DNA from: Bdellovibrionota bacterium
Lineage (GTDB): Bacteria; Bdellovibrionota; UBA2428
NCBI GenBank assembly: GCA_044347615.1
Contig: JBIKUK010000001.1
Span: 299,863-363,862, forward strand
Direction of reading: 5' to 3'
Length of the DNA stretch: 64,000 bases
Shown: positions 1 to 64,000 of the stretch, in pieces
How positions within the stretch are numbered: the stretch's first letter is position 1
How the letters are laid out: every line of letters starts with the position of its first letter
Notes under the pieces: generated by a model
What the model was told of the DNA's origin: nothing
The model's input: only the letters and a program-made list of their open reading frames with translations
The model's database searches: none
Made by a program: the position numbers and the translations under genes

Positions 1-2286
1 TTTGCAATGTAAAGATTTAAGCTTTGTCCCATGTCGATCCATTTTTGGCGGCGACTTGCGCAGTCAATTAACCATTGTGGAGCTACGTCGAAAGCTGTTT
101 TGTAGAGAGACTTGAGGTTTGCAGGGATACTTGTAATAGGCTCGAGATTTCCATCGTATCTCTTGAGTTCGGAAATCATTTCTTGATTCCACAATCCAAC
201 AGCCTTTAAATCTTCTACAAGATACGGATTGATCACAGTGAATTCACCCGACATGTTGCTTTTTACAAATAAGTTTTTATAAGTAGGTTCAATAGACTGA
301 GTTGTTCCCGCAATGTTTGAGATTGTTGCTGTCGGAGCAATCGCCATACAGTTACTGTTTCTCATTCCATTTTGCTTGATCGCTGCACGAACAGGTGACC
401 AGTCAAGTTTAGCCTTGCTGTCCATATCGACTTTGTCTGCTCCACGCTCTTCGCTGACGATCTTGATCGAATCTACAGGAAGAATTCCCTTGTCCCAGAG
501 AGATCCTTTGAAGCTTGCGTAAGATCCACGTTCTTTTGCAAGTTCTGTAGAAGCAAGAATCGCGTAGTAAGAAATTAATTCCATGCTCTCATCTGCGAAG
601 TCTACAGCTTGAACGCTATCGTAAGGAATTCTCATCATGTAGAGAGCGTCTTGGAATCCCATAAGGCCAAGACCTACTGGGCGATGTTTTAAGTTTGAAT
701 TTTTTGATTCAGGAATAGGGTAGTGATTTTGATCGATCACGTTATCAAGCATGCGCATTGCAACTGTGACAGTGCGAGCGACCTTTTCACGATCCAATCC
801 CTTTCCAGGAATCATATGATTTTGAAGATTCACAGAACCCAGGTTACACACAGCGATTTCATCTTTGTTTGTATTCAAAAGAATCTCAGTGCAGAGGTTT
901 GAACTGTGAACAACTCCTACGTGCCCTTGAGGAGAGCGAAGGTTTGAAGGATCTTTGAAAGTGATCCAAGGGTGACCTGTTTCGAAAAGCATAGAAAGCA
1001 TTTTGCGCCAAACTTTGACGGCTTCTACTTTGCGGAAATTTCCGATTTCACCACGAGCTGCTTTGGCTTCATATTCAACGTAAGCTTTTTCGAAAGCTTT
1101 GCCGTAGAGATCGTGCAAGTCAGGAGTTTCTTCTGGAGAGAAGAGCGTCCATTCTGCATTGGCTTCTACTCGCTTCATGAACAAATCTGGAATCCAGTTT
1201 GCAGTGTTCATGTCGTGGCAACGGCGACGATCGTCACCTGTGTTTTTTCGAAGCTCGAGATACTCTTCAATATCGATGTGCCATGTTTCGAGATAAGAGC
1301 ACACTGCTCCTTTTCTCTTTCCACCTTGGTTCACCGCAATGGCTGTATCATTGGCAACTTTCAAAAACGGAATCACGCCTTGTGAGCTTCCGTTTGTTCC
1401 TTTGATGTGAGCGCCAAGTCCGCGCACAGGTGTCCAGTCGTTTCCAAGTCCACCAGAGAACTTAGAAAGAAGGGCGTTGTCTCGGAGAGATTTGTAAATA
1501 TCTCCGAGGTCATCAGGAATTGTTGTGAGGAAGCAAGAAGAGAGTTGGGGGTAGAGGGTTCCAGAGTTGAAGAGGGTAGGGGTTGAAGAAACGTAATCAA
1601 AAGAAGAGAGCAAATCGTAGAATTCAATCGCACGTTTTGTTCTTTCTTCTTTTGTCTTTTCAATAAGAGCAAGGCCCATACCTACACGCATCCAAAACAC
1701 TTGAGGCAATTCGATACGACGGCCTTTTACGTGAATGAAGTAACGATCGTAAAGAGTTTGAAGGCCAAGGAAGCTGAATTTCTCATCGCGCTCAGGCTTG
1801 AGGGCTGCAGCGATTTGATCGAGAGAGAATTCAGTTTTGAGACGTGGATCAAGGCGACCTTCTTGAATTCCAAGATCTAGGTAAACAGGAAGGTACTGAG
1901 TGTAAGCTTCTTTTCTTTCTGAAATTGTGACGAAATGTCCGAGGACTTCATCAAAAGTAACTTGCAAAAGAAGACGTGCTGTTACGAAAGAGTAGGCTGG
2001 ATCGCGCTCGATAAAAGCACGTGTTGCCATAATGGCCGCTTGCATGAGACTTTTCTTAGGCATTCCTTCGTAAAGGGCCTTGAGGGTTTCGTTTAAAACA
2101 AGGTTGACGTCGACTTCTTTGGAAAAGCCAGTGGCTGCTTCTTGGATAATCTGACGAACCTTTCCTTCGTTAAAAGGAACAACGCTTCCGTCGTCTAAGG
2201 TGATGGTCTTGATGGTGCCTGAAAACCCCTCTGTTTGAGGTTTTTCGTTTTCAAGGGTAAAAGAATTCTGCGTGTCCAACGACATC
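1..2286 (-). CDS. nrdA: ribonucleoside-diphosphate reductase catalytic (alpha) subunit; about 760 N-terminal codons present, 3' end runs off the window
   Basis: Own minus-strand translation: ATG at 2286-2284 preceded by AGGAG; motifs [52 protein letters not shown]. Absent from the ORF track because there is no in-frame stop inside the window. Class (Ia vs other) not resolved. Confidence 0.85.
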
Positions 2287-2423
2287 GTTATTGTCTCCTC
2301 TTTCTTAAAGGTGTCTAAATTTTTCTTGGGGAACCTGGTTTGCTGTTGGCTTCTCCCCGTTGATTAGTTACAACAGCTACCGGTCCACTTGGGCCCTTTT
2401 TCAAGGGCTCTGAAATCAGAGTC

Positions 2424-2470
2424 ACACAACATATAGACGGATTCAAGGTCACATATGGCCATATATTGTA
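2424..2470 (-). promoter_or_regulatory. candidate NrdR-box-like palindrome pair overlapping a TACAAT -10 element upstream of nrdA
   Basis: Two AT-rich palindromic elements (acacaacatatag at about 2424-2436 and ccatatattgta at about 2459-2470) spaced about three helical turns apart and resembling the NrdR box consensus; the second overlaps a TACAAT hexamer on the nrdA strand. Confidence 0.3.
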
Positions 2471-3579
2471 ATTTTTAAAAAAAAATCTAAAAAGCCTCTA
2501 AACGCGCCGCTTGCAAAAAAGAGCCGATAACACGCCGCGACTTCTGCCCAAATTTTGCATTTTGAGCAAGCAATTTTTTATGGCCTCGCGTAATTTGACA
2601 CCTTCTTTAATTGAAGTTCCGTTGACAGATTTGTCGAAAAATTCTTTGAGGATTTTGTTTTAATTTCTTCCTAGCTACTTAGAATACTTCAAAGAAACGA
2701 GTCGCAAAAAGCGCAGGCATTTATCAGAGAAAGAGTCGGTGCTACTGGAGGCAGAAGCTAAACTTTTTCTTGCGTCTCTTTGGTGAAGATCATTTCCTTT
2801 GATTAATTCACGGGTTTTTGCTGGAAGATCTTCTTTTGTACGAGAAAGCCAATTGTTGATTGATCTAAATTCTTTTTCTAAGAATTTATTCGTATATTTG
2901 ATGGCTTCTTCGTATTCATCACTATCATTTTTAGGATTTCTTGCGAGAGTTTCTAGCAAACAAAGTAGGGCCTCAGGGTGGGCTTTGAGTGCTTCATGTC
3001 CGTATTGTGCAAGCAGGTCAAACCCCCAATAATTAATTTCAGAGGATAAGAAGTTTAAAGCGGGTCTGAGTCGGGATTCTAACGGTGGGTAGTTAAAGTT
3101 GAGCTGAGGATTAGTTAAACAGAGCAGAGAATTCCGCGAAAAGCGAAGCTAAGCTGCTCCACGAGAGCCGATAGCTTTTCAAAGAATTCGAGTGGCGAGA
3201 AGACGGCGACAGTTGTTCCATTAGTCCATGGAGTTTTGAGGCGGTAGTGTATGTCACCGTTATTTGCTTAGGAGAGTCTTTATTCACTTACAGCAGGCCT
3301 GTCGGTGTAGCGAACTAATTGTTCGAGACTTGCTTTGTTGGTGCTCCAGGCGGAGACAGCTCTAGGCGGTCGTTTTGTTTGGGGTGCTAACGACAGCGCA
3401 AGTGCCGCCTGCACTGCTAGGAATTCAAACGGACAACCTTCATTTACAAACATAAAGATTTTTATGCTGGAGAACTATAAACTCAAAGTGGTCCGTTCCT
3501 AAAAGGGGAGAAAATCTATATCTTTTTTCATAGCTGAAACTAATAGGGTTTCGGTATTCTTAGATCTTTTATTAATAGC

Positions 3580-4653
3580 CTAAGTGAGTCTACTCTTTTC
3601 AACTACTTTATCAATCCAATAAGAATAAGTATCAAGAACTTTATTTTTAGAAAATTTCTTAGCTTGAATCAGTCCTTTTTCTTCATATTTTTTCCTTAAA
3701 TCAGCGTCTGTTAAAAATTTAACCAAAGCTTCTTTAAATTCAGAATCCTTAACAAGCACTCCAGCATCCCCAACAACTCGAATCAAACCCTCATTATCCA
3801 AATTTTCGGTAGCAAGTACCGGCAAGCCACAATTCATAGCTTCCAAATAAGGACGACCAAAACCCTCATATAAAGAAGGATATGCAAAAACCCAAGACTC
3901 TGAGAAAAACTTTAACAACTTTTCTTTATCGACATTTAAGAAAAATTCAACATTTGGATGTTTTGGACAAAAATCTGAAACCATTATCAGTCTAGCATCT
4001 GGGATTTCGAGTAAAACCTCCTCAGTAAATCGTTCAAACAAAAACTTTCCCCTTTTTCTACCATGCCATGTCCCCACAAATAGAACAGTAGGGTTTTGAG
4101 CTTTTATTGAAGAAGGTTTAAAATCTTCTTCAATTACAATATTATCTACAACAGCATCTGCCTTATAAATTTTTGATGAATTTATACCACTACATAGAAC
4201 ACAATCAGCTAACCTAGAGGATAACTTCTCGAAATAAGTAATAACTTTTTGTGAAATCTTTCTTTTAAAAGAGGTAGCATATCTGGACTCGTAAAATGCT
4301 GATCCTTGAAAAATACGAATTGATTTAATTTGTCGTCTAAAAAAAAACCAATCATCCCCTGTGAGAATTATAACATCATAATTTTTAAAGTTTAGAAAAT
4401 TAAGAGAAACTGGCAAAATTAATAAACGGAAAAATTTATCTGGTAATATTTTTGAAAGTCTATAAAATATTTTTTTCGTTTTAAAAGTAAAAACTTCGGA
4501 ACCTCCAAAAATATAATAAAATGTCACGTTATAGCCAATGTTTTGTAAGCTAGAAGCGAGTGTAAGATTAGCTATATCCACTCCTCCAACCCTCTTCCCA
4601 TTAACAAATGGAAGCGCTGAACCAAAGAAAGCAACTTTTATACAATCTTTCAT
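3580..4653 (-). CDS. family 1 (GT4-like) glycosyltransferase
   Basis: 357-aa ORF; C-terminal EGFGRPYLEAMNCGLPVLAT motif (E-x7-E type) typical of retaining GT-B glycosyltransferases; markedly AT-rich compared with neighbours. Confidence 0.8.
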   Translation of the reverse strand: MKDCIKVAFFGSALPFVNGKRVGGVDIANLTLASSLQNIGYNVTFYYIFGGSEVFTFKTKKIFYRLSKILPDKFFRLLILPVSLNFLNFKNYDVIILTGDDWFFFRRQIKSIRIFQGSAFYESRYATSFKRKISQKVITYFEKLSSRLADCVLCSGINSSKIYKADAVVDNIVIEEDFKPSSIKAQNPTVLFVGTWHGRKRGKFLFERFTEEVLLEIPDARLIMVSDFCPKHPNVEFFLNVDKEKLLKFFSESWVFAYPSLYEGFGRPYLEAMNCGLPVLATENLDNEGLIRVVGDAGVLVKDSEFKEALVKFLTDADLRKKYEEKGLIQAKKFSKNKVLDTYSYWIDKVVEKSRLT

Positions 4654-4774
4654 TTTAACACCGTTTTTATAAGTCTATAATATCGCAGGTGACATTGATT
4701 TCCTTGAAAGAAAATAAAAATTATTACAGCTACAACCGGAATATTTTAAAAGAGTGTCGTAGAAAGCCCAGACT

Positions 4775-4848
4775 TGGAGGCGGCACCCGGATTTGAACCG
4801 GGGGTGAAGCTTTTGCAGAGCCTTGCCTTACCACTTGGCTATGCCGCC
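4775..4848 (-). tRNA. tRNA-Cys (anticodon GCA), CCA encoded
   Basis: Minus strand reads GGCGGCA-TA-GCC..GGC-A-AGGCT-CTGCAAA-AGCTT-CACC-CCCGG-TTCAAAT-CCGGG-TGCCGCC-T-CCA: 7-bp acceptor stem, 5-bp anticodon stem with GCA at positions 34-36, T-arm with TTCAAAT loop. Confidence 0.9.
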
Positions 4849-4952
4849 TTTGTTAATTGAGAGCCTCTTTATACCCTAATGGCTCCCTCACACAATCTCA
4901 ACACCTCTTTAAATGCAAAATTGCTGCAAATTTGGCTATGATTGCAAAGCTT

Positions 4953-4983
4953 CCCTTGACTTCTGCCATGCGAATCCCCAGAT
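4953..4983 (+). promoter_or_regulatory. sigma-32 (RpoH)-type heat-shock promoter candidate
   Basis: CCCTTGAC (4953-4960), 15-nt spacer, CCCCAGAT (4976-4983); matches the CCCTTGAA-N13-15-CCCCATNT consensus at 7/8 + 7/8; lies just upstream of the fmdB-like ORF and groES-groEL. Confidence 0.45.
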
Positions 4984-4999
4984 TCAATATGCCGTACGT

Positions 5000-5317
5000 A
5001 TGATTTACGAGTACAAATGCCAAGACTGTGGCCAAATTAACGAATTTTGGATGAAGATCTCCGATCCTTCTCCAACAGAGTGCCCTAGTTGTAAGGGTCC
5101 TAAATTAGAACGTATTATTTCTAAAACATCATTCGCTCTGAAAGGGACAGGATGGTACACCTCTGACTATAAGAGAGCAGGAACGTCTGCTCCGACTTCA
5201 ATAAGCTCTACAGCGTCTTCAGCTGCGGATTGTTGTGCGGGAGCATCTTGCGGGAGTTCATCACAGAGCTCAACAGGCAGTTCAACAACGAGTTCTTCAA
5301 AAGGGGACGCAAGTTGA
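5000..5317 (+). CDS. FmdB-family zinc-ribbon protein (CxxC...CxxC) with Ser/Thr/Cys-rich low-complexity tail
   Basis: Internal ATG at 5000 gives MIYEYKCQDCGQ...ECPSCKG, the typical N-terminus of FmdB-family zinc ribbons. The track ORF starts at 4913, but that extension would contain the sigma-32-like promoter, so the shorter start is preferred. Confidence 0.65.
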   Translation: MIYEYKCQDCGQINEFWMKISDPSPTECPSCKGPKLERIISKTSFALKGTGWYTSDYKRAGTSAPTSISSTASSAADCCAGASCGSSSQSSTGSSTTSSSKGDAS

Positions 5318-5416
5318 AAATGAAATTTGGAAAACAGATTTGCCTAGAGGCAGATCTTTATAAACAGAGCGCTGAAAAAACTTCTCAGTGCCTGTTAAAA
5401 ATTTAAGGAGGAAGTT

Positions 5417-5704
5417 ATGGCAATAAGACCACTTCATGATCGTTTACTTGTAAAAAGACTTGATGAAGAAACTAAAACAAAAGGTGGAATCATCATCCCT
5501 GATAGCGCAAAAGAAAAACCACTCGAAGGTGCTGTTGTCGCTGTAGGCAAAGGAAAGCTCAGCAACGAAGGAAAAGTTACTCCTCTTGATGTAAGAGCAG
5601 GAGATAAAATTCTTTTCGGAAAATACGCTGGAACAGAAGTTAAAATTGATGGAACTGAGCATCTTATTCTTCGTGAAGAAGATGTCCTCGCTATTATAGA
5701 TTAA
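5417..5704 (+). CDS. groES: co-chaperonin GroES
   Basis: 95 aa, [14 protein letters not shown]...[13 protein letters not shown]; AAGGAGG ribosome-binding site 7 nt upstream. Confidence 0.97.
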
Positions 5705-7381
<1,677 letters not shown>

Positions 7382-7413
7382 GTCGAACAGCCAAAATATT
7401 GTTCTCCAAAAAA

Positions 7414-7446
7414 CCCTCGGTCTCGAAAGAGATCGGGGGTTTTTCA
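7414..7446 (+). terminator. rho-independent terminator after groEL
   Basis: ccctcggtctc-gaaa-gagatcggggg stem (about 11 bp with G-U pairs, GNRA loop) followed by a T-run. Confidence 0.7.
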
Positions 7447-7526
7447 TTTTCATAAAGACTAATCTTTCGCAAGACTTAACTAAAAATTAATAAAAATCTC
7501 TCACTGATCTGTCATCCTTTAAAGAG

Positions 7527-9374
7527 GTGCAGTCTGTGGGCTACTTTGGAAGAAATTTTTTTTCTCTTTTATTTATGAGCTTTTTTTTGCAGTCTTGTTT
7601 GGTTCAGCAAGCACCTGAAAGAGGAATGACTTCACCAGGAAATAATTCAACCCCAAATCAGACAAACACTCTAGGGCTTTGGAGTCGAAGCCCTGTTCAA
7701 AGCGCTGGATATTTAGTTGATGCAGGTGATAATTTAGAAATATTAAACAGGCAAAGTGTAGTTTTGTACGATCTGTTGAGTTCAAATGGAAATCTAAATG
7801 GATCGACGGTGAATGTTTATTATTCTCCTAACGACAAGAATTCCCCTCGTTTGAATGCCTATGGTTCAAGTAAAATCCCTTGGAGTAATAAAGATTTTCA
7901 AGCTTACATGGTTTATGCGCATACAAGTGGTGCCTATAGATATATTCAGTCGCTTTTTCCAGATATTAAATTTGAGGTAAACGGAAAGAATCTTTTTCCT
8001 GTTCCTGCTTTTGCTCTCGTAAAGGGATCTCCTTTTGAGACCGGGTATATAGTTAATTATTCGAGTTCTCAATTGGGAGCTCTTATGTTTTATGGAGAAG
8101 ATGACCCGAGTTTTCCGTACAATGTGAGTGATGAAGCAGACGTGATTTATCATGAAGTTGCTCATTCTTTTCAGCATGTTTTAAATCCAAGCGTTATGGA
8201 AACTCCAGGGTATTACGATATGGATATGCTGCTTGAAGCTCTTGCAGATTTTTTTGCTGCGAGCGCCCTAAGAGACGACAAGATTTTACTTTACTTAGAA
8301 GCAAATTCTCCATCTTATGGTGCAGATCGAAACGGATCTAATCAAATAAGACGACTCGATGGAAGTCTTTCTTTTCCCAAATCATATGTTGGAGAATACC
8401 ACTTGGATGGTCGAGTGATTGCAAGTGCTCTAAATGATGTGCGTAAATATCTAACGAATCAAATTGTTATTGTTTCGCAACCAACGAGCAAGTCGCTTCG
8501 GTGGTTAGCTTCAAAGCCGCTTACCACGAGTCAAGCTTTTGATAAGGTATTGGTTTCTTCTCATGAGGCGCTAAGGGTAATGCTTCCTACATCTACAGTT
8601 TTATTTTTCACTCAAAAATTTTTAGATAATTTAATGGAGGGTGATTGGAGTGTTTATTGTGGAGTTGATTTAAGTTGCGAGAATCGATTAAGAAGCGATG
8701 TCATTTCTATTTTAGTTTCAAGAGGCATATATAAATCGTCAAACGATCTGAGATCTAAATCTTTTAGTGTGGGTTTGTTGGATGATATGGGTATTAACCC
8801 TTCTGGTGCCGAGATTATATTTGATAAAACCCTTAAGTTTTTTCCGCTTTCTCCTTCAAATGGGTACTCAAATGTAGATGCTTCTGTCGATAAGTGTGAA
8901 GCTCTTTTGGTGACACCGAATTTTTATTTAGCCTCAGGAGTCGCTCATTCTGTTTATGATACGTTGTTTAGATTGAAATCCTCTCTGGGATTGTCCTCTT
9001 ATCGAAGCATTGACCTTTTAAGTGCTTCCTCAACGAGTTCTGCAAAAACTTTAAAGCTTTTTGGATTCATACTTCCAGGTGAAGATACGTTTGAAGCGAT
9101 TACAAGCAATCGTTTTTACGATGATCATCAAGGAAGTCACTTAACGTCTACGTCGTTAAGCCCAGAAAATCCATCTGCCTTGGGGTGGGCTGCTCGCGCG
9201 CCAGCAGTTTTGTATCCAAATGATCGATCAAATACAGGTCGGGGAGCTATCACTTACGAAATGAGTTTTAGACCCTTTGAATTGTTAAATGCGCCAAATT
9301 CTGTTTATTCAGTATTGAACATAACTCAATCGGTATATGTTTCTGGTACAGCTAATTTTTGCTCAAAGAACTAA
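7527..9374 (+). CDS. putative secreted zinc metallopeptidase (HExxH), probable lipoprotein
   Basis: 615-aa ORF with GTG start; N-terminal hydrophobic segment ending in LQSC (lipobox-like); HEVAH motif in DVIYHEVAHSFQHV. Family not assignable by eye. Confidence 0.55.
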   Translation: MQSVGYFGRNFFSLLFMSFFLQSCLVQQAPERGMTSPGNNSTPNQTNTLGLWSRSPVQSAGYLVDAGDNLEILNRQSVVLYDLLSSNGNLNGSTVNVYYSPNDKNSPRLNAYGSSKIPWSNKDFQAYMVYAHTSGAYRYIQSLFPDIKFEVNGKNLFPVPAFALVKGSPFETGYIVNYSSSQLGALMFYGEDDPSFPYNVSDEADVIYHEVAHSFQHVLNPSVMETPGYYDMDMLLEALADFFAASALRDDKILLYLEANSPSYGADRNGSNQIRRLDGSLSFPKSYVGEYHLDGRVIASALNDVRKYLTNQIVIVSQPTSKSLRWLASKPLTTSQAFDKVLVSSHEALRVMLPTSTVLFFTQKFLDNLMEGDWSVYCGVDLSCENRLRSDVISILVSRGIYKSSNDLRSKSFSVGLLDDMGINPSGAEIIFDKTLKFFPLSPSNGYSNVDASVDKCEALLVTPNFYLASGVAHSVYDTLFRLKSSLGLSSYRSIDLLSASSTSSAKTLKLFGFILPGEDTFEAITSNRFYDDHQGSHLTSTSLSPENPSALGWAARAPAVLYPNDRSNTGRGAITYEMSFRPFELLNAPNSVYSVLNITQSVYVSGTANFCSKN

Positions 9375-11336
9375 CTAATTTTTCAAAAGATCTTTTATTC
9401 TGTGGAACGTTAAACCTTTTGATTTTAAAGCAAGCCACATTGAAAGAGCAAAACTTGTAAGAATATTTCCTATAAGTATGAATAAAACCCCCGAAACACA
9501 TGAAAAAAAAAGACTTGGGGTGATGTCTTGGTAAGGAAGGCTGGCAAGAGCAAGAGTCAAGGATCCGGCAGAAAGAGTGACGTGTCTGACTTCAAGAGGG
9601 AGTCCGAATATTTTTCCAAATATAGGCGAAAAGGCAAGTAATATTCCTAGTGCTATATTAGCAACAACGCTTGCCAAGTTTTTTTCAAGCCAAAGACTCA
9701 ATTTTTTTCTTCGTTCAAGACTTAAAAAACTTTCCACCAAAAAAGAATCAGATAAAAGTTGCGGAACTCCTCTGAAAATCATCCAATTCTCTACCCATCC
9801 ATGAATAATTCCCGTAGACGATAAAAAAACTCCAGTTAGTAAAGCGTAAAAAATTGTAAGGCTTTCAAAGGGATTGTGTGCTTTTACTAGAAGGATTGCA
9901 TCGTTTCGATCCATGAATTTTGTTTGAAAAATCAATTCCCATGCCAGAAGAAGAAAGTAGCATGTAGGGATAACAGCAGATATATTTCCAAGTGCCGCCA
10001 GGGCTTGTGACTTAAGTACGTTTTTTATTTCTTTTTTAAGTTCTAAAAAATTATTTTTCTTTTGGTTCATTCTTCTAGCTAAAGATGCAGCTGTCATGGC
10101 TGGTTGTTTTGTTGCAAGAGTCAAATGTAAGAATTGCATAAGAATAAAACTTCCAGAATAATTAAGAGCCGCAAAAAATCCTTGAAAGAAAAAAGCTGTA
10201 TTTAAATGATGAAGAATACTTTTAAAAAGTGTTGTGAAAGCTGTTACAAAACCCGCTCCAAGAGCAGCTTTAAAAAGGGTTAGGCTTTGACGGGAGTTTC
10301 GAGCAATGTAGTCATCTCCTTTTTCTCCAGCATGATCAACTATTTTTCTAGCTAAGAAATGAATATTTTCTTCTAAAAGAACACGAGTACTTCTTCTTTT
10401 TTGTTCGTCTAAAGTTAAAAGAGAAAAGAAATCCAAGTTTTTTGAATAGGATTTTTTATTTTCAGTAAAATAACAGAGGTTTACAAGAGAGTTGATTCTT
10501 TCCAGATACAATCCCAAAACTTCAATTTGATACACAAGGTCTGCGCTTAATCCTCCGCCTTCAAGATGATCAGATATTCCATTAAGATCGAGAAGGCATT
10601 TTTTGTAAATATCCAAAAATTCTTCTTTTATATTTTGTTGCTTTGAAGAATCTGAATAAGTTTTCAGGCCATATTCAAACTGGTGGAGGAACTTGTTAAG
10701 CTCTAAAAAAGGATGGTGATCATCGAGATTATTTGAAAAATTCCACCGAATATCTCTAATAAGAGGACTTTCAGAAATAATGAGAGCTTCAGCAGATAAA
10801 ATAACAAGAGAATCTATGATTTTTTTTGAAAATTTATCTTTTAAGAATTCAACACCCTTTTCTGAGCTTTGAAGTTTCGGGTCAAAGATCGTAAGGAAAG
10901 AGTTATATTCTTTCAAAGGTAAAGTTTGCAGAAATTGAGCATCGTATTCATTAGGAAAAATAAAAAAAAGGAGATCTTTAAAGTTAGGTCGTTTGGAATG
11001 TCTTGGAATTATTTTTTCAAGAATGCGAGAGCCTAGTTCTCTGATAAATCCATGAGGTTTAGAAAGTCCCGTTTGAGTTAGAAGTGAGTTAAAGTCAAAG
11101 CACTCAAGGATCCTGAGAAAAAGAAGGCTAAATTTTTTCTTTTGAGTTAAATCTTCATTTAAAAGGTTTAGAAAATTTTTTACTTTTTTGGGAGAAATTA
11201 ATTGGTTTTTTTTCGAAATAAAGGAATCTTCCCTTAAACTTTGTACGATCAAGTAAAGAACTCGCGCGCATTCAGTAGCGTTAAGCGTTTCAATTTTTTT
11301 GCTTTCTAAATTAAGGAGAGATTTTATTTCTTCCAT
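9375..11336 (-). CDS. hypothetical protein, soluble N-terminal half plus polytopic membrane C-terminal half
   Basis: 653-aa ORF; C-terminal about 280 aa contain several hydrophobic helices; its start lies 2 nt after the Slt stop, suggesting translational coupling. Confidence 0.55.
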   Translation of the reverse strand: MEEIKSLLNLESKKIETLNATECARVLYLIVQSLREDSFISKKNQLISPKKVKNFLNLLNEDLTQKKKFSLLFLRILECFDFNSLLTQTGLSKPHGFIRELGSRILEKIIPRHSKRPNFKDLLFFIFPNEYDAQFLQTLPLKEYNSFLTIFDPKLQSSEKGVEFLKDKFSKKIIDSLVILSAEALIISESPLIRDIRWNFSNNLDDHHPFLELNKFLHQFEYGLKTYSDSSKQQNIKEEFLDIYKKCLLDLNGISDHLEGGGLSADLVYQIEVLGLYLERINSLVNLCYFTENKKSYSKNLDFFSLLTLDEQKRRSTRVLLEENIHFLARKIVDHAGEKGDDYIARNSRQSLTLFKAALGAGFVTAFTTLFKSILHHLNTAFFFQGFFAALNYSGSFILMQFLHLTLATKQPAMTAASLARRMNQKKNNFLELKKEIKNVLKSQALAALGNISAVIPTCYFLLLAWELIFQTKFMDRNDAILLVKAHNPFESLTIFYALLTGVFLSSTGIIHGWVENWMIFRGVPQLLSDSFLVESFLSLERRKKLSLWLEKNLASVVANIALGILLAFSPIFGKIFGLPLEVRHVTLSAGSLTLALASLPYQDITPSLFFSCVSGVLFILIGNILTSFALSMWLALKSKGLTFHRIKDLLKN

Positions 11337-11337
11337 A

Positions 11338-12906
11338 TTAATTTTGTAATTTTTCCTTATCGTAGAGTACGGAGTACCAGTAGTGATTTCTTAAAACTTT
11401 CGCAACGTAACCTCTTGTTTCACTGTAAGGAATGAGGTCAATAAAAAGCATAGGGTCTTGTGTGTTGTATCTTTTTTTCCATTCTTCGACTTTGTTTGGG
11501 CCTGCATTGTAAGCAGCAAGAGCAAAATCCATTCGGCTTTGTTTTTTCATAAGATCTGAAAGAATCTCACTTCCAACTTCTATGTTTGTTTCAAGATCGT
11601 AAAGATAGCTTTCTGATTTTACATTATAGTTTGCGGCTGTTGAAGGGAGTATCTGCATAAAACCTCTTGCGTTCGCTGGAGATCTCGCCAGCGGGTTAAA
11701 TCCACTTTCTTGTTTTGCAACTGATAGAGCTATTAAATGATCAACTTTTACTTCTGCTCGATCAAATGCTTTTTCAAATGGACGAGGGTGTAGGTGTTTA
11801 AGAATTTGAAGATTTATCACTTCCGGATCTTTAGATAAGATAAAATTACTAATCCTCACTGAATCGCTTGGTAAATTATATTTGTCAGCAAGGGCCGCGA
11901 TATAAAGTTTGTTTGCTCGACTAAAATAAGGATTAAGTTTACCTGACATTTTATAACTTAGGTTCGTAGCAGCTTTTTTCTCACCAAAGATATAAAGCGA
12001 TTCAATCCAATAAATTACTTTTTGTGAAAATGCTAAGTGAGTGTTTCTTTGTGGAACTATAAAAGCTTTTTTGAGTATTCGAGAAAAGGGATCAGTGTTC
12101 ATAATCCTTGAAGCATGAATTGAATGAAAATTAAGAGGATACTCTGTGATGAGATGATTCCAGTATACATCTCTTAACTTTTGGTTTTTTTGAAGATATC
12201 CTAACCAAAAAAGAGTTATCTCTTTTTCTTTAGGTTCAGTTGTTTTAAGCGCAGCACGAAATGCAGTTATTGCGCCCTCTCTGTCCCCCCACATATGCCG
12301 TAAAAGTCCTTGTCGTATATGTGTTAGCTCAAAATAAGAATCGTATGTTTTCAGGCATTGGGCTGCTCTTTGATAACCAACTTCCAGGCTAGCCTGTGCT
12401 TTAATTTTTGGTAGTGCAAGTTCATACATTCTTAAACTAGCAACTAATAAATTTTGAGGACATTTTTTTGAGCTTATTAAGATTGGAAGCCAGCTCATGA
12501 TATCGTCAAATGAATATTTTCTAAGTGCATCCAAGAGTTCACCGGGTCTTGCTTTTTGTGCTTGCTCGAACGTTTTACGATTTATAAATTCAGGCACGCT
12601 AGCATAATTTGTTGGGGTTTCTTTTTTTAAAAATTTTTCGGACCGCTCATCTTTTAATTCAAGGATTTTAATTAATTCACAGAGACTTTTTTTTGAGGCT
12701 TGGTTACTTTTGCAGTTTTTAACAAGATTTTTTTCAGCATAAGAGGTTTGATTTAAATATTGTGCGAGTTCTTTTGTTTGTTTTTTGTGTTCATTTTTTG
12801 TAAGCAAAAGGCCTTTTGCAATTTCTTCTTCGGTTACAACAATTGATTGGGCTAGAATTCGTTCAGCTCCTAAAAGTAAAAAAAAGAATACTAAAGTCCT
12901 TTTCAT
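11338..12906 (-). CDS. soluble lytic murein transglycosylase (Slt family)
   Basis: 522 aa with N-terminal signal peptide; SLT catalytic motif region AKQESGFNPLARSPANARGFMQILPSTA. Confidence 0.8.
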   Translation of the reverse strand: MKRTLVFFFLLLGAERILAQSIVVTEEEIAKGLLLTKNEHKKQTKELAQYLNQTSYAEKNLVKNCKSNQASKKSLCELIKILELKDERSEKFLKKETPTNYASVPEFINRKTFEQAQKARPGELLDALRKYSFDDIMSWLPILISSKKCPQNLLVASLRMYELALPKIKAQASLEVGYQRAAQCLKTYDSYFELTHIRQGLLRHMWGDREGAITAFRAALKTTEPKEKEITLFWLGYLQKNQKLRDVYWNHLITEYPLNFHSIHASRIMNTDPFSRILKKAFIVPQRNTHLAFSQKVIYWIESLYIFGEKKAATNLSYKMSGKLNPYFSRANKLYIAALADKYNLPSDSVRISNFILSKDPEVINLQILKHLHPRPFEKAFDRAEVKVDHLIALSVAKQESGFNPLARSPANARGFMQILPSTAANYNVKSESYLYDLETNIEVGSEILSDLMKKQSRMDFALAAYNAGPNKVEEWKKRYNTQDPMLFIDLIPYSETRGYVAKVLRNHYWYSVLYDKEKLQN

Positions 12907-12981
12907 GGCCGAATCTATTTCGGATGAAATTAAAGGTCGCTTGAGATAGCTAAATACAAAATTTTGTTGGCTTTTTTGTTT

Positions 12982-14283
12982 TTATTTTTCAACTAAATCT
13001 TCGTAACGAGCGGTCTTTACGGTTTTTTGATTTAGACCCCTCAGAAGCCAAGCTGGAACAGCCTCTGTCAAAACTCGTGCGGGATTATCTGCATACTCAA
13101 GCATGTAAAGCATAGGCTTTAAGTTGCTGTTAAAGACACTTTCGATTTTGTTAGGACTTAAGTAGAAGCCCCCTCCAAACATACTGTTGGGACTAAGTTC
13201 AAAGGTAAAGCTGGTCATTCCTAATTCACCATAAAAGTAATCAAGGCTCACTCCTGAGGCGATATATAAATCAGATGATTGCTCTGGTTTGTAGTTGTTC
13301 CAAGTAGCCATTTGTTTGGCCATTTTTGTATGTATTTGAATATCTTGTGGATTTGAAATGTCATCGTACTGGTAGCCCCAAGGATAGAGAATCAATTCAG
13401 AAAAACTGTGAAAATCTAAAACAGAATTCATCCTATGGCGTTTAGCTTTTACAAAATCTCGAATGTTTTGAATTTCAATTTCTGAAAATGGAGAAGGGCC
13501 TCGGTAAGTGTCGTTATTGGGATCCTCAGATGCTCCGCCTCCGCCCCAACCAAATCCATAGTTTCGATTGAGGTCAACACCGTAGCTCCCACCTGAATTA
13601 GGGTGACGATTTTTTCTCCAGTTTTTTCCTGAAATTCCATTGGTGTAATCGTAGAAAAATCCATCGGGATTAATAACAGGAGCAATAAAAATTTCCCGTG
13701 TATCTATCAACTTTTTAATATTTTCATTGGTAGCGTAGTTATTCACAAGGTATTCAGCGAATCTTAGAGGAACTTCTACGGATAAATGTTCACGAGCGTG
13801 GTGGCAACCCTGGTAGAGAATTGCAGGAACTTTTGCGCTCTCTGCCTGGCCGGGACTCACGCTTGAAATGCGAAGCATGGGTTGGTCTCGGCCTTCAAAA
13901 GATTTTCCAAGAACCATATAGCTTGCAATTTCAGGATGATTACTTGCAAGATTTTGTAAAGTTGCCACTGTGCTGTTGTAGGAGCGGTAAGTGCCTGCTT
14001 TGGTATCTGCTTTTTCCCAGCGCTCTTGGTATTTTTTTTCCGTAAATTTGATTCCTGATCGCTTAAGGAGATCGCGATCGTAGGCTGTTCCTGTTATGAA
14101 AACTCTATCACTTTGTATTTCATCCAGAGCAAAACCAAAATTGGCAATAAAGCTACGTTCTTCTCGAGTTGTAGCGGGGACTTCAAAAATATATCGAGTA
14201 TTATTGATAGCTGAATTTTTTTGAATCTTTGCAAAGCTAAGACAACCTACAAATATAGAAATGAGTGTAAAAATTTTTTTCAT
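12982..14283 (-). CDS. M14-family zinc carboxypeptidase, probable lipoprotein
   Basis: 433 aa; lipobox-like IFVGC near the N-terminus; zinc-binding HxxE (GCHHAREH) and GVDLNRNY motifs typical of M14 carboxypeptidases. Confidence 0.8.
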   Translation of the reverse strand: MKKIFTLISIFVGCLSFAKIQKNSAINNTRYIFEVPATTREERSFIANFGFALDEIQSDRVFITGTAYDRDLLKRSGIKFTEKKYQERWEKADTKAGTYRSYNSTVATLQNLASNHPEIASYMVLGKSFEGRDQPMLRISSVSPGQAESAKVPAILYQGCHHAREHLSVEVPLRFAEYLVNNYATNENIKKLIDTREIFIAPVINPDGFFYDYTNGISGKNWRKNRHPNSGGSYGVDLNRNYGFGWGGGGASEDPNNDTYRGPSPFSEIEIQNIRDFVKAKRHRMNSVLDFHSFSELILYPWGYQYDDISNPQDIQIHTKMAKQMATWNNYKPEQSSDLYIASGVSLDYFYGELGMTSFTFELSPNSMFGGGFYLSPNKIESVFNSNLKPMLYMLEYADNPARVLTEAVPAWLLRGLNQKTVKTARYEDLVEK

Positions 14284-14340
14284 GAGTCCCCCCGTTTAGG
14301 TATTGCTTCATCTCTAATTTAATGAAGAAATGTCGAAATA

Positions 14341-15225
14341 ATGGCAGAGGGTCAAAGTCTTGGCATAAAAAGTAAGAAAATACTGCTCTGTGTAAGAGGG
14401 CCGGACACAAAACGCTTTCTCAATGGCATGCTAACGGCTGATCTAGGACGAGCACTCGATCACCCGCCTTCCTGTGGAAGAAGTTTTTTACTTACTTCAA
14501 AAGGCAAAGTTCTTTGTGAGCTTCTTTTTTATTGCCCAACTTCATCAGAGGCTTGGTTGATTGTTCGTCCTGAAGATGAAGCGATTCTTGCTTCGACTTT
14601 GCAAAAATATCTCATCGCAGATCAGGTAGAAATTTTGCCCTCAAAAGAAATTGAAGTTTTAAGTCTTTTTCAATCAAACTTTTATGAAATTCAAAGAATT
14701 CAAAATAGACATCCTTTGGGGCAAGAGAAAAGTTTCAAAGCTATTTATGAGGGTAAAAACATTATTTTGCCTTTGTGTTTATTGAGTCCAACTCATGTTG
14801 AGATTATTTCCGAAGTTGATTTTTCCTTAGAGAAAATAGACTTTCAAAAAATAAATGAAGATCAATTGTGGGATTTTTACTTCAAAGCGGGGCAGCCTTT
14901 GTGGGGAAGGGATTTATTGGCAGATGATTTGATTTTGGAGTTTCCTATTTCTGATGCCGTTTCTTTTGATAAGGGTTGTTATGTGGGGCAAGAAACTGTT
15001 GCCAGAGGAACTTTTAGAGGTAAAGTGAACAAAGTTTTTGCTCGTTTTGCAAAAGAATTTCCCTTAGGCGAGCTTTTAAACGATCAAGGCGAGATAATTG
15101 CCACCGTTAGATCCGCTCATAAAGGCCAGTCACTGGGGCTTGTAAAAATTTCTGCTCTAGAGGGGAGCTATTCTTTTAAACTTGAAGCCCTTGTCAACGA
15201 AAAGACCTATCGAGGGAATCGATAA
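14341..15225 (+). CDS. ygfZ: YgfZ-type folate-binding protein (aminomethyltransferase-like)
   Basis: 294 aa; signature KGCYVGQE present (DKGCYVGQETVARG). Confidence 0.7.
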   Translation: MAEGQSLGIKSKKILLCVRGPDTKRFLNGMLTADLGRALDHPPSCGRSFLLTSKGKVLCELLFYCPTSSEAWLIVRPEDEAILASTLQKYLIADQVEILPSKEIEVLSLFQSNFYEIQRIQNRHPLGQEKSFKAIYEGKNIILPLCLLSPTHVEIISEVDFSLEKIDFQKINEDQLWDFYFKAGQPLWGRDLLADDLILEFPISDAVSFDKGCYVGQETVARGTFRGKVNKVFARFAKEFPLGELLNDQGEIIATVRSAHKGQSLGLVKISALEGSYSFKLEALVNEKTYRGNR

Positions 15226-15243
15226 GTACTCTAAAATAAGAGA

Positions 15244-16149
15244 GTGCAAAATCTTTTAGAAAGTTTTCTAGATTATTTGGCTCATGAACAGAGAGTGTCG
15301 CCTCTTACGATTGAAGCGTATAAGAACGATCTTTTGTTTTGGCAGAAAACACTTTCTTCATTAACGGTAGAAAACCCTACTCCCCAAACATCGAGTGACT
15401 TCTTAAAAGCTTTAGAAAATTTAAAAAATCAAAAATACAAGGAAAGCACTCAACATCGAAAAAGAGCTGTACTGAGAAGTTTTTTACGCTTTCGATCTTA
15501 TCAACGTGATTCATGGGCAAGCTATGTGAATCTGATTCCTCTTTCAAATCATGAGGAGCTTTTGCCGAAAGCTTTATCCGTTAAGGAAGTTTCCGTTCTT
15601 TTAGAAACAATTGAAAATTCAAATGATACAAGATCAGAAAGAGACGCGGCTTTTGTAAATCTTTTGTATTCATCGGGGCTTCGTGTATCGGAGGCGCTTA
15701 ATTTGGAATGGACGCATTTGGATGAACAAAGACAAGTGCTTAGGGTCCTGGGCAAGGGCGCAAAAGAACGTTTGGTGCCTTACTCAGAAAGAAGCGCAAG
15801 AGCTCTCGATAAATACAAAAAAAATTCATGGCAAAAATGGAGCTGTGGAAAACTAAAGGAAAAGTCAAAAACGCGGGCGATTTTTATTTCAGCTCGCTCA
15901 AAGAATCTAACTCGAATGGGGGCATGGAAGGCCCTTTCTTTTTGGAGTCAGATGGCAGGACTGGAGCATGTTCATCCACACGTTTTAAGGCATTCCTTTG
16001 CCACGCATTTGCTGGGTGGCGGAGCGGATGTTCGTGTTGTTCAGTGTTTGTTGGGGCATTCGTCGATTAATACGACGGAACGTTATTTAAAGATTGAAGA
16101 CGAGGATGTTCAGCGCTTATTCAGGGACTACCATCCCTTAGCGGAATAG
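15244..16149 (+). CDS. tyrosine recombinase, XerC/XerD family
   Basis: 301 aa, GTG start; C-terminal catalytic region HPHVLRHSFATHLL...LLGHSSINTTERYLKI with the conserved R..H..R..Y residues of tyrosine recombinases. Confidence 0.85.
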   Translation: MQNLLESFLDYLAHEQRVSPLTIEAYKNDLLFWQKTLSSLTVENPTPQTSSDFLKALENLKNQKYKESTQHRKRAVLRSFLRFRSYQRDSWASYVNLIPLSNHEELLPKALSVKEVSVLLETIENSNDTRSERDAAFVNLLYSSGLRVSEALNLEWTHLDEQRQVLRVLGKGAKERLVPYSERSARALDKYKKNSWQKWSCGKLKEKSKTRAIFISARSKNLTRMGAWKALSFWSQMAGLEHVHPHVLRHSFATHLLGGGADVRVVQCLLGHSSINTTERYLKIEDEDVQRLFRDYHPLAE

Positions 16150-16228
16150 GCTTTTTTTGAGTTTTTTTAGTTGAAAACGTCCATATAAATTTTGATCTAT
16201 TTGAGAGGGAGTTCTAGGATGCAAGGCT

Positions 16229-18814
16229 ATGTCCAAGCCTGTTAAGGGATCTGAAATTAGAGAAGCTTTTTTATCTTATTTTGAGAAGCAAGGTCATGCT
16301 CGTGTTCCAAGCTCAAAATTGGTTCCAGAAAATGATCCAACTTTGCTTTTTACAAATGCAGGAATGGTTCAATTTAAAGATGTCTTTTTAGGAATTGAAA
16401 AGCGTCCTTACACGCGGGCGACAACTTGCCAGAAAAGTGTTCGAGCAGGCGGAAAGCATAACGACCTTGAAAATGTGGGTTTTACTGAAAGGCACCATAC
16501 TTTTTTTGAAATGCTTGGGAATTTTAGTTTTGGTGATTATTTCAAAAAAGATGCGATTCATTTTGCTTGGGAATTTGTGACCAAAGACCTAGGTCTTCCA
16601 AAGGATAAGCTTCGAGTGAGCGTTTATAAAGACGATCAAGAAAGTGCAGATATTTGGCACAAGCAAGAGGGTGTTCCTCTGGATCGTATTGTGCGTTTTG
16701 ATGAGGATAATTTTTGGGCCATGGGTGATACGGGCCCTTGTGGACCGTGTTCGGAAATTTTTTGGGATCAAGGAAAAGACGTCGACGGGGAACGTTGGCT
16801 TGAATTCTGGAACGTCGTTTTCATGCAGTATGATCGGCAAAAAGATGGAACGCTTATTCCTCTGAAAAAGCCCTCGGTTGATACGGGCATGGGCCTTGAG
16901 CGAATGGCTACGGTTATGCAAGGTGTGCAATCCAATTACGAGGTTGATTTGCTTGCAGATTTAGTAAAGGTCACCCATTCAACTTTTGAAAATAAATTAA
17001 AGAAAAAAATTGATCTTCAATCACGAGATAATCTTTGTGCGGTTCGAGTGATCGTGGATCACTTGCGTTCTACAAGTTTTTTAATAGCAGATGGAGTGCA
17101 GCCTTCTAATGAAGGCCGAGGTTATGTATTAAGACGTATTTTGCGAAGAGCAGTTCGTTTTGGCCATAAGCTAGGAGTGCATAATCCTTTTTTAGGCGAG
17201 CTCTATCCTGCACTTTTAAATTCTCTAGGGGATGTGTACCCTGAGCTTAAAACTCGTGAGCCTATTGTTTGCGAAGTTCTTAAACAAGAGGAAGAGCGAT
17301 TCTTTGAAACGCTTGATCGAGGCCTTGAGATTTTAGAAGAGGCGTTAAAAAAATCAAATTCAAAAAGTCTTCCTGCGGAAGCTGTGTTTCAACTTTACGA
17401 TACATTCGGGTTTCCTTTTGATTTAACTCAGTTGATTGCTCGAGAGCGTGGTTTGAGTATCGATATGCAGAAAGTTGATGTTCTGCTTACAAAACAGCAA
17501 GAACAATCTCGAGCTCATTGGAAGGGGTCTGGAGCAGAAACGCTTCCTCCTCAAGTTCGTGAATGGAAATCAGCTTTTTCTACAAAAGCAACTTTTTATG
17601 AGAATGCAGAGGCTCAGTCGAAAGTGCTTGGTATTCACAAAGGAGAAGGTAGCACCTCTTGGGTTGCGATTGATCCTTGTCCTTTTTATGCAGAAAGCGG
17701 TGGTCAGGTAGGAGATTCTGGGCAGTTATTTGATTCAAAAGGAAATGTCTTTAAGGTTTCAACTTGTAAAAAAGTTGGAGACGCAACTTTGGCTTTGCGA
17801 ATTGAAGTAGCTTCCTCTTTGACTATTGGAGATTCTTTAAAAGTTGTTGTTGATGATACAAGAAGATCTAAGATTCGTTGTAATCACACAGCAACGCACT
17901 TGTTGCATGCGGCTTTGAGAGAAATCCTCGGAGACCACGTTCATCAAGCGGGTTCTTTTTTAGATGAAAGCCGCTTACGCTTTGACTTTTCGCATGGAAA
18001 AGCTTTGAGCGAAACAGAGCTGCAGAAAATTGAAACGTGGGTGAATGATCAAATTGAAGCAGACAAAGACGTAAATGTGGCCACTAAATCTTACAAAGAA
18101 GCTCTTCAAGAGGGAGCGATGGCTCTGTTTGGTGAAAAATATGGAGAGACTGTGCGAATGGTTTCAATTGGAAAGGGAGACAAGACGCAAGTAGTCTCAC
18201 GTGAGCTTTGTGGAGGTTTGCATGTCCAGCGAACTTCGCAAATACAAAGATTTAAAATTTTACGCGAAGAAGGCGTAGCTGCTGGCACAAGACGTATTGA
18301 GGCGTGTTCGGGTGAGGCTCTTGTTCGCTATCTTCTTGAAAAAGAATCAACGCTTGATCAGGCCGCGCATACGTTACAAGTTCCCTCCGCTCAGGTTCCA
18401 GCAAGAATTTCGAAAATTCTTCAGGAAAAAAATGATCTAGAGAAAAAGATTAAAGAACTTGAAAAAAAACTAGCTTCAGGATCTTCGTCAGCAAGCAATT
18501 CTTTAGAGACAAATTTTAAAGGAAAGAAAATTATCGTCCACATAATGGAAGATGTTTCTGTAAATTCTCTTCGAGAAGTGGCTGATCAATTGAGACATAA
18601 AACAGCTGATGCCGCGCACGTTCTTGTTTCAGGGCTAAATTTAATTGTAACTGCCGACCCTAAGCTTTCTTTTCATAGCGGGGCTTTCTTAAAGGAATTT
18701 GTTGGCCATTGGAAGGGTCGTGGGGGTGGAAATGAAAAAACAGCTCAGGGAGCTTTTCAAGAAAAAATAACTTTAGATGAGATTCAAAATTGGTTTAAAT
18801 CCCATGCAGGTTAA
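16229..18814 (+). CDS. alaS: alanine--tRNA ligase
   Basis: 861 aa; N-terminal FTNAGMVQFKDVFLG motif and overall length typical of AlaRS. Confidence 0.97.
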   Translation: MSKPVKGSEIREAFLSYFEKQGHARVPSSKLVPENDPTLLFTNAGMVQFKDVFLGIEKRPYTRATTCQKSVRAGGKHNDLENVGFTERHHTFFEMLGNFSFGDYFKKDAIHFAWEFVTKDLGLPKDKLRVSVYKDDQESADIWHKQEGVPLDRIVRFDEDNFWAMGDTGPCGPCSEIFWDQGKDVDGERWLEFWNVVFMQYDRQKDGTLIPLKKPSVDTGMGLERMATVMQGVQSNYEVDLLADLVKVTHSTFENKLKKKIDLQSRDNLCAVRVIVDHLRSTSFLIADGVQPSNEGRGYVLRRILRRAVRFGHKLGVHNPFLGELYPALLNSLGDVYPELKTREPIVCEVLKQEEERFFETLDRGLEILEEALKKSNSKSLPAEAVFQLYDTFGFPFDLTQLIARERGLSIDMQKVDVLLTKQQEQSRAHWKGSGAETLPPQVREWKSAFSTKATFYENAEAQSKVLGIHKGEGSTSWVAIDPCPFYAESGGQVGDSGQLFDSKGNVFKVSTCKKVGDATLALRIEVASSLTIGDSLKVVVDDTRRSKIRCNHTATHLLHAALREILGDHVHQAGSFLDESRLRFDFSHGKALSETELQKIETWVNDQIEADKDVNVATKSYKEALQEGAMALFGEKYGETVRMVSIGKGDKTQVVSRELCGGLHVQRTSQIQRFKILREEGVAAGTRRIEACSGEALVRYLLEKESTLDQAAHTLQVPSAQVPARISKILQEKNDLEKKIKELEKKLASGSSSASNSLETNFKGKKIIVHIMEDVSVNSLREVADQLRHKTADAAHVLVSGLNLIVTADPKLSFHSGAFLKEFVGHWKGRGGGNEKTAQGAFQEKITLDEIQNWFKSHAG

Positions 18815-18830
18815 ATTAATTCGAAAATTT

Positions 18831-19358
18831 ATGTTTAAAATCATAGGAAATTCTTTTTGGCTTTTCTTTATTCTTTCTTGTTCGCAAAAACCTAGCCGTG
18901 AGAGATTTCCAGGCCCGACAGGAAGGACAACAAGCCTCCAGCAAGCTCAAGCAACAAAAGAAGTTTTGGGAGGCTTTGACCCTCAGTCAAGAAAACAGCA
19001 AGAAGATGAAGCCATTCATGGAATCGTCAACATAAAAGCCGGTCTTAAGATTCCTGAAAAAAAACATATGATTTTTATTTCCGCACGACCTATTGGAGGG
19101 GGAGGACCGCCGCTTGCTGTTTTGCGGTTAACTCCAAGAAAGCTTCCTTTTCGGTTTAGGCTTTCGCAAGAAAACGTCATGATGCAAGGAACGAGGCTTG
19201 AGGGTTTTGTGGATTTAAATGTTCGCGTAATTCAGCAAAAAGAGGATGGGTCTTTTGATCCACTCGCAAGGCAGCCCGGAGATCTTTATGGAACGCTCCC
19301 TGTAAAAGTCGGAGCCAAAAACGTCCAAATTGTTCTTTCAGAAGTTATAAAAAAATAA
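18831..19358 (+). CDS. hypothetical lipoprotein
   Basis: Internal ATG at 18831 gives MFKIIGNSFWLFFILSCSQ (signal peptide with lipobox ILSC); the track start at 18777 would overlap the alaS 3' end. Confidence 0.5.
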   Translation: MFKIIGNSFWLFFILSCSQKPSRERFPGPTGRTTSLQQAQATKEVLGGFDPQSRKQQEDEAIHGIVNIKAGLKIPEKKHMIFISARPIGGGGPPLAVLRLTPRKLPFRFRLSQENVMMQGTRLEGFVDLNVRVIQQKEDGSFDPLARQPGDLYGTLPVKVGAKNVQIVLSEVIKK

Positions 19359-19364
19359 ATTAAT

Positions 19365-20495
19365 TTAGGGATGCTTCAATCCCGTTGCGCCTTTGTAATC
19401 TCCACGAGGGCGATAAATGCGATTGTTTTCCCATTGCTCCATGGCATGAGCGCACCATCCAGACATTCGGCTCACAACGAATATAGGAGTGAAGAGATCG
19501 CCAGGAATTCCCATGGAATCATAAACAGTTGCTGAATAAAAATCCACATTTGGAGTGAGGCCTTTTTTCTCAAGCATTTCGGTTTCGATCAAATCACTCA
19601 TTTGGTAGTAGTGAGGTTTTCCAGCGACCCGAGTCAGCTTTTCACTAAAAGTTTTAAGGATTTTAGCTCGAGGATCACCGTTTTTATAAACACGATGACC
19701 AATGCCCATGACTTTTTTCTTATGAGTGAGAGCTTCTCCAACAAATTTCTTAGCGTTTTCAAGGCTTCCAATTTCTTGAAGCATTTGAATAACAGCCGTA
19801 TTAGCTCCTCCGTGGAGAGGGCCTTTTAGGGCGCCGATTGCCCCGACAATCGCCGAGTGTAAATCAGAAAGACTTGAGCAAATCACTCGAGTGGCGAACG
19901 TGCTACAGTTGAGTTCGTGGTCGGCATGAAGAATGAGTGCAACGTCCATGATGCGAGCAATTTCTTCTGTAGGTTCTTTTCCGCTCATCATGTAGAGAAG
20001 ATTCCAAGCGAGATTTTTCTCAGGTTTGGGGGCAACGGGTTCTAGTCCGTTTCGAATGCGCTCATAGGCTGCCACAATGGAACCTACTTTAGCAGTGAGG
20101 CGGAGTGATTTTCGTTTTACAGCAAGAGGGCTGTCGTCTGAGACATCCTGATCATAAAAAGAAGAGAGAGAAATGGCTGTTCTCAAAAAATCCATAGGAT
20201 GCGTGCCCTTGGGCAAGTCTCTCATGACTTCTTTAAGAAGATTGAGGTAAGCACTTTCTAAAACACTTTCGCGGTGAAGGTCTTGTTTAAAGGTTAAAAG
20301 CTCAGAAGCTGTTGGAAGGTGATTGTTCCAAAGCAAATAAATAACTTCTTCAAAGGTTGATTTCTCTGCAAGGTCTTCAATTTCGTAACCTCTGTAGCAA
20401 AGAGTGGCATTGACGATACTGCTAATTTTGGTTGTACACGCGACAACGCCTTCAAGTCCCTTATCGATTGCTCCTATGTACTCATTTTCAGCCAT
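19365..20495 (-). CDS. gltA: citrate synthase
   Basis: 376 aa; GHRVYKNGDPRAKILK motif and overall similarity to short-type citrate synthases (2-methylcitrate synthase not excluded). Confidence 0.85.
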   Translation of the reverse strand: MAENEYIGAIDKGLEGVVACTTKISSIVNATLCYRGYEIEDLAEKSTFEEVIYLLWNNHLPTASELLTFKQDLHRESVLESAYLNLLKEVMRDLPKGTHPMDFLRTAISLSSFYDQDVSDDSPLAVKRKSLRLTAKVGSIVAAYERIRNGLEPVAPKPEKNLAWNLLYMMSGKEPTEEIARIMDVALILHADHELNCSTFATRVICSSLSDLHSAIVGAIGALKGPLHGGANTAVIQMLQEIGSLENAKKFVGEALTHKKKVMGIGHRVYKNGDPRAKILKTFSEKLTRVAGKPHYYQMSDLIETEMLEKKGLTPNVDFYSATVYDSMGIPGDLFTPIFVVSRMSGWCAHAMEQWENNRIYRPRGDYKGATGLKHP

Positions 20496-20534
20496 GATAA
20501 ATTCTTTTATCTTAGAGCCTTTAGAATATCCACT

Positions 20535-22604
20535 CTAATATCGATTGAGAGTTTTAACGAAAGCTTCAGAGTTGTAATTTCGTCCCAAAAAATCTCGGAC
20601 AAGCACGGAGGCTTCAGCTTGATTTTCTCGAGCTAATACCTGATCCCGCCATTTTTTTCCCACTAAAGGATTTAAAAATCCATCAGGGCTAGAGCGAAAT
20701 TGCTCAGCACAGTCTGCAGCCACAATTTTTGACCACAAATAACCATAGTATCCCGCAGAATATCCACCCGAAATAATATGTTGAAAGCGCGTCACCATTG
20801 CGGTGTTTTCTGGGACAGGTAACCAGTAGTTGGAAAGGGCCGCATCAGACATGTCTGAAACCATTTGATCGTTTAGATCGGGGAGTTCAACTTGGCGGTC
20901 GTAATAAGATAGGTCCATCTTGCCCAAGGCCACCTGTCTTGCCCAGTGGTATCCAGAGGTGATTTTTGAAGAAGCGATAACTTTTTCAAAAATGTCTTTT
21001 GGAAGGGGTTCTTGAGTCTCTTCTTTTAAGGAAAGTTGAGCGATGATTTTATAATCCTCTAAAAATTCTTCCATCATTTGCGAGGGGGTTTCTATGAAAT
21101 CCCATGCAACTGAATCTTGTGAAAGTGAATAATGGGGAACGTCTGAGAAGATATTGTGAACCGCATGTCCAAATTCGTGAAAAAAGGTGGTCATTTCTTC
21201 GAAGCTCAAATAGGTGTCAGATGCTCCTTTAAGAGGGGGTCTGAAGTTAGTCACAACTTGAACAGTCGGTCTGATAACCTTGGTCCCAATTGTCTGGTGA
21301 GGGATGATGCCTCCCATCCAGGCACCATTTCTTTTGCCAAGCTCTGGGCGAGCAATAAGGTCAAGATAAACAAGTCCCAGCGTTTGACCGCTTTGATTGT
21401 CGATAACCTTATAGAGGTCAACAGAGTCGATCCACTTGTCGAAATTTCCAGTATACTTTTTAAACGACACACCAAAAATTTTTCCGTAAACAGTAAAAGT
21501 TCCTGCCGTTACTTTTTTGAGAGGAAAGTAAGCTCTTAGTGATTCGGGGTCGATATTGTAGTCTTGTTCCTTGATTTTTTGCTCCAGAAAAGAAATATCC
21601 CAAGGATAAAGGATTTTGTTTTCTGGTTTGCTATTTTTCAGAAGATTATTTTTGAACTCAAGGAGTCTTTGTTTTTGAGCTTCTTTAAGTTTATCAAGCT
21701 TGGGAAGAAGCTCGTTGTAGAGTTTGTAAATGTTTTCGGTTTTTTGGGCCATTCTTCCATCAACTTGATAGTCTGCATAGGTATTGTATCCCAGAGCTTG
21801 AGCAAGGGCCTTTCGTGAATTGATGACTTTTGTTGCAAGAGAAAGAGTTTCACTTTTTGCGAAGCTTTGTCGAATTTGCCAAACTTTTTCTCGAAGTAGG
21901 GCATCGTCTGAGTTGTTTTCAATGGCAATTTGTAAATTTTGATTTCCGTTAGGAACTTGAAAATCTTTAACTGTTTTAAATTTTTCCATCATTTTCAAAA
22001 CAAAGAGAGGAAGTTTGGAAGTTTCTTCAAAAGAAAAGGATGTGGTTTTTGTTCCAGCAGAGCTAAGGGCTTGGCTAAATTCAGAAGTGAGTGAGGATAT
22101 TTGATTCTGAATTTTTTCGATTTCTTTTCGTTTTTCTGTGGATTGTTCTGCGCCAGACTTACGAAAATTTCTCAGGTATAGACTTGCAACGCGTTGATCG
22201 TTTGAGTTGAGTTTTTGAAACTCAGGTTTTTCACTCAAGCTTTTTAAAACCTGAAAAATATCTGTTCTAAGATTTAAGTTTGAGGCAAAAGCGCTAAGGT
22301 TTGCATTCACATCAGATGCTTTTTTTCTTAGTTTTGCATCAGTACTTAAAGAAGAGAGAACGCTAATTCTGGAAGTAATCGCAGCAAATTCAGAGTCTGC
22401 AATGTCGAGTTTTTTAAAAGTATTTTCAAAGCTTAATTCATTGAGAGAAGTAGCGGCTACTTGATCGTAGCTTTTTTCAAGAAGTTCGTGGGCTGTTTTT
22501 CCTAAACTTTCAATTTCAGCTTCAGTTTTTGGGAAAGAAGGAAATACGATTTCGGCAAAAGAAAAAAAACTTAGAAAGATAAATGAATAAAAAAAATAAC
22601 GCAT
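20535..22604 (-). CDS. M3-family zinc metallopeptidase (oligopeptidase A / peptidyl-dipeptidase-like), secreted
   Basis: 689 aa; N-terminal signal peptide; HEFGHAVH (HExxH) motif in the position typical of M3 peptidases. Confidence 0.8.
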   Translation of the reverse strand: MRYFFYSFIFLSFFSFAEIVFPSFPKTEAEIESLGKTAHELLEKSYDQVAATSLNELSFENTFKKLDIADSEFAAITSRISVLSSLSTDAKLRKKASDVNANLSAFASNLNLRTDIFQVLKSLSEKPEFQKLNSNDQRVASLYLRNFRKSGAEQSTEKRKEIEKIQNQISSLTSEFSQALSSAGTKTTSFSFEETSKLPLFVLKMMEKFKTVKDFQVPNGNQNLQIAIENNSDDALLREKVWQIRQSFAKSETLSLATKVINSRKALAQALGYNTYADYQVDGRMAQKTENIYKLYNELLPKLDKLKEAQKQRLLEFKNNLLKNSKPENKILYPWDISFLEQKIKEQDYNIDPESLRAYFPLKKVTAGTFTVYGKIFGVSFKKYTGNFDKWIDSVDLYKVIDNQSGQTLGLVYLDLIARPELGKRNGAWMGGIIPHQTIGTKVIRPTVQVVTNFRPPLKGASDTYLSFEEMTTFFHEFGHAVHNIFSDVPHYSLSQDSVAWDFIETPSQMMEEFLEDYKIIAQLSLKEETQEPLPKDIFEKVIASSKITSGYHWARQVALGKMDLSYYDRQVELPDLNDQMVSDMSDAALSNYWLPVPENTAMVTRFQHIISGGYSAGYYGYLWSKIVAADCAEQFRSSPDGFLNPLVGKKWRDQVLARENQAEASVLVRDFLGRNYNSEAFVKTLNRY

Positions 22605-22620
22605 TTTAAAACTCCAATTT

Positions 22621-23931
22621 TTATGGACTTAATCTATAGAGCATTCTTGGGAAGGGGATACATTCTCTGACGTGTTCCACTCCGCAAATCCAAGCTGTAA
22701 GACGCTCAATTCCTAGTCCAAATCCTGCACTGGGGCTTGAACCGTAGCGACGAAGATCGAGATACCATTCGAAAACTTTGGGATCGAGTCCATGCTCGTT
22801 GATTTTTTTAAGCAGCACTTCGATGTTTTCTTCACGTTGTCCTCCTCCAATGATTTCTCCATAGCCTTCGGGCGCTAAAAGGTCCATGGAGCATGTGTAT
22901 TGTGGATCGCAAGGATCTTCTTTCATGTAAAAGGCTTTGATCGCAGTTGGAAAACCATGAACGAAAACAGGCTTATCAAATTTTGATGCAAGGATTGTCT
23001 CATCTCCACCACCAAAATCCATTCCCTTTTTGAAATTATCTTTACTTTCCTTTTCAAGAATTTCCGCAGCTTCTTTGTAGTGAATTCGAGGAAAGGGTGG
23101 AACGATTTTTTCAAGTACTGCAGGATCACGTTCTAAGTCCTGAAGTTCACGCTTTCTGTTTTTCAAGACACTTTGAACGATATGACCAATCATATCTTCG
23201 GCAAGTTTCATGTCTCCTTCTAGATCCATGAAAGCCACTTCTGGCTCGAGCATCCAAAACTCCGTGAGGTGTCGACGGGTTTTCGATTTCTCTGCTCGAA
23301 AAGTGGGGCCAAAAACGTAAACTTTCCCAAAGGCCTTAGCTCCAGCTTCACCGTAGAGTTGTCCGCTTTGAGTGAGATAAGCTTTGGCATCATCAAAATA
23401 ATTCACTTCAAAAAGGTTGGTGGTTCCTTCGCACGCGTTGGGAGTAAAAATGGGAGCGTCAAAGCAAACAAATCCACGCTCATCAAAAAAATTTCGAGCC
23501 GCATGAATAATTTCAGAGCGAATTCTTAGGGTCGCGTGTTGGCGCTTTGACCGAATCCAAAGGTGCCGATGGTCTTGTAAAAAAGCAGGACCATGTTCTT
23601 TGGGGGTGATGGGATAGTCTTTAGCTTCGCTTACAATTGATAAGCTCACTCCACTGATTTCAAATCCGCCAGGTGCTTTGGGAGCAGAAGCAACTTTTCC
23701 TTTGATGGTCACAGATGTTTCTTGAGTGAGCTTGTCGAAATTAAGAAAACTTTCTTCTTCGCAGCCGCCTTTAAAAAAAACGCATTGAATCGTTCCTGTT
23801 CCATCGCGCAGCATAAGAAATTTTACTTTGCCGCTTGATCGAGAATTGTAAACCCAGCCATTAAGCGTAATGTCTTCGCCTGCGGGAATTTTTCCTTTGA
23901 AAATATCTTCAACGTAGAGTGTAGGATTCAT
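22621..23931 (-). CDS. asnS: asparagine--tRNA ligase
   Basis: 436 aa class II aaRS; [21 protein letters not shown] and [15 protein letters not shown] motifs; length fits AsnRS rather than AspRS. Confidence 0.88.
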
Positions 23932-24021
23932 GCCGCAAACATTATCAGGCAGGGCACCGCGAGGGCAAATTCTATTGCTCTCACTTGCAGAATCTTAAAA
24001 GTTATCATTATACTGGCCCTT

Positions 24022-24246
24022 ATGGGGGCCCCTAAATTTATAGCTAAACTTTTGTTTTTTTTGCTTGTTTTGACTTTGATTGGTCAGCTGCGATGGAACG
24101 GAATCAGTCTTGAGAATTATTATCACAAGGCAGTCAATTCAGAAAACTTTCAGGCGGGATGGGCGTCGTTAACGGCTCCTTTTAAATGGGTGGGAGGTCG
24201 TTTCGGCCTTTCAAAAGAAACAAGTCGACCTGAATCTGCTCGTTAA
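24022..24246 (+). CDS. hypothetical small membrane protein
   Basis: 74-aa ORF with one hydrophobic helix (LLFFLLVLTLIG), divergent from asnS; no other support. Confidence 0.25.
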   Translation: MGAPKFIAKLLFFLLVLTLIGQLRWNGISLENYYHKAVNSENFQAGWASLTAPFKWVGGRFGLSKETSRPESAR

Positions 24247-24248
24247 TC

Positions 24249-24635
24249 TTAGTGCGAGGGAACTTGTCCGGGAGCGTTGATCACGCCCATAGAGCCTGCA
24301 CTCATGACTTGTCTTTGATATAAGTTTTTAAAGTTTGCACAGCTCATATCTTCTTTTTCTTTTCCTTCAAGAATCAAAGCAGCGCATCGACAATTAATAA
24401 TAGAGGCTTCGTTAGAAGCATTTTCTCCGATAAAAGGTGCGGGGCTACCATAAGAGGGAGCTCCTCCATAACCGTACATAGGTTGAAATTGAGGTTGAGC
24501 AAGTCCCTGTCCATAGAAGGCAGGCATACCTTGAGGGAATCCACCGTATGACTGGGCATGGCTTATATTTGAAATACAAAAACCAAAAATTCCGAATATT
24601 GTTAATAAAAATCGAGAAGAGGTTAAATTTTGCAT
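24249..24635 (-). CDS. small secreted protein, Gly/Tyr/Pro/Gln-rich
   Basis: 128 aa; N-terminal signal peptide (LLTIFGIFGFCISNISHAQ) then low-complexity GGFPQGMPAFYGQG...YGYGGAPSYG segment and a Cys-containing C-terminus. Confidence 0.5.
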   Translation of the reverse strand: MQNLTSSRFLLTIFGIFGFCISNISHAQSYGGFPQGMPAFYGQGLAQPQFQPMYGYGGAPSYGSPAPFIGENASNEASIINCRCAALILEGKEKEDMSCANFKNLYQRQVMSAGSMGVINAPGQVPSH

Positions 24636-24680
24636 TCATACAAGGAGTTGCATGAAATATGCCGTGATTTTGACTCTCAA

Positions 24681-24707
24681 AGAGCTCTTTAGCCAAATCA
24701 GAGCTCT
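24681..24707. promoter_or_regulatory. pair of AGAGCTCT palindromes in a divergent promoter region (candidate operator)
   Basis: caaAGAGCTCTttagccaaatcAGAGCTCTtcaaag: two identical 8-bp palindromes 19 bp centre to centre, between the divergent secreted-protein gene and the YD-repeat gene. Confidence 0.25.
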
Positions 24708-24808
24708 TCAAAGTGTCTAATGTTTGGACAATTGTTAAGAGCGACTTAATTTTTTTTTGACACTTTATGAAGAAGCTTTCTCGTTAAACTCGAAGCATGG
24801 AGCGGAAG

Positions 24809-26419
24809 ATGGCAAAGCACGCTGCTTTTAAAGCATTTCTTTTAACTTTATTCGTGGGAACCTTTCAAAAGACTCATGCAGGAGTCAACGTGAACAATGG
24901 TAATTTTTATATTACCTATACGGATTTTGCGATTTTTACTCCTGGTTTACCCATTGAGGTCTCTCGAACTTACAATAGCCGCTCAAGTTATATCGCTGGA
25001 AAGTTTGGAGTGGGTTGGTCAAGCGAGCTTGATTCTTACTTGAAATTTGAAAACAAAGATGTTGTTTATTTCGAGGGTGGTGGGGGAAATGTTCTTCGTT
25101 TTACTCCAAAGAATGAAAGCCTTTGGGAAAATAATCAGCTAGGAACTCAAAACGTTAAAAAAGTTATTAAAGATAAGGTTACCTCTTTTCAGCTGCAAAC
25201 AAATGTTGGAAAATCTTATACTTTTAACTCTTCAGGGCAGTTGATTAAAATTCAAGATGGAAACAAAAACTATATTGAACTTTCTTATGAAAAAAGCGCT
25301 TTTTCAAAAATTAAAGACAATTTTAATAACCAAGTTATTGTAAGTGTTGAAGATGTCGCTGGCTTTGTTCGCGTGAAGTCTCTTAAGTCAGGAGATAGAA
25401 AAGCTAGCTACGAGTATAACAAGAATGGAGACATGATCACGGCTGTGACCATGGATGGTGCCCGTTATGTTTATAGCTACGACGATCAGCACAACATGAC
25501 AAAAGTTTCTTATTCTAATGGAACAAGCAAGACAATGGAGTACAACAAAGTTCGTGATTGGATCACAGCTTTCAAGGATATAGACGGATCATCAATTAAG
25601 TACGATTACTTCACGGATACTCTTGATCCAGAAAATCGTTTCGGAACAATTGTTTCACGAAAAGATAGCACAGGAAAAGAAGAGGTTGCGCGTTATTGGT
25701 ATGAGTTTCGTAAGCGTAAAGACCTTTCTCGTTACGCTTATCGAACGGTATCATCCTTTAATGATCAAGCGACGGAGACATTGTTAACGGAATGTTGTGG
25801 AACTCCAATTACAATCACTCAGTGGAGCATTTCAGAAGTTAGTAACCCTACAAAAAACTTAGCTTGGACGCAGCCTGTTGGAAAAAAATCTTCCACAAGC
25901 TTTGAGTATTACGCTGATGGAACATTGAAAAGAAAAACTCTTTCTAATGGATCAGTAATCAGTTTGGCCTATGATTCTTCTAACAAGAAAATTACCAAGC
26001 TTGAAAAAGATGGTAATAAAATTGAGTATTCATATGATGGAAGACAGAATCTAGCATCTGCAAAAGATCATTCTGAAAAACTAAAAATGGATTTTACGTA
26101 TGATGTTCAAGGAAGAATTACAATTGTAAAAGAAACTCCATTGAAAGGTGCTTCTGGTGAGAGAAGCTTGTACTTTAAGTACAATTCAGATGGGTTGCCA
26201 GTTGAAGTTAAAGAGAGAAACTACGATGGCAAAGTCGCACTTATTAAAATGACTTATTTTCCAAATGGTCAAATTAAAGAGGTTTTAAATTCTAGTGGGC
26301 GTACAATTGCTTCACAGGGTGATCTCAATGTGACTCAAAGAATTTATTCAACCTTTCAACGAGTGCTTGAGGTTATTCAGCCTACAGGAGTGAGTCTCAA
26401 TGCGGAAGGAACCATTTAA
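24809..26419 (+). CDS. secreted YD-repeat (Rhs-family repeat) protein, short form without recognisable toxin domain
   Basis: Signal peptide MAKHAAFKAFLLTLFVGTFQKTHAG (second ATG at 24809 has GGAG upstream; track start is 24797); repeated YD units (YEYNKNGDMITAV, YVYSYDDQHNMTKV, IEYSYDGRQN, FTYDVQGRITIV, LYFKYNSDGLPVEV). Confidence 0.7.
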   Translation: MAKHAAFKAFLLTLFVGTFQKTHAGVNVNNGNFYITYTDFAIFTPGLPIEVSRTYNSRSSYIAGKFGVGWSSELDSYLKFENKDVVYFEGGGGNVLRFTPKNESLWENNQLGTQNVKKVIKDKVTSFQLQTNVGKSYTFNSSGQLIKIQDGNKNYIELSYEKSAFSKIKDNFNNQVIVSVEDVAGFVRVKSLKSGDRKASYEYNKNGDMITAVTMDGARYVYSYDDQHNMTKVSYSNGTSKTMEYNKVRDWITAFKDIDGSSIKYDYFTDTLDPENRFGTIVSRKDSTGKEEVARYWYEFRKRKDLSRYAYRTVSSFNDQATETLLTECCGTPITITQWSISEVSNPTKNLAWTQPVGKKSSTSFEYYADGTLKRKTLSNGSVISLAYDSSNKKITKLEKDGNKIEYSYDGRQNLASAKDHSEKLKMDFTYDVQGRITIVKETPLKGASGERSLYFKYNSDGLPVEVKERNYDGKVALIKMTYFPNGQIKEVLNSSGRTIASQGDLNVTQRIYSTFQRVLEVIQPTGVSLNAEGTI

Positions 26420-26423
26420 TTTT

Positions 26424-26726
26424 ATGAAAAAAACATTTTCTTTAGTTCTTGGGTTCTCTTTTTTCGTTTTTTCTAATTTTGCTCAAGCACAATTTGGACA
26501 ACCGCCTATGTTCATGGATGCTCAAGCTTCCCAAATGCAAATGGGACAAATGCAAATGATGGGGCAGGGAGGAATGCCTCCGGGTTTTGTAGGACAAGTT
26601 CCAGGTAGTTATAACGATGCTCAATGTTTGAATGCAGCTATGATGATGCCTCAGGCTCCCTTGACCCCAGCTTACTATAATCAACAACAGCAGCAGCTTA
26701 TGAATGGACACCAGCAGGGTTTTTAA
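26424..26726 (+). CDS. small secreted protein, Gln/Met/Gly/Pro-rich
   Basis: ATG at 26424 gives MKKTFSLVLGFSFFVFSNFAQAQ signal peptide, then MQMGQMQMMGQGGMPPGF...NQQQQQLMNGHQQGF; the track start at 26400 overlaps the upstream gene. Confidence 0.5.
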   Translation: MKKTFSLVLGFSFFVFSNFAQAQFGQPPMFMDAQASQMQMGQMQMMGQGGMPPGFVGQVPGSYNDAQCLNAAMMMPQAPLTPAYYNQQQQQLMNGHQQGF

Positions 26727-27586
26727 ACTTCGATTTGAACCATTTTATTAATCAAGAAAAGTCCAATTGCTACTAGAGTAAGTGCGATTAAAATAATGAT
26801 AAACCCGGGAATGGTTGTGAAAAGCGGTCGTGTAAGTTCAGGATCAATCGCATACATCATGCCCGCTACGCCAAACGGAACGCAGCCAACAATAATGCCT
26901 GCTGTGCGACCTTGAGCAGTGAGAGCATTAATTTTATTTTGAAGCTTTGAGCGTTCTCGAATCGTTTTGACGATTGTATCGAAAGTTTCGGCCATGTTAC
27001 CGCCGGTTTCACGCAAGATATTTACACTAGTTGCAAAAATGTAGATTTCTTCAGTCTTGATTCTTTTTGCTAAGTTTTCAAAACCTGCTTCAAGAGGAAC
27101 CCCGATTCTGTTTTGATCTAGAACAAGTCCAAATTCTTGACTTACAGGTGCGGGCATTTCATCAACAACAATCTGCAGTGTTTGAGGAACGTTTAGGCCA
27201 GAACGTAAGCCGTTCGCCATCAAGGTCAGTGCGTCGATCATTTGTGCCGTAAATTCTGTAACTCGTTTTTTTCTAATAATCGATGATGCATATATTTTGG
27301 GTAGGCGCATCCCCCAGAAAAAAAGAAAGACCCCAAAAATAATTCCTAGTGTTTTGTTGGGAAAAATAAAAATTACAAAGAGAGTTGTACTAAATCCCCA
27401 AATAAGAATTTCTTTGAGAACTTCCTTTTCTGTTTTAAGTTTGAAAATATCTTCATATTCAGTTTTAAGCTCATCCCGATTTTTTAAAATTTTTTTGTTC
27501 CAAACAAAATCTTCCCAAAAGCTATAAGGAAGGTAGGCAGCTAAGAAAAAACAAATCCCTGCGCCAATGATGACAAGAATATTCAT
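26723..27586 (-). CDS. Flp pilus assembly inner-membrane platform protein (TadB/TadC family)
   Basis: 287 aa polytopic membrane protein with a central cytoplasmic domain, adjacent to the CpaF gene in the Tad locus. Confidence 0.75.
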   Translation of the reverse strand: MNILVIIGAGICFFLAAYLPYSFWEDFVWNKKILKNRDELKTEYEDIFKLKTEKEVLKEILIWGFSTTLFVIFIFPNKTLGIIFGVFLFFWGMRLPKIYASSIIRKKRVTEFTAQMIDALTLMANGLRSGLNVPQTLQIVVDEMPAPVSQEFGLVLDQNRIGVPLEAGFENLAKRIKTEEIYIFATSVNILRETGGNMAETFDTIVKTIRERSKLQNKINALTAQGRTAGIIVGCVPFGVAGMMYAIDPELTRPLFTTIPGFIIILIALTLVAIGLFLINKMVQIEV

Positions 27587-27602
27587 TGCTTTTTCCTCAT
27601 GA

Positions 27603-29774
27603 TTAAGCCGCCTTGAAAAGACCTCGAGGAATCTTGATCCCGTGAGATTCTATTTTTTCTACGAATTTGGGAATGAATCCTGTCGCAACGTGTTTTCCTA
27701 TGACTTTTCTATCTTTGTCTTGTCCAGTTTGTTTGAATAGAAAGATATCTTGAGTTGTTATGACTTCACCTTGCATACCGCATACTTCTGTTATGTGAGT
27801 GATTTTTCTAGATCCATCTGAAAGACGTGATTGCTGAACAATTAAGTGAACAGCGCTGGAAATTTGTTCTCGAATAGCTTTTGCAGGTAAATCCATTCCT
27901 GCCATTAAGACAAGTGTTTCGATACGTGTGAGGGCATCGCGAGGGTTGTTGGCGTGAACTGTCGCCATAGAACCATCGTGACCTGTATTCATCGCTTGTA
28001 GCATGTCGAGGGCCTCTCCTCCCCGGACCTCACCGACGATGATCCGATCGGGTTTCATTCGAAGAGTTTGTTTGACAAGGTCACGAATAGTAATTGCTCC
28101 CGTACCTTCTATGTTTGCAGGACGAGTTTCAAGGCGACCAACGTGTTCTTGAACGAGAGAAAGTTCAGCAGCGTCTTCAACGGTGAGAATACGTTCTGTT
28201 GAGGGAATGAAGCTACTCAATATATTGAGACAAGTTGTTTTACCGGAGCCCGTGCCTCCTGAAATCACCACGTTCAGTCGAGCTTCGATACATGTTCGTA
28301 AAAAATCAGAAATTTCTGGGGTAATAGAACCAAATTTAATTAAATCTTCTGGGCCTAGTCTTTTTTCAGGAAATTTACGTATTGTGATCATTGGTCCATC
28401 GATCGCAAGAGGAGGAATGATTGCGTGAACACGGCTACCGTCTGCAAGTCGAGCGTCAACATAGGGTGTTTTTTCGTCGATTCTTCTTCCAAGTGGATTA
28501 ACAATTCTCTCGATAGCTGCCATGACTTGTACATTGCTTGAAAAAACCACAGGACTTTTCATGTTTTTCCCGCCTTTTTCAAGGTAAATAAGATCAGCGC
28601 GATTGACCATGATTTCACTAACTGTTCGATCTGCAATCAGATCTTCTAAGGGGCCAAGTCCGAGAGCCTCATCAAGAACTTCTTTTACGAGTTTTGAGCT
28701 ATCTTCACGACTCTTCCAGGGATGATCTTCTTTACCAACAATTTCCGTAATAATTTTCATCGCCTTATCTCGAAGCTCCATTTTTTTGGCTTCGTCTAAC
28801 TGGCGGTTAAGTTGTTCCTTTTTTAAATCCATTTTTTCTACAAGTTGTTCATGAATTAAAAGTTTGAAACGACTTCGAGGATCTTGCGGCTCTTTTCCAA
28901 AGCTTGATCGATTACTCGATTTTTTTGATGTGGTATTTTCCGGTGTTTTTTCAGAAGGAGGAGGTGTGGCGGGTTTTGCTCTTTTATAGGCAGAAAGCTT
29001 TTCTAAAATTTTTCCTTCTATGAGTTGTCGACCTAGTTGAATAAGAGCTTTTGTTGTGCCCGATCCAGTTGCAAGGGTGACCATAGGTTGGCCTTTTATG
29101 AGTGCGGTTCTCGCTAGATCGGTTTCTTCGGGAATAGAGCAGACGACTTGACGCTTTAGTGTTTGTTCCAAAAAAGCTGGGTTGTAGGGATTGTTGGGAG
29201 TCATTTTGTTCAGAATGATTTTGACGAATTCTTGAGGAAATAAAAGAGTTTGAATTTTTTCTAAAACTTTTTTTGTTTGATTGAGGACAAGAATTTCGGG
29301 GTTGCTCACAACAAGAATAATTGAGGAGTGTTCAAGTATTTTGATAATACTTCCATCAATTCGAGATCCGCAATCTACGACGGTGATGGGAAATGAACTT
29401 TTGATTGATCGCATGGCGCCGTCCATTTTTTCATCAGTGACATCAATAAGTCTTTCAAGGTTCTGAAGAAGTTGAAGAGAGTGGAGTTGGCTCGAAGCTC
29501 CGCCTAAATTGACTTGAGTCATTATTTTTTTGAGCGAGTCGCCACTTCTTATTTTTCCTTCTATCAGATCATTTCCAAATCCTTTGATTTCTTTATTTCC
29601 AAAAATAAGATTCAAGTCACCAGATCCTTGCATATCAGCATCGATTACGGCGACAGGGATTTTTCGATCAAGGCAAATAGAGAGAGCAAAGTTTCCCGCA
29701 AAAACAGACTTTCCAACTCCGCCTTTACCTCCAACGACTGCAATGATGTGTCCTGAGTTTAGGGGTGCGTTCAT
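27603..29774 (-). CDS. fused CpaE/TadZ-like ParA-type domain + CpaF/TadA secretion ATPase
   Basis: 723 aa; N-terminal deviant Walker [15 protein letters not shown] (ParA/MinD/CpaE-like), Pro/Ser/Thr-rich linker, then CpaF-type ATPase with Walker [14 protein letters not shown] and downstream TVEDAAEL...[11 protein letters not shown] motifs. Confidence 0.85.
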
Positions 29775-29775
29775 T

Positions 29776-31524
29776 TTATCTCCTCAGCCTAAATTTACGT
29801 TTTAAGCTTTCTGTTCCCGCTCCGGGAGTTTGAATAGTTGTGGGCGTGACAAAGATAATCATTTGATTTTTTGTGTCTTGAAGTTCATGATTTTTTGAAA
29901 ATTTAAAAAGAGAAATATCATTTGTTGTGGAATTTGGAGGATCTCTTCCTAGTGATACTTGTCTTCGCTCCGAGATAAGGCCTCCTATAGCGGCGCTTTC
30001 TTCATTTGAAACAACAAGTTGAGTTTTGATAGCATACTCTAGGCTACCTGGGGGGGCGTCGGGGGCGGGTTTGTCTTGAATTTCTGCTTGAGTAGCGTTG
30101 ATACTGATTAGAATTTTATCTGTCGTTCTAATGGAGACTGCGGCAAGAGATATATTTGTTTTAATATCTGCAAAAGCCCATGAAGGAGGATTGTTTGCGT
30201 TTCCTGGAATAAAATAGGGAACTTTTAAAACTTCAGCAATTGTAGATTCAGGACCTGGGTTACCGTCTGCTCCATCTTTCACGATAAGCGTCGCAGATTT
30301 TAAAACTCGAGCGTGACCATTTCTGGAGAGTGTTTCAAGAGTGGGAAAGAAACCGCTTAACGTCGCTTGAAACGAGCCAATAAATTTACTGATATCACTG
30401 GAGTAGCTGTAACTTGAATTTGTTGTAATACCTGGGGCCCATTTAAAATTGAAGGCTTTTATGTAGTTACGTACCAGACTGACAAAGTCTACTCGAATGC
30501 TCAAGTCTTTTTCAGGTTCTCCAGCTTGAGCGGGTCTTATACGAACACGAAGCATACACTCGGGCAGGTCTTTAAAGATAGATTCTTTTACGAGTTTGGA
30601 TTCAAGCTTGAATTGATCTTGAATCATAGCTTGGCAAGTTTGAACTGCTACGTCGCGTTCAATTTTTTTATCGACAGCACCTTCCAAAATAAATCGACCA
30701 TTTAGGACTCGAACATAAATATTTGTAGGTTTATCTCTGCCACCGTTAATTTCATCCTGCATTTTTTCTGCTATGTACTGCAAGGCGAGAGGTGAAACTT
30801 CGGCGAGGAGTTCAATAGGTTTTCCTGCAGTTTTATACCCATCATAAACAGTCATGACACGTCTAAGGTCTTTGGGCACAACAATTTGTCCGTCAATAAC
30901 AATGCGATCGCCAATGAGGCGCATTTCAAGACCTTCAATTTTTCCCATTTTTGCTTTTATTTGCTGTAAGAGAACAATCAGATCTTCGTCTGTGACGGTT
31001 ACACGAAAAACTTTAAAAAGCTTTTTCCCGGGAAGCGCTTTTTTGCTTTCGGGGTCAGTTATTTTGTCGTAGGCAAGTATTTGAGTGGTCATAGTTTGCC
31101 CAGTCGTAACAATAGTTGCCCTTTTGGGGGGAAAGCCAGGTTGAAGCATACTCTCTCTATCAAATTTTACAATTCCAGGAATTGTGATTCCCCAGTAAAC
31201 GTCTTTCACGTCTTTTATTTCTGGAACGTCTTCAAGAGAAATAGTGGTGCCTGTTTTTGCATTTGGATTTTTTTTGTTGAGCCCTATGTAAACTTCTTCA
31301 AAGCCATAAATAGGATTTAGTTGATCTCGATTTTTTAGAATTGTTTCTAAATCTGAATCTGCTATTTCGCCTACGAGTTGGGTTTTAGGAATGGTGCTTT
31401 CATTGGCTACAGAGTTTTCTTGGGTAAAGGATGTCTTTGAAGTAAAAACTAAAAGAAATAAAAAAAAGGTTTTTATTAGTTGATGTTTATTCAAAGACGC
31501 CTCCTCCGGATTCAAGTGGGTCAC
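29776..31524 (-). CDS. Flp pilus secretin (CpaC/RcpA family)
   Basis: 582 aa; C-terminal secretin-type region (AAIGGLISERRQ...MIIFVTPTTI); more likely start is TTG at about 31494 (GGAGG upstream, MNKHQLIKTFFLFLLVF signal peptide) rather than the track GTG at 31524. Confidence 0.8.
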   Translation of the reverse strand: MTHLNPEEASLNKHQLIKTFFLFLLVFTSKTSFTQENSVANESTIPKTQLVGEIADSDLETILKNRDQLNPIYGFEEVYIGLNKKNPNAKTGTTISLEDVPEIKDVKDVYWGITIPGIVKFDRESMLQPGFPPKRATIVTTGQTMTTQILAYDKITDPESKKALPGKKLFKVFRVTVTDEDLIVLLQQIKAKMGKIEGLEMRLIGDRIVIDGQIVVPKDLRRVMTVYDGYKTAGKPIELLAEVSPLALQYIAEKMQDEINGGRDKPTNIYVRVLNGRFILEGAVDKKIERDVAVQTCQAMIQDQFKLESKLVKESIFKDLPECMLRVRIRPAQAGEPEKDLSIRVDFVSLVRNYIKAFNFKWAPGITTNSSYSYSSDISKFIGSFQATLSGFFPTLETLSRNGHARVLKSATLIVKDGADGNPGPESTIAEVLKVPYFIPGNANNPPSWAFADIKTNISLAAVSIRTTDKILISINATQAEIQDKPAPDAPPGSLEYAIKTQLVVSNEESAAIGGLISERRQVSLGRDPPNSTTNDISLFKFSKNHELQDTKNQMIIFVTPTTIQTPGAGTESLKRKFRLRR

Positions 31525-32431
31525 TTGCAGGTTTTCTTACGGGGGCAGCGCCCTCAGCTGTGTTGTTCTTAGCAGCGGCGGCAGCAGCAGCGGCAGCTGC
31601 GGCTTGTCGCGCTTCTTCAATTATTCTTTTTTGCTCTCGATCTCGAGCTTCCGCTCGTTTCGAGTCGGGCCCAAGAACTTCATCAAGAGTTGTTGATCCT
31701 ATGTTTGTTTCGGCGCGATCGATGGGGTTTCTCAGTGTAAGGTAAAGATCGGTGCCTTGGGCGAGTGCGTAAATTAAAATTTGAGATTGTTCTGGCGTTA
31801 CTTCTACGGTGACTGTGTTGAAGTTTTTTTCCCCTCTCGCGCTTACTGCTATTTTTCTTTGATTGAGTGGATCGTTTTCATAACGCGTGGGAATGTTATT
31901 CTGGATAATTTCTCCAGCAGCTAAAATCGTAATATTTTGTAAAAGTGTTTTGAGTTCAGTTTGTTTTGATCCATCTGGGTTTGGGTAGCTAACGCTTCCA
32001 ATAATATCCACATGGTCACCAGGCTTAATAAGTTTAGAGACACCTGTATTATCATTTACAGGAATAGACATGGCTCTTTTTGAAGCAGAAACTTGGACCG
32101 CAAGACCTGTCTCAGCGCTTTTGGGTGAGAGTTTTGTCAAAAGTATTTGCTCACCTTCTTTAATGGGTACAAGAGCTACCATGTCTTTAATATCTTTAAA
32201 GTCGCTAAGGGCTCCTGGCTGAATAAATTTGTCGAACTGACTTTCTTGAGTCACCATCGTTTCATCAAGGACTTGCATTTCATTAATATTTCTTGAGGCA
32301 ATCAAAACGGTTGAAGGCTTGCCAAATTTTTCTTTGCTTTCTTGGTCTTGGCTGTATACGTAAAGACCAACAAGAGCCATGCCTAGTAAAGCAAAAGCAA
32401 AACTTACAAAAAAAGCACGCGACTGGTTCAA
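31487..32431 (-). CDS. Flp pilus assembly protein CpaB/RcpC, with C-terminal poly-Ala tract
   Basis: 314 aa; N-terminal membrane anchor, SAF-like region, position between tadE-like genes and the secretin; poly-Ala run near the C-terminus. Confidence 0.75.
   Translation of the reverse strand: MNQSRAFFVSFAFALLGMALVGLYVYSQDQESKEKFGKPSTVLIASRNINEMQVLDETMVTQESQFDKFIQPGALSDFKDIKDMVALVPIKEGEQILLTKLSPKSAETGLAVQVSASKRAMSIPVNDNTGVSKLIKPGDHVDIIGSVSYPNPDGSKQTELKTLLQNITILAAGEIIQNNIPTRYENDPLNQRKIAVSARGEKNFNTVTVEVTPEQSQILIYALAQGTDLYLTLRNPIDRAETNIGSTTLDEVLGPDSKRAEARDREQKRIIEEARQAAAAAAAAAAAKNNTAEGAAPVRKPASDPLESGGGVFE
31572..31603 (-). repeat. (GCN)n trinucleotide tract encoding 11 consecutive Ala in CpaB
   Basis: gcagcggcggcagcagcagcggcagctgcggc on the plus strand; a GC-rich simple repeat inside an otherwise AT-rich gene. 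Confidence 0.6.
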
Positions 32432-32489
32432 TTTAACTCCTTAAATTGATATCGGTTTTTTCTTTGTTAAATTTGAGTTTTATTTCTTC

Positions 32490-32915
32490 TTACTCACAAG
32501 CATCTATGCTTCCGGGACGTCTAAAAACTGTCATTTTATGAATTCGTTGAAGGCCCATATCAACGCCAAGAATACTTGGTAATTTGAATAAGTTGGGTCC
32601 GTCGGTTGAAAGTTGGGGTGTAGCAGAAAAACATGTTTTAGAATTGTCCACGATAATATTTTGAGATCCAGACATAGGAAATTCATAAAGATTTTGAGCT
32701 CCAGATCTATTTGCTCTAGAGACAAGAGGGCCAGAATTAGAGATTTTTGCAAAAGCTGCGTTGCGGGCTGCTTCTTGAAGAAGCGTCGATTCTCGAAGTC
32801 CTATAAAGAAAACAGTACTTACAATTAGAATGACAATAAATAGCAAGACTGCTGGGAGAAACTCAATCATGGCCTGGCCTTTATTGTTTTTGAAACGACT
32901 AATTTTTTTTAACAT
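32490..32915 (-). CDS. TadE/TadG-like pseudopilin
   Basis: 141 aa; N-terminal GQAMIEFLPAVLLFIVIL motif (G-x4-E-F/Y prepilin-like processing site plus hydrophobic helix). Confidence 0.65.
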   Translation of the reverse strand: MLKKISRFKNNKGQAMIEFLPAVLLFIVILIVSTVFFIGLRESTLLQEAARNAAFAKISNSGPLVSRANRSGAQNLYEFPMSGSQNIIVDNSKTCFSATPQLSTDGPNLFKLPSILGVDMGLQRIHKMTVFRRPGSIDACE

Positions 32916-33481
32916 CCATTATCCTCCATGCCTTCCCAGCTATGAAGTGAGTTTCCGCCTCTGAAAAATTTAGAAAAAAATTCTTGAAAAAAAACTTGGC
33001 ATTCTTTTTTAGTTGGCTCACGTCCAAGATTACTTTGAGTAGAAAGATTGAGCGTACCAAATGTTTTTTTTAAATCTTGACCAAGAGGAACCGTTATCAA
33101 GGGCACTTCAAATTCTAAGCGAAAAGGGGTTCTAACGTTACCCGAATTTACGGAGGGAGTGCTAAAATTAGTAATGGTTGCAAGTTTTCTTTTTGAGGAA
33201 AAACCAAAAGGAGTTGAGCCTGATCCAGGGCTTACGTTTGGAACGTAAATTTTCATGGTTCTCGTTGCAGCCTCAAGCTGGGAATTGGGATCGTCCCGGC
33301 TTGCTTGATAAGCACGAGCCGACATAAAAGTTGCGTAACTTAAATATTGGTAAACTGCAAAAGAAACAACAGCATTGTAACTTAAAGAAAGAAAAAAAAT
33401 AAAAGCAATAAAAACAAATATGAATTCGACTGTGCCTTGTCCCTCTTTTTTATGAAATTTAACTTTCATAATTTTTTTCAT
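32909..33481 (-). CDS. TadE/TadF-like pseudopilin
   Basis: 190 aa; N-terminal GQGTVEFIFVFIAFIFFL motif; start overlaps the flp1 stop. Confidence 0.65.
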   Translation of the reverse strand: MKKIMKVKFHKKEGQGTVEFIFVFIAFIFFLSLSYNAVVSFAVYQYLSYATFMSARAYQASRDDPNSQLEAATRTMKIYVPNVSPGSGSTPFGFSSKRKLATITNFSTPSVNSGNVRTPFRLEFEVPLITVPLGQDLKKTFGTLNLSTQSNLGREPTKKECQVFFQEFFSKFFRGGNSLHSWEGMEDNGC

Positions 33482-33696
33482 TTAGTTTTGAACTCCATCT
33501 TGTTGTAGTAGGCCTCTGCGGGTTTTCCAGCGGTGGCGGAATCTTTTTCGACCTTGTCTTTGAAGGTTTCAAGGGGTTTTTTCATCTTTTGTTTAAGAAG
33601 TGTGTATGCGACAAGTGCCATTCCAACAATGGCTGCAATGACAAGTATATATTCCACAACAACTTGTCCTTTGCGGAGATTTTTTTTCTTTTTCAT
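33478..33696 (-). CDS. flp: Flp-family type IVb pilin (copy 1)
   Basis: 72 aa; KG-QVVVEYILVIAAIVGMALVA: Flp prepilin motif G/xxxxEY followed by a hydrophobic helix. Confidence 0.75.
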   Translation of the reverse strand: MKKKKNLRKGQVVVEYILVIAAIVGMALVAYTLLKQKMKKPLETFKDKVEKDSATAGKPAEAYYNKMEFKTK

Positions 33697-33714
33697 AAAA
33701 TAAAATTTAGTCGC

Positions 33715-33897
33715 TTATTTGCACTCACTGTTTTTATTATTAGAAGAAATACAATCAGTTGTTTTTGTTTTTAACCTACTCATGGAATCTCGAAAAACAT
33801 CATTAACTATGAATTTTACAACAACCACAGTTGTTACCGCTACCAGTAAAGATAGAAGTATGTATTCGACAAGCACTTGACCGTTTTTAAATTTCAT
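33715..33897 (-). CDS. flp: Flp-family type IVb pilin (copy 2)
   Basis: 60 aa; NG-QVLVEYILLSLLVAVTTVVV. Confidence 0.7.
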   Translation of the reverse strand: MKFKNGQVLVEYILLSLLVAVTTVVVVKFIVNDVFRDSMSRLKTKTTDCISSNNKNSECK

Positions 33898-33929
33898 AGC
33901 TCACATCCTATTTAGCTAAGATTTTAGTT

Positions 33930-34109
33930 TATTTGTCTGAGGAAAGCGTGCCTACACTACCATCAACACTTTTGAAGACGCTATCAACAGTTCCGCCGAT
34001 TTTACCTTTTATCGTTTTACCGAAAATCATGACGAAGCCAACCATGACAGCGAGGATGAGAATCCACTCTAATGTACCTTGACCGCTTTTTTTTGAGTTG
34101 TTTTTCATT
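33930..34109 (-). CDS. Flp-like pilin (copy 3), 59 aa, not in the ORF track
   Basis: Own translation: MKNNSKKSGQGTLEWILILAVMVGFVMIFGKTIKGKIGGTVDSVFKSVDGSVGTLSSDK; AGGAG 7 nt upstream of the ATG at 34109; G-x4-E-W variant of the Flp motif. Confidence 0.6.
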
Positions 34110-34177
34110 TTTTTCTCCTTGAATTTCTTTTCGGGCGACTGAATAAAAAGCTTCGTTAATTTTGTATTAATTTTGTG

Positions 34178-34942
34178 TTAAGAAGCACGTTTTTGAATAG
34201 TTTTTGACTTTTTAGTGATTTCGGTTTCAGAGGATGTGCTTTCAGAAAAGTTTTCACCTACAAATACAACTTTAAATGTATTGATCCAAATTTTTAAATC
34301 AAGTGATAGGGAGAGGTCTCGGACGTATTTACAATCTAGGGTTGCTTTTTCATCTGGATCATTAAGATTTGTTTTTAAAGCTTGCCAATATCCAGACATT
34401 CCAGGGCGTACAGCAAATCTTTCAACATGGGATTCGGTCATGTGAAGGTTTTCTTCAATAATGTAAGGCCTTGGTCCCAAGAGAAGCATGTCTCCTTTAA
34501 CAACATTTATTAGCTGAGGAATTTCATCAATTTTCCATTTTCTAAGAAAACGACCAAGTTCTCCTTCGACTCTTGGATCATTTTCTATTTTTTTTAGAGG
34601 GGTAAATCCCATTTCTATAACTTTAGGAGATCCGGTTTTTAAAGTTCTAAATTTATAAACATAAAAAATGGTTCCATTTTTTCCAACTCGTTTTTGCTTA
34701 TGGAATACTTTACCGCCTTTGAGTGTTTTTATAAGAATTGCGATCATCCCCAAGAATGGACTTAGTAAGGTTAGTAAAAGGGTTGCGAGAAGTGTTTCAA
34801 GGATAATTTTGAATTTGTAATAAATTGGAAGTTTTTTTTGAATTGAGAATATTTTATTTTGAAATTTTATAAAATCTGAAATTGGTAGGGCAGGCACTAC
34901 TTTTTTTTCATTATCTCTTAAGAAATTGGTTTCATGGGTCAC
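34178..34942 (-). CDS. bacterial sugar transferase (polyprenyl-phosphate hexose-1-phosphate transferase, WbaP/ExoY-like)
   Basis: 254 aa; TM helix then KFRTLKTGSP...DEIPQLINVVKGDMLLLGPRP motif typical of the bacterial sugar transferase family. Confidence 0.8.
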   Translation of the reverse strand: MTHETNFLRDNEKKVVPALPISDFIKFQNKIFSIQKKLPIYYKFKIILETLLATLLLTLLSPFLGMIAILIKTLKGGKVFHKQKRVGKNGTIFYVYKFRTLKTGSPKVIEMGFTPLKKIENDPRVEGELGRFLRKWKIDEIPQLINVVKGDMLLLGPRPYIIEENLHMTESHVERFAVRPGMSGYWQALKTNLNDPDEKATLDCKYVRDLSLSLDLKIWINTFKVVFVGENFSESTSSETEITKKSKTIQKRAS

Positions 34943-35004
34943 TCTGATACTATCGGACTAGACCTAAGTTGTTTGATTAAAAAAATATAAATTTTAATTT
35001 AATT

Positions 35005-35568
35005 TTATCTTCTCTGGTGAAAGTCCGGTTTTTTTTTGTCATGACTAAGGGCAAAAAATTTCTGTTCGTAGGGAGTGTGTAAAATGACGGTCGGTGAGAT
35101 GAAATGAGTAGATTTGAATTCAGTTTTTAAATTGAATGAAACAATGACAAGATTTTGTTCATTTTTTATTTCTAAACTTGAAACTTGAATAGGCGCCTTT
35201 AAAGAGCTTTGTTCTCTGTACTTTTTAAAGCTCATCAAATCGTACTTTCCTTCAAGTGAAACGTTTACCTCAAAGTATTGTTCTGAGTTTTCGTCAAAAA
35301 AGAAGCACTCAAAGCAAGTTCTTTTCCATAAATCCGAAGCCTTTTCTAAATCTGTAATTTTTTTTGGCATGAAAAGCTTTTGGTCAACATTTTTTTGACT
35401 AAGGATAAAGGATAGAGTCATCTCTTGATTTTCGGAGTTAGCGTTCAACTGTTCAATTATAACTTCAATAAATTTAGGGTCTTCATCTTTAAAGTTTATG
35501 AGTTTAAGAGAGCGTTTCATCTTGACTCTTTTATTCAAGCTGTCAAAAGATAGAAGTGCAATATCCAT
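35005..35568 (-). CDS. hypothetical protein
   Basis: 187-aa ORF; no recognisable motif. Confidence 0.4.
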   Translation of the reverse strand: MDIALLSFDSLNKRVKMKRSLKLINFKDEDPKFIEVIIEQLNANSENQEMTLSFILSQKNVDQKLFMPKKITDLEKASDLWKRTCFECFFFDENSEQYFEVNVSLEGKYDLMSFKKYREQSSLKAPIQVSSLEIKNEQNLVIVSFNLKTEFKSTHFISPTVILHTPYEQKFFALSHDKKKPDFHQRR

Positions 35569-36749
35569 TTGATCCTATTTCTTTGTCAGTTCTTGGGAAG
35601 TTGAGTGAGTATTCATCTTTTCAAAACGCATCTTTTTTTGAATCATTGGGAATTCCGCTTTTGGCTGAAGACGAACAAATAGAGTTTTTTTATAAGCGAG
35701 TTTTATACGTTCTTTCTTTTGTTCCTCAACCGCAGCTTGTGTTTTTATTTGTTAACGAAAAAGAAGATTCTTCTTTGCAAGTAAAAGAATCTAACAAAAG
35801 GGTCTTAGATTTTTTTTCTTTTGAAAAGCACGAAGTCCTAAAGGTTTGTTCTCATGAAAATCACCTGATTGTGATTATAAATGGCACTTTAAGTGAATGG
35901 ACATTAAAAAACAAAGAAGGTGTTGGGCGGGCCCGTCGTATACTTGGTGATATAACTTTATATTTGTATAAGCAGAAAAAGTTAAACACAGCTTTGCATC
36001 GACAAATTGATGCAGATGTTCGATTGCCCCTGGATTATTTTAAAACCCAACTCAATCAGCCTTTTGTGGCGGGGACTTATCCTTTTTTTCATTCAAGGGG
36101 GGCATTGAGTGAATATGAATTTAGGGGCCTTCAGGAATATGAGGGTTTTTTGCGGTCTTATGTGGAGGGTTTAAAATTTGCCGATTCTCCGTATGCGTTT
36201 TGGGCTCTGGGAAGTACGCTTATTTTTGATTTAAGGGCGTATGAGAAAATTCGAGGATTCCCGAACGTTCAGGCTGGAGAAGATTTTTATTTTCTAAGCA
36301 AGATACAAAGTCAGGGATTGGTCACTCAGATTGATGAAATTTCCTGCCATGCAGAGCTTGATATAAAACTTGAAATTGTAGGTAGAAAATCAACGAGAGT
36401 TCCCTTTGGTACTGGTCGTGCTTTAGAGCGATTAGAAAACGGCGGCAGATATGAAAAATATCCTCACGAAGTTTTTGAGAAACTTAAAAATGTTTTATAT
36501 GAGCTTGAGAGGCTTTCAGAACACAGAAATGTTGAAGAGTTTTTTTTACAAATTCCCGCTCATGACCATTTAAACTTGAAAGAATTAAAAAAATCTTTTA
36601 CTGGAATTTTTAAACAAAAAGCAACTTCTCGTCATTACTTGCGTCAGCTTCACCAAACTTTCGACGGCCTTCAAACTTTTCGATGGGTCAGAGAAAAAAC
36701 TTATTTTCAAAGTTTAGCTGAAAAGTCTTTAGCAAACTCAAGTGCATAA
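35556..36749 (+). CDS. hypothetical protein
   Basis: 397-aa ORF with GTG start overlapping the divergent neighbour; no confident family assignment. Confidence 0.45.
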   Translation: MQYPFDPISLSVLGKLSEYSSFQNASFFESLGIPLLAEDEQIEFFYKRVLYVLSFVPQPQLVFLFVNEKEDSSLQVKESNKRVLDFFSFEKHEVLKVCSHENHLIVIINGTLSEWTLKNKEGVGRARRILGDITLYLYKQKKLNTALHRQIDADVRLPLDYFKTQLNQPFVAGTYPFFHSRGALSEYEFRGLQEYEGFLRSYVEGLKFADSPYAFWALGSTLIFDLRAYEKIRGFPNVQAGEDFYFLSKIQSQGLVTQIDEISCHAELDIKLEIVGRKSTRVPFGTGRALERLENGGRYEKYPHEVFEKLKNVLYELERLSEHRNVEEFFLQIPAHDHLNLKELKKSFTGIFKQKATSRHYLRQLHQTFDGLQTFRWVREKTYFQSLAEKSLANSSA

Positions 36750-37684
36750 TAACTGAGAATGATATCAGCGCCTGCTCTTTTGATTGCGAGCAGAGCTTCT
36801 TTCATCGCTTCTTTTTCGTTAAGTAAATTTTGAGCTCCTGCGAGCTTGATCATTGCGTACTCACCGCTGACTTGATAAGCCGCAACAGGGACTGAGGAGT
36901 TATCCTTAAAAAGACGAATGATATCCAAGTAGGATCCAGCAGGTTTCACCATCACCATGTCGGCTCCTTCAGCTACGTCCAGACTAAGTTCACGCAAAGC
37001 CTCGCGAGTATTACGCGGGTCCATTTGATAAGTTTTTTTATCACCACTTCGGGGGGCGGAATCCAGCGCAGCCCGAAAAGGACCGTAAAAAGCGGAGGCA
37101 TATTTAGCGGTATAAGAAAGGATTCCTACCTCTTGAAATCCTTCAACATCGAGAGCTTTTCGAATAGCTGCGACTCTACCGTCCATCATGTCTGAAGGTG
37201 CAACCATTTGCGCCCCCGCGCGGGCTTGCATGACAGCTTGTTGAGCTAGAATTTTAACACTTTCGTCATTGAGAATTTTTCCATTTTTATAAATTCCATC
37301 GTGACCATCGCTTGAGTAAGGATCAAGCGCCACATCTGTGATGAGAAGAGCTTCAGGAACTTCTTCGCGCAGTCTCTTAAGTGCTGAATACAAAAAAAAC
37401 TTCTCATCGAGTGAGAGGCTTCCTGAAGAGTCTTTTAGGTCTTCGTTTACTTTGGGAAAAATCGCAAAAGCTTTAATTCCTAGACGAAGAGCCTCATTTA
37501 TTTGATCAGCTAGGAGATCCACACTCCAGCGGTAAACGCCGGGAAGTGCAGAAATTGGTTCTTTTTTTTGGAGACCATCCACTAAAAAAACCGGCCAAAT
37601 AAAGTTTTGGGGATGCAAGTGGGTTTCAGAAACAAGGTTTCTGATAGCGGAAGAGGAGCGATTTCTCCGAGGTCGCTGCATCAT
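36707..37684 (-). CDS. hemB: porphobilinogen synthase (delta-aminolevulinic acid dehydratase)
   Basis: 325 aa; characteristic HemB sequence throughout (active-site Lys region MVKPA, metal-site region DVALDPYSSDGHDG). Confidence 0.9.
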   Translation of the reverse strand: MMQRPRRNRSSSAIRNLVSETHLHPQNFIWPVFLVDGLQKKEPISALPGVYRWSVDLLADQINEALRLGIKAFAIFPKVNEDLKDSSGSLSLDEKFFLYSALKRLREEVPEALLITDVALDPYSSDGHDGIYKNGKILNDESVKILAQQAVMQARAGAQMVAPSDMMDGRVAAIRKALDVEGFQEVGILSYTAKYASAFYGPFRAALDSAPRSGDKKTYQMDPRNTREALRELSLDVAEGADMVMVKPAGSYLDIIRLFKDNSSVPVAAYQVSGEYAMIKLAGAQNLLNEKEAMKEALLAIKRAGADIILSYYALEFAKDFSAKL

Positions 37685-37704
37685 GTCATGAATCTATATG
37701 AGTT

Positions 37705-38697
37705 TTGATTTTGAATCTAGCCTTTTTAGTGAACGATAAAAGCTCTGCGACTTGGCCTGTGGGGTGCTATATAAAAAAGACCATGACGGCTAAAAAACGT
37801 AAGCTTCCAGATGTTGCCATTGAAAACAGGGCTCATCTTAAGTCCAAGATCGATCGAGTAGGGATGACTAATATAGAAGTTCCTTTAAGGTTTAAGATCA
37901 ACAAAGAAAGTATTCGATCATCTGCTAAGGCTGCTGCTTTTATAAGTCTTGATGATCCCGATGTGAAGGGCATTCACATGTCGCGTCTTTTTAGTCGAAT
38001 TCAAGATCTTGCTGAAAAAAACTTAACCGCAAAAGATCTAGAAAAAGTTGTTAAATCTTTTCAAGAATCTCATAAGGACATTTCTAAAAGTTCTGAGCTT
38101 CGTTTGAATTTTGAAATTGATTTGCAAAGAAGATCTCTTACCTCAAACATGACGGGGTGGAGAAATTATCCTGTTGAATGTGTTCTTACTTACGAAAAGG
38201 GAGAAGTACATTGGAGGTTAAGTTATCAGATTGTTTATTCCAGCACTTGCCCTTGCTCTGCGGCACTTTCACGTCAGCTTATTCAAGAAAAGTTTTTATC
38301 TGATTTTTCAAAAAGAAGTAGTTTGGAGATTTCTGAGATTGCTGAATGGATATCTAAAGAAGATTCTGTTTGTGCAACTCCTCATAGTCAGCGAAGTTTT
38401 GCTAAAGTAGAAGTAACTTTTAAAAAAAGCCCTCGTGATTTAATTGTATCTTTTTTAGGCTTAATTGAAAAAACAGAGGACAAATTAAAAACTCCTGTGC
38501 AAAGCTTTGTTAAGCGCAGTGATGAGCAAGAGTTTGCTCGCTTGAATGCTGAGAATTTAATGTTTTGTGAGGATGCTGCGAGAAGAATTCATGATTTATT
38601 AGAGAGCTCTAAGGATATTCAGTCTTATAAGGTTGAAGTGGAGCACCAAGAAAGTTTGCATCCACATAATGCGGTGGCTCGGGTCTGGTCAAAGTAA
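37705..38697 (+). CDS. folE2: GTP cyclohydrolase FolE2/MptA-family protein
   Basis: 330-aa track ORF; KLPDVAIENRAHLKSKIDRVGMTNIEVP N-terminal region and a CPCS motif resemble FolE2; true start probably ATG at 37783. Confidence 0.6.
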   Translation: MILNLAFLVNDKSSATWPVGCYIKKTMTAKKRKLPDVAIENRAHLKSKIDRVGMTNIEVPLRFKINKESIRSSAKAAAFISLDDPDVKGIHMSRLFSRIQDLAEKNLTAKDLEKVVKSFQESHKDISKSSELRLNFEIDLQRRSLTSNMTGWRNYPVECVLTYEKGEVHWRLSYQIVYSSTCPCSAALSRQLIQEKFLSDFSKRSSLEISEIAEWISKEDSVCATPHSQRSFAKVEVTFKKSPRDLIVSFLGLIEKTEDKLKTPVQSFVKRSDEQEFARLNAENLMFCEDAARRIHDLLESSKDIQSYKVEVEHQESLHPHNAVARVWSK

Positions 38698-38711
38698 ATT
38701 TAGTTACTTAA

Positions 38712-38975
38712 TCAAGGGGTGCTGGTAAAAAGTTTGCCCTCTATAAATTGTTCGATGTATTCTTCAAGAACATCTTCTCCTACAAGTTGAAGTTCATAAT
38801 CTTCAAATCCAGTGAGAGTTTTGAGTTCTAGAAGTGCATCATTGCTCAAAGGTCGTCGAGCAATAATACAGAGCTTATTTTCACGTATGGCCATGGGGAC
38901 GATTCGGTGTTTACGAAGAATGCTCATAGGGATTACGCCTTGTACGTGGTATTCGAAGTCTAGTGAACTTGCCAT
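38712..38975 (-). CDS. small protein resembling a stand-alone T2SS-E (GspE) N-terminal domain
   Basis: 87 aa; by-eye resemblance to GspE_N-type domains only. Confidence 0.35.
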   Translation of the reverse strand: MASSLDFEYHVQGVIPMSILRKHRIVPMAIRENKLCIIARRPLSNDALLELKTLTGFEDYELQLVGEDVLEEYIEQFIEGKLFTSTP

Positions 38976-39058
38976 GATAAATTCTTCGGCTTCAAAAGAG
39001 AGAGCCTAAGTAAAGACTTCGTGAATTCTTTGCAAAGAAAGTATATTCTATTTGAATT

Positions 39059-41119
39059 GTGTCAAAAAGCTTTACGAATAATCTCAAGACACAAATGGCC
39101 CAGTTAACAGGGCGTTTTGAATTGGTGACTGATTACAAACCTGCAGGAGATCAGCCCACCGCTATAGCAGAGCTTGTTGAGGGATTGCAGCAAAATGAAA
39201 AACATCAAGTCCTGATGGGTGTGACAGGTTCTGGAAAAACTTTCACAATGGCGAGTGTTATTGCACACGTCAACAAACCTACTTTGGTTATGGCGCCCAA
39301 CAAAACATTGGCTGCTCAATTATATAGTGAATTCAAGGCGCTCTTTCCTAAAAATGCAATTGAATATTTTGTAAGTTATTATGATTATTATCAGCCCGAG
39401 GCGTATGTCGTTTCGACGGATACTTTTATTGAAAAAGATTCAGCCATTAATGATGAAATTGATAAGCTTCGTCACTCCGCTACGCGATCTCTTTTTGAAC
39501 GAAAAGATGTCCTTATTGTCTCAAGTGTTTCTTGTATTTATGGTCTTGGCTCTCCAGAGGAATATTTTGCTCAAATGTGTATCTTTGAAGAAGGAGAAAA
39601 GATTCGTCGAGATGATCTTTTAAGAAAACTTGTTAGCATTCAGTACATTCGAAACGATGTTGATTTTGCAAGGGGAACTTTTCGAGTAAGGGGTGATACG
39701 ATTGATATTTTGCCATCTTACGAAACGATGAAGGCGATTCGCATTGAGATGTTTGGTTCTTCTGTTGAGAGTATCTATGAACTTGATCCCCTTCGCGGAA
39801 AAAAATCTGCTCAATTAAAAAGAGTAGCAATTTTTCCCGCTTCTCATTACGTCACAAGTGCTGATCTAAAAAAAACAGCCATTAGCTCAATCTTAGATGA
39901 GCTGAGAGAGCGATTAACGGTTTTCAAAGCTGAGGGAAAAGTAGCAGAAGCAAAGCGTTTAGAAAGTCGAACACTTTTTGATATCGAGATGATTCAAGAG
40001 GTGGGATACTGTCCAGGAATTGAAAACTATTCGCGGCACCTTACAGGACGTCGTCCAGGAGAAGCCCCTCCAACATTGTATGATTATTTTCCAGATGATT
40101 TTTTGCTTGTGGCGGATGAAAGTCATGTCACTGTTCCCCAGGTGGGGGGAATGTATCGAGGAGACCTTGCTCGAAAATCAGTTTTAGTGGAGCATGGGTT
40201 TCGTTTGCCAAGTGCTCTTGACAATCGACCTTTAAAGTTTGAGGAATTTGAAGTAAAAATTCATCAAGCAGTCTATGTAAGCGCAACTCCCTCGGATTAT
40301 GAATTAGAAAAAGCCAAGGGCAAAATTACGGAGCAAATCATACGTCCCACGGGTTTATTGGATCCCACTATGGAGATTCGACCTGTGAAGAATCAAGTAC
40401 AAGATCTTTTTGATCTTGCCAAAAGTCGTATCGAAAAAGATGAAAGAATTCTTGTTACAACTCTTACAAAAAGAATGGCTGAAGATTTGACGGATTATTT
40501 GAGGAAAAATTCTATTCGAGTTCGCTATTTGCATTCGGATATAGAAACCTTGGAGCGCATAGAAATTTTAAGGGATTTAAGAGAAGGCAAGTTTGATGTA
40601 CTCGTCGGAATTAACTTGCTTCGTGAGGGATTGGATTTACCAGAGGTTTCTTTGGTCGCTATTTTAGATGCAGATAAAGAAGGGTTTCTTCGGTCTAAGA
40701 CATCTCTTATTCAGACCTGTGGGCGTGCGGCTCGTAACGTCAATGGTCATGTCGTGTTTTTTGCGGATAAAATTACAAAAAGTCTTCAGGCAACAATTGA
40801 GGAATGTACTCGTCGTCGTAAGATTCAAGAGGATTACAATAAACTTCATGGTATTCAACCGCGAACAATACGAAAAAATCTTGGAAACAATCAAGTTACA
40901 GATCGACTTGATGAGCATGATTATCTAGAACTTGGGGGTGTTTCAAGGGAGCTTGAAGAGCTTCATGTTGCCCCAGAGAAGGTTCAAGATGAAATCCAAA
41001 GAATTGATCTTGAAATGAAAGAGGCGGCTCGTAAACTAAATTTTGAGCTTGCCGCTGAGCTAAGAGATAAACTGATGAAATTGAAAGAGGTTGATTTAAA
41101 ATGGAATCTCAAGAAGTAA
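39059..41119 (+). CDS. uvrB: excinuclease ABC subunit B
   Basis: 686 aa; [20 protein letters not shown], Walker [10 protein letters not shown], helicase motifs and C-terminal UVR region ([14 protein letters not shown]); alternative ATG start at 39095. Confidence 0.95.
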
Positions 41120-42327
41120 AAGATGTAAAAAAAGATAAAACGGATAATTCTCCTTTAAAGGGAGTTTTCTTCAAGAATCGTATGCTGACAGCAGGGCCTA
41201 CACCTGTGCCTGACTATGTCTTAAGTGCCATGTCCTCGGGTGTGCTTTATCATCGAGGCGCTGAATTCGGTGCAATCATGCAACAGTGCCGTGAGAAATT
41301 AAAAAAACTTTTCGGAACATCAGAGGAGGTTTTAATTTTTTCTGGAACAGGAACTCTTGCTATGGAGGGCGCTGTTCAAAATTTTTTCAATCCAGGTGAA
41401 GAAGTCATTTGTGTGAATGGCGGAAAATTTGGTGAACGTTGGTTACAGCAGGCTAAAGTTTATGGGTTGAATGCAAAAGAAATTTTTGTTGAAAGAGGAC
41501 GTTCTCTTGATCTTGTAGCTCTTCAATCGCAGCTCACACCTGACACTAAAGGGGTTTTGGTCCACTCAAGTGAAACGTCAACAGGTGCTCGTCATGCAAT
41601 TAAAGAAATAGGAAAGCTTATCAAAGAAAAAGCTCCCCATGCTCTTTTGTGTGTGGACGGGGTTACGTCTGTCGGAGTTTTTGGAACTCCTATGGATGCC
41701 TGGGGGATTGATGTTTTGGTTTCTGGATCACAAAAAGCTTTGATGCTGCCTCCGGGATTGTCCTTGGGAGCTGCGAGTAAAAAAGCTTGGGCAAAATGCG
41801 AGAATGTGAAAAATACTCGCTATTACAACGACTGGAGAAAAACTAAGAAAACAGCTCTCGAAAATACAGGTCCCTTCACTTCACCTGTGACTCTTGTTGC
41901 AGGATTGCTGGCTGTTTTGAATAATTTTGAAGAGATGGGTTATGAGCGTCTTTATGAAAAAAGCTGGAGACTTATGAAAGCTACTCGTGAAGCGTGCAAA
42001 GCTATGGGTTTACAATTGCTTGTTAAAAAAGATGAGGATGCCTCAGCGGCTTGTACCTCTGTTTTGACGGAAGGATTGATCGATACCAAAGCCTTCAAGA
42101 AATTGGGACTCACGATCAGTGGTGGACAAGATGAGTTGAAAGGAAAAATTATTCGATTAGGTCACATTGGGTATATGGATGCCTGGGATGTATTGAGTCA
42201 GATCATTGCCCTTTCTAAAGCGTTTTCTGATAAAGGAAAAAGCGTTAATTTGATTGAGGGTATGAGTAAGTTTTGGGAAGTTCTTGAAAGTCCAGCTGAT
42301 CAAACACCTGATGATATGAGGATCTAA
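41101..42327 (+). CDS. class V aminotransferase (serine--glyoxylate / phosphoserine aminotransferase-like)
   Basis: 408 aa; PLP-binding region [14 protein letters not shown] with the lysine in a typical class V context; alternative start ATG at 41182 avoids overlap with uvrB. Confidence 0.75.
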
Positions 42328-42332
42328 AGTTA

Positions 42333-43343
42333 ATGTCTAAAAAGTTTAAAGTTTTAGCAACGGACGGTTTCGATAAAAAAGCTCATGAGTTTTTATCGGC
42401 TGATTCCAGGTTTGAGGTTAATGTCCGTAAAGAAACCACAGGAGCGGAGCTGCTTGATCTTGCTCAAGATGCTGACTTTTTAATAATTCGATCTGCAACA
42501 AAGTTGGGTGCGAAAGAATTTGAATTTTTGCCTAAATTAAAAGGTGTTGTGAGAGCAGGTGTTGGAATTGATAATGTTGATTTAGAAAGTGCAAAAAAAT
42601 CGAGTGTCTATATTTGGAATGCTCCCACGGGAAATTTTTTAGCGACTGCTGAACATACTATTGGTTTGATTGTCAGTCTTTTTAGAGCGATCCCTCTAGC
42701 TCATTCGATGAGTTTAGAAGGGAAGTGGGGGAAAAAAGAAATTTCCTCTTTAGGCCGACAATTGGCTGGTGCTAAATTGGGTTTGTTCGGGGCGGGAAAT
42801 ATTGGATCTAGAGTCGCTAAAATTGCGATGGGTCTTGGAATGAAAGTTGGAATTTACGATCCTTACCTCAAAGCAAGTCCAGTTGAAGGTGCAGAGCTTT
42901 TAAATTTGGATCAGCTTTTGGCTCAATCGGATGTCATTTCGATTCACACGCCGCTGAGTGCAGAGACTAAGAGTTTTTTTAATTTAGAAAATTTACAGAA
43001 AATGAAAAAGAGGTCTTATCTGGTAAATGCGGCAAGAGGAGGCATTATTGTTGAGAAGGATCTTTTAAAAGTTTTGGAAAATGAACATCTTTCTGGTGCC
43101 GCTCTCGATGTTTTTGAAAAAGAACCTTTTGATTTAAAAGATCCTGTGACGATTGCTTTGCTTCGCAATTCTCGTTTTATTTCGACTCCCCATGTGGCAG
43201 CCTCTACCAAAGAAGCTCAGCAAGCTGTGGGCTTAGAAAGCGCTGAAAAATTAAAGCTTGTTGTAGATGCTGTTGTTAAAAGAAATGAAGAGTTACTTCC
43301 AAAATCATTAAGTAAAGGAACCTTTGCAAAGTTAAGCTCGTAG
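42333..43343 (+). CDS. serA: D-3-phosphoglycerate dehydrogenase-like 2-hydroxyacid dehydrogenase (short form)
   Basis: 336 aa; NAD-binding GLFGAGNIGSRVA and catalytic RGG/His region typical of the D-isomer 2-hydroxyacid dehydrogenase family; follows the class V aminotransferase by 5 nt. Confidence 0.75.
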   Translation: MSKKFKVLATDGFDKKAHEFLSADSRFEVNVRKETTGAELLDLAQDADFLIIRSATKLGAKEFEFLPKLKGVVRAGVGIDNVDLESAKKSSVYIWNAPTGNFLATAEHTIGLIVSLFRAIPLAHSMSLEGKWGKKEISSLGRQLAGAKLGLFGAGNIGSRVAKIAMGLGMKVGIYDPYLKASPVEGAELLNLDQLLAQSDVISIHTPLSAETKSFFNLENLQKMKKRSYLVNAARGGIIVEKDLLKVLENEHLSGAALDVFEKEPFDLKDPVTIALLRNSRFISTPHVAASTKEAQQAVGLESAEKLKLVVDAVVKRNEELLPKSLSKGTFAKLSS

Positions 43344-43364
43344 TTTATTTAATTTAAATTATAA

Positions 43365-44678
43365 TTAATTTCTTCCTACACCGTAATAAATATAGCCTGC
43401 CTTTTTAAAATCTTGAGGAGAGTAAATATTTTTTCCATCGTATATGTGCTTACCTTTGAAGTAAGTTTTCAAGCCCTCTGCTTTAATACGTTGAAATTCC
43501 TGCCATTCTGTCACAAGAATTAGTGCATCTGCGTCTTTGAGAGCGTCTTCTTTATTTGAGCAATATCGAATGTTCGCATCTTTTTTGAGGCTAGTCTTGA
43601 ACGTATCTATAGCTTTGGGGTCATAGGCGTTAAATTGATACCCATAGGCAGAAAGTTTTTCGACAATTACAAGCGCAGGACTTTCTCGAACATCGTCTGT
43701 TTCTGGTTTAAAAGCTAGTCCTAGAAGAGCAATGCGAGTATTTGAAGCTTTTGGAAAGTCTTTTAAAATTTGATTAACGAAAATAAGTTTTTGATCATCA
43801 TTGAAGGAGTCGATGGCCTCAGCAACTGAAGCATCAACGCCTTGTTTTTTACAAAGATCGATAAAATTTTTGATGTCTTTTGGAAAGCAACTCCCACCAA
43901 ATCCAAGTCCAGCATAAAGATATTTAGATCCGATTCGCGAATCACTCTGCAGAACCTTTTCTATGCTTCTTATATCAGCTCCCGTAACAGAGGAAAGGCG
44001 AGCGATTTGATTGACCACTGAAACTCTTGAAGCAAGCATTAGGTTCGCTCCTAGTTTTGCAAGTTCAGCAGAAACGGAATCAATTTTGATGAGGGGTTTT
44101 TGATTCAAAAGAAAACTTTCGTAAATAAATCCAACTTTTTCAACAGCTTCGGGAGATCCTCCAAGAACAACTCTTTCAGGCCTTAGGAAATCTGCAACAG
44201 CTGTTCCTTCTTTTAAAAACTCAGGATTGTTGAGAACTGAAATTTTTCCCGGAGCTAAGGATTCAGCTATTTTTTGAAGTTTCTGTGATGTTCCCACTGG
44301 AACAGTTGATTTAATAATAAAGTAACATTTGTTTTTTGATATAGATGCACAATCTCTTAGAGCTTCTTCAACATAACTAAGATTTGCGCTTCCATCAGGA
44401 TTTTCGGGTGTTCCAACGGCACAAAAAACAAATTGAGCATTTAGATTTTCAAGAGCGTCTTTTTGATTCGAGAAAAAGCTAAGACGTTTTGAGGCAATAC
44501 CTTCTTTAAGTAACTCGCTTAGTCCAGGCTCATAAAATGGCACTTGAGAGTCTTTTATAAGTTTTAATTTTTGCGGATTTGATTCAACCATTCCGACTTG
44601 AAAACCTGCGCTAGCAAAACATGCACCAGCAACAAGCCCTACATAACCCGCACCAATAACAATTATTCTTTCAGACAT
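43365..44678 (-). CDS. ugd: UDP-glucose 6-dehydrogenase
   Basis: 437 aa; N-terminal Rossmann IIVIGAGYVGLV and catalytic-Cys region GFGGSCFPKD typical of UDP-glucose/GDP-mannose dehydrogenases. Confidence 0.9.
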   Translation of the reverse strand: MSERIIVIGAGYVGLVAGACFASAGFQVGMVESNPQKLKLIKDSQVPFYEPGLSELLKEGIASKRLSFFSNQKDALENLNAQFVFCAVGTPENPDGSANLSYVEEALRDCASISKNKCYFIIKSTVPVGTSQKLQKIAESLAPGKISVLNNPEFLKEGTAVADFLRPERVVLGGSPEAVEKVGFIYESFLLNQKPLIKIDSVSAELAKLGANLMLASRVSVVNQIARLSSVTGADIRSIEKVLQSDSRIGSKYLYAGLGFGGSCFPKDIKNFIDLCKKQGVDASVAEAIDSFNDDQKLIFVNQILKDFPKASNTRIALLGLAFKPETDDVRESPALVIVEKLSAYGYQFNAYDPKAIDTFKTSLKKDANIRYCSNKEDALKDADALILVTEWQEFQRIKAEGLKTYFKGKHIYDGKNIYSPQDFKKAGYIYYGVGRN

Positions 44679-44798
44679 AATTTATTCATCGGAAAAAGTT
44701 TACTTAAATAAATACTGAATAAAACGAAAAATTGACGATTTTTTTTAAAATAAGGTTGAAAGTTTAATATTTCAACAGATTTGACGAATGAAGAATAA

Positions 44799-45632
44799 GT
44801 GAGTCAAAAAAAAAAGCTTAAAAAGCGTATAAATTGGAAAAGGCAGGCCTTGGCAGCAGAGCGTTTAAGGTTTGAAAGTATTAAAAGCTTTCAAACAAGA
44901 CACGATCCTATCCGAGTTGACCTCCTTGCTTTAGGAGTGTCCCATGAATTCAATAATATTTTGGGAGCTGCTCTTGGTCATGCAGAGTGGGCATTAGATA
45001 CAAAAGAACCCTCAGATATGAAAGAAGCCTTAGAAGTTATTCGAACTGCGTGCATTCGGTGCTCTAAAATTACTAAGTCTTTGCAAGGTATTGTTCAGCC
45101 TCGTGAGGAAAAAAAAACCATTTACTCGTTAAAAAAGCTTTATCAAGAACTTGAAAAACTTTGGGAGCCTAGAGCTAAAAATCAAAAAATAAAAATTGTT
45201 TTTGAAAGAGAGGATTTAAATGTTTATTTAGATCCGGGTGCTGTTATCGAAATTCTATCAAACTTAATTAAGAATGCGTTTGAAATTTTTGAATCAAATA
45301 AAACTTTAAATCCCAAGATTCACGTCATAACAAAATTACAAAAAAAGAATGTTGAAATTCTTGTGCAAGATAATGGACCGGGCGTTTCTTCAGCATATAG
45401 ACCTTTCTTGTTTCAGCCGTTTTTTTCTACAAAGGGAACAATTAACGCGGTCTTTAAAGAAGATAAGAATATTGACACTGGTTCTGAAGCGAGTCTTAAC
45501 TCAAAAAACAGTGGACTTGGCTTGTATTTAAGTAAGGCTTTAGCGCAAGAAATGGGCGGAAACCTGGAGCTAGTAGAAGGTAAAGAGAATTTGGGTGCTT
45601 GTTTTATCCTGACTCTCCCACTTGTCACTTAA
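44799..45632 (+). CDS. cytoplasmic sensor histidine kinase (HisKA + HATPase_c), no membrane or sensor domain
   Basis: 277 aa, GTG start; H-box SHEFNNILGAALGH, N/G boxes (IKNAFE, DNGPGV, GLGLYLSKALAQEMGG). Confidence 0.8.
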   Translation: MSQKKKLKKRINWKRQALAAERLRFESIKSFQTRHDPIRVDLLALGVSHEFNNILGAALGHAEWALDTKEPSDMKEALEVIRTACIRCSKITKSLQGIVQPREEKKTIYSLKKLYQELEKLWEPRAKNQKIKIVFEREDLNVYLDPGAVIEILSNLIKNAFEIFESNKTLNPKIHVITKLQKKNVEILVQDNGPGVSSAYRPFLFQPFFSTKGTINAVFKEDKNIDTGSEASLNSKNSGLGLYLSKALAQEMGGNLELVEGKENLGACFILTLPLVT

Positions 45633-45692
45633 TTGACTTTAAAAAAGAAAAAAAAATTTTGAAATTTGATAAGTTTGCCGAATACGTAATAT

Positions 45693-47252
45693 ATGAAATC
45701 TCTTTATTTCATTGGAGATGAAGAGCTTTGGAGCGATGCATGGTTTAAGGCATTGGTTGAAAGCTTAGAAGCAAAAATGAATCTAACCCTTTTGGTTTAT
45801 GATTCCGTAAAAGATCTTCAAAAGATTAAAAGCATAAGTAGTAAAATAACAGTTGCTGATAGAATTATAATAAAAAAAAATCTTTCACTTAATTTAGGCT
45901 TAGAAAAAAAGCACCAGGGCTTAGTGTTTAATCTTTCAAAAGATAAAGAAGAAATAAAAACAGATTCATTTGTAGAATGGGGTGTTTCAACCCAAGCTTT
46001 TCTAGAAAAAATTGGTATTTCTGAGGCTTCTCAAGTTATAGAAGAAGACTTTTTATCTGAAATAAATATTGCTAGCGAAGTATCAAAAATTATTGAGTCA
46101 GAAGAAAAATCAACTTTAGATAGTGATGCTTTCAGTTCGGAGCTTGAGGATTTATCAAAACTTTTAGAAGCCGACTTTTCTTCTGCTTCAAAAGAGCCTT
46201 TGTCGCAAAAATCTGAATTGCAAATAGAAGATCAGCTTGAAGTAGCTTCGTTTGAAAGTAATAACCAAGAAAACATTGTTGCTTTAGAAAAAAATGAAGA
46301 TGAGGTTGATCAGTCATTAAATGTTGAAATAAGCTTAAATGAAGAACAACCTCTTATCGAGAAAGAATCAACTGATTTAGATCCCCAAGATTTGATAGCG
46401 GCCTTAGAGAGTTCTCCTTTGGCAGATAGCAGTTCTGTAGCAGAGAGAAGTCCGCTTATTGAAGAAAAAGAAGAATTAGATGTTTTGGAATCTTTAGAAA
46501 TTCCTTCTGCAAAGATTGAAGTCGATGTAGAAACTTTTTCTGAATCTGCCAAACCAGAGGTAGAAGTTGGCAAGCTTTTGTCTTCAATGAGTGCAGAGGT
46601 TTCAGGTGAAGATTTAGGTGTCATTAAAAGATATTCTAATATAAAAGAGCGCGAATTGAGGGAGTCACAGGCTTCAGCAGAAGCTCTCAGACGTCAGATT
46701 CGCTACTTCGATGAACGACTTAAGAAAAGTGAAGAAGAGCGTAGAAAACTAATTTTGAAACTTGAAGAAGTTCAAAGTGAGCTACGAACAACAAGTGACA
46801 AAAAAGATGAGAATAGAGCAAAGCTTAAGAACATTGAAAATCATTATGAGGAAAAAATTAAGGAGCTTCAAATTCAACTTGAAAGTTCACAGTTTCAGGC
46901 TGGTAAGTTAGAAAAAAAGCTTGAAGATTTTCGTGATCGTGTACGAAATGATCTTCAAAAAATAAGATCACGAGAAAGGGAGCTTGCAAGCCGCCTCGAG
47001 ATACAAAAGCGAGATGCTGAAGCCTTATTAAGTGCTAAAGATGAGCGTCTTCTTAATCAAAAGAGAGACATAGATAGATTAGAGTTTGAAATTGACAAGT
47101 TACGCGAACGCCTTCTTGATAACGTTAACAGTAGCGAAGAGAGAAGGAAAAGGATAACAAGATCTCTCCAATCGCTAAAACTTGCTCAGAGTGTTCTTTC
47201 TGGCTTAGATGAAGAGACTTCAGAAAAGGATGAAAAAAGTAAGGTAGCCTAG
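45693..47252 (+). CDS. hypothetical acidic coiled-coil protein
   Basis: 519 aa; Glu/Ser/Leu-rich N-terminal half, long heptad-like charged C-terminal half; no nucleotide-binding motif seen. Confidence 0.5.
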   Translation: MKSLYFIGDEELWSDAWFKALVESLEAKMNLTLLVYDSVKDLQKIKSISSKITVADRIIIKKNLSLNLGLEKKHQGLVFNLSKDKEEIKTDSFVEWGVSTQAFLEKIGISEASQVIEEDFLSEINIASEVSKIIESEEKSTLDSDAFSSELEDLSKLLEADFSSASKEPLSQKSELQIEDQLEVASFESNNQENIVALEKNEDEVDQSLNVEISLNEEQPLIEKESTDLDPQDLIAALESSPLADSSSVAERSPLIEEKEELDVLESLEIPSAKIEVDVETFSESAKPEVEVGKLLSSMSAEVSGEDLGVIKRYSNIKERELRESQASAEALRRQIRYFDERLKKSEEERRKLILKLEEVQSELRTTSDKKDENRAKLKNIENHYEEKIKELQIQLESSQFQAGKLEKKLEDFRDRVRNDLQKIRSRERELASRLEIQKRDAEALLSAKDERLLNQKRDIDRLEFEIDKLRERLLDNVNSSEERRKRITRSLQSLKLAQSVLSGLDEETSEKDEKSKVA

Positions 47253-47254
47253 GA

Positions 47255-48352
47255 GTGAGCTCCATGAAAAAAATTAAAATTATTGTTTCAGACTTTCATC
47301 TTGGAAAAGGCATTTACTTGTCAGACGGTTCAGTCAATGTTCTTGAAGAATTCTTTGGGGACAGGCAATGGGAGGAGTTTCTTAACCATTTTAGCGATGG
47401 TCCTTACAAAGACATGGAAGTTGAATTGGTTTTGAACGGAGATATTTTTGATTTAATTAAAGTTGATTATAGAGGATATTATTCACCCATTTTGACTGAA
47501 GCAATCTCCGTTGAAAAGCTTCAATCTGTTCTAGACGGGCATCCTGTTTTTGTAGCAGCTCTAAAGAAATTTGGCTCTATAGCTCAACACAAAATCACCT
47601 ATGTCGTCGGCAATCATGATGTTGAAATGATTTGGCCACGATGCCAAGAGTTGTTTTCACGAAGTATAGGATGTGAGGTCCAATTTTTTAATTTTAGTTA
47701 CATAGATGAAGGTGTTCACGTTGAACATGGGCAACAGTTCGAAAATACGAATCGCGTTAATCCTAAGCAAATGTATATTACCAAAAATCTCCGTGAACCA
47801 ATTATAAATTTGCCCTGGGGAAGCCATTTTGTCATAAATTACGTTATCCCCATTAAAATGCAAAGAATTGCAGTTGATAGAGTTCGTCCTGTTAGCGCTC
47901 TTATAAGATGGAGTTTGTGGCACGACACCACATGGTGCTTAAAAAACATATTTCGAGTTCTATTATATTTTTTTGGAACAAGATTTTCTAAATCAATTTA
48001 TAGAACGACAAATCTAATGACGACTTTAAAAATTTTTAAGGAGCTATTTCGTGCTCCTCAGTTACTTGATGCTGCTAAGGATATTTTTCAGAGAAACAAT
48101 GATGTTAAAACAGTTGTCATGGGGCACACGCATGTTTTCGATACCCGCCAATTTCATGAAGGAAAGCAGTATTTAAATACAGGGACATGGACTGAGGTCA
48201 CAAGCTTAGATCTCAATAGCTTTGGTCGATACACAAAGTTTCACTATGCTTTAATTGAACTAGAAAAAGACTCAGAAGGATTAAAAGTTAATGCAAATTT
48301 GCGTGAATGGAGAGGCAAGTGGCATGAAGATGTTTCGCATCAAATGGGCTAA
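47255..48352 (+). CDS. calcineurin-like metallophosphoesterase
   Basis: 365 aa; motifs DFHLG, GDIFD, GNHD, GHTH in the canonical order of the metallophosphoesterase fold; starts 2 nt after the coiled-coil gene. Confidence 0.8.
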   Translation: MSSMKKIKIIVSDFHLGKGIYLSDGSVNVLEEFFGDRQWEEFLNHFSDGPYKDMEVELVLNGDIFDLIKVDYRGYYSPILTEAISVEKLQSVLDGHPVFVAALKKFGSIAQHKITYVVGNHDVEMIWPRCQELFSRSIGCEVQFFNFSYIDEGVHVEHGQQFENTNRVNPKQMYITKNLREPIINLPWGSHFVINYVIPIKMQRIAVDRVRPVSALIRWSLWHDTTWCLKNIFRVLLYFFGTRFSKSIYRTTNLMTTLKIFKELFRAPQLLDAAKDIFQRNNDVKTVVMGHTHVFDTRQFHEGKQYLNTGTWTEVTSLDLNSFGRYTKFHYALIELEKDSEGLKVNANLREWRGKWHEDVSHQMG

Positions 48353-49130
48353 CCTTTTTTTATTTTTTATATGTTTTAATCTTTTTGGAAATCAAAAAAA
48401 CACTTCAGCCTATATTCTAGAAGTTAAAAAAGCTTCAAAGCTTTATGATGTCCCCTCAGCAAAAGGAATTGTTGTTGGAGAGGCGGATGTGGGTACTTTT
48501 TTAATTTTTTTAGAAGAATCCAAAAAAGGACTTTGGATTAAAGTTCAGGATTCAGATGGCTTAAGCGGATGGCTTCCTAAAGATAGAACGGATTATGAAG
48601 ATATAGAAAGGTCTGTCCTTGATTCACAAAACTCAGAGTCTGTTAAAGGAAATTCTAGGGAAAGTTTGAAACAAAATTCAAATGATCGTGAAAAAACGTA
48701 TTTTGAGTCTCCCTCAAATTATAGGATTTCACCTTTTTTTAGGATTTACTCTAAGGCGATAATGGGTAGATATGAAGCAGGTATTCGTTTTGATCTAAAA
48801 ATGCCATCAGCTGATTTATCTACTAAATCTTCGAAGGTTAATTTACTTTCTTTTGATGCAGGAATTCCCTTTAATTCTAAAGAATCCTCTTATGGGTATT
48901 CAGGAGCAATACGTTTTGGGATGAAAAAATTTTTTTTACAGAACTTTTTTTATCTTTTCGATTATGGCTATTCTGTATTAAGTAGCAATTCACAGCTTCA
49001 TCATCATTTGTCTTTAGGTTTAAGTACAGGAGTTGATGTTTATCCTTTTGATATAAAAACTCGTCTTGGATTTAATATATTTTCAGGATCTAATGCTACT
49101 TTAGAGGTACAAATAGGATGCCGTTTTTAA
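48324..49130 (+). CDS. secreted protein with SH3b-like N-terminal region and beta-barrel-like C-terminus ending in Phe
   Basis: Internal ATG at 48324 gives MKMFRIKWANLFLFFICFNLFG signal peptide (track start 48291); alternating-hydrophobic C-terminal strands and a terminal aromatic residue. Confidence 0.45.
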   Translation: MKMFRIKWANLFLFFICFNLFGNQKNTSAYILEVKKASKLYDVPSAKGIVVGEADVGTFLIFLEESKKGLWIKVQDSDGLSGWLPKDRTDYEDIERSVLDSQNSESVKGNSRESLKQNSNDREKTYFESPSNYRISPFFRIYSKAIMGRYEAGIRFDLKMPSADLSTKSSKVNLLSFDAGIPFNSKESSYGYSGAIRFGMKKFFLQNFFYLFDYGYSVLSSNSQLHHHLSLGLSTGVDVYPFDIKTRLGFNIFSGSNATLEVQIGCRF

Positions 49131-49567
49131 TTGTTCTTTTATCTTTTTTTAGTTTTTTTTCATACTCTTCACAGCCAGAGGGGCTTGTTTTGAAGCCTCC
49201 AGCAGATCCTGTGCCAAGAAGAATATTAAGAAATAAGAATATTACATTTGTCGATGAAGAGAATTTAAATAAAAAAGTTAAAGTGCAAACCAATGATAAA
49301 GTTCTCTTGCACGAAACAAAGTATAGGGTAAAGGGTAGGAGTCGACCAAGCCGAACTGGGAGTGTGGTTGCAGTTATAGATAGTGGAGAAATTGTTGAGG
49401 CGATAAAAGATTCAGAAGATGGAAGGTGGAAAGCTGTTTATTTCAAAAAAAATGACATAAAAGTTTGGGTTCCAATATCAGCTCTTTCCAAAAAAAAATC
49501 GATCAATTCAAATCAATCTTCGTCTGATTTGGATGAATTGGCTGAAGAGGAAAGCCCAGATGATTGA
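49118..49567 (+). CDS. hypothetical secreted protein with SH3b-like segment
   Basis: 149 aa; signal peptide; GSVVAVIDSGEIVEAIKDSEDGRWKAVYF resembles a bacterial SH3 core; acidic C-terminus. Confidence 0.4.
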   Translation: MPFLIVLLSFFSFFSYSSQPEGLVLKPPADPVPRRILRNKNITFVDEENLNKKVKVQTNDKVLLHETKYRVKGRSRPSRTGSVVAVIDSGEIVEAIKDSEDGRWKAVYFKKNDIKVWVPISALSKKKSINSNQSSSDLDELAEEESPDD

Positions 49568-51408
49568 ATTATCTCCTCCGATAATTTCTTAATTTCGTGA
49601 AAAGAAATATTTGAGTCTAGGGAGTTTTTTTGGAATCCAAATCGCTTCTCCTCCAATTTCTTAAAGAGTTCCCGAAGTTTGTTTATTTTTGGATGAGTGG
49701 AGACGTGACAAACATTCAAAAGCATAGTCATTAACTCATCAAAAGAGGCTTCATTTTTTGAAAGTTTTGCAAATCTTAATATTATCCACTCCTCTATGTA
49801 TCCTAGTAATTGTACCAAATTCAAGTCTGGTTGCTTGTTGATTTTCTTTTCAATAAATATCCAAGGATAATTCTGTAAAAGTCGATCTTCTTCCTCTCTT
49901 TTTCTTCTTTGAATAAAAAATAGTGAGGCTAGAGCATAAAGAAAGGCGGGTATTGTCCATACGAAGATTGAAATAGATGTTTTATCTAAGTTTACAAATT
50001 CTTGAGTTCCAGCAAAAATAATACTTTTTCCTTTCTTTTCTTCTGTAAATGGTTTGTTTGAAGGTTCAATGTTTAGTTCAATCGGAGGAATCGGAATTGT
50101 TTCGTATGATTTCTTATCGGGGTCAAAGTAAGACCAAGAGTTAGCTGCTATTTTATAGTCACCTGAATTTTGAGGAACTATTAATACTTCAAAATCCTTA
50201 TAGCCTTCTGATCTATCATTTGTTTCGTAGTTTGTAGCGGTTCTGCTTTTTTGAAGAGAGGAGGGAAGATTTAGTTCGGGTTCTTGAAGTCCTTTTATGT
50301 TTCCTTTGCCCTCAATCCTCAATTTTAAGTTGAAAGCTTCATTTTGAACAAGTTTTTGATTTGGTTGTTCGAGTGATATTTTATAGGTTCCAACTGGTAT
50401 ATTATTTTGACTAATGGAAGCTGGTCTGGGTGGTAAAGGTATAACCGTTACAGGAATGGAACCAGATGTTTTGTTGAATAGTTGATTCTGGCCTAGCGTT
50501 AGTTGTGGGTTTTGCATTTGTTCTAGCATCTGAAATATATCAGTATCCACTTCGAACCTCATTTTAAGTGGATCTATAAGAAGTTCACCGCTTTTTATAG
50601 GAAATAGTGCAAATCTAATAATCTCTGCTTTAAAGTAATTGTTGTTCCTATATTCAGTTCTTTCAGGACGCCAGTTTTTAGGAATAAAGAGTTGTTCTTT
50701 TAAGAAATCTTTAAATGTTGGAAAAGAACCAAATTCTAAGTTTCTAAATATATTTTCATTTGTATAAATATAAAACGGAAGCGTAATTAGCTCGCCCACA
50801 AAGACCTGTGTCTTAGAGGGTTCTGCTACAACAAAAACATCAAGCTGTTTATTTTTATTTTCTGGCTCAATTCTGTTGAGAGGTTTTTCTTCATCAAGTT
50901 CAAAAAGATTAAAAAATGGAAGTCTTGTGTTGGGTTGAACCTGCGGTAATTGCTGTTTCGGTCTTAGACTTTTTACGATTATAGATGCTTCATCAATATT
51001 AAAAGTTTTGTTAGGTGCTGAAATTATAATTTTAGGTGTTTTGATTTCCCCTATCTTTAGGGGTACAAGGGTTAACTTTAATAATGAACTAGATTTACGA
51101 GAAGATTTTCCATTAACAAAAAATGTCTGAGTTTTTTTTAAAATCTGTGGTGCAGAGATTTCCCAGCTTTGACTTTTGTCTTCAATTGATTTCAACGAAA
51201 GATCTAACGGAGTCGATTCTTTGCTATCAATTTGAAAGCTAACTGTTATGGTTTGTCCTGAGCTTTCCCTAGGTTCAATTTTAATTTGAACATTGTTGGA
51301 TGGATCTTCTTTTGATGAAACAAGATCAGAGAAATTTATAAGAGTAAAAAAAATGATAAGTTTAATTTTTTTCATATTACTTCGATTACCATGGCTTAGA
51401 AGAGCCAT
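49513..51408 (-). CDS. BatD-like protein (signal peptide, large extracytoplasmic domain, C-terminal TM)
   Basis: 631 aa; position as last gene of the MoxR/BatA/BatB operon; single TM near the C-terminus (FVWTIPAFLYALASLFFI). Confidence 0.55.
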   Translation of the reverse strand: MALLSHGNRSNMKKIKLIIFFTLINFSDLVSSKEDPSNNVQIKIEPRESSGQTITVSFQIDSKESTPLDLSLKSIEDKSQSWEISAPQILKKTQTFFVNGKSSRKSSSLLKLTLVPLKIGEIKTPKIIISAPNKTFNIDEASIIVKSLRPKQQLPQVQPNTRLPFFNLFELDEEKPLNRIEPENKNKQLDVFVVAEPSKTQVFVGELITLPFYIYTNENIFRNLEFGSFPTFKDFLKEQLFIPKNWRPERTEYRNNNYFKAEIIRFALFPIKSGELLIDPLKMRFEVDTDIFQMLEQMQNPQLTLGQNQLFNKTSGSIPVTVIPLPPRPASISQNNIPVGTYKISLEQPNQKLVQNEAFNLKLRIEGKGNIKGLQEPELNLPSSLQKSRTATNYETNDRSEGYKDFEVLIVPQNSGDYKIAANSWSYFDPDKKSYETIPIPPIELNIEPSNKPFTEEKKGKSIIFAGTQEFVNLDKTSISIFVWTIPAFLYALASLFFIQRRKREEEDRLLQNYPWIFIEKKINKQPDLNLVQLLGYIEEWIILRFAKLSKNEASFDELMTMLLNVCHVSTHPKINKLRELFKKLEEKRFGFQKNSLDSNISFHEIKKLSEEIIQSSGLSSSANSSKSDED

Positions 51409-53218
51409 TTTGCTTACCTAGCTCATTACCTTTTTTCTGAGATTCACTTTTTAATTTCTTTTTAATAACTTTTCGCTCTTCACTGCTGATGCTTTGCATG
51501 ATTTGTTTTACTTCATCAGGCGTATAGTTCTTACCTCTGTAGTCTTGAGGCTTTTTATCTTCATCGTTTGGATCTTGGCTTTTATTGGATTTTCCTTGGT
51601 TATTAGATTTTCCTTGACCTTGATTTCCGCCACCGCTTCCTTGCTTTTGAGAGTTTTGTTTTAATAAACGCGCAAGATTGTGTCGGATTATGGGATCTAG
51701 CGTTTTTGAGGGAGGGTCGTTAAGTGCATTATAGTAGCTTTCAATTGCTGCCTGAGTTTTTTTACCCAGTTCGTAGGCTTGAGCAAGTTGGTAAAACCAT
51801 TTTTTTTTATCCAAAGGATCGGGATCTTTTTTGGCCAAAGGCTCTAAGATCTTTGAAATCTCTAGAGCTTCCTCTTCTACAGGGCTTAGGTCTAATCCTT
51901 CTTTTGTCTGCAGATATAATTGTTTATTTTCTATCTGTTTCAGTCGAGATGTTATCCAGTTAAAGATATATTTTTTTTCATTTGATTCACGGTTAAGAGC
52001 TTTTTCAAAAAGCTCTTGTGCGTAATCGAATTTCTTTAGATTGAAAAAGAAGACTCCAATATTATTTTGTAAGCTATCCAAAGTAGTGGAAGCTTGTAAT
52101 GTTTTTTGTGAAAAAAGGGCAATAGCAAAGACAACCTTGGACGAGATTTTTAGAAATTTGTTTCTGTAGTATAAAAAAACTCCCCCCGTCTCAGTTGTTA
52201 TCCACTCTAAAAGTAAAAGAATAATTCCAATAAGAAGAGGAATTTGAAATTTTTCTTCTTTTTCAACTTGGACGCCTTCCTCTTTAAGTTTAAACTCTAA
52301 TTTTTTTAAGTTTTCAGCAAAACTTACTTTAAAGTTTGAAGACTCATCCGCTATGTAAACTTGACCATTAGTTTTCTCTGCTAGTTTTGTTACAAAACTT
52401 TTTTCAGCTTTAGTTTTTGCATCTAAACCCGTTTCTGGGTCTTTTACAAATCCCAAACCGTGACCGTCTTTATCTTTTTGAGGAATAGGGGTGCCTTGTT
52501 TTTTGCCAATTAAAAAAGTTGAGATGGGAATTTTATTCCTGATGAGGCCTTTTATAATGCTTGATTCAATTTGGTTACTGTCATCACCATCGGTGACAAG
52601 GAGTATTGACCCCGCAGTATTTTCTTTTTCGTCATCGTTTTTGGTATCAGTAATATCCTTATACCCTAGGGCCTCCGCGCAAGTTATTACTGCGCCTTGG
52701 ATAAAAGTTGAGGGAAGGCTTACAAAGCTGGGGTTTAGGGGGTTTAGGTAGTCTGCAATAGCATCTAAATCTGAAGTAAGAGGTGCTGCGATAAAAGCAC
52801 CTCCTGCAAATCCGACAAGAGTAACTTTTGTTTTATTTAGATTTTCAAGAAGAAGTATGAGCTCTCTTTTTGCGTATTCCAAACGATTGGGATTCATATC
52901 TTCTGCATGCATACTTTGAGAAAGATCAAGCGCTATGCATAGGTCTGAACCCACGACTTTTTTTATGCTGTGTTTGGCTCCCCACTTAGGTCGCATAAGA
53001 CTAAAAGCAATCAAAGTAATTCCTAAAATAAAAAGAAATTCTTTGAAAACTCTATTTTTGGGTAATTTTTGAGTTTGAGAAACTTCAAGTGTTTTGGAGG
53101 CCTGTATGATTTGCGAGTATTTTTTTCTCAAAAAATGAGTTTTGAAAATTAAATATATTAAACATCCGACTATCAAAAATAAAAAGCTAAATTCTGGTCT
53201 ATGAAATTCAATATTCAT
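51386..53218 (-). CDS. BatB-like protein: 2 TM + vWA domain + TPR-like region + Lys/Gly-rich tail
   Basis: 610 aa; vWA MIDAS context (ALDLSQSMHAED...LLVTDGDDSN); TPR-like helices; low-complexity basic C-terminus. Confidence 0.7.
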   Translation of the reverse strand: MNIEFHRPEFSFLFLIVGCLIYLIFKTHFLRKKYSQIIQASKTLEVSQTQKLPKNRVFKEFLFILGITLIAFSLMRPKWGAKHSIKKVVGSDLCIALDLSQSMHAEDMNPNRLEYAKRELILLLENLNKTKVTLVGFAGGAFIAAPLTSDLDAIADYLNPLNPSFVSLPSTFIQGAVITCAEALGYKDITDTKNDDEKENTAGSILLVTDGDDSNQIESSIIKGLIRNKIPISTFLIGKKQGTPIPQKDKDGHGLGFVKDPETGLDAKTKAEKSFVTKLAEKTNGQVYIADESSNFKVSFAENLKKLEFKLKEEGVQVEKEEKFQIPLLIGIILLLLEWITTETGGVFLYYRNKFLKISSKVVFAIALFSQKTLQASTTLDSLQNNIGVFFFNLKKFDYAQELFEKALNRESNEKKYIFNWITSRLKQIENKQLYLQTKEGLDLSPVEEEALEISKILEPLAKKDPDPLDKKKWFYQLAQAYELGKKTQAAIESYYNALNDPPSKTLDPIIRHNLARLLKQNSQKQGSGGGNQGQGKSNNQGKSNKSQDPNDEDKKPQDYRGKNYTPDEVKQIMQSISSEERKVIKKKLKSESQKKGNELGKQNGSSKPW

Positions 53219-54240
53219 GGATACTTCCTCCAGATACTTTGAAGAGCGAGGCCCTCAGCTATCAGGAAAAGCATCCCAACCCAAAGAAAAAAATCAGCTC
53301 CCTCGCTAGTTTTAGTCTGATTTGAAATTTCGATTTTACTTTTTTCAAGTTGGTCAATCTCGCTGAGTATTTTACCCATTAAACTTTGGTCAACAGCCGA
53401 GTATGCTTTGCCTCCCGTAAAGTTTGAGATTTTTTCGAGAAGCTCATCGTTAGCGGCATCTGTTAAATATTGTAGGACTTGTTTTTTATTACCAAATCCA
53501 TCCTCGACTGTTACAGGAAAGGGAACTCTACCTTTTTTTCCGATTCCTATAGAATAAATTTTAATTCCAAAACCAGCAGCAATTTGTGAGGCTGATATTG
53601 GATCGATTGAGCCCATGTTATTGTCTCCATCTGTAACAAGGAGAATTGTTTTAGATTTAGCCGTTGATCCTTTAAGGTGGTTAACGGCAACAGCTAGCGC
53701 TTGTCCGATAGCTGTTCCATCTTCAAGGCCTGAATTTGAACTTGATTTTAAGTTAGCTAGAAGGAGTTTGTGATCAAGAGTTAGGGGCGCGCTTAAGTAA
53801 GCTTCCCCGCTAAATAATACTAATCCCAATCGATCATCTTGCCGTAAGTTGATGAATTCTACCAATCGATCAATTGCCACGGTTCTTCTGTTAGGTGAAA
53901 AGTCTAAAGCATCCATAGACTTTGAAAGGTCAAAGGCAACGATCATATCTATTGATTCAACAATCCTTTTTTCTTTACCAAATTTTTTCTGAGGTCTTGC
54001 AAGAGCTAATATCAAAAAAGTAAGGGCAGTGAATCTCAGCGCTGCTTGAAGTTTAAATGGAGTAATCTGTTTCTGATTTTCGGTACGAGTTGACCAGTCA
54101 AAGGGGAATATGAGACGACTTCTAAAGCGGACAGAAATTTTTATGAAAAATATAAAACATAGTAAAAGGGGAATTAAGAGCAAGAATGCTTCGGGGCTAA
54201 ACCATGCGAAATTACTTAAGCTTTGACTTGAGTAGCTCAT
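53215..54240 (-). CDS. BatA-like protein: 2 TM + vWA domain
   Basis: 341 aa; vWA motifs (IVAFDLSKSMDA...LLVTDGDNN) after two N-terminal TM helices. Confidence 0.75.
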   Translation of the reverse strand: MSYSSQSLSNFAWFSPEAFLLLIPLLLCFIFFIKISVRFRSRLIFPFDWSTRTENQKQITPFKLQAALRFTALTFLILALARPQKKFGKEKRIVESIDMIVAFDLSKSMDALDFSPNRRTVAIDRLVEFINLRQDDRLGLVLFSGEAYLSAPLTLDHKLLLANLKSSSNSGLEDGTAIGQALAVAVNHLKGSTAKSKTILLVTDGDNNMGSIDPISASQIAAGFGIKIYSIGIGKKGRVPFPVTVEDGFGNKKQVLQYLTDAANDELLEKISNFTGGKAYSAVDQSLMGKILSEIDQLEKSKIEISNQTKTSEGADFFLWVGMLFLIAEGLALQSIWRKYP

Positions 54241-55022
54241 CTGGAATTCTCTTTTTTATCTGAGGACTTAGGGATATCTTTCTTTGGAAAAGCCAGGAAA
54301 ATTGTTTTTATTTTTATAAGATAATCTTGCCAAAGTTTTGAGTTAATTGTTTTTTTGGCAAACCTCACATCGTCCGCTGTTTTTAAGACGTACTCTAACT
54401 GAGATGTTAAATTCTGGTTTTTGCTTTGGGTAAGTCCCATGGCCCTAAATGTTCCTATGAATTCCCCAGTCGTAAGAGAGTTGGTGTTTAAATTCAGCTC
54501 GTTTTCTAGGAAGTGTCTTAGATATTTATATATTTCATGTAAATGGGCACTTTCTGGATTTTGAACATTGATTTCGCAATGGAGAATATATTTTTCCAAC
54601 TCCACTCTAGGGTCAAATTTATTTTTTTTCTTTTCTTGAAAAGTAACTTTGTTTTTTCTTTTATTTATATAATAAAAGAACCCCCCAAAGACGGAAAAAA
54701 TAATTAAGAAACAAGCTATATAAAAACCTAGAGGGTAATCAATCTTTTCTGCGTTAAGAGGCGCAAATCTTTGATTAGCAACTTTTGGATCAAGTTCTTT
54801 GATGTTGGCTTGTACGGCCACATTGGAAGAACTACACGGCAATGAAAAGGAAATGGTTCCTGTTTTAAAGGGACCCAGGGTTACGACTTCTTTTTTAATT
54901 TTTAGCACCTTTGCAAGGATTTCTTTTTCATCTGGAAGAGTGTCGCCGGTACTCAATATTGGGTTCTCGCCAATAGGACAGCTTACATTAAATGTATCTC
55001 CCGCGTTTATTTCAATTGCCAT
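54237..55022 (-). CDS. hypothetical single-pass membrane protein within the MoxR/Bat operon
   Basis: 261 aa; one central TM (FYIACFLIIFSVFGGFFYYI); overlaps neighbouring genes by 4 nt at the BatA start, consistent with an operon. Confidence 0.5.
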   Translation of the reverse strand: MAIEINAGDTFNVSCPIGENPILSTGDTLPDEKEILAKVLKIKKEVVTLGPFKTGTISFSLPCSSSNVAVQANIKELDPKVANQRFAPLNAEKIDYPLGFYIACFLIIFSVFGGFFYYINKRKNKVTFQEKKKNKFDPRVELEKYILHCEINVQNPESAHLHEIYKYLRHFLENELNLNTNSLTTGEFIGTFRAMGLTQSKNQNLTSQLEYVLKTADDVRFAKKTINSKLWQDYLIKIKTIFLAFPKKDIPKSSDKKENSR

Positions 55023-55023
55023 A

Positions 55024-55884
55024 TCACGATCCTTTTATGAAGGCCTCAAGAGGTCTTAGAAATTCTTGGTTTTCATTTAATTTTAAAAAGGGAATACGGG
55101 CCATTTCAAAAAATGTTTGAACTTTGTCTATTTTTTTTCCTTCTTTTTGAACGTTTTCTTGAAAATTTTGTGACTCTGTTGCAATTGTAAAGGCTTTTGC
55201 ATTTTCAGCAGCTTCCATTTCTATAAAGGGAAAGGGGGGAAACATTTGAAGACGAGAGTGAAAAACTCCAATTGCTAAAAATTCGTGTTTAAGTGAATAT
55301 TCCTTCAGAATCCTTTGTTCGGGGAGTTTTTCAAAGTCTGAGATAAAGAATATAACGCTTTGTTTTTTTAAATAACCTCTCAGTTGTTTAAGGGCATGGT
55401 TTGGGTCAGTCCCACGAGTTTTATGGCCTGTTTTAAGTATTTCGCGAACGAGTCTAAGGACGTGGTTTCTTCCCTTTTCGGGAGGTAGACATTTTTCGAC
55501 AGTTTGAGAAAATGTAAGAAGTCCAACTTTTTCTCCTATATCCTCAGCAGAGAGGGCGAGAGTTGCAGCTATTTCAGCAATTCGATAGGCGACGCTTCCT
55601 CCTATCGGTCCTCTTCTTGCAGAAGCGCTTACGTCTACAACAAGAAAATAGTTTTTATCACGTTCTTCTTCAAAAGTTTTTAAAACTGTCTCGTTGGCTT
55701 TTGCACTTGTTGTCCAGGATATATGTCTAATGTCATCTCCGTAAACATAAGGCCGAAACTCTCTAAACTGTAATCCAGAACCCTTGAACCGTGACTGAAA
55801 TCCTCCAACAAGTCCTTTTTTTATGAGATGGTGATTTCGTATTTCAAGCTTTCGGATCTCTTTAAGAAATTCCTCAAAGGTCAT
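55024..55884 (-). CDS. DUF58-family protein (MoxR-associated)
   Basis: 286 aa; signature GSGLQFREFRPYVYGDDIRHISW. Confidence 0.8.
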   Translation of the reverse strand: MTFEEFLKEIRKLEIRNHHLIKKGLVGGFQSRFKGSGLQFREFRPYVYGDDIRHISWTTSAKANETVLKTFEEERDKNYFLVVDVSASARRGPIGGSVAYRIAEIAATLALSAEDIGEKVGLLTFSQTVEKCLPPEKGRNHVLRLVREILKTGHKTRGTDPNHALKQLRGYLKKQSVIFFISDFEKLPEQRILKEYSLKHEFLAIGVFHSRLQMFPPFPFIEMEAAENAKAFTIATESQNFQENVQKEGKKIDKVQTFFEMARIPFLKLNENQEFLRPLEAFIKGS

Positions 55885-55896
55885 GTGTTTAACTCC

Positions 55897-56886
55897 TTAA
55901 GGAGTTGGGAGCGCAGATAGAATTTTTGTAATGATTTGTTGAGCGGTAACTTCTTGAGCCTCTGCTTCAAAAGAGAGAAGAATCCTATGTCTTAGGACAT
56001 CTGGCGCAACTGCCTTGATGTCGTCTGGAGTTACAAAAGCTCTTCCCTCCATAAAAGCTTTGGCCCTTGAAGCTCTTGCCAGAGAAAGAGTTGCTCTTGG
56101 AGAGGCTCCAAATTGAATATATCTTTCTATTTCGCTCAGTTTTTTATTCGCTTTTGGTTCGCGAGAAGCAAAAACAATTTCTATGATGTAGTCTTTGACT
56201 TTTGAATCAAGATAGATTTCGTTGCAGAGACTTCGCGCCTTAAGAATTTGGCTGGCGCCAGCTATAGGACGAAGCGTGCCTTCTTTAGAGGAAGCTTGAG
56301 TTTCAAGAATTTTTAATTCCTCTGCTTTATTTGGGTAGGGGATGAGAACTTTAAACATAAAGCGGTCCATTTGAGCTTCAGGAAGTCGATAGGTTCCTTC
56401 TTGTTCAATAGGGTTTTGAGTTGCTAAAACAATAAAGGGCTCTTCGAGTTTGTAGGTTTCATCGCCAATGGTGACTTGCTTTTCAGCCATACACTCTAAG
56501 AGAGCTGATTGAACTTTTGCGGGTGCGCGATTGATTTCGTCAGCGAGAACGATGTTTGCAAATATGGGACCTTTTTTAGGGAAAAATTCTCCGCTTTTAG
56601 GATTGAAAACCATTGTTCCTGTTAGGTCGCTAGGTAAAAGATCAGGAGTAAATTGTAAGCGTTTAAAGTTAAGGTCAATTAAATCAGCAAGAGTTTTGAC
56701 AGCAAGGGTTTTAGCAAGTCCAGGTAGTCCTTCGAGAAGAACATGACCCCCTGTCAAAAGTCCCATGAGGATTCTTTCGATCATTTTTTTTTGCCCAACA
56801 ATTATTTTAGAAATATCTGTTTCAAGTTGATTTATGAAAGCACTTTCCTGTTTAATCAGTTCACCTAATTGATTTAAATCAGCCAT
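55897..56886 (-). CDS. MoxR-family AAA+ ATPase
   Basis: 329 aa; Walker A (GLPGLAKT) and overall MoxR-like sequence. Confidence 0.9.
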   Translation of the reverse strand: MADLNQLGELIKQESAFINQLETDISKIIVGQKKMIERILMGLLTGGHVLLEGLPGLAKTLAVKTLADLIDLNFKRLQFTPDLLPSDLTGTMVFNPKSGEFFPKKGPIFANIVLADEINRAPAKVQSALLECMAEKQVTIGDETYKLEEPFIVLATQNPIEQEGTYRLPEAQMDRFMFKVLIPYPNKAEELKILETQASSKEGTLRPIAGASQILKARSLCNEIYLDSKVKDYIIEIVFASREPKANKKLSEIERYIQFGASPRATLSLARASRAKAFMEGRAFVTPDDIKAVAPDVLRHRILLSFEAEAQEVTAQQIITKILSALPTP

Positions 56887-56922
56887 GAGTAAAGTTTAGC
56901 AGACGCCTGTAAAATTGGGACT

Positions 56923-56951
56923 TTGACGCGACCTACAAAAGCTAAATAATC
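56923..56951 (+). promoter_or_regulatory. candidate sigma-70-type promoter upstream of the DUF1844-htrA pair
   Basis: TTGACG (56923-56928), 17-nt spacer, ATAATC (56946-56951); sequence match only. Confidence 0.25.
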
Positions 56952-57042
56952 TCTTTTGGGAAAAAGCACACTTCTTAACCTTAGGCATGAGCTTGTCTCA
57001 AGTTTGTCCTTGTCATAAATTGAAATTCGAAGGACTCAAATT

Positions 57043-57318
57043 ATGCCTCAAAATAAAACTACTCAGCCCATGAGCGATGTAAATTTTTCGACCTTTATTT
57101 TAAGTTTAGCTTCGGCAACTTTTATTGAAATGGGAGTCATTGAGGACCCACAAACGAAAACTAAGAAGAAGGACTTGTCTTCTGCAAAACAGCACATAGA
57201 TTTATTGCAAATGTTGCAAGAAAAGACACGAGGAAATTTGGATGATGAAGAGCGGGGACTTTTAGAAAGAATTCTTAGAGATCTTCGCTTACAATTTGTA
57301 AAAGTATCGGAGGGATAG
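57043..57318 (+). CDS. DUF1844-like small protein
   Basis: 91 aa; by-eye resemblance to DUF1844 (FSTFILSLASATFIEMG...IDLLQMLQEKTRGNL); AAGGA ribosome-binding site upstream. Confidence 0.5.
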   Translation: MPQNKTTQPMSDVNFSTFILSLASATFIEMGVIEDPQTKTKKKDLSSAKQHIDLLQMLQEKTRGNLDDEERGLLERILRDLRLQFVKVSEG

Positions 57319-57321
57319 TTC

Positions 57322-58860
57322 ATGAAATTGAAAAGTCTTTCAAAATATTTTTTTCTTTTATCAGGATTGGGAATTTTGTCTCTTTCAGCTTGTCTATGGG
57401 CATCAAATTCAAAGGGTCCTTATTGGATTGAAAAAGATGTGGAAGCTAAAAAAACTCTACAGCCTAAAGTCGATGCGATGAATGAAATGTTTTCAAGCTT
57501 AGCAACGACTTATTCCTCAGCTGTTGTAACGGTTTTGACAACGAGTGAAGTTAAAGTTCCGCAAATGCAAATGTTTCCCGAGGATATGTTTGATTTGTTT
57601 TTTGGTTTTCCGGGCGGAGGTGGCCTCCAACGTAGAGCGCCTCGTTCTCAAAAGACTCAAAGTCTTGGAAGTGGTTTCGTGATTCATCCGGATGGAATTA
57701 TAGTGACAAACTCTCATGTCATTCGAATTCAGGATGATCGTGTTGCGGATTCCGTAAAAGTTAAATTTTTAGGAGATTCTGACAAGTCTGAAGGGATAGA
57801 TGTTCAGGTTGTAGGAGTTGATCCTCTCGTCGATACTGCTGTTCTTCGTTTAAAAGGAAAGGCTAAGCCTAATTTATCTGTGATTCCTCTTGGAAATAGC
57901 GATAACTTAAAAGTTGGAGAGTGGGTTGTCGCAATTGGAAATCCTCACGGACTTTCTCATACTGTGACAAAAGGAATTGTGAGTGCTTTGGGTCGTGATA
58001 TTATACCGAATGTCTCTGCGGATTTTATTCAAACAGATGCAAGTATTAACCAAGGAAATTCTGGTGGACCTTTGATTAACATGATGGGTGAGGTTGTGGG
58101 TATTAATACTGCGATTGATCCTCGAGGACAGGGATTGGGATTTGCTATTCCAGTGAATACAGCCAAAAGAGCGATTAAGTCGATTATGGAAAAAGGTAAG
58201 CCATCGCATGGTTTTGCAGGAGTGAGTTTATTTCAAAATTTCGACTTAGAAACAGCAAAATCCCTAGGTCTTAAAAATGCAGATGGAGCCTTGATTGAAG
58301 ATGTGGTGCCGGGCCAGGCTGCTGCAAATGCAGGCTTAAAGGCTTATGATGTTGTCACTAAAATTGGAGATCGCAAGATCAATACAAATTCTGATTTTCA
58401 AAAAGCTGTTCGGGAGCTTGATCCAAATACAAAAGTCTCTGTTGAATATTTACGTGAAGGCAAGGCAGCCACAACAAACATGGTATTGGGAGACCTAGAA
58501 AAAAGCTCTCAAGTATCCATGAATGATATTCGTTCATTGTTTAAGAGTAGGAGTAGTGGCGAAAAAACTGAATCTTTCTCTATTTCTAAAGCGGGTTTTG
58601 AAGTTGTGAATCTGACAAAAGAAATTCGTACTCGATGGAGATTATCTCCAGATGTGAGCGGTGTTGTGATCAGCGAAGTACTGGCAAATACTCCAGCTGA
58701 TGAGGCGGGGATAGCTCGCGGAGATATTTTAACGGAAATTCAAAAGAAAAAAGTAACGGATGTAAAGTCGGTTGAGAAGGCCATTGGAAAAAGTGGGACG
58801 TATATTTTGAAGGTCCTGCGGGGAAATACGGTTGCACTTTTTACTTTGAAGGTAGATTAA
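57322..58860 (+). CDS. HtrA/DegP-family serine endoprotease with two PDZ domains
   Basis: 512 aa; catalytic triad context (TNSHV, D, GNSGGPL); two PDZ-like regions; N-terminal lipobox-like LSAC. Confidence 0.9.
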   Translation: MKLKSLSKYFFLLSGLGILSLSACLWASNSKGPYWIEKDVEAKKTLQPKVDAMNEMFSSLATTYSSAVVTVLTTSEVKVPQMQMFPEDMFDLFFGFPGGGGLQRRAPRSQKTQSLGSGFVIHPDGIIVTNSHVIRIQDDRVADSVKVKFLGDSDKSEGIDVQVVGVDPLVDTAVLRLKGKAKPNLSVIPLGNSDNLKVGEWVVAIGNPHGLSHTVTKGIVSALGRDIIPNVSADFIQTDASINQGNSGGPLINMMGEVVGINTAIDPRGQGLGFAIPVNTAKRAIKSIMEKGKPSHGFAGVSLFQNFDLETAKSLGLKNADGALIEDVVPGQAAANAGLKAYDVVTKIGDRKINTNSDFQKAVRELDPNTKVSVEYLREGKAATTNMVLGDLEKSSQVSMNDIRSLFKSRSSGEKTESFSISKAGFEVVNLTKEIRTRWRLSPDVSGVVISEVLANTPADEAGIARGDILTEIQKKKVTDVKSVEKAIGKSGTYILKVLRGNTVALFTLKVD

Positions 58861-58865
58861 AAAAA

Positions 58866-59276
58866 TTAGTTTTGAAGGAGCGGTGATTTTAATTCAAAGC
58901 GGGAAATAGGGGCTTCGAATTTTTCATTTAGGTTATTTCGCATTTCAAAGCTTCCTTCCATGCTTCCGGAAGGAGTTTTTAGGGGACAGAAACTTGTGTA
59001 TTCAAAAACTTCACCAGGTTGTAAAAGGGGTTGTTTGCCGACGACGCCCGCTCCGCGAACTTCTTCAACTCCTCCAAAAGCATCACGAATAATCCAATGG
59101 CGATTCATGAGTTGCACAACATCGCTGCTAAAGTTTTCAATTAAAATAGTGTAACTATAAATAAAAAGAGCATTTGTTGGGCGTGAGTTCGTTTCGTCGT
59201 ATTTGGGCCAAACAGAAATTCGAACTCCGCGAGTTTCGTTAGTGCTGGAAGATTTTTTCCCTTCGGTTTGACTCAT
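58866..59276 (-). CDS. apaG: ApaG-domain protein
   Basis: 136 aa; HWIIRDAFGG...GAGVVGKQPLLQPGEVFEYTS matches the ApaG/DUF525 core. Confidence 0.75.
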   Translation of the reverse strand: MSQTEGKKSSSTNETRGVRISVWPKYDETNSRPTNALFIYSYTILIENFSSDVVQLMNRHWIIRDAFGGVEEVRGAGVVGKQPLLQPGEVFEYTSFCPLKTPSGSMEGSFEMRNNLNEKFEAPISRFELKSPLLQN

Positions 59277-60064
59277 GAAGCACTTTCTCTTCTACGAATA
59301 AATTTATCAAAGAAGTCCCAAGTTTTATCGCCTACTTCGTCAAGCTTTAGAATTGTCAAAACATCATGACATTTAAAAACAGGATCGTACGCGGGTTCTC
59401 CACAAATATAAGCACCAAATTGAAAATATACTGAAAGAAGGGCGGGAATTTGCGGATTATCTCCCATTTTAGTTCCACTTGGAATGCGCATGCTTGGAAT
59501 AGGCTCTACGCCTTTCATGTCTAACACTCGTCCCATTTTTTTTATTTCTTCAAAAGTTGCAAGAGCGTTTTCGTGAGACATGATGGGGAGCGAGGCTAAT
59601 CCAAATAAGGAGTGGCAATCTTTTAAATTCATGTAATGTCTGATTCCGCAGAACAAACACACAAGAGTGGCTTGTTTGCGATATTCAGGCAAAATACACG
59701 CCCGACCCATTTCAAGGGATTTATTAAAATCCAAAGGGAGATTCTTAATAAAATATTCAGTTTCGGAATAAAATCCAAGATCTTTGTTAACTTGAGAACT
59801 GGGCATCAAACGGTAAGTCCCAACAACTTGCCCGTTTCTTTCGACGAGTAAATGGTCGCAGTGAGCATCAAAGCGATCTGTATCTCGCTTTGTTAAGGCA
59901 TTTTCTGGAATACCCTCTCCTAATTCTTCATTAAATATCTGATATCTGAGCTTATAGGCCTCGTCTCTGTCTCTTTCTGATTGAGCGAGTCTAATTTTAA
60001 AGGGACTTAGTTCAAGTCCTTCACCATTAAGCTTTTCAGAGTCCCTAATATCGACCCGTTTCAC
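59273..60064 (-). CDS. GNAT-fold N-acyltransferase (OlsB / N-acyl amino acid synthase-like, 'hemolysin-like')
   Basis: 263 aa; YKLRYQIFNEELGEG...HLLVERNGQVVGTYRL resembles the acyl-ACP-dependent N-acyl amino acid synthase family. Confidence 0.65.
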   Translation of the reverse strand: MKRVDIRDSEKLNGEGLELSPFKIRLAQSERDRDEAYKLRYQIFNEELGEGIPENALTKRDTDRFDAHCDHLLVERNGQVVGTYRLMPSSQVNKDLGFYSETEYFIKNLPLDFNKSLEMGRACILPEYRKQATLVCLFCGIRHYMNLKDCHSLFGLASLPIMSHENALATFEEIKKMGRVLDMKGVEPIPSMRIPSGTKMGDNPQIPALLSVYFQFGAYICGEPAYDPVFKCHDVLTILKLDEVGDKTWDFFDKFIRRRESAS

Positions 60065-60245
60065 GCTTAAAGATTAGGTTTTAAAGGACTTTTCGTCAAT
60101 TAAGGGAAGCCTTCTTTTTAGGCACTTATGAGCTGTCTAAGCTTTAGTCAGCTTTCAAAAACGAGGACAAAAATGGGCCCCCTTAACAAAAGAGACATGA
60201 TTCTAAGGGCTTCTCGCTTGGCATGTTCAATGCAACTTAGCTGGT

Positions 60246-61268
60246 ATGGGGAATTTTATGAAATTAAATAAAATGGGGTTATCTATCACAAGTCTTTTGG
60301 CTGTTGCGATTTTTTCTACAGCTTGTAGTATGCAAAAAGCATCCAGCAATCCTGGTCGAGTTATTGATCAATCAGGCGGTACAACGAACGATACTGGAAT
60401 AGATGTGACTCGGGGAGGCGATACAACGACTGATCCGGATACTTCTGATTCAACAACTGTTGTCACTCCTGTAGTTGATCCTCCTTCTACTTTCTTTACT
60501 GGAGAAAAGGTTCTTTTAAATCAATATCCAAACACAGTTCCGACAACTAAGGTCTGTCGAAACGTTTTAAACAACCGCAGTGTTGACGTTTTAAAATCAT
60601 TCTTTAATTTTGATATCGTTAACTTAGTAGGTCCTGTGACTGTTTGTATCGAACAGAACAACTTAGCTTCTCGTTGCCCTGCTGGCGAAACAAAGTGTTC
60701 AGGCGGAGTAGACCGTAACGTTCGATTTAGAATTGAATACGAAGATAATAACCGTTTTTGGTATTACGACTCAGCTGCTTCAAACAACTATACAAAAGTA
60801 TTGAGTTACACAGGCGGCGGAACTTCGAACAACGTTGAAATCATTCTCCAAGATGGCGCAGGATTCTTAATGGTAAGCGGTAGCAAGGCAAACTCCACAA
60901 GTGCTTATGACTTAGAATTTCGTTTCGTAGATCGACAAAACTATTCAGATGCCTACAACTACGATCAAAACAACGGTTACTCAGCAACATCTCCTTATAG
61001 AAGAGCCGCAACACTTGATGATATGGCGGTTTGTGCAAAAGCATCTGCTGGAAATGCCCTCTTTACCGATGGAACATCTTGTGCGACTCGATTCGTGTTC
61101 CACTACACATTCTTCACAGACATGAATACAAAGTATCCTGCAACAGCCATCACAGATACAGCTTTATGGCTCAGAAACCAAGCAGCCTTTGCAAGACAGT
61201 TACTCATCAACCGTTCTTTCTCAGCAGTTGGTGGAGTATTCGGAAAGGTATCTGTTTATGAACTCTAA
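60246..61268 (+). CDS. hypothetical lipoprotein (paralog A)
   Basis: 340 aa; lipobox FSTAC; Thr/Asp/Pro-rich linker; RFRIEYEDNNRFWYYD motif shared with the next gene. Confidence 0.55.
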   Translation: MGNFMKLNKMGLSITSLLAVAIFSTACSMQKASSNPGRVIDQSGGTTNDTGIDVTRGGDTTTDPDTSDSTTVVTPVVDPPSTFFTGEKVLLNQYPNTVPTTKVCRNVLNNRSVDVLKSFFNFDIVNLVGPVTVCIEQNNLASRCPAGETKCSGGVDRNVRFRIEYEDNNRFWYYDSAASNNYTKVLSYTGGGTSNNVEIILQDGAGFLMVSGSKANSTSAYDLEFRFVDRQNYSDAYNYDQNNGYSATSPYRRAATLDDMAVCAKASAGNALFTDGTSCATRFVFHYTFFTDMNTKYPATAITDTALWLRNQAAFARQLLINRSFSAVGGVFGKVSVYEL

Positions 61269-61995
61269 GAAATTATATAAAACAATCGCTCTTACAATCG
61301 TTCTTTTCACAACAAGTGCTTGTTCGATAAAATCGCAAAACTCTTCAAGTGGTACAACTTCTACAACAGGAGTTACTCCTCCAGTGACACCTCCCAATCC
61401 TACAACAAGACGTTGTCGGATTCCGGTTCAATATGCAAATGAGACGACTCACCTTGCAGCTCTAGAAGCTTTAGCTCAAGCGAAAGTTCGAAAAAAAGAA
61501 ACGCCCACAACAATGTGTGTGGCTGCAAAAACTTCTCCTTTAAAAAGCTTTGATGCTAGCTTAAGGATTGAATACGAAGATAATATCGGATTTCGATGGG
61601 TAACGTTAAGATCTCCAGACTTGGTATATAGCAGCCAAGAAAACAATAACTTTCGTCTTATTTATTTAGACCAATATGGATATGTTGAACTTAAGGCAAC
61701 GGAGAGTACTTCTGGTGTCCTTAATGGAACAATTCGAATAGCAAACATTTCACCCTACAATTCTTATTTAAGCGATATTCAAGCTTTCTTGGATCTTATT
61801 AAAACAACCTGTAACACCACTCCAGCAAAATGCTTGAATCCAATTTTCAATGTTAACCCGATTGAGCCGCCTCCCACTGAAGCTCAGATTATTCAGCGAG
61901 CAGAGGAAGCTTTTGCGGGTCAGCATGGAGCACAGCCTTTTACCTTGGGAACGGTACAGTTCAACTCTTCAGCTATTGAATCAACTTTGTTCTAA
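61258..61995 (+). CDS. hypothetical lipoprotein (paralog B)
   Basis: ATG at 61258 gives MNSKKLYKTIALTIVLFTTSAC (lipobox; track start 61189); Ser/Thr/Pro-rich linker; LRIEYEDNIGFRWVTL motif shared with paralog A. Confidence 0.55.
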   Translation: MNSKKLYKTIALTIVLFTTSACSIKSQNSSSGTTSTTGVTPPVTPPNPTTRRCRIPVQYANETTHLAALEALAQAKVRKKETPTTMCVAAKTSPLKSFDASLRIEYEDNIGFRWVTLRSPDLVYSSQENNNFRLIYLDQYGYVELKATESTSGVLNGTIRIANISPYNSYLSDIQAFLDLIKTTCNTTPAKCLNPIFNVNPIEPPPTEAQIIQRAEEAFAGQHGAQPFTLGTVQFNSSAIESTLF

Positions 61996-62004
61996 GAAAG
62001 ATTA

Positions 62005-62601
62005 TTGCTAAGCTTTGTAAAAATGACAAAGCTTGTTGTTTCGATGTTGTCTTCAAAAGCTTTGATGGCTTTGTTCGCAGAAGATAACAGCCTATGCGAA
62101 TATACTTCTTGGGAACAGCAAGAAGGCAAAGAGCTTTCAGATGAGTTACCCTTGCAGCTTTCTTTTTTATTTCAAAAGACGAAGCTTGAACTAAAATCAG
62201 TATCAAAGATTTATGTTTTTCAGGGGCCAGGATCTTTTACGGGTCTTCGAGTGTCCGCTTCTTTTGCAAAAGGATTGAGCACAGCTCTTGAAATCCCTAT
62301 GATTGGGATTCCCTCGTTTAGACTTTATGGAGAACCTTTTGCCATTTCTCTGAGAGCTGCTAAAGCTAAATCTTTAAGCTTAGAGGAATGTGTTGATCGA
62401 GCTTATAAGTTTTTAGAGATTAAAAATGACAAAGAATCAGAAGTTGTTTTAGTTCCTAAAACAAAGATTCTAAAAGGACTTAAAAGCTGTCCTCTTTGGC
62501 CAGAAATAAGTGACATAGAAAAAGCCATAAAGCATTCAAGCGATTTAAATTCGTTTGAAATGAATTATGGCTTCGATCCTTCTTTTGTGGAAAGTACTTA
62601 G
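62005..62601 (+). CDS. tsaB: tRNA threonylcarbamoyladenosine biosynthesis protein TsaB-like
   Basis: 198 aa; GPGSFTGLRVSASFAKG signature; N-terminus is atypical. Confidence 0.65.
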   Translation: MLSFVKMTKLVVSMLSSKALMALFAEDNSLCEYTSWEQQEGKELSDELPLQLSFLFQKTKLELKSVSKIYVFQGPGSFTGLRVSASFAKGLSTALEIPMIGIPSFRLYGEPFAISLRAAKAKSLSLEECVDRAYKFLEIKNDKESEVVLVPKTKILKGLKSCPLWPEISDIEKAIKHSSDLNSFEMNYGFDPSFVEST

Positions 62602-62604
62602 CTC

Positions 62605-64000
62605 TTATACGGGGATATTGGTTTTTCTTCCAAATCCTAAAAGAACGGCAAAGACAATAAACATTAAAGTTGAAAGGAGTAAGTATCCTTGAACTTGTTT
62701 GAGGCTATTCGCTGTGAGATCAAGTTTTGCAGATTTTACTTCTTTAGGTCTAATGCCTATGAGATCTGTGTCTTTGACAAGATAGCTAAAAGAATTCATT
62801 AGAAAGTCCATATTTCCAAATTGTCCAATGAGCCCATTGGAAGCAAGCATTTGATTTCCGATGAGGAGGATTCCCGTTTCTTTTGATTCTTGTTTTTCTG
62901 TCGCTTCCTTATCGGATTTTGTTTTCTCTTTAGTATCAGCAGTTTTCACAGGTTGAGTGATTTCTACAATAAGTGGAAGCGAGTTTGCTTTACTAAGCGA
63001 GGAGCGAGCAACGCTTCCTGCCTTGAGAGATTTTAAATCGCCTATTTTTTGAAGTGTTCCTGCTTCCGTTGTGGCAATTGCACGAGCAGTCACATTTGGT
63101 GGTGCTGCTTTTGGAACAATGATTGAACGAGCTAGAAGCATGAAAAGGGGTGAGTTGAAGTTTCGAGTAATATCGCTTTCAGGCGAAAAGCTTTTTGTGT
63201 AAACGCCTGGAGCCCCTTGAACACGCTCATCAATCAAAACGTTATTTTCCAGTTTCACTCCATAGGATTCAATCACTGCATTCCATGCTGCAGGAGTTTC
63301 CAGTCCCCAGAAAGCAAAGAGTTTACCTCCTTGTGCAAGGTATTCTTTTAAAAGCTTTACTTCATTTTCTGAAGGAGCTGAACGCGGACCAACACTTGCA
63401 ATTAATTCACAATCAGAGGGAACAGTTTTTTCAGTGGCAAGAGTGAGTTCTTTGGTTTCATAAGAGGCACTTTCAAGAGCTTCTTTAAGCTGAGAAATGC
63501 TCATAGCTTGTTCGCTCCCTTCGCGTCCGCTCGCCTTAATTTCTCCATGCCCATCGAGAAAACAAAGTGTTTTCTTACGTCCTTTAATAGCTTGTACGAT
63601 GGCATTTGTGATTTGTTCTTCTGCTCTTCCGGTACTGAAGTTATCGACTCGGCTTTCTCTACCAGAGCTTGCTCTTGCAATGATGACATCTTTTCGAGTT
63701 ATTTTTGCTTGAATAGCTTCGACTCTCTCCGCATTGGGATTCCTGACTTTTAGGCTTAATTTGCCCTTGGATTTTTCTTTGTAGCTCTCAAGAAAACTAC
63801 TCATATCAGTTGAGCCAGACATTTCTTTAATATTTGTTGTCCAAACTTCTAGGGTGATATCTTCTTTAAGGTTTTGAAGAATTTTTGTTGTTTGATCACT
63901 TAAGGAATGAAGTTTGTTACGAGTTACATCCCATTTTTTATTTTTTTGAACAGCTGTCCAGTTGAGAACGCTTAGTATTCCTACAACCCCGATGGTTGAT
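62605..64000 (-). CDS. GldG-like ABC-transporter auxiliary protein, 5' end beyond the window
   Basis: Track ORF 62605-63822 (405 aa) with a C-terminal TM; own translation shows the reading frame stays open upstream of the track Met to the window end (…WDVTRNKLHSLSDQTTKILQNLKEDITLEVWTT…). Confidence 0.55.
   Translation of the reverse strand, partial: STIGVVGILSVLNWTAVQKNKKWDVTRNKLHSLSDQTTKILQNLKEDITLEVWTTNIKEMSGSTDMSSFLESYKEKSKGKLSLKVRNPNAERVEAIQAKITRKDVIIARASSGRESRVDNFSTGRAEEQITNAIVQAIKGRKKTLCFLDGHGEIKASGREGSEQAMSISQLKEALESASYETKELTLATEKTVPSDCELIASVGPRSAPSENEVKLLKEYLAQGGKLFAFWGLETPAAWNAVIESYGVKLENNVLIDERVQGAPGVYTKSFSPESDITRNFNSPLFMLLARSIIVPKAAPPNVTARAIATTEAGTLQKIGDLKSLKAGSVARSSLSKANSLPLIVEITQPVKTADTKEKTKSDKEATEKQESKETGILLIGNQMLASNGLIGQFGNMDFLMNSFSYLVKDTDLIGIRPKEVKSAKLDLTANSLKQVQGYLLLSTLMFIVFAVLLGFGRKTNIPV

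Follow-up and report, generated by a model that had tools for sequence, protein, structure and literature searches.

A gene for a single polypeptide that joins a ParA/MinD-type domain to the CpaF/TadA motor of a Tad pilus system raises the question of whether such a fusion is real, from which parts it was made and how it would work. The gene lies in a 64,000-nucleotide stretch of DNA (referred to here as the window) from a member of the Bdellovibrionota, and was singled out in an original prediction made from the sequence. As predicted, a ParA domain and a complete CpaF/TadA ATPase, recognised by Pfam and by their motifs, reside in one intact 723-aa ORF, and the tadZA fusion is real, shared among predatory Bdellovibrionota as a conserved trait, ordinary for that phylum and of low novelty.

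The tadZA gene and its Tad locus

The tadZA ORF runs on the minus strand from an ATG located 1 nt past the rcpA stop, with a GAGGAG Shine-Dalgarno sequence 6-7 nt 5' of this ATG, to a stop codon at 27603-27605. A plus-strand reading of the same interval was rejected, as it is riddled with stops. The features of the gene are as follows.

27603..29774, minus strand: tadZA, encoding the TadZ-linker-TadA fusion (723-aa ORF, Pfam domains, homologues)
28989..29750, minus strand: TadZ-like ParA/MinD-fold domain, aa 9-262 (Pfam, AF2, Foldseek, nearest relatives)
29706..29732, minus strand: deviant Walker A GGKGGVGKS, aa 15-23, with signature Lys17 and P-loop Lys22 (motif position, homologue conservation)
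29628..29648, minus strand: switch I-like VIDADMQ, aa 43-49, with D45 and D47 invariant (homologue conservation)
29364..29381, minus strand: Walker B-like VVDCGS, aa 132-137, with D134 and G136 invariant (homologue conservation)
28884..28988, minus strand: Pro/Ser/Thr/Lys-rich disordered linker, aa 263-297 (AF2 pLDDT, family alignment, CpaF alignment)
28677..28883, minus strand: CpaF NTD1-like three-helix region, aa 298-366 (AF2 helices, CpaF alignment)
27606..28676, minus strand: CpaF/TadA NTD2 and catalytic CTD, aa 367-723 (T2SSE, CpaF match)
28233-28259, minus strand: C-terminal Walker A GGTGSGKTT, aa 506-514 (motif position, homologue conservation)

The GGKGGVGKS and GGTGSGKTT motifs were thus found where they had been claimed, at aa 15-23 and aa 506-514, and the linker described as Pro/Ser/Thr-rich contains 6 P, 6 S, 4 T and 6 K in the 35 residues of aa 263-297. 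The domain search proposed for the CbiA/ParA and T2SSE profiles returned matches to CbiA, AAA_31, ParA and T2SSE.

That a sequencing or assembly error merged two genes, tadZ and tadA, by removing a stop or a change of frame between them has next to no chance of being the explanation. Split calls do exist in two close relatives (P0097/L083 and P0071/L084), but independent samples (Logan SRR10955143, JGI 3300033980 and JGI/NCBI 3300059473) yielded contigs with the identical 723-aa protein, more than 100 homologues of 52-95% identity are full-length fusions, and the frameshifts belong to the split relatives rather than to the fused gene. The independent assemblies and full-length fused homologues exclude the missed stop or frameshift against which the original prediction had warned. 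These homologues have a common architecture and belong to the Bdellovibrionota or Bdellovibrionales where named, and both domain sets, in a length of 704-755 aa, are present in about 115 of the top 120 database homologues. One apparent split lies in GCA_041391385.1 (JAWKOD010000003.1, about nt 414,600-415,700) and may be an assembly error or a recent fission. Split relative L084 carries three separate 1-nt insertions. The linker of L083 is longer by a net 10 nt, one of its changes being a 2-nt deletion, and a conserved 10-residue motif is still encoded 5' of the called start of L083 in a shifted frame. That start corresponds to internal Met315, before which no Shine-Dalgarno-like sequence was seen when the sequence was read by eye, and no support for a second, TadA-only product was found in the sequence.

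The Tad operon of the window has the order flp (three genes), tadE, tadF, rcpC, rcpA, tadZA, tadB.

33478-33696, 33715-33897 and 33929-34108, minus strand: three Flp-type pilin genes (G/QxxxE[YW] motifs; weak Flp1_like and Class_IIIsignal matches)
32909-33481 and 32490-32915 (together 32490..33481), minus strand: two TadE/TadF-like pseudopilin genes (G/QxxxEF prepilin motifs, homologues in related loci)
31487..32431, minus strand: rcpC/cpaB (RcpC; TIGR03177 pilus_cpaB, 147.7 bits against a cutoff of 71)
29776..31524, minus strand: rcpA/cpaC secretin gene, directly upstream of tadZA (Pfam Secretin, synteny)
26723..27586, minus strand: tadB, the sole platform gene with a T2SSF domain, 16 nt past the end of tadZA (Pfam T2SSF, 65 bits; synteny)

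The TadE/TadF-like genes have no Pfam match. Among the window's other ORFs of at least 90 aa, no tadC or tadV was present, nor was any further T2SSF domain, peptidase A24 or second ParA domain; the absence of a separate cpaE, as originally noted, is borne out by the lack of any other ParA/MinD-like gene in this set. A gene with RHS repeats (Bd0109-like) adjoins tadB, and the RHS/small-protein pair is inverted so that it converges on tadB. Comparison with orthologous loci, which had been recommended, found the same fusion and the synteny tadE-rcpC-rcpA-tadZA-tadB(-RHS) in the window, in Bdellovibrio sp. HCB288 and in other Bdellovibrionota loci.

Identity of the N-terminal ParA/MinD domain

The N-terminal domain matches Pfam CbiA (45.8 bits, cutoff 25.4), AAA_31 and ParA over aa 9-223, and was modelled by AF2 with a pLDDT of 85-93 in the full-length protein and of 91.6 (pTM 0.91) when taken alone. 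The best Foldseek match of this domain is PDB 3EA0, a ParA-family ATPase of Chlorobium tepidum (TM 0.80/0.87), followed by MinD, FlhG and FleN, with the 3EA0 and MinD matches at probability 1.00 and TM 0.74-0.87. The 3EA0 protein is also the best solved-structure match by sequence (E 1.4e-17) and, again like the N-domain, comprises a ParA domain of stand-alone size and no receiver domain, but it is a free protein of 245 aa, is only 22% identical, and has a TadZ-type Walker A, KGGDGGS, without the P-loop Lys. A literature search pairing TadZ with 3EA0 found nothing. Neither phmmer (E<=10) nor the 50 best Foldseek matches of the N-domain included the E. rectale TadZ. The ParA domain starts at aa 9, leaving no room for a receiver-like domain (ARD) before it, and none is present; this absence of the canonical receiver-like domain from the TadZ part had been overlooked earlier. 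An amphipathic C-terminal helix for membrane association is reported for CpaE. In the window protein no amphipathic membrane-targeting helix was obvious in a crude scan, in which no 14-residue segment of aa 225-300 combined a high moment with high hydrophobicity (maximum muH 0.58).

The nucleotide-binding motifs of this domain are strictly kept. In 42 homologues G15, K17, G18, G19, G21 and K22 are invariant, as are D45, D47 and D134, despite a mean N-domain identity of 47% across the family (77% for the motor). The Walker A of the window protein, KGGVGKS, fits the TadZ consensus K/RGGxGx[S/T] but retains the P-loop Lys, which is invariant throughout the fused clade. Among free TadZs, about half of the loci have this second Lys, and the others carry T, C, R, A or V there. 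Because both lysines of the canonical deviant motif are present, which is not so in many free TadZs, the N-domain may resemble MinD/ParA in its behaviour and truly hydrolyse ATP rather than have the low activity of TadZ. ATP binding with low hydrolysis has been reported for canonical TadZ (PMC6668835), and this, together with an N-domain that evolves much faster than the motor, would be consistent with a degenerate, nucleotide-independent tether that provides a protein-binding surface only. Such a tether is highly improbable in view of the full deviant Walker A, switch I Asp and Walker B Asp, all invariant in 42 sequences, and of a motif retention stricter than in the free TadZs. The invariant lysines and aspartates predict a nucleotide-dependent role.

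The relatives of the domain were sought in a search of 1.8 billion proteins, from which the best 150 50%-cluster representatives were taken. Of these, 73 are 360-480 aa in length with a ParA part that begins at aa 110 or later, and 21 are MinD-length proteins; of the 73, five of six tested had the Response_reg plus CbiA architecture of CpaE/TadZ. Canonical TadZ/CpaE (A. actinomycetemcomitans, C. crescentus, E. rectale) thus has the architecture of the nearest non-fused relatives, and its gene likewise codes for a ParA/MinD-fold ATPase and directly precedes tadA/cpaF; the window protein differs from canonical TadZ/CpaE in keeping a P-loop Lys that many canonical members have lost, in being tethered 1:1 and in having no receiver-like domain. 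Gene position was compared with 53 sampled loci from other phyla in which a TadZ-type ParA domain occupies its own ORF. A separate cpaF ORF lies downstream in all 53, in most of them directly, only tens of bases away, and nearly all of the free ORFs have the start of their ParA part at ~aa 130-200. As the free tadZ ORFs likewise precede cpaF in these loci, the fused ParA domain occupies the tadZ slot.

This placement bears on whether the domain was instead recruited from MinD or another ParA-like gene, which would make any TadZ-like function one of analogy only. The scores against NCBIfam models, all below their cutoffs, lean in that direction, with 70.9 bits for minD_arch (cutoff 201.75) and 50.6 for minD_bact (cutoff 212.9) against 41.1 for the actinobacterial CpaE/Ssd model, as do the MinD-like canonical KGGxGK[ST] Walker A, the near equality of the MinD, FlhG and FleN fold matches to that of 3EA0, and the missing receiver-like domain. 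Recruitment from MinD is nevertheless improbable: the domain sits between rcpA and tadA, exactly the place of tadZ in other phyla, its nearest non-fused relatives are mostly receiver-plus-ParA proteins of ~400 aa (73 against 21 of the best 150), neither minC nor minE was found nearby in the window, and its scores are far under the MinD equivalog cutoffs, which places it outside the MinD families as those models define them. A profile built from the fused N-domains ranked all 42 free TadZs of the profile set above MinD. In the reciprocal comparison a free-TadZ profile scored 3EA0 at 174 bits, the window N-domain at 143 and MinD at 125, so that profile scores give a modest discrimination between TadZ and archaeal-type MinD (143 against 125 bits). 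Gene position and the architectures of the relatives together indicate that TadZ/CpaE, rather than MinD, ParA or FlhG, are the closest relatives of the N-domain.

The linker and the CpaF/TadA motor

The AF2 pLDDT falls below 50 at aa 267-292 of the linker, and the full-length model shows no fixed inter-domain orientation (pTM 0.42). Across the family the linker has a mean identity of 19% and a length of 23-49 aa. In CpaF a disordered NTD0 and a three-helix NTD1 have been defined (PMC11300603); aa 281-714 of the window protein align to CpaF residues 63-490, and AF2 helices in the NTD1-like region are found at 299-315, 328-348 and 356-371. The concern that the N-terminal domain might be the normal N-terminus of CpaF is thereby ruled out, as the CpaF NTD0 and NTD1 sit downstream of it, at aa ~281-366. 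By alignment and model, the linker appears to correspond to CpaF's own disordered NTD0, and fusion would therefore have needed only the loss of a stop codon.

The C-terminal part matches Pfam T2SSE (PF00437) at aa 371-648 with 201.6 bits (E 1.9e-59, cutoff 24.9), and when specificity was compared against PilB, PilT, GspE and VirB11, the solved CpaF structures (9e24/8rkd) matched at E ~1e-128 with the next family at 6e-36. Its Walker A, Asp box/Walker B and His box (aa 597-609) are all conserved, with key residues invariant in 42 homologues; the motif TVEDAAEL is at aa 531-538, and a further 10-residue motif is at aa 576-585. The part shares with the CpaF of Caulobacter crescentus (9e24, 8rkd) a disordered NTD0, a three-helix NTD1, NTD2, CTD and the catalytic motifs. 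It differs in that the Caulobacter N-terminus is free and its NTD0 dispensable, whereas the NTD0-like segment of the window protein tethers a ParA domain of 260 aa.

TadZA across lineages and its proposed mechanism

The novelty that the original prediction implied does not hold, since an "atypical TadZA fusion ATPase" of tad locus 1 of B. bacteriovorus HD100 has already been described with functional data (10.64898/2026.07.08.737194). The B. bacteriovorus TadZA is essential and has no receiver-like domain, its TadZ domain plus linker binds the polarity hub RomR, and its polar localisation is RomR-dependent; TadC is encoded elsewhere, and there is no TadV in the locus (10.64898/2026.07.08.737194). 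The same preprint cites an earlier mention of the fusion (10.64898/2026.07.08.737194), and a CpaE domain on the CpaF of Peredibacter starrii is pointed out in a genome paper of 2026 (PMC13147790). The window gene is an orthologue of B. bacteriovorus TadZA, and its interpretation is only partly new; what is added here is the monophyly of the fused clade, the invariance of both Walker A lysines, the apparent identity of the linker with NTD0, and the occurrence of similar fusions in other phyla. The earlier mention cited by the TadZA preprint, its reference 13, may be Perez-Cheeks 2012.

The window protein has the same receiver-free order as the B. bacteriovorus TadZA, namely TadZ without a receiver-like domain, a flexible linker and a C-terminal TadA. 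The locus likewise agrees with B. bacteriovorus locus 1 in its rcpC-rcpA-tadZA-tadB order, in the absence of tadC and tadV, and in the Bd0109-like RHS-repeat gene (RHS/hit-locus) by tadB, although the RHS/small-protein pair has the opposite orientation in the window. The window protein groups with the TadZA of the genus Bdellovibrio in a fused clade that is monophyletic in both halves, with 100% bootstrap in the C-domain NJ tree and 97% in the N-domain NJ tree, the latter having a single MinD outgroup that cannot alone separate a TadZ from a MinD origin. The window differs in representing an uncultured lineage of ~39-41% G+C, and its protein is 47% identical to that of Bdellovibrio sp. HCB288 overall, with only ~25-29% in the N-domain. 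As the N-domain is only 25-29% identical to the Bdellovibrio-genus proteins, conservation of the RomR interface is not to be assumed; no romR is present in the 64-kb window, and the linker, at 19% identity, is poorly conserved.

Taken as a whole, the gene is very probably a TadZA orthologue carried by an uncultured Bdellovibrionota lineage from freshwater, with the origin and mechanism that follow. The fusion most likely arose when the stop between adjacent tadZ (cpaE) and tadA (cpaF) genes was lost; the N-terminal receiver-like domain of TadZ would have been lost alongside, and the disordered N-terminus of TadA would have been turned into the linker. By homology, the CpaF/TadA part is expected to be a hexameric motor that drives Flp pilin polymerisation, and probably retraction, via the TadB/TadC platform. 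To each protomer of the motor a single ParA/MinD-type domain would be tethered, its deviant Walker A, switch I and Walker B all intact, and from these invariant motifs the domain is expected to bind ATP and to form nucleotide-sandwich dimers. By analogy with RomR in B. bacteriovorus, the TadZ domain and linker may serve as an adaptor between the motor and a cell-pole landmark. The fixed stoichiometry previously claimed follows logically from the fusion as a 1:1 ratio of TadZ to TadA, and the covalent link would replace the receiver-domain-mediated ring of free TadZ/CpaE dimers found in Caulobacter. In that organism 12 CpaE and 6 CpaF were fitted in situ, as six CpaE dimers around a CpaF hexamer (PMC13170226), in contrast to the 1:1 of TadZA. 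For the window TadZA we infer ATP binding, dimerisation, hexamer formation and localisation alike.

In a different but unlikely reading, the chief task of the N-domain would be to regulate the motor as a switch and not to position it, with ATP-dependent ParA dimers, three per hexamer or between hexamers, gating assembly, platform engagement or extension/retraction. The invariance of the catalytic and dimerisation residues despite fast overall divergence would suit such a switch, as would the 1:1 tether to each protomer by a flexible linker of 23-49 aa; in B. bacteriovorus, TadZA does not stay at a pole but shows highly dynamic behaviour between the two (10.64898/2026.07.08.737194), and CpaF, as a single bidirectional motor, needs some control (PMC11300603). 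Against this, AF2 shows no defined interface between N-domain and motor (pTM 0.42), and in B. bacteriovorus TadZ plus linker binds RomR, with a RomR-dependent localisation bias. The switch and positioning roles are not mutually exclusive.

Taken by itself, the TadZA orthologue carries little weight: it shows that the B. bacteriovorus architecture reaches an uncultured freshwater lineage far removed from that species, whose Tad genes are dispersed in the same way. Of more use to researchers of the Tad machine are the comparisons that came with it. The 1:1 ratio narrows the ways in which TadZ can be placed on the motor in structural models, and similar TadZ-TadA fusions were found in MAGs of Omnitrophota, WOR-3 and Eremiobacterota, plus an unclassified lineage; those of the three named groups are natural replicates for asking why two ATPases fuse. 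Independent fusion origins are suggested, but no more than that, because the backbone of the CpaF tree is poorly supported (17%). It is a tentative possibility that the fusion is recurrent and convergent in the Bdellovibrionota, Omnitrophota, WOR-3, the unclassified lineage and Eremiobacterota, with the Bdellovibrionota clade marked by receiver loss and strict Walker A retention. If so, the functional unit would comprise one ATP-dependent ParA domain for each motor protomer, or three dimers in a hexamer; the ring of 12 CpaE copies in Caulobacter would be a derived elaboration, and any enrichment of the fusion in predatory or host-dependent lineages might be adaptive. The FHA-TadA fusions of Myxococcota (Citreicoccus locus L035) similarly place an N-terminal accessory domain on a TadA motor in a predatory lineage, but there the accessory domain is FHA (phosphopeptide binding) and not ParA/MinD. 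A 1260-aa ORF of Eremiobacterota seems to unite TadZ with both TadA and TadB.

The tadZA gene and its operon

The fusion gene tadZA lies within a Tad/Flp pilus operon on the minus strand:

Genes of the Tad/Flp pilus operon in the window
33478-34108, minus strand: three Flp-type pilin genes
32490-33481, minus strand: two TadE/F-like pseudopilin genes
31487-32431, minus strand: rcpC/cpaB
29776-31524, minus strand: rcpA/cpaC secretin
27603-29774, minus strand: tadZA
26723-27586, minus strand: tadB, a single T2SSF platform gene

The tadZA ORF encodes 723 aa from an ATG that is preceded by a GAGGAG Shine-Dalgarno sequence and located 1 nt past the stop codon of the secretin gene upstream; the plus-strand translation of this interval contains stops throughout. 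The two motifs quoted in the original prediction were found, GGKGGVGKS (aa 15-23) and GGTGSGKTT (aa 506-514), as was the predicted Pro/Ser/Thr-rich linker, a 35-residue segment (aa 263-297) also rich in Lys. Pfam searches placed both domain sets in the one ORF, all above gathering scores: CbiA, AAA_31 and ParA at aa 9-223, and T2SSE at aa 371-648. In NCBIfam, the N-terminal part best matches models of MinD, CpaE homologues and ParA, and the C-terminal part those of TadA-family, VirB11 and TrbB proteins. Residues 281-714 align to residues 63-490 of the solved Caulobacter CpaF (E ~1e-128), and the C-terminal part is shown by sequence homology to be a CpaF-type motor. In an AlphaFold2 model built from an alignment of 42 sequences, the N-domain is confident (pLDDT 85-93) and the linker (aa 267-292) falls below 50, after which come helices and the CpaF fold; the orientation of the two halves to each other is not fixed (pTM 0.42). 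Pfam searches of most other window ORFs of at least 90 aa, including all large ones, identified housekeeping genes and a Bat/MoxR operon, and detected no second ParA-like gene, second T2SSF gene (tadC) or prepilin peptidase; the predicted absence of a separate cpaE holds within the 64 kb window.

A sequencing or assembly artefact is ruled out as the source of the fusion, since contigs of independent origin, in both sample and assembler, encode the identical protein, and ~115 of the 120 best database homologues are 704-755 aa long with both domain sets, at identities down to 52%. Two close relatives (88-90% identity over the motor part) have been called as two genes each, one ParA-like and one CpaF:

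Split relatives of tadZA
L083:3052-5230 (GCA_041391385.1, JAWKOD010000003.1): separate ParA-like and CpaF genes
L084:3125-5299 (ENA ERZ25039498 contig_80430): separate ParA-like and CpaF genes

Compared to the window gene, L084 carries three 1-nt insertions at separate sites. In L083 the linker has a net gain of 10 nt, including a 2-nt deletion, and the conserved [10 protein letters not shown] motif is encoded upstream of the called start in a shifted frame. Because of these frameshifts both loci are called as split genes; either the assemblies contain errors, or a gene that was fused in the ancestor has been frameshifted very recently.

Identity and conservation of the N-terminal domain

The N-terminus of CpaF comprises NTD0, disordered and dispensable (residues 1-79), and the three-helix NTD1 (80-149) (PMC11300603). 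Both align to TadZA aa ~281-366, downstream of the ParA-like domain, which rules out the N-domain being the normal CpaF N-terminus and upholds its original assignment as ParA-like; the linker thus corresponds to CpaF's own disordered N-terminus.

Three lines of evidence (position, nearest relatives and profiles) tie the N-domain to TadZ/CpaE rather than to MinD. A survey with each species represented by a single genome gave a set of 80 loci. Of these, 53 have a TadZ-type ParA domain in an ORF of its own (Firmicutes, Chloroflexota, Acidobacteriota, Actinomycetota, Nitrospirota and others), and in all 53 a separate cpaF ORF is located downstream of it, in most of them directly, with a gap of tens of bases; the fused N-domain occupies exactly this slot. 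Modelled alone (pLDDT 91.6, pTM 0.91), its best match in both structure and sequence is PDB 3EA0 (TM 0.80/0.87, E 1.4e-17), a Chlorobium ParA-family ATPase with a TadZ-type Walker A (KGGDGGS), followed by MinD, FlhG and FleN. When 1.84 billion cluster representatives were searched with the N-domain only, 73 of the best 150 matches were 360-480 aa long with the ParA part starting at aa 110 or later, 13 were of fused length and only 21 of MinD length; five of six tested ~400-aa relatives had the Response_reg plus CbiA architecture of CpaE/TadZ. All 42 free TadZs in the set outscored Pyrococcus MinD against a fused-N-domain profile, and a free-TadZ profile scored the window N-domain at 143 bits versus 125 for MinD, so that the profile preference for TadZ is modest. 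In nearly all 53 loci the ParA part of the free TadZ begins at about aa 130-200, behind a receiver-like domain; the TadZA N-domain starts at aa 9 and lacks the atypical receiver domain (ARD) that defines canonical TadZ/CpaE.

Across the 42-sequence fused family, mean identity to the window protein is 47% in the N-domain, 19% in the linker (23-49 aa in length), 57% in NTD1 and 77% in the motor. Walker A residues G15, K17, G18, G19, G21 and K22, switch I D45 and D47, and Walker B D134 and G136 are invariant, and the deviant Walker A is complete, including the signature and P-loop lysines. In contrast, free TadZs of other phyla have the P-loop lysine in only about half of loci, with T, C, R, A or V elsewhere. 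Invariant nucleotide-site residues despite this divergence argue that the tethered N-domain is a working nucleotide switch and not a relic. No convincing amphipathic membrane-targeting helix was found at the end of the N-domain.

The TadZA family and its proposed mechanism

The novelty implied by the original prediction, in which TadZ and TadA are separate in described Tad loci, does not hold: the fusion is real and was correctly read, and it is typical of the phylum and already described. TadZA was published from tad locus 1 of B. bacteriovorus HD100 by Tesseur, Denise, Santin and Laloux in July 2026 (bioRxiv 10.64898/2026.07.08.737194), who also cite an earlier mention of the fusion. [quoted passage not shown] Likewise, neither tadC nor TadV was found among the window ORFs searched. 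The gene order tadE-rcpC-rcpA-tadZA-tadB-RHS is common to the window, Bdellovibrio sp. HCB288 and other Bdellovibrionota loci, and all Bdellovibrionota-type fused proteins are monophyletic in trees of the N-domain (97%) and C-domain (100%); both results support the window gene being an orthologue within this family. The window protein is a distant member: its identity to the Bdellovibrio-genus protein is 47% overall and about 25-29% when the N-domain is taken alone.

The predicted fixed ratio of positioning factor to motor stands, as the fusion sets TadZ:TadA at 1:1; a hexamer then has six ParA domains, enough for no more than three sandwich dimers. By comparison, in the in situ model of Caulobacter the CpaF hexamer is surrounded by six CpaE dimers (12 copies), which are joined via their receiver domains (PMC13170226). 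The C-terminal part of TadZA would hexamerise and, acting through TadB and TadC, power the polymerisation and retraction of Flp, and each protomer would carry one tethered ParA/MinD domain that, judging from its invariant motifs, should bind ATP and be able to dimerise. By analogy with B. bacteriovorus, the TadZ domain and linker may couple the motor to a polar landmark, with the covalent tether, together with a receiver-like partner outside the protein, plausibly standing in for the lost ARD. The N-domain could also be regulatory, its dimerisation gating motor assembly or direction, which is compatible with positioning.

Similar fusions and neighbouring genes

What keeps TadZA of interest is that the fusion may recur in other phyla. 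Single-frame ParA(CbiA)-T2SSE fusions of ~720 aa, without a receiver domain, were found outside Bdellovibrionota:

ParA(CbiA)-T2SSE fusions outside Bdellovibrionota
L015:2362-4542: Candidatus Omnitrophota MAG
L039:7995-10154: Candidatus Omnitrophota MAG
L007:4011-6173: unclassified bacterium

In neighbour-joining trees of both halves, whose backbone lacks resolution, these form clades apart from the Bdellovibrionota fusions, and independent origins are plausible. A 1260-aa ORF in a Candidatus Eremiobacteraeota MAG (L018:7125-10907) contains CbiA (aa ~316-503 of the stop-free frame), T2SSE and T2SSF in one frame, followed by a 287-aa ORF, and would be a TadZ-TadA-TadB triple fusion. An 842-aa frame in a WOR-3 MAG (L067:1942-4467) has T2SSE and a weak N-terminal CbiA match. 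The TadA homologue of Citreicoccus inhibens (Myxococcota; L035:7362-9284) carries an N-terminal FHA domain and no ParA domain, and among the other proteobacterial and myxococcal CpaFs sampled, several have an unexplained extension of 150-250 aa at the N-terminus.

Adjoining tadB in the window is a 540-aa RHS/YD-repeat protein gene (DUF6531 plus RHS_repeat; 24797-26419, plus strand), overlapped by a gene for a 108-aa Gln/Met-rich protein with an apparent N-terminal signal sequence (26400-26726, plus strand). This pair resembles Bd0109/Bd0108 of the B. bacteriovorus "hit locus", which are co-transcribed with tad genes (PMC3818213). The RHS gene and tadZA share a strand in the other Bdellovibrionota loci; in the window the pair is inverted and convergent on tadB. 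Beside the RHS gene is an ORF without a Pfam match (24249-24635, minus strand), which encodes a Gly/Pro/Gln-rich protein of 128 aa whose N-terminus is hydrophobic; ORFs of 187 and 397 aa flanking the tad operon also lack Pfam matches (the no-match ORFs include 35005-36749). The gene immediately upstream of the three flp genes, also on the minus strand (34178-34942), encodes a Bac_transf sugar transferase of the initiating glycosyl-phosphate transferase family, which might be linked to pilin or envelope glycosylation. Near housekeeping genes are a 653-aa PF10136 "site-specific recombinase" family protein (9375-11336, minus strand) and a XerC/D-type tyrosine recombinase (15244-16149, plus strand). 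The Bat/MoxR-type operon (49513-56886, minus strand) encodes an AAA_3 MoxR ATPase, DUF58, two VWA proteins, a VWA-TPR protein and BatD, and is unrelated to the TadZA finding.

Follow-up and report, generated by a model that had tools for sequence, protein, structure and literature searches.

The window, a 64-kb stretch of DNA from an uncultured member of the Bdellovibrionota, carries on its minus strand what its sequence identifies as the head of a tad operon, with three genes that encode Flp-type (Tad, type IVc) prepilins and are each conserved in their own right. The operon runs in the order flpA, flpB, flpC, two tadE/F-like genes, cpaB, secretin gene, tadZ-tadA fusion and tadB, all on the minus strand. 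The predicted prepilins are 59 residues (flpA, 33929..34108, the Flp1 ortholog), 60 residues (flpB, 33715..33897) and 72 residues (flpC, 33478..33696) in length. There is a 4-nt overlap between the stop codon of flpC and the start of the gene behind it. That gene (32909..33481) encodes the first TadE/F-like pseudopilin, of 190 residues (...KKEG/QGTVEF, where the slash denotes the predicted cleavage site); a Pfam scan gave no match above noise for this protein, which has a leader and motif as in the flp genes, is kept in relatives and evolves with a dN/dS of 0.16. The second TadE/F-like pseudopilin (32490..32915, 141 residues, ...NNKG/QAMIEF; dN/dS 0.08) matches Pfam TadE only at E = 0.43 and is supported by its motif and synteny. 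An NCBIfam scan of all the operon-head proteins returned nothing informative for the five prepilins.

The remaining genes, also on the minus strand, encode CpaB/RcpC (31487..32431; PF16976, 1.7e-23; TIGR03177, 3.5e-43), an RcpA/CpaC-like secretin (29776..31524; PF00263, 2.9e-9), a 723-residue fusion of a TadZ/CpaE-like (MinD/ParA) protein and a TadA/CpaF ATPase (27603..29774; PF01656 and PF00437, with a TIGR03819 match at 1.7e-97), and a single TadB/C-type platform protein (T2SSF, 26723..27586; PF00482, 8.3e-18). The claim of the earlier note that three tandem Flp-type pilin genes lie upstream of tadE is thus borne out, and a complete tad set follows downstream; the assembly genes lie directly behind the three flp genes on the same strand, which is the linkage expected of Flp/Tad pilins. 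The operon is bordered at its far end by an RHS-repeat gene, which is on the opposite strand and encodes a product that matches tadB-adjoining genes of relatives L002-L006, including Bdellovibrio sp. HCB288, with E = 1e-32 to 1e-47. The identical layout (Bac_transf-61-61-72-187-141-RcpC-secretin-TadZ/A-T2SSF-RHS) recurs in several independent metagenomes. Logan contig SRR10955143_7165 agrees with the region at 100% identity over 2.6 kb, and a 749,981-bp contig encodes FlpB and FlpC proteins identical to those of the window. The fused ATPase has full-length relatives across many phyla, and the nearest among species-representative genomes are 52-55% identical. The only match in an Rfam scan of the window was one tRNA.

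A prepilin peptidase was sought in two ways. Among the scanned ORFs of at least 120 aa in the window no Pfam match to Peptidase_A24 was obtained, and tblastn of the window with four TadV proteins from relatives gave nothing below E = 1. In the more distant relatives L001, L002, L004 and L006, tadV lies between the second and third pilin genes. With no A24 prepilin peptidase in the 64-kb window, the processing step would depend on a gene outside it.

Three short prepilin genes

Each of the three small proteins consists of a basic leader, the motif G/Q-x3-E-(W/Y) and a hydrophobic helix, as had been described earlier. The predicted mature peptides of FlpA, FlpB and FlpC comprise 50, 54 and 62 residues, respectively. 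Flp/Tad pilins are defined here by a mature peptide of about 40-60 residues that is made up of the N-terminal helix and lacks a globular domain, and the three proteins are of this kind. Of the 473 six-frame ORFs of at least 30 aa, 5 satisfied a regular expression that combines a basic residue, G-x4-E-aromatic and a run of hydrophobic residues; they are the three flp and the two TadE/F-like genes, contiguous on one strand. Residue-shuffled ORFs yielded a mean of 0.10 matches. No other flp gene, complete or trimmed, was found elsewhere in the window. The three genes define three separate ortholog families with 65-94% identity in perfectly syntenic metagenomic contigs. Their lengths and frames are kept in all relatives, and purifying selection is indicated by dN/dS ratios of about 0.08-0.12 at dS values that exceed 1.4 or are saturated.

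The very small size of the ORFs, a public gene call that skipped flpA on DNA 100% identical to the window, and the failure of all three proteins to reach the cut-off of any curated family would suit the view that at least one of them is a chance ORF and no gene. None of the three matched PF04964 (Flp_Fap) or the NCBIfam Flp models at E <= 1, and the scores of 16.9, 18.1 and 19.7 bits (E = 0.006-0.0008) against PF04021 (Class_IIIsignal), the model of the archaeal-type class III signal peptide, lie below its gathering score of 23.7. In the Flp profile search, which the earlier note had proposed as a check, FlpA scored 29.9 bits with Flp1_like (PF16982), whose gathering score is 33.5. The dN/dS of ~0.1 under saturated synonymous change, the constancy of length and frame, and the 5 motif matches where 0.10 were expected speak so strongly the other way that the chance of a spurious ORF is negligible; as far as sequence evidence reaches, it is already refuted and all three small ORFs are genuine genes.

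FlpA is predicted to have a 9-aa leader and a 50-aa mature peptide (MKNNSKKSG/QGTLEW...). The earlier note had taken it for the third copy, at 33930-34109. The ORF is real, but its coordinates were one base off and it comes first in transcription order. It does have its own ribosome-binding site, a Shine-Dalgarno sequence AAGGAG (34115..34120, minus strand) 7 nt upstream of the ATG, replaced by GGGAG in relatives L081 and L085; this is the only strong one among the three flp genes. The gene is missing from the ORF list solely because of the 60-aa default threshold, and it is present in most public gene calls. The nine FlpA ortholog clusters are 75-92% identical and invariant in EW, and all nine have a precomputed PF16982 match, marked 'weak' where looked up; FlpA itself matches this model with E = 3.7e-7, 3.6 bits below the gathering score. 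The flpA dN/dS is 0.08-0.09.

By sequence comparison FlpA is the ortholog of Bdellovibrio Flp1, with 44% identity to that of Bdellovibrio sp. HCB288, and it belongs to a large Flp1-like family (115 representatives). The report of EW instead of EY holds, and the substitution is rare: position +6 is Tyr in 93 of 111 family representatives and Trp in 1 of 111, yet Trp is invariant in the clade of the FlpA described here. The variability of the FlpA tail follows a 100-degree helical periodicity that was matched by 2 of 5000 shuffles. The FlpA profile, searched against solved structures, gave no match even at E <= 10; thus there is no sequence-based link to the structure of Caulobacter PilA.

FlpB is predicted to have a 6-aa leader and a 54-aa mature peptide (MKFKNG/QVLVEY...) with two invariant C-terminal cysteines, C49 and C59. 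Its ortholog alignment contains ten sequences, the nine relatives being 66-87% identical to the window protein, and the flpB dN/dS is 0.11-0.12. The AF2 model is a single helix spanning residues 3-51 (pLDDT 78). FlpB does not match PF16982, and one homolog is called 'UPF0333 family' by JGI. An internal GTG at Val+2, which would give MLVEY in the register of the trimmed Flp2 of Bdellovibrio, was considered as a start; the codon is GTT in L081 and L085, so the GTG is not a conserved alternative start. FlpC is predicted to have a 10-aa leader and a 62-aa mature peptide (MKKKKNLRKG/QVVVEY...), and the tail PL.TFK...GKP..YYNK is conserved among nine aligned orthologs (dN 0.143, dS saturated). Its AF2 model comprises helices 2-56 and 61-66 (pLDDT 66), and it matches PF16982 at E = 0.13 only. 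In the window, flpC has no recognisable Shine-Dalgarno sequence; L081 and L085 have a GGAG. In profile comparisons by hhalign, FlpB aligns with the second flp of L001 and L002 over 46 columns (E = 3e-6) and FlpC with the third pilin-like gene of L001-L006 over 44 columns (E = 1e-7), orthologies to distant genes that are scored largely on the shared N-terminal motif.

Instead of being pilus subunits, FlpB and/or FlpC could work within the assembly machinery as small proteins of the inner membrane whose N-terminus is class-III-like. Such a role might be read from the missing Shine-Dalgarno sequence of flpC, and from the failure of both proteins to match an Flp model, with only the sub-threshold Class_IIIsignal score remaining. 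It is nevertheless very improbable, as the full G/Q-x3-EY motif is invariant across the FlpB orthologs and across the FlpC orthologs and both genes lie between the major pilin and the TadE/F genes, where Flp-type minor pilins are located in other Tad systems.

Sequence elements upstream of flpA

A candidate sigma-28 (FliA)-type promoter, AAG-N16-CCGAAA, is located at 34129..34153 on the minus strand and was recognised by its conservation and its likeness to the consensus TTAAG-N16-CCGATA reported for attack-phase B. bacteriovorus (PMC3627812). It agrees with this consensus at 3 of the 5 positions of the -35 element and at 5 of 6 of the second element, and AAG together with CCCGAAAAG is invariant in 7 aligned relatives. 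The window contains the pattern as such twice against 1.58 occurrences expected, which is no enrichment. In Bdellovibrio the TAD operon depends on FliA (PMC5430801), and a FliA-like promoter upstream of flpA is plausible. Further upstream, at 34160..34181 (minus strand), a tandem 11-mer, TTAACACAAAA/TTAATACAAAA, overlaps the stop codon of the upstream sugar-transferase gene. It is conserved against L081, L085 and L086 in a comparison in which synonymous sites are saturated, and may possibly be a putative regulator or UP-like site. The sigma-70-like sequence TTAACA-N17-TAACGA upstream of flpA was discarded, being conserved in neither L081 nor L085.

A scan for sigma-70 promoters detected no minus-strand site from flpA to flpC, nor any in the gap that precedes flpA, and no intrinsic terminators were found around or between the flp genes, which are separated by gaps of 31 and 18 nt. 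The intergenic gaps contain no significant stable RNA structure (z-scores of +1.3, -0.1 and -1.6). Differential expression of an attenuation type is therefore unsupported, and with neither terminator nor stable structure between the genes the flp paralogues are apparently co-transcribed.

Divergence of the paralogues and their probable roles

Profile-profile comparison of the three ortholog families aligned only 12-34 N-terminal columns. The FlpA, FlpB and FlpC tails are, at the level of sequence profiles, unrelated to one another and represent three separate families, in keeping with the earlier observation that the C-terminal tails are wholly different; conservation of the tails as one family, which had been named as the outcome that would speak against diversification, was not what the relatives displayed. 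Of the two outcomes the earlier note had offered, 'major versus minor pilins or variants', the diversification itself is supported and variants are the less likely half, because the paralogues are of old origin, are each conserved on their own and appear to be co-transcribed.

One version of the variants idea would make the three proteins interchangeable fibre subunits, used under different conditions or for surface or antigenic variation. All three do have a complete leader, the cleavage motif and an all-helical body of major-pilin size. In a pair of relatives that are nearly identical elsewhere, flpA has a dS of 0.345 compared with 0.025 for flpB, a hint of recombination or diversification at flpA. 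This arrangement is nonetheless unlikely. Each paralogue is its own conserved family with a non-homologous tail, the short gaps are free of promoter-like or terminator-like sites and of stable RNA structure, and relatives with ATPases of only 47-55% identity already possess distinct FlpB and FlpC counterparts. In B. bacteriovorus, the flp genes of the BALO TAD operon are non-interchangeable, with no mutual complementation, and each TAD-locus flp is essential for predation (Avidan 2017, PMC5430801).

FlpA is probably the major pilin, since it is encoded by the first gene transcribed, has the strongest ribosome-binding site and is the Flp1 ortholog. FlpB is probably a minor or adapter pilin and the counterpart of flp2, and FlpC is probably a minor pilin. 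The evidence for this major/minor assignment is gene order, ribosome-binding site strength, orthology and conservation pattern. The roles could also be distributed differently, with FlpB or FlpC as the main fibre subunit or with two or three Flp proteins in an obligate heteropolymer. FlpB and FlpC retain the canonical EY, whereas FlpA has EW, and their tails are at least as conserved as that of FlpA (mean entropy 0.58 bits for FlpC versus 0.79 bits for FlpA). That distribution is unlikely given that flpA comes first with the sole strong Shine-Dalgarno sequence of the three, that Flp1, its ortholog, is the sole Flp detected in the Bdellovibrio proteome (PMC5430801), that FlpA falls within the large Flp1-like family, and that its variability pattern suits an exposed stripe on a packed helix.

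The best explanation as a whole is that FlpA serves as the major pilin and FlpB and FlpC as minor or adapter pilins, all encoded by one tad operon for a predator pilus; we assign it a probability of roughly 0.68. A single transcript, starting from the FliA-like promoter immediately before flpA, would cover the operon. A class-III-type prepilin peptidase, with its gene somewhere beyond the window, would cut the five prepilins after the leader Gly, leaving Gln1 as the first residue. FlpA would then polymerise as an all-helical major subunit, the tail of which would present a conserved buried face and a variable exposed face. FlpB, with its potential C-terminal Cys-Cys loop, and FlpC would be low-abundance Flp-type minor or adapter pilins which, together with the two TadE/F-like proteins, may prime assembly and cap the fibre, comparable to KilK/KilO with the Tip complexes of Myxococcus. 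The pilus would probably function in prey invasion, by analogy with B. bacteriovorus.

Comparison with known Tad systems

Judged by the flp1-to-tadB order and the adjoining RHS-repeat gene, the locus fits the bd0109-bd0119 type of TAD locus. In B. bacteriovorus HD100 (flp1 bd0119, flp2 bd0118; PMC5430801) the order is likewise flp, pilin-like, rcpC, rcpA, tadA and a single tadB, an RHS-type gene adjoins the operon, and tadV is missing from the locus as it is here. The two loci differ in that the RHS gene of the window is on the opposite strand, that its second flp has a full leader and G/Q site whereas the flp2 of Bdellovibrio has a 'trimmed' MxxEY start, and that position +6 of Flp1 is Trp in the window and Tyr in Bdellovibrio; the ATPases are only 47% identical. 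Halobacteriovorax marinus SJ and Bacteriovorax spp., which are low-GC BALO, have three complete TAD-locus flp genes, as here, a likeness drawn from their description, and unlike the window their genomes are reported with TadV (PMC5430801).

Three tandem flp genes also occur at the head of the tad operon of Haemophilus ducreyi (flp1-flp2-flp3; PMC3201912). However, those copies are 50-80% similar, recent paralogues, whereas the window tails cannot be aligned, and the pilus serves adherence of a pathogen and not of a predator (PMC3201912). The Kil system of Myxococcus xanthus combines the major pilin KilP with the Flp-type adapter minor pilins KilK and KilO and with TadEFG-like Tip complexes (Herrou 2025, PMC12075869). 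It resembles the window locus by analogy, as a predatory Tad system that has a short all-helical Flp with a leader, a major pilin and larger minor pilins, and in which the peptidase for some subunits is unlinked (PMC12075869). It differs from the window, where only two TadE/F-like genes and no multiple tip clusters were seen.

The pilins of the window resemble Caulobacter crescentus PilA, a small pilin that has only the alpha-1 helix and the Flp motif (PMC10710030). In the PilA filament (PDB 8U1K; Sonani 2023, PMC10710030), the sole Tad filament with a solved structure, Tyr6 sets the helical register and packs beneath the N-terminus of the neighbouring subunit, and Glu5 faces outward; Tyr6 is reported as conserved in all Tad pilins. 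FlpA has Trp at this position and Gln at +1. Under the preferred model, with FlpA as the major pilin, the change from Tyr6 to Trp would be a conservative substitution fixed in the clade. A more far-reaching idea, that of a remodelled predation pilus in which Trp6 alters core packing or register, the Cys-loop protein is an adapter or adhesin and a non-Tad peptidase has been recruited, is unlikely. The features on which it draws are the fixed Trp6, the loss of linked tadV, the retention of five cleavage sites and the disulfide-capable loop of the Flp2 counterpart.

The flp arrangement has already been described for Bdellovibrio-like organisms (PMC5430801), and the current understanding is unchanged. 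What the locus contributes is an uncultured lineage with three full-length short pilins, each conserved independently. Pilin genes of 59-61 aa, as the locus also shows, can vanish through ORF-length thresholds and, at least once, were missed by a gene caller. For the idea of a major pilin with adapters the relatives provide a comparative series, from an untrimmed Flp2 with linked tadV (L001 and L002) through an untrimmed Flp2 without linked tadV (the clade of the window) to the trimmed Flp2 of Bdellovibrio. FlpA, finally, provides a natural Tyr6-to-Trp variant at a structurally important contact of the filament.

Three prepilin genes leading a tad operon

Three consecutive small genes occupy 33478-34108 on the minus strand of the window. 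They are flpA (34108..33929; 59 aa, leader MKNNSKKSG followed by QGTLEWILILAVMVGFVMIFGK...), flpB (33897..33715; 60 aa, MKFKNG followed by QVLVEYILLSLLVAV...) and flpC (33696..33478; 72 aa, MKKKKNLRKG followed by QVVVEYILVIAAIVG...), numbered in transcription order. The earlier note had described tandem Flp pilin genes upstream of tadE, which is essentially right once the strand is considered; its "third" gene exists, but on the minus strand it is the first, flpA, and its coordinates were off by one base. The ribosome-binding site assigned to that ORF is present as AAGGAG 7 nt ahead of the flpA ATG, flpB has AGGA ~9 nt upstream of its start, and no recognisable Shine-Dalgarno (SD) sequence was found for flpC in the window sequence. 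Gaps of 31 nt and 18 nt separate flpA from flpB and flpB from flpC, respectively, and the flpC stop overlaps the next gene start by 4 nt.

Downstream on the same strand follow two TadE/F-like prepilins (190 aa, G/QGTVEF and 141 aa, G/QAMIEF; the slash marks predicted cleavage), CpaB/RcpC, a secretin, a 723-aa fusion of TadZ (MinD/ParA-type) and the TadA/CpaF ATPase (27603-29774), and only one TadB/C-type T2SSF platform protein (26723-27586). The TadZ/CpaE-TadA/CpaF fusion has full-length relatives in many phyla, among them Chloroflexota, Bacillota and Acidobacteriota. Two plus-strand genes are oriented convergently to tadB: one encodes an RHS/DUF6531 protein (24797-26419), the other a 108-aa product (26400-26726) that has a signal peptide and is otherwise Q/M/G-rich and of low complexity. 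Genes adjoining tadB in Bdellovibrio-type loci match the RHS protein; the 108-aa ORF shows 61-62% identity in L081 and L085, contigs of close relatives, and no match to it was detected in more distant loci. Together the two genes resemble Bd0109/Bd0108 of the Bdellovibrio host-interaction (hit) locus. Upstream, the gene of an initiating sugar-phosphate transferase (Bac_transf, 34178-34942, minus strand) ends 69 nt before flpA, a synteny restricted to the close clade; the Ser/Thr-rich FlpA tail makes a connection with pilin glycosylation conceivable. Elsewhere lie a Bat-type (aerotolerance-like) operon unrelated to the flp genes (49513-56886, minus strand; MoxR AAA ATPase, DUF58, two VWA proteins and BatD), a PF10136 site-specific recombinase (9375-11336, minus strand), a XerC/D-type integrase (15244-16149, plus strand) and a tRNA (4778-4848, minus strand), the only Rfam match in the window.

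The cluster of prepilin motifs is not due to chance. A regular expression (basic residue, G-x4-E-aromatic, hydrophobic run) matched 5 of the window's 473 ORFs of 30 aa or more in six frames, namely the three flp ORFs and the two larger ones after them, all contiguous, versus 0.10 matches in residue-shuffled ORFs. Orthologs in a 5.8-billion-protein collection form 9 clusters for FlpA (75-92% identity, all with a precomputed Pfam Flp1_like match), 10 for FlpB (65-100%) and 9 for FlpC (78-100%). Their contigs come from several independent metagenomes and share an identical layout, Bac_transf-61-61-72-187-141-RcpC-secretin-TadZ/A-T2SSF-small ORF-RHS. In comparisons with two of these relatives, synonymous change is close to saturation or past it (dS 1.4-2.3 or not computable) and dN of the flp genes is 0.14-0.18; flpA and flpB have a dN/dS of 0.08-0.12 and flpC a clearly low one, resembling cpaB and the tadE-like genes. 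Low dN/dS at near-saturated dS indicates that all three are protein-coding genes under purifying selection. The 59-aa ORF is missing from the ORF track, as remarked earlier, through a length-threshold artefact. The public gene call of contig L088, whose DNA is 100% identical to the window, also leaves out an intact 59-aa flpA (in the L088 stretch 2720-3001) and begins the two tadE-like genes elsewhere, so that they measure 186 and 126 aa rather than 190 and 141.

Three families with different tails

The N-terminal 22 mature residues are almost invariant within each ortholog set, and the tails are conserved too, in a different manner per set: ..FGKTIK.KIG.T...VF.SVD.SV.TL.. in FlpA, ..KFIV.DVF..SM..L...T..C.S......CK in FlpB, with two invariant cysteines, and ..K.KM..PL.TFK.K...DS...GKP...YYNK... 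in FlpC. Profile-profile comparison of the three families aligned just 12-34 N-terminal columns, in agreement with the earlier remark that the tails differ, and the tails are not conserved as one family. The three proteins are old paralogues. The FlpB cysteines, C49 and C59, are invariant in all ten orthologs, lie 9-10 residues apart at the C-terminus and could form a disulfide loop, which was not seen in the second flp of more distant relatives, where tails end in TGQGF.

Those more distant loci (ATPase 47-55% identical) carry the same pilin gene series: a Flp1-like first gene; a short second flp, complete in L001 and L002 and "trimmed" to MxxEY/F in the Bdellovibrio-type L005 and L006; usually the prepilin peptidase gene tadV (Peptidase_A24 confirmed in L001, L002, L004 and L006); and a third pilin-like gene of 90-109 aa abutting or overlapping the first tadE-like gene. 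Across its whole length FlpA shares 44% identity with Flp1 of Bdellovibrio sp. HCB288; its identity to the L001 Flp1 is 36%. The alignment of FlpB with the L001/L002 second gene spans 46 columns and takes in some of the tail (E=3e-6); that of FlpC with the distant third gene spans 44 columns and takes in the PLxxF segment (E=1e-7). Because these scores owe much to the common N-terminus, orthology is probable but not proven. Between the otherwise very similar contigs L081 and L085, flpA (10001-10186) shows dN 0.114 and dS 0.345, far above the dS of flpB (0.025) and of the tadE-like genes (0.02-0.04), suggesting that this probable major-pilin gene recombines or turns over faster.

The Flp_Fap and NCBIfam Flp models gave no match for the three window proteins, and FlpA scored 29.9 bits against Pfam Flp1_like (gathering score 33.5). 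By an operational definition (size, leader with motif, helix-only body and tad linkage) FlpA-C qualify as Flp/Tad pilins; one feature, a linked peptidase, is locally absent. The genes are arranged as in the TAD locus already published for Bdellovibrio-like organisms. According to Avidan et al., TAD loci of Bdellovibrio contain a complete flp and a trimmed one, and Bdellovibrio genomes lack TadV; for Bacteriovorax and Halobacteriovorax they reported three flp genes associated with TAD (PMC5430801). Haemophilus ducreyi likewise has three tandem flp genes, but its copies are 50-80% similar to one another (PMC3201912).

Tryptophan at +6 and the peptidase gene

A FlpA-ortholog profile search of 1.84 billion proteins (E<=1e-3) yielded 115 representatives (50% clusters), with a readable motif in 111. 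The residue after Glu is Tyr in 93/111, Val/Ile/Leu/Met in 15/111 and Trp in 1/111, the representative of flpA's own clade, confirming the EW in place of EY reported for the 59-aa ORF; Gln follows the cleavage Gly in 94/111. Tyr6, which is described as common to all Tad pilins, lies under the neighbouring subunit's N-terminus in the Caulobacter filament and keeps the helical register, with Glu5 outward (PMC10710030). Given this structure, the single occurrence and the invariance of Trp in all ten FlpA sequences of the clade, Tyr6->Trp is a rare, clade-fixed, conservative aromatic exchange at a packing contact.

The ORFs of 120 aa or more that were scanned over the 64-kb window included no Peptidase_A24, and tblastn of the window with relatives' TadV proteins returned nothing below E=1. 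In distant loci tadV separates the second flp from the third pilin-like gene (L001 4914-5420, L002 281-784, L004 5531-6076, L006 5616-6140); the corresponding gap in the window (33697-33714) and close relatives is just 13-18 nt. The locus has thus lost its peptidase gene, with all five prepilins retaining the cleavage motif. L006, a Bdellovibrionales MAG, carries tadV and a trimmed flp2 (MTTEF...) together (5187-6140), so Flp2 trimming is not simply a consequence of TadV loss; its Flp1 has Ala in place of Gly ahead of the QGATEY motif.

Proposed transcription, processing and roles

Neither a terminator-like site nor a stable RNA structure was found between the flp genes, which makes a single transcript likely. 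Upstream of flpA, the 69-nt region is conserved far above synonymous sites and contains AAG-N16-CCGAAA; the B. bacteriovorus attack-phase FliA consensus is TTAAG-N16-CCGATA (PMC3627812), and the Bdellovibrio TAD operon promoter is FliA-responsive (PMC5430801). This candidate FliA-type promoter is hypothetical because the pattern shows no enrichment in the window (2 found, 1.58 expected). Just upstream, a tandem TTAACACAAAA/TTAATACAAAA with a further TTAAC (34155-34181, minus strand) overlaps the sugar-transferase stop codon; it is conserved in relatives with saturated synonymous sites and is possibly a regulator binding site. Gly-1, Gln+1, Glu+5 and an aromatic residue at +6 are retained in each of the five prepilins, so a peptidase of class-III type, encoded outside the window, would be expected to process them.

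FlpA is probably the major subunit: it is encoded by the first gene, with the only strong SD of the three, and is the ortholog of Flp1, the only Flp detected in the Bdellovibrio proteome (PMC5430801). Its tail variability has a 100-degree periodicity, equalled by 2/5000 shuffles, which fits an unbroken amphipathic helix whose conserved face is buried and whose variable stripe is exposed. FlpB and FlpC, each predicted by AF2 as a single long helix (pLDDT 78 and 66), may work alongside the two TadE/F-like proteins as minor or adapter pilins of the Flp type. The analogy is with Myxococcus, whose KilK and KilO (the latter 59 aa) are short Flp proteins made entirely of helix and link the KilP fibre to Tip complexes (PMC12075869). 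Predation by B. bacteriovorus requires each of flp1, flp2 and flp4, without cross-complementation (PMC5430801), and by the same kind of analogy the Tad pilus encoded here may serve prey invasion. The locus is of modest interest for its fixed Tyr6->Trp exchange, the loss of linked tadV with cleavage sites kept, and its untrimmed, cysteine-bearing probable counterpart of Flp2.

What the first reader, a model, noticed from the sequence alone, without database searches (positions are those of the whole stretch)
44799..48352. Operon of a sensor-less histidine kinase, an acidic coiled-coil protein and a metallophosphoesterase
Three co-oriented genes with 60-nt and 2-nt gaps. The coiled-coil plus phosphoesterase pairing superficially recalls SbcC/SbcD-like modules, but the coiled-coil protein has no Walker A/B motifs and the kinase has no obvious cognate response regulator nearby. 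I cannot assign this combination to a described system.
Basis: partly seen in the sequence, partly recalled or inferred. Interest (0 to 1): 0.45.

Follow-up and report, generated by a model that had tools for sequence, protein, structure and literature searches.

The report
Polar scaffold, kinase and phosphoesterase operon
This three-gene operon from a predatory bacterium (Bacteriovoracaceae) appears to be a variant of the Bd0739-Bd0740 gene pair of Bdellovibrio, whose coiled-coil protein marks the prey-invading cell pole; here that protein carries a degenerate receiver domain and is paired with a sensor-less histidine kinase.

Summary
Three co-oriented genes encode a 277-aa soluble HisKA/HATPase_c kinase, a 519-aa acidic coiled-coil protein and a 362-365-aa metallophosphoesterase.

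The interpretation needs revising in two ways.

- **The coiled-coil and phosphoesterase genes are adjacent across Bdellovibrionota.** In a cultured Bdellovibrio genome the order is coiled-coil, phosphoesterase, PGI, FHA-GGDEF. This matches the published Bd0739-Bd0740-Bd0741-Bd0742 (dgcB) order. Bd0739 is a published RomR partner at the invasive pole and is needed for prey attachment.

The kinase gene occurs only next to family members that carry the pseudo-receiver.

The phosphoesterase has intact catalytic motifs, and its best fold match is LpxH, not SbcD/Mre11.

Best reading: a polar scaffold that docks a sensor-less kinase, translationally coupled to an LpxH-fold hydrolase. The homologies are well supported. 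The mechanism is inferred.

The parts
44799..45632 (+). Soluble, sensor-less histidine kinase (277 aa). HisKA spans aa 46-95, with the H-box 'SHEFNNILG' and phospho-His H49 (nt 44943-44945). HATPase_c spans aa 145-275.
   Evidence: Pfam and NCBIfam hits. H49, the N-box (N155), G1 (D191, G193, G195), the F-box and G2 (G239, G241) are invariant among orthologues down to 39% identity. No transmembrane segment. It is the only kinase-like ORF in the window.
45693..46022 (+). N-terminal pseudo-receiver domain of the scaffold protein (aa 1-110), a (beta-alpha)5 CheY-like fold.
46023..46574 (+). Acidic, poorly conserved linker, predicted disordered (about aa 111-294).
   Evidence: pI 4.05 and net charge -35 for aa 130-305. 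Length and sequence vary among homologues. AF2 pLDDT is below 50 from aa 112.
46575..47252 (+). Family-defining C-terminal coiled-coil domain (aa 295-519), with the motif 'KIRSRERELASRLEIQKRDAEALLSAKDERLLNQKRDIDRLEFEI'.
   Evidence: 43 invariant columns among 11 sequences. A profile finds 979 cluster representatives at E<=1e-10, with the match at or near the C-terminus (within about 30 residues) in every one of the 150 listed. BLASTP to the Bdellovibrio sp. BCCA homologue gives 36% identity over 107 aa, E 3e-15.
47251..47255 (+). AGGAG Shine-Dalgarno overlapping the TAG stop of the scaffold gene, 8 nt before ATG 47264.
   Evidence: Read directly from the sequence.
47255..48352 (+). LpxH-fold metallophosphoesterase of the Bd0740 type. 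The probable true start is ATG 47264. The helical cap insertion covers aa 188-280 (nt 47816-48094).
48324..49567 (+). Two SH3_3-domain proteins carrying apparent signal peptides. The first overlaps the end of the phosphoesterase gene by about 29 nt. They are a clade-specific downstream extension of the transcription unit, not part of the conserved core.
   Evidence: SH3_3 hits. Overlap read from the sequence. Conserved downstream only in the close relatives L001, L002 and L004.

Best explanation
The locus is the Bacteriovoracaceae version of a cell-pole module specific to Bdellovibrionota.

**Scaffold.** The middle gene encodes a long-form member of the Bd0739 family. Its conserved C-terminal coiled coil is the family's common element. 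By analogy with Bd0739 it would mediate oligomerisation and binding to the polar hub protein RomR (inferred). An acidic disordered linker joins it to an N-terminal pseudo-receiver.

**Kinase.** The pseudo-receiver cannot be phosphorylated in the usual way: Lys replaces the acceptor Asp, and the Mg-binding acid pair is lost in relatives. It keeps the receiver fold, so it most likely serves as a docking and regulatory surface for the DHp domain of the soluble kinase encoded 60 nt upstream. The scaffold would thus supply the localisation and input that the kinase lacks (inferred from co-occurrence). The kinase keeps every catalytic motif and presumably phosphorylates a response regulator encoded elsewhere.

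**Phosphoesterase.** The third gene is translationally coupled to the scaffold gene. It encodes a catalytically intact LpxH-fold binuclear metallophosphoesterase with a large, hydrophobic helical cap. It most likely hydrolyses a small phosphodiester or pyrophosphate substrate (nucleotide- or lipid-linked) near the membrane, rather than DNA (inferred).

**Link to c-di-GMP.** In sister lineages diguanylate-cyclase genes sit inside or beside the same operon, which ties the module to c-di-GMP signalling at the pole.
For: **Scaffold family**
- The profile of the C-terminal domain retrieves a large family with the domain always C-terminal.
- Homologues in the fetched loci score E 1e-29 to 1e-97, and no unrelated ORF in those loci scores.

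**Scaffold and phosphoesterase adjacency survives changes of flank**
- Between a SerA (2-hydroxyacid dehydrogenase) gene and SH3 genes in L004; the trio itself also in L001-L003.
- After a SerA (2-hydroxyacid dehydrogenase) gene, with a GGDEF gene inserted; the same scaffold-GGDEF-phosphoesterase order on contigs whose upstream end is cut.
- After RlmN-PfkB and before PGI and FHA-GGDEF; in Bdellovibrio sp. BCCA three other genes lie between PfkB and the scaffold gene.
- After a divergently transcribed radical-SAM gene and before an acyltransferase gene and SecA.

**Link to Bd0739-Bd0740**
- In Bdellovibrio sp. BCCA (a 3.8-Mb contig) the order is scaffold(449 aa)-phosphoesterase(379)-PGI-FHA/GGDEF at about 0.71 Mb.
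- This equals the published order: Bd0739 near dgcB, bd0740 calcineurin-like in the dgcB operon, Bd0741 PGI, Bd0742 DgcB.
- Bd0739 is the top RomR proximity hit, a direct RomR partner in the POLAR assay, and forms invasive-pole foci. Its transposon mutant fails in prey attachment.

**Pseudo-receiver**
- Alignment with CheY shows the acid pair replaced by Gly-x in all 25 long forms, and the Asp57 position not conserved.

**Kinase tracks the pseudo-receiver**
- Both are present in the window, L001-L005, L014 and the P0022 and P0025 contigs.
- Both are absent in L007/L008, whose protein has a truncated N-terminus.
- Both are absent in all short-form loci: L009-L013 and L095.

**Kinase competence:** the catalytic motifs are invariant.

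**Phosphoesterase:**
Against: - No experiment exists for any long-form member, the kinase or the phosphoesterase.
- The Bd0739 identification rests on homology plus gene order in a congeneric genome. The HD100 sequence itself was not obtained.
- The kinase/pseudo-receiver correlation rests on about ten contexts from perhaps four or five independent lineages. The upstream flank (an aminotransferase gene and a SerA gene, preceded by UvrB where the contig reaches that far) is also conserved in every kinase-containing locus whose upstream region is on the contig, so shared ancestry could explain part of it.
- In one MAG (L004) the kinase is frameshifted.
- No GGDEF gene lies in this 64-kb window, so the c-di-GMP link is by analogy only.
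- The substrate of the phosphoesterase is unknown. The LpxH-like fold is also compatible with a purely envelope-biosynthetic role.
- In B. bacteriovorus, RomR phosphorylation appears to have been lost (PMC6428892). A kinase acting on the RomR hub therefore has no precedent.
Confidence: 0.6

Rival explanations
1. A conventional two-component pair. The kinase phosphorylates the N-terminal receiver domain of the coiled-coil protein, which then changes its oligomeric state or partners.
For: The receiver fold is encoded 60 nt downstream of the kinase. Acidic residues D9, E10 and E11 follow beta1, and Ser82 follows beta4 in the window protein. Some distant long forms keep an Asp at the acceptor position within a 'D-x-S-M-P-P-M' context.
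Against: The window clade has a conserved Lys at the acceptor position and lacks the beta5 Lys. The acceptor position is Asp in only about 8 of 25 long forms, and the Mg-binding acid pair is replaced by Gly-x in all 25. No Pfam Response_reg hit approaches the cut-off.
Confidence: 0.1
2. The phosphoesterase is a lipid A pathway enzyme, an LpxH-type UDP-2,3-diacylglucosamine hydrolase or a close functional analogue. Its linkage to the coiled-coil protein would then reflect envelope biogenesis rather than signalling.
Against: Sequence identity to LpxH is only about 15%. Motif III is GNHD, not the LpxH-specific GNRD. No LpxH NCBIfam model is hit at E<=0.1. B. bacteriovorus already has an annotated lpxH in the ftsA-ftsZ operon (PMC12448681). 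No lpx genes are adjacent in any locus examined.
Confidence: 0.15
3. The phosphoesterase is a phosphoprotein phosphatase that resets the phospho-Thr switch of the FHA-domain diguanylate cyclase DgcB. This is the suggestion made for bd0740 by Meek et al. 2019.
For: The authors proposed bd0740 as a putative phosphatase in the dgcB operon (PMC6733907). FHA-GGDEF genes lie 0-2 genes downstream in Bdellovibrio, Pseudobdellovibrionaceae and Oligoflexia loci.
Confidence: 0.12
4. An SbcCD/Mre11-Rad50-like DNA-end processing or anti-phage module.
Against: The coiled-coil protein has no Walker A and no Cys or zinc hook. There are no PADLOC hits. LpxH outranks the nucleases. The homologue Bd0739 is a polar RomR partner.
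Confidence: 0.02
5. The three genes are neighbours by descent only and have no functional coupling.
For: The upstream block of an aminotransferase gene and a SerA gene, with UvrB before them where the contig extends that far, is also syntenic in L004, L005, L014 and the P0022 contig.
Against: The scaffold and phosphoesterase stay adjacent, with 2-30 nt gaps or with only a GGDEF gene or two small genes between them, in at least four different flanking contexts. The one exception is L005, where the phosphoesterase lies 5 kb away. The Shine-Dalgarno overlaps the upstream stop codon. The kinase tracks the pseudo-receiver.
Confidence: 0.05

Closest known systems
Bd0739-Bd0740 of the Bdellovibrio bacteriovorus dgcB (Bd0742) locus
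   Same: The C-terminal coiled-coil domain is homologous: profile E 1e-61 to the Bdellovibrio sp. BCCA protein, and BLASTP 36% over 107 aa. The phosphoesterase is homologous at 42% identity over its full length. The gene order is the same, with the scaffold immediately upstream of the phosphoesterase.
   Different: The Bdellovibrio proteins are short forms. They have a basic N-terminal peptide of the type 'KKKK..A.DLIDSLLDD' and no receiver-fold domain. They have no adjacent kinase. PGI and FHA-GGDEF (DgcB) follow downstream, and these are absent from this window.
FrzS of Myxococcus xanthus (pseudo-receiver plus long coiled coil; polar type IV pilus motility regulator)
   Different: There is no detectable sequence homology. 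Pfam Response_reg is not hit, and PDB sequence searches find no FrzS. The coiled-coil domain belongs to a distinct family. FrzS is not known to pair with a kinase or a phosphoesterase gene (own knowledge).
LpxH (UDP-2,3-diacylglucosamine pyrophosphohydrolase)
   Same: It is the best structural match, and both have a binuclear metallophosphoesterase core with a helical cap inserted between motifs IV and V.
   Different: Identity is about 15%. The motif is GNHD rather than GNRD. The protein is about 120 residues longer, with a cap of about 95 residues. LpxH family models are not hit.
Polar scaffold and histidine-kinase pairs of Caulobacter (PodJ-PleC, SpmX-DivJ, DivL-CckA/DivK)
   Same: The concept is shared: a coiled-coil or pseudo-signalling scaffold at a pole recruits or controls a kinase. 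In DivL a receiver-type interaction is used without phosphotransfer (own knowledge).
   Different: There is no homology. Those kinases carry their own sensor or membrane domains. This comparison is an analogy only and was not tested here.
SbcCD / Mre11-Rad50
   Same: A coiled-coil protein is encoded next to a calcineurin-like phosphoesterase.
   Different: There is no ABC ATPase head and no zinc hook. The gene order is reversed relative to sbcDC, in which the phosphoesterase gene comes first (own knowledge). The phosphoesterase resembles LpxH more than the nucleases.

Membership tests
Bd0739-type polar scaffold family (no Pfam model) | Conserved C-terminal coiled-coil domain of about 190-220 aa, with the core motif IR.RERE(L)..(R/K)LE..K...A.L...KD...L..KR | tested here: met
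   Profile hits at E 1e-29 to 1e-97 in all related loci. BLASTP E 3e-15 to the Bdellovibrio sp. BCCA protein. 16 invariant columns across long and short forms.
Bd0739-type polar scaffold family (no Pfam model) | Gene lies immediately upstream of a Bd0740-type metallophosphoesterase | tested here: met
   The window gap is 2-11 nt. The same adjacency is seen in L001-L004, L009-L011, L013 and L095. A GGDEF gene lies between the two in L006, L007, L012 and L014.
Bd0739-type polar scaffold family (no Pfam model) | Linkage to dgcB (FHA-GGDEF) and pgi | tested here: not met
   There is no GGDEF-like ORF anywhere in the 64-kb window.
Bd0739-type polar scaffold family (no Pfam model) | Direct RomR binding, and foci at the invasive pole in attack phase | not testable with these tools
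   Shown only for B. bacteriovorus Bd0739 (PMC11025332).
Response regulator (phosphorylatable receiver) | CheY-like (beta-alpha)5 fold | tested here: met
Response regulator (phosphorylatable receiver) | Phospho-acceptor Asp at the end of beta3, an acidic pair after beta1, and a Lys after beta5 | tested here: not met
   Lys62 is at the acceptor site and there is no Lys after beta5. In 25 long forms the acid pair is replaced by Gly-x, and the acceptor is Asp in only about 8.
FrzS family | Pseudo-receiver followed by a long coiled coil | tested here: met
   This is a resemblance in architecture only.
FrzS family | Sequence homology to FrzS | tested here: not met
   No PDB sequence hit to 2gkg at E<=10. 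No Response_reg Pfam hit for the window protein.
Histidine kinase (HisKA class) | H-box His in a DHp domain, plus the N, G1, F and G2 boxes of the catalytic domain | tested here: met
   Pfam. H49, N155, D191/G193/G195, F205-F209 and G239/G241 are invariant in orthologues.
Histidine kinase (HisKA class) | Own sensory input domain (transmembrane, PAS, GAF and so on) | tested here: not met
   Only 45 residues precede HisKA, and no other domain or transmembrane segment is present.
LpxH | Metallophosphoesterase core with a helical cap between motifs IV and V | tested here: met
LpxH | GNRD third motif, and a match to curated LpxH models | tested here: not met
   GNHD is invariant. Opiyo et al. state that Arg is LpxH-specific. 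No LpxH NCBIfam hit.
LpxH | UDP-2,3-diacylglucosamine hydrolase activity | not testable with these tools
   This needs an enzyme assay or a complementation test.
SbcCD / Mre11-Rad50 | ABC ATPase head (Walker A/B) and a CxxC zinc hook in the coiled-coil protein | tested here: not met
   No Walker A and no Cys in the protein.
PPP-type Ser/Thr protein phosphatase | GDxHG, GDxVDRG and GNHE motifs | tested here: not met
Known anti-phage defence systems (PADLOC) | Match to any PADLOC model | tested here: not met
   No hits at E<=0.01 for any of the three proteins.

The most novel reading that the evidence does not exclude
The long-form scaffold and its kinase could form a previously unrecognised polar signalling hub in predatory Bdellovibrionota. 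In this reading a pseudo-receiver fused to the RomR-binding coiled coil acts as the 'sensor' of a soluble histidine kinase, so pole identity is turned into phosphorylation of an unlinked regulator. Candidates are RomR's own receiver in lineages that keep it intact, or a REC-GGDEF cyclase. The co-translated LpxH-fold enzyme would be a new class of hydrolase for a nucleotide second messenger or a nucleotide-lipid at the invasion pole.
Probability: 0.2. Interest if true: 0.75.

Novelty: new variant of a known kind. Interest (0 to 1): 0.5.

Why it matters
Bd0739 is so far an orphan "hypothetical" protein: the top RomR partner at the prey-invading pole of Bdellovibrio, and required for prey attachment. 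The authors described it as present in only a few species. This locus changes that picture in four ways.

- Bd0739 belongs to a large family defined by a C-terminal coiled-coil domain.
- The family is almost always encoded next to a catalytically intact LpxH-fold phosphoesterase.
- Diguanylate-cyclase genes are often encoded with the pair.
- In some lineages, including this one, the scaffold carries a pseudo-receiver and is paired with a dedicated sensor-less kinase.

This gives experimentalists concrete, testable partners for the polar hub that controls prey invasion: a kinase, a phosphoesterase and a docking domain. It also offers a new example of a pseudo-receiver used as a scaffold module.

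Tried and rejected
**Searches that led nowhere**
- Sequence searches of the scaffold and the phosphoesterase against the PDB gave only coiled-coil noise and weak Vps29 hits. They were uninformative, so fold searches were needed.
- Pfam, NCBIfam and PADLOC found no family for the scaffold and no defence system.
- Rfam found no RNA family on 44000-50000.
- The promoter and terminator scan found no more sites than shuffled sequence gives, so it says nothing about transcript boundaries.
- The metagenome scan with the kinase alignment was driven by generic H-box patterns. It returned 79 unrelated kinases (24-33% identity) and one 1.1-kb orthologue. None lies next to a scaffold, phosphoesterase or pseudo-receiver, so it is not informative about orthologue linkage.
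- The first k-mer-based homologue search suggested a tiny family of 28 proteins. Exhaustive HMMER showed this to be a sensitivity artefact.
- The afdb50 fold library was unavailable.
- I could not obtain the HD100 Bd0739 sequence itself. The link rests on a congeneric cultured genome plus published locus descriptions.

**Interpretations rejected**
- SbcCD-like module.
- Defence system.
- PPP-type phosphatase.
- Bona fide response regulator.

The reasons are in the membership table.


Full report
**1. Observation**

The window carries three co-oriented + strand ORFs: 44799-45632 (277 aa), 45693-47252 (519 aa) and 47255-48352 (365 aa). The gaps are 60 nt and 2 nt.

- **Kinase.** The first ORF has HisKA (aa 46-95) and HATPase_c (aa 145-275) and nothing else. 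It has no hydrophobic segment and only a basic 45-residue N-terminus.
- **Coiled-coil protein.** The second ORF is acidic overall: pI 4.7, net charge -37. It has no Walker A motif, no cysteine and no curated family.
- **Phosphoesterase.** The third ORF is a calcineurin-like phosphoesterase (PF00149).
- **Response regulator.** A CheY/Spo0F phmmer scan of all window ORFs of at least 80 aa found no receiver domain. The CheY query worked on a spiked Spo0F control.
- **Start codon.** The phosphoesterase probably starts at ATG 47264. An AGGAG at 47251-47255 overlaps the TAG stop of the preceding gene, and the closest homologues are 360-362 aa. This points to translational coupling.
- **Downstream.** The next ORF, an SH3-domain protein with a signal-peptide-like start, overlaps the phosphoesterase 3' end.
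- **Organism.** Base composition (about 34-41% GC) and the nearest relatives (Bacteriovoracaceae MAGs with 85-87% identical phosphoesterase) place the window in the Bacteriovoracaceae (Bdellovibrionota).

**2. The coiled-coil protein has three parts**

Alignment of homologues shows three regions:
- a moderately conserved N-terminal region of about 110-130 aa;
- a hypervariable acidic linker;
- a very strongly conserved C-terminal region of about 220 aa, with 43 invariant columns among 11 sequences spanning 45-90% identity.

Mapped onto the model, the residue after beta3 is Lys62, conserved as Lys in the window's clade, not Asp. No Lys follows beta5. In a MAFFT alignment of 25 long-form relatives with CheY, the Asp12/Asp13 pair is replaced by Gly-x in every sequence. 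The Asp57 position is Asp in only about 8 of them. The domain is therefore a pseudo-receiver. One distant member still gives a sub-threshold Response_reg hit (E 0.01), which fits descent from a true receiver.

**3. Family size**

The word-indexed search found only 28 relatives. A profile of the C-terminal domain reached shorter proteins in Pseudobdellovibrionaceae. An exhaustive HMMER search of 1.84 billion cluster representatives, using a profile that included those shorter proteins, found 1279 hits at E<=1e-3, 979 at E<=1e-10 and 405 at E<=1e-30. In all 150 listed hits the match lies at or near the C-terminus, within about 30 residues of it.

- **Long forms** (about 460-710 aa) begin with the receiver-like 'hhhhG' strand.
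- **Short forms** (about 220-460 aa) begin with a conserved basic/amphipathic peptide, 'M.KKKK..A.DLIDSLLDD'.
- No Pfam model covers the domain.

**4. Gene neighbourhood**

The phosphoesterase family is larger still in the word-indexed search: 607 proteins at E<=1e-10. It is highly conserved, with 40-42% identity across the phylum. The scaffold gene sits directly upstream of it in every lineage examined but one, even though the flanks differ.

| Locus or clade | Gene order |
|---|---|
| Window clade (L004; kinase-scaffold-phosphoesterase also in L001-L003) | UvrB - aminotransferase - SerA - (UDP-glucose dehydrogenase) - kinase - scaffold - phosphoesterase - SH3 - SH3 |
| Intermediate clade (L014; also the P0022 and P0025 contigs, L006, L007) | [aminotransferase - SerA] - kinase - scaffold - GGDEF - phosphoesterase (the upstream part is on the contig only in L014 and P0022, where a 169-aa ORF also precedes the phosphoesterase) |
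| L005 | kinase - scaffold, with the phosphoesterase 5 kb downstream |
| Pseudobdellovibrionaceae (L009-L011) | RlmN - PfkB - scaffold - phosphoesterase - [PGI] - FHA/GGDEF - ECF sigma |
| Oligoflexia MAG (L012) | RlmN - PfkB - scaffold - GGDEF (468 aa) - phosphoesterase - ACAD - PGI - FHA/GGDEF |
| L013 | radical SAM (opposite strand) - scaffold - phosphoesterase - acyltransferase - SecA |
| Bdellovibrio sp. BCCA (L095; 3.8-Mb contig, about 0.71 Mb) | scaffold (449 aa) - phosphoesterase (379) - PGI - FHA/GGDEF |

**5. Link to published work**

The literature gives the following for B. bacteriovorus HD100:
- Bd0742 is DgcB, an FHA-GGDEF cyclase needed for prey invasion.
- Bd0741 is PGI.
- Bd0739, 'located near dgcB', is the top hit of RomR proximity labelling and a direct RomR partner in a heterologous POLAR assay. 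It forms RomR-colocalised foci at the invasive pole of attack-phase cells (PMC11025332).

The gene order in the cultured Bdellovibrio genome matches Bd0739 to Bd0742 one for one. I therefore identify the window's scaffold and phosphoesterase as divergent homologues of Bd0739 and Bd0740. This rests on homology plus synteny. The HD100 sequences themselves were not retrievable.

**6. The kinase**

Its orthologues (39-77% identity) keep every catalytic motif.

- **Present.** The kinase occurs immediately upstream of the scaffold in all loci whose scaffold has the pseudo-receiver and whose upstream region is on the contig: the window, L001-L005, L014, and the P0022 and P0025 contigs.
- **Absent.** It is missing where the scaffold N-terminus is truncated (L007/L008) and from all short-form loci (L009-L013, L095).

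I take this co-occurrence, together with the receiver fold, to mean that the pseudo-receiver is the kinase's docking or regulatory partner. This is an inference.

Three caveats apply. The number of independent lineages is small. The upstream aminotransferase-SerA block (with UvrB where the contig reaches it) is co-inherited in every kinase-bearing locus whose upstream region is on the contig. In L004 the kinase is frameshifted.

**7. The phosphoesterase**

- Residues G62, D63, G119-N120-H121-D122, H158, G290, H291 and H293 are invariant, and D13 and H15 are present in at least 90%, across 53 homologues. The enzyme should therefore be active.
- The AF2 model is confident: pLDDT 90.3, pTM 0.91. 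It has a five-helix, aromatic-rich insertion (aa 188-280) between motifs IV and V.
- It is not a member of the LpxH family proper. The motif is GNHD rather than GNRD, no LpxH model is hit, and Bdellovibrio has a separate annotated lpxH.

I infer a small-molecule phosphodiester or pyrophosphate substrate bound under a hydrophobic cap. I cannot choose between lipid-linked and nucleotide substrates. The recurrent diguanylate-cyclase neighbours make a nucleotide messenger an attractive possibility, but it is untested.

**8. Mechanism proposed and rivals**

*Shown*
- The homologies.
- The receiver fold without acceptor chemistry.
- Intact kinase and phosphoesterase motifs.
- Conserved adjacency and a coupling signal.
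- The published polar/RomR role of the Bdellovibrio homologue.

*Inferred*
- The window's scaffold is polar and RomR-associated.
- The kinase docks on the pseudo-receiver.
- The kinase signals to an unlinked regulator.
- The phosphoesterase acts on a small molecule at the pole.

*Rivals* (details in the structured fields)
- True two-component pair (0.10).
- Lipid A enzyme (0.15).
- Phospho-Thr phosphatase for DgcB (0.12).
- SbcCD-like or defence module (0.02; no PADLOC hits).
- Mere synteny (0.05).

A RomR kinase is a tempting idea, but published work argues that RomR phosphorylation has been lost in B. bacteriovorus and may not occur in M. xanthus (PMC6428892).

**9. Verdict**

The feature is real and conserved. 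It is not an SbcCD-like system. It is a new architectural variant of a recently recognised but essentially uncharacterised polar module of predatory bacteria: a pseudo-receiver fusion plus a dedicated sensor-less kinase. Interest is moderate (0.5). A specialist in Bdellovibrio and Myxococcus polarity would find the family definition, the scaffold and phosphoesterase coupling and the kinase/pseudo-receiver pairing useful and testable. The mechanism, however, remains inferential.

Noticed in passing
window 38712-38975 (- strand): An 87-aa stand-alone MshEN domain protein (PF05157, E 5e-9, above cut-off) lies just upstream of uvrB. MshEN domains in other proteins bind c-di-GMP (own knowledge). 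An ORF of the same size with a weak MshEN hit lies near uvrB in L004 and in the P0022 contig.
   Followed up: partly
L004 7094-7917: The kinase orthologue in this Bdellovibrionota MAG is split by a frameshift near 7375 into a HisKA ORF and a HATPase_c ORF. This is either a pseudogene or an assembly error.
   Followed up: partly
window 47255-47266: The longest-ORF start of the phosphoesterase (GTG 47255) is probably wrong. ATG 47264 has a well-spaced AGGAG that overlaps the upstream stop codon, and homologues are 360-362 aa.
   Followed up: yes
window 48291-49567 (+): Two SH3_3-domain proteins with signal-peptide-like N-termini follow the phosphoesterase. The first ends in '...GCRF', as outer-membrane beta-barrel proteins often end in an aromatic residue (own knowledge), and it overlaps the phosphoesterase gene. 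They are conserved only in the window's own clade.
   Followed up: partly
window 49513-56886 (- strand): A BatD, VWA/TPR and VWA gene series on the opposite strand. In L004 the equivalent series also includes a DUF58 gene. This is a Bat-like operon, syntenic with L004.
   Followed up: no
L006 2015-2572; L007 9740-10321; L014 6584-7165: Stand-alone GGDEF proteins of 185-193 aa are encoded between the scaffold and phosphoesterase genes in the intermediate clade. In the two whose sequences were read (L006, L007) the GGDEF motif is intact and there is an RxxD I-site ('RSDD....RYGGDEF' in L006; 'RNKD' in L007). All three overlap the scaffold gene's end by 4 nt.
   Followed up: partly
L012 5592-6998: In the Oligoflexia locus the GGDEF protein between the scaffold and the phosphoesterase is 468 aa. 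It starts 'RILFFDDEP', like a receiver beta1 strand with its acid pair. Pfam reports only the GGDEF domain.
   Followed up: no
short-form family members (P0039-P0043, P0190-P0299; L095 7001-8350): Short-form scaffolds share a conserved N-terminal peptide, 'M.KKKK..(A/P).(D/E)DLIDSLLDD(L/V)', which may be a short interaction or membrane-binding helix. Long forms instead end in a conserved '..(D/E)(E/D)AA' or 'K.AA' C-terminus.
   Followed up: no
window 45633-45692: The 60-nt kinase-scaffold spacer is very A/T-rich. It has no recognisable Shine-Dalgarno before ATG 45693. A TTGATA-15 nt-TAATAT promoter-like pair ends right at the start codon. The scaffold gene might have its own, possibly leaderless, transcript.
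   Followed up: no

Follow-up and report, generated by a model that had tools for sequence, protein, structure and literature searches.

A MoxR/Bat operon with a DUF4381-like membrane protein and a BatB-BatC fusion in an uncultured member of the Bacteriovoracaceae

The closest described systems are the Bat (Bacteroides aerotolerance-type) operons of Bacteroides fragilis and Leptospira biflexa. The BatI operon of B. fragilis (batA-E), known here from summaries in PMC3557215 and PMC11834572, is led by MoxR and DUF58 genes and encodes the VWA proteins BatA and BatB, the TPR protein BatC, BatD and BatE. Three bat genes are present in L. biflexa, with batB and batC fused and moxR in the same cluster, and a batB-batC fusion has also been reported for Borrelia and Francisella (PMC3557215). 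Phenotypes reported for Bat operons vary between species: deletion of batABD in Leptospira gave no oxidative-stress phenotype (PMC3557215), and moxR and batA mutants of Riemerella are altered in stress tolerance (PMC11834572). Experiments have shown that the VWA domain of Borrelia BB0173 faces the periplasm (PMC5700661), and MoxR/VWA pairs are described as cooperating to remodel their targets and to insert metals (PMC9976466 and PMC13036017). Our literature search found no study of the structure or mechanism of a Bat complex.

The stretch analyzed here (64,000 nucleotides; "the window") comes from an uncultured lineage of the Bacteriovoracaceae, a predatory-type freshwater bacterium. Six co-directional genes occupy positions 49513-56886, all on the minus strand, in the order MoxR-type AAA+ ATPase (55897-56886; 329 aa), DUF58 protein (55024-55884; 286 aa), a DUF4381-like single-pass membrane protein designated P3 (54237-55022; 261 aa), BatA (53215-54240; 341 aa), BatB-BatC fusion (51386-53218; 610 aa) and BatD (49513-51408; 631 aa as listed). 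The tight packing that had been predicted is real, with spacings from moxR to batD of +12, +1, -4, -4 and -23 nt and with stop and start codons overlapping at junctions, and identical gene calls are seen on independent metagenome contigs. The operon consists of a MoxR ATPase and five partners, of which four are membrane proteins. Scans for promoter and terminator consensus sequences found sites no more often than in shuffled sequence, and Rfam and tRNA scans returned nothing within or close to the operon.

The original prediction recognized a Bat/MoxR-vWA architecture with an AAA+ ATPase, DUF58, two membrane VWA proteins and BatD, and all of the domain searches that it proposed bear this out, including those for VWA and BatD on which it was to stand or fall. 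Five Pfam E-values (1e-64, 1e-43, 1e-16, 8e-13 and 3e-18) rule out chance for the domain assignments, and we regard the locus as almost certainly a canonical Bat operon of the MoxR subfamily, judged by its predicted proteins. In the suggested comparison with Bacteroides and Leptospira, based on their published descriptions, VWA, TPR and BatD components together with MoxR are common to all. The window matches L. biflexa in its three bat genes, its batB/batC fusion and the presence of moxR in the cluster, and the two also share VWA/MIDAS and TPR domains, several TM helices and a BatD signal peptide (PMC3557215). It differs from B. fragilis, where BatC is a separate gene.

MoxR matches Pfam AAA_3 (1.1e-64, 216.6 bits; cutoff 27) and AAA_lid_2 (6e-25, 87.2 bits), and has Walker A (GLPGLAKT, residues 53-60) and Walker B (VLADEINR) motifs; with AAA_3, both Walker motifs and the AAA lid, it belongs to the MoxR-proper subfamily. 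Residues 19-324 align with PDB 2r44 (E 5.7e-106), an entry titled 'Uncharacterized protein' that we take to be the Cytophaga hutchinsonii MoxR-subfamily AAA+ ATPase. The gene immediately downstream, 12 nt after moxR, encodes a protein matching Pfam DUF58 (1.4e-43, 149 bits; cutoff 23.4) and VWA_2 (2.8e-13); it is VWA-like, with DVSAS at residue 84 as its DxSxS motif, and is likely the VWA-type partner of MoxR. Both proteins lack a TM segment (by hydropathy scan for the DUF58 protein) and are therefore placed in the cytoplasm. The PDB searches returned no solved structure for DUF58 or BatD, and an assembled Bat complex was absent from their results as well; 2r44 is a structure of the ATPase alone.

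MIDAS motifs are intact in DUF58, BatA and BatB. BatA matches Pfam VWA above the cutoff (1e-16, 62.1 bits) and VWA_2 (2.5e-15), and its VWA domain (residues ~98-300) carries the MIDAS elements DLSKS (residue 104), GTAIG and LLVTDG (residue 200). In BatB, which matches VWA_2 above the cutoff (8e-13, 49.4 bits), the VWA domain spans residues ~90-315 (52274-52951, minus strand), with DLSQS at 98 and LLVTDG at 206; the family alignment shows no variation at D98, S100, S102 or D210. The VWA structures of Bacteroides-type BatA and BatB match at 1e-20 to 1e-24, with 4rck at 1e-24, 3ibs 'BatB' at 2e-20 and 4jdu at 7e-20 for BatA, and the BatB family profile matches 3ibs at 1e-62. Among NCBIfam models the best matches are those of Leptospira BatA and BatB, in the correct A/B order (VWA_BatA_Lepto and VWA_BatB_Lepto); the scores of 202.2 and 107.4 bits lie far under the NF047508 and NF047506 cutoffs (380 and 350), and the window proteins are therefore distant orthologues rather than members of these narrow models. 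Pfam BatA_N (PF07584) is unmatched at E<=0.01 by the VWA proteins of the operon. Both had been described as 2-TM vWA proteins; the vWA part of that description stands and the TM count does not, since hydropathy clearly shows three segments in each, a pair near the N-terminus and a third beyond the VWA domain (19-37, 62-80 and 315-333 in BatA), and adds a fourth, signal-peptide-like segment in BatB.

This fourth segment probably belongs to the fused BatC part. The whole BatB-BatC protein runs from TM1 and TM2 through the VWA domain, TM3 and the internal signal-like segment to the TPR region, the linker and a C-terminal helix whose last residue is Trp. Hydropathy and family comparison define a hairpin at residues 324-376 (52091-52249, minus strand), in which TM3 (324-342) is followed by a basic loop, YYRNKFLKISSK, and the signal-peptide-like VVFAIALFSQKTLQA, after which comes S377. 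A pattern of TM3, R[RK]G, hydrophobic stretch, xA and WxxLW is present in 73 of 109 BatB homologues, and pLDDT falls below 50 at residues 369-376 of the AlphaFold model. The stretch is probably the signal peptide of BatC, kept in the fusion, and may include a signal-peptidase site of the AxA type after A376. Residues 377-527 (51638-52090, minus strand) form seven helices modelled with pLDDT 80-94. The TPR-like helices that had been proposed for BatB are supported by these AlphaFold repeats and by the family profile, which matches consensus TPR proteins in the PDB search (E 1e-56); a single-sequence match to Pfam TPR_1 at residues 385-410 is sub-threshold (7e-6, 26.0 bits; cutoff 27.8). The fusion supplies the TPR component (BatC) of the operon.

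The C-terminal tail that had been quoted, GSGGGNQGQGKSNNQGKSNKS, is present at residues ~526-547, within and beside a low-complexity G/N/K/Q/S linker (residues 528-565; 51524-51637, minus strand) that is predicted to be disordered (pLDDT 32-37). It is not unusual as had been thought: in all of the ~109 full-length VWA-TPR homologues found, a low-complexity linker leads into a conserved basic helix at the C-terminus, and W is the last residue in 106 of the 109. What is clade-specific is only the richness in Gly, a count of 10 or more Gly per 40 residues being confined to the clade of the window (9 of 11 members; the count is 7 in the window BatB and in a relative 90% identical to it). An 18-bp tandem duplication at 51582-51616, encoding QGKSNN/QGKSNK, accounts for part of this composition. 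Beyond the linker lies a conserved module, TPDEVKQIMQSISSEERKVIKKKLKSESQKKGNELGKQNGSSKPW (residues 566-610; 51389-51523, minus strand), a basic helix (567-604 in the AlphaFold model) with a net charge of +5, in which W610 is invariant and Q572 and K588 are nearly so. The module, for which the Pfam scans run found no model, and the signal-peptide-like hairpin are shared by BatB-TPR fusions across phyla.

The other feature flagged as odd, an 'additional' single-TM protein between DUF58 and BatA, is not an extra gene; by synteny and profiles P3 occupies the slot of DUF4381, and both features are standard in the operon family. P3 begins with a beta domain (residues 1-~95) in which C15 and C63 are invariant. 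Its TM helix (98-~120) leads into a K/R-rich stretch with five such residues, and a five-helix domain (138-243, AlphaFold model) with TTxEF and DDVRFA motifs comes after it. It matches no Pfam or NCBIfam model, and DUF4381 (PF14316) is unmatched even at E<=10. An exhaustive P3 profile search gave 117 hits, some of which match DUF4381; two of the proteins retrieved exceed the DUF4381 cutoff (P0253, 31.0 bits; P0269, 29.2 bits), and P0161, a full-length relative of P3, scores 24.7 bits. With hhalign, P3 aligns to the DUF4381 set with a probability of 98.3% (E 2e-14) and to proteins combining BatD domain, TM and DUF4381-like domain with 99.4% (E 1e-21); comparison of the P3 family with two independent gammaproteobacterial DUF4381 proteins alone is weak (9%, E 0.0035). 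Because P3 falls below the Pfam threshold and this direct comparison is weak, the P3-DUF4381 homology depends on intermediate sequences. We thus treat P3 as the positional counterpart of the DUF4381 gene and, from profile evidence covering the TM and helical half, as its probable homologue. In MoxR/Bat operons DUF4381 is a regular component of a seventh type, with a longer variant missed by Pfam; we found no mention in the literature on DUF4381 that concerns such operons.

The BatD-domain relatives of P3 point indirectly to a BatD-like nature of its N-terminal domain. P3 as a 'mini-BatD' is not supported, as hhalign against the window's own BatD gives a probability of 0.5%, over the TM segment only. 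Foldseek of the P3 model against PDB gave nothing significant (best E 0.03, with a vague Ig-like/four-helix-bundle resemblance). A word-index protein search with a broad P3 alignment found 13 proteins only, and a scan of the genome collection with a narrow alignment found three loci only, two of them labelled Bacteriovoracaceae.

BatD matches Pfam PF13584 (2.6e-18, 66.9 bits; cutoff 24.1). It probably starts at Met12 (MKKIKLIIFF...), giving 620 aa in agreement with the NCBI/JGI version, and from this Met its N-terminus, MKKIKLIIFFTLINFSDLVSS, is signal-peptide-like. A beta-rich region with BatD domains, predicted to be periplasmic, precedes a TM segment (481-499), after which basic residues lead into a C-terminal domain (500-631) that begins QRRKREEE and is predicted to be cytoplasmic.

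The same six-gene order is found in three lineage relatives (L006, L011 and L012; MoxR identity 84% and 65%), and the order MoxR-DUF58-DUF4381-VWA-VWA/TPR-BatD recurs in the complete 5.06-Mb genome CP024202 (955661-971451, locus L005), inferred to be gammaproteobacterial from its named relatives, and in a metagenome scaffold (L007); in both, the DUF4381 slot is that of P3. These gammaproteobacterial operons have the same six genes and overlapping junctions, a MoxR 49% identical to that of the window and a similar BatB of ~600 aa with VWA, TM hairpin, TPR, low-complexity linker and a C-terminal helix with final Trp. However, their third gene encodes 158-166 aa and passes the Pfam DUF4381 model, whereas P3 (261 aa) has the extra N-terminal beta domain; their BatB linker is acidic and Q/E/D-rich with the terminal motif QWLRRIPDDPGGLLRRKF...W, and their BatD carries a C-terminal DUF7939 that was not detected in the window BatD. 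The window holds a standard copy of a very widespread operon family, which has little weight as a discovery.

Taken as a whole, a canonical Bat operon is, we think, probably the best explanation of the locus. Charge bias and analogy, such as that with Borrelia BB0173, suggest a topology in which the motor is cytoplasmic and almost all other parts are periplasmic: median K/R counts in the BatB family are 1 ahead of TM1, 6 between TM1 and TM2 and 2 beyond TM2, and the internal hairpin with its AxA site places VWA, TPR and tail in the periplasm. The signal peptide of BatD and the basic residues that follow its TM segment fit this topology, as do the Cys pair of P3 and the five K/R residues beyond its TM helix. 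Export of the 95-residue N-terminal domain of P3, which has no signal peptide, is therefore assumed. We tentatively propose, as one possible mechanism, that a cytoplasmic MoxR/DUF58 motor acts on a periplasm-facing complex in the inner membrane. MoxR would form an AAA+ ring paired with soluble, VWA-like DUF58, as in other MoxR/VWA pairs, and the remaining four proteins would form the inner-membrane complex. Its large domains would face the periplasm: the two VWA domains with their MIDAS motifs, the TPR region as a scaffold to which the C-terminal helix is tethered, the beta domains of BatD and, in P3, the beta domain that bears the Cys pair. On the cytoplasmic side its only sizeable parts would be the DUF4381 helices of P3, the C-terminal domain of BatD and, in BatA and BatB, the basic loop that joins TM1 to TM2; these are likely contact points by which ATP hydrolysis could assemble or remodel the complex. 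The output would probably be homeostasis of the envelope or of periplasmic proteins during stress rather than a direct removal of oxygen radicals.

The hairpin suggests that BatB may be cleaved in the periplasm. In a stronger form, which we consider doubtful, the fusion would be a polyprotein whose hairpin signal peptide is cut by signal peptidase I, releasing a soluble periplasmic TPR protein; its disordered linker bears the conserved basic helix with the invariant Trp at its C-terminal end, and this terminal module could be a tethered ligand of the TPR groove or of the PDZ domains of the neighbouring HtrA-type protease.

Three other explanations of the operon can be weighed against this reading. 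One is a chaperone dedicated to inserting a cofactor or metal into a single enzyme, as NorQ/NorD do for nitric oxide reductase, CbbQ/CbbO for Rubisco and MxaR for methanol dehydrogenase. MoxR/VWA pairs with MIDAS are the paradigm of such chaperones (PMC9976466, PMC13036017 and PMC12276312), and each of the three VWA-type proteins here keeps DxSxS. This reading is nevertheless very unlikely: no client protein or substrate is evident near the operon, no candidate client enzyme adjoins it here or at six related loci, neighbours vary by lineage, and no known insertion chaperone has two membrane-anchored VWA proteins together with BatD and DUF4381. A MoxR-VWA conflict or anti-phage defence system is brought to mind by the match of MoxR to Pfam bpMoxR (2.3e-12), the family of the MoxR-vWA-beta-propeller ternary systems described in PMC7159879. 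The AAA_3 score of 216.6 bits far exceeds the 46.8 bits for bpMoxR, however, there is no beta-propeller or effector gene, PADLOC matches none of the six proteins, and the locus keeps its synteny across divergent genomes and does not lie in a variable island, so that this reading is largely refuted already and its probability is minimal.

The BatB Lys/Gly tail and the P3 beta domain could instead be adaptive innovations of predatory Bacteriovoracaceae, for example in prey contact or adhesion. The restriction of the Gly-rich linker to the window's clade would fit, as would that of the 260-aa form of P3, confirmed by genome scan only in Bacteriovoracaceae and unclassified bacterial MAGs, and the Borrelia VWA protein BB0172 is reported as integrin-binding (PMC5700661). 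Yet the linker-helix-Trp architecture is common to gammaproteobacterial and other BatB homologues, linker composition drifts freely between clades, the combination of beta domain, TM and DUF4381 is also seen in proteins of ~300 aa whose BatD domain is genuine, and the proteins are predicted to lie in the inner membrane and not at the cell surface; we judge such an origin very unlikely.

The operon is flanked by HtrA and DUF1844 genes upstream, the divergent HtrA-type protease gene adjoining it throughout the lineage, and by SH3-domain genes downstream, where L. biflexa has htpG. BatE (TPR plus SH3), present in B. fragilis, is absent as a last gene, there being no same-strand gene after BatD; it is likewise missing from the L. 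biflexa and gammaproteobacterial loci and is therefore not required for membership in the Bat operons. The two downstream SH3-domain genes are convergent, match SH3_3 weakly (26.2 and 20.6 bits; cutoff 27) and travel with a metallophosphoesterase gene, not with BatD.

The six co-directional genes named in the original prediction lie on the minus strand as tightly packed orfs, and encode MoxR (55897-56886; 329 aa), a DUF58 protein (55024-55884; 286 aa), a single-TM protein that we refer to as P3 (54237-55022; 261 aa), BatA (53215-54240; 341 aa), BatB-C, a BatB with a fused TPR part corresponding to BatC (51386-53218; 610 aa), and BatD (49513-51408; 631 aa). Successive junctions measure +12, +1, −4, −4, and −23 nt. 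Exact copies of all six protein sequences are present in public collections, and the six-gene block recurs in the gene calls of independent contigs, 59 kb and 32 kb long, with a JGI metagenome and public sequencing runs among the source samples, so that the predicted packing is borne out.

The vWA and BatD assignments on which the original prediction was staked are both upheld by Pfam. The matches (E-values in brackets) are AAA_3 (1.1e-64) and AAA_lid_2 (6e-25) in MoxR, DUF58 (1.4e-43) and VWA_2 (2.8e-13) in the second protein, VWA (1e-16) in BatA, VWA_2 (8e-13) in BatB-C, and BatD (2.6e-18) in the last; the TPR part of BatB-C gives a single sub-threshold TPR_1 match (26.0 bits against a cutoff of 27.8). 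The best NCBIfam matches of BatA and BatB-C are the Leptospira BatA and BatB models, both far below the cutoffs of those narrow models. MoxR matches PDB entry 2r44 (5.7e-106), and the BatA VWA domain matches the structural-genomics entries 4rck, 3ibs, and 4jdu (1e-24 to 7e-20), of which 3ibs is titled ‘conserved hypothetical protein BatB’ and 4jdu ‘aerotolerance-related membrane protein’. A Walker A motif (GLPGLAKT) is present in MoxR, and DxSxS MIDAS motifs in DUF58, BatA, and BatB. Identity as a Bat/MoxR operon, as originally proposed, is thus virtually certain, and the operon is of a canonical, already recognised type in a new lineage: close homologues of P3 are located in MAGs labelled Bacteriovoracaceae, and one BatB homologue is labelled Bdellovibrionota. 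In L. biflexa, Borrelia, Spirochaeta thermophila, and Francisella, fusion of BatB with a TPR-containing BatC is already on record (PMC3557215).

The C-terminal tail of BatB, whose quoted sequence is found in the protein, had been regarded as unusual, a view that does not survive comparison with its homologues. A search with BatB returned 109 matches with a length of 500 aa or more; these are VWA+TPR proteins, typically about 600 aa long, of which the named ones derive from Gammaproteobacteria, Methylococcaceae, Mariprofundus, and others, and the last 170 residues of each were read. All 109 have a low-entropy linker after the TPR region and 106 end in tryptophan; in a 58-sequence alignment of the family W610 is invariant and Q572 and K588 nearly so, alongside the MIDAS residues. 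The aligned tails constitute one homologous module in several forms: ...TPDEVKQIMQSISSEERKVIKKKLKSE...SKPW in the window's clade, ...EQWLRRIPDDPGGLLRRKFRYQY...W in the gammaproteobacterial type, and ...EQAxxLLxxL...KDW in other lineages. An AlphaFold model (mean pLDDT 74) places a disordered segment at 528-565 (pLDDT 32-37), followed by one long helix at 567-604. A flexible linker, a conserved basic helix, and a terminal Trp are therefore the norm for this VWA-TPR family, and the terminal module of helix and Trp is kept across phyla; no Pfam model for it occurs in the precomputed domain lists of about 120 homologues (P0038-P0156), nor did scanning the window protein yield one. What is clade-specific is the composition of the linker, which is Gly-rich in nine of the 11 proteins that make up the window's clade; most other homologues have an acidic Q/E/D-rich linker, and it is net negative in 88 of the 109. 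Its QGKSNN/QGKSNK part is encoded by an 18-bp tandem duplication at 51582-51616, as expected from replication slippage under weak constraint.

TM segments were located by hydropathy scan at residues 19-37, 62-80, and 315-333 of BatA, 12-30, 57-75, and 324-342 of BatB, 481-499 of BatD, and 98-116 of P3. Median K/R counts in the BatB family are one before TM1, six in the TM1-TM2 loop of about 32 residues, and two after TM2, a distribution that assigns the loop to the inner and the VWA domain to the outer side of the membrane, in agreement with the experimental topology of Borrelia BB0173 (PMC5700661). In every inspected BatB sequence TM3 is followed by a short basic turn (RRG or RKG; YYRNKFLKISSK in the window protein) and a second hydrophobic stretch with a terminal small-x-Ala motif just ahead of the TPR region. 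The strict pattern TM3-R[RK]G-hydrophobic-[ASV..]xA-(2-3 aa)-WxxLW is present in 73 of the 109 homologues, and within the window's clade Ala occupies the corresponding −1 position in nine of 11 sequences. The signal-like element of the window BatB is VVFAIALFSQKTLQA followed by S377, and the AlphaFold pLDDT falls below 50 at 369-376. We read this second stretch as the signal peptide of an ancestral separate BatC, apparently retained as a fourth membrane segment, in which case the TPR region and tail would be periplasmic, like the VWA domain; the putative internal site could be cleavable by signal peptidase. The most likely start of BatD is Met12, at the head of a signal peptide (MKKIKLIIFFTLINFSDLVSS), as in the 620-aa version in NCBI/JGI, and QRRKREEE directly after its TM segment assigns the last ~130 residues to the cytoplasm. 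Gammaproteobacterial BatD proteins (8842-10506 in L005, the Bat locus of the complete NCBI genome CP024202, and 8836-10470 in L007, that of a metagenome scaffold) carry Pfam DUF7939 at this cytoplasmic C-terminus (87 bits), whereas BatD of the window and of its Bdellovibrionota relatives has a similar-sized C-terminal domain that does not match DUF7939.

P3 had been described as an additional protein, and it matches no Pfam family even at E≤10. A word-index search recovered no more than nine relatives, each with an identity of 55% or above, and an exhaustive HMMER search of 1.84 billion representatives with the P3 profile gave 117 matches. These form three groups: about 45 full-length relatives of ~260 aa, proteins of 150-190 aa alignable only at P3 positions ~95-250, and proteins of ~300-350 aa alignable at the same positions. 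A Pfam scan of 42 matches identified DUF4381 in 16 and a BatD domain in eight: P0253 (31.0 bits) and P0269 (29.2) exceed the DUF4381 cutoff of 27.2, the full-length P3 relative P0161 scores 24.7, and in P0227 and P0228 the TM segment is preceded by a genuine BatD domain. In profile-profile comparisons, using sets whose members are mostly P3-profile matches themselves, P3 residues 97-241 match a DUF4381 set (98.3% probability, E 2e-14) and residues from 46 on match ~300-aa proteins with a BatD domain, a TM segment, and a DUF4381-like part (99.4%, E 1e-21), the shared motifs being LRxFLE, TTxEF, and DxV(R/K)FA. Independent positional support comes from L005 and L007, where the order MoxR, DUF58, DUF4381 (158-166 aa), VWA, VWA/TPR, BatD is exactly that of the window. 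From the profile matches, the profile-profile comparisons, and this shared position, P3 is the predicted regular DUF4381 component of the operon, as a longer variant that evolves fast (its identity is 45% against 84% for MoxR, and 21% against 65%), and not an addition to it, although a direct comparison confined to the two gammaproteobacterial DUF4381 proteins that were identified independently gives a weak match (probability 9%, E 0.0035), with the expected motif aligned. An AlphaFold model of moderate quality (mean pLDDT 68.5) has a six-strand beta domain (1-75), a TM helix (98-124), and a five-helix domain (138-243). C15 and C63 of the beta domain are invariant in a 47-sequence family alignment, and five K/R residues directly follow the TM segment, which points to a disulfide-bonded N-domain in the periplasm and a helical domain in the cytoplasm.

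These features can be assembled into a mechanism, which we offer tentatively and consider possible but doubtful as a whole. MoxR, a cytoplasmic protein that lacks TM segments, and DUF58, a soluble VWA-like protein with a DxSxS motif, would form an ATPase/adaptor pair on the analogy of RavA-ViaA and NorQ-NorD. BatA, BatB-C, BatD, and P3 would form an inner-membrane complex with its VWA/MIDAS, TPR, and beta domains toward the periplasm, and MoxR/DUF58 would couple to it through the cytoplasmic DUF4381 part of P3, the cytoplasmic part of BatD, and the basic TM1-TM2 loops, as these are the sole sizeable surfaces within reach. The output would probably be protein homeostasis, in the envelope or the periplasm, under stress. 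Published Bat phenotypes are inconsistent between species: aerotolerance is reduced in B. fragilis (as summarized in PMC3557215), heat and oxidative tolerance are altered in Riemerella (PMC11834572), and a batABD deletion in L. biflexa has no oxidative phenotype at all (PMC3557215).

Other roles can be envisaged, each of which we regard as unlikely. Against a chaperone dedicated to metal insertion, no linked client gene is present in any locus examined. Were the operon a defence system, it would be one that PADLOC does not match, that has neither beta-propeller nor effector, and whose locus is syntenic across divergent genomes. The BatB tail or P3 could also be seen as adaptations specific to predation; the architecture is, however, common to non-predatory lineages, and only composition and domain length differ.

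Divergent from moxR on the plus strand are a DUF1844 gene (57043-57318) and a gene for an HtrA/DegP-type protease with Trypsin_2 and two PDZ domains (57322-58860). This arrangement is kept in three relatives of the window's lineage, L006 (MoxR 84% identical), L011, and L012 (MoxR 65%), and is absent from the gammaproteobacterial loci L005 and L007. C-terminal aromatic residues are PDZ-domain ligands, and a functional link between the invariant terminal Trp of BatB and the nearby HtrA PDZ domains is pure speculation. A reading in which BatB-C is cut at its internal AxA motif, and the module ending in Trp serves as a tethered ligand of either the TPR domain or the neighbouring HtrA PDZ domains, seems rather improbable.

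Downstream of BatD and convergent with it are two plus-strand genes (48291-49130 and 49118-49567) that match SH3_3 weakly (26.2 and 20.6 bits, below the cutoff of 27). Their homologues in L006 and L011 are linked to a metallophosphoesterase gene and not to BatD, and in L006 they adjoin that gene, with two inserted genes between them and BatD; we therefore reject them as operon members or as a convincing BatE. For the 279-aa product an internal Met is the probable start, which gives it a signal peptide (MKMFRIKWANLFLFFICFNLFG), and its C-terminus reads ...LEVQIGCRF, which resembles the C-terminal signal of outer-membrane beta-barrels. The 3′ ends of BatD and the gene for the 149-aa SH3 protein overlap convergently by 55 bp (49513-49567), and both C-termini are low-complexity and Ser/Asp/Glu-rich. 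A 519-aa protein encoded at 45693-47252 (plus strand), assigned to no Pfam family in the contig annotation, has a strongly acidic centre of low complexity, rich in Ser and Glu, and a long C-terminal half predicted to be coiled-coil. The sole Rfam or ARAGORN match in the 64-kb window is a tRNA-Cys(GCA) at 4775-4848 on the minus strand.
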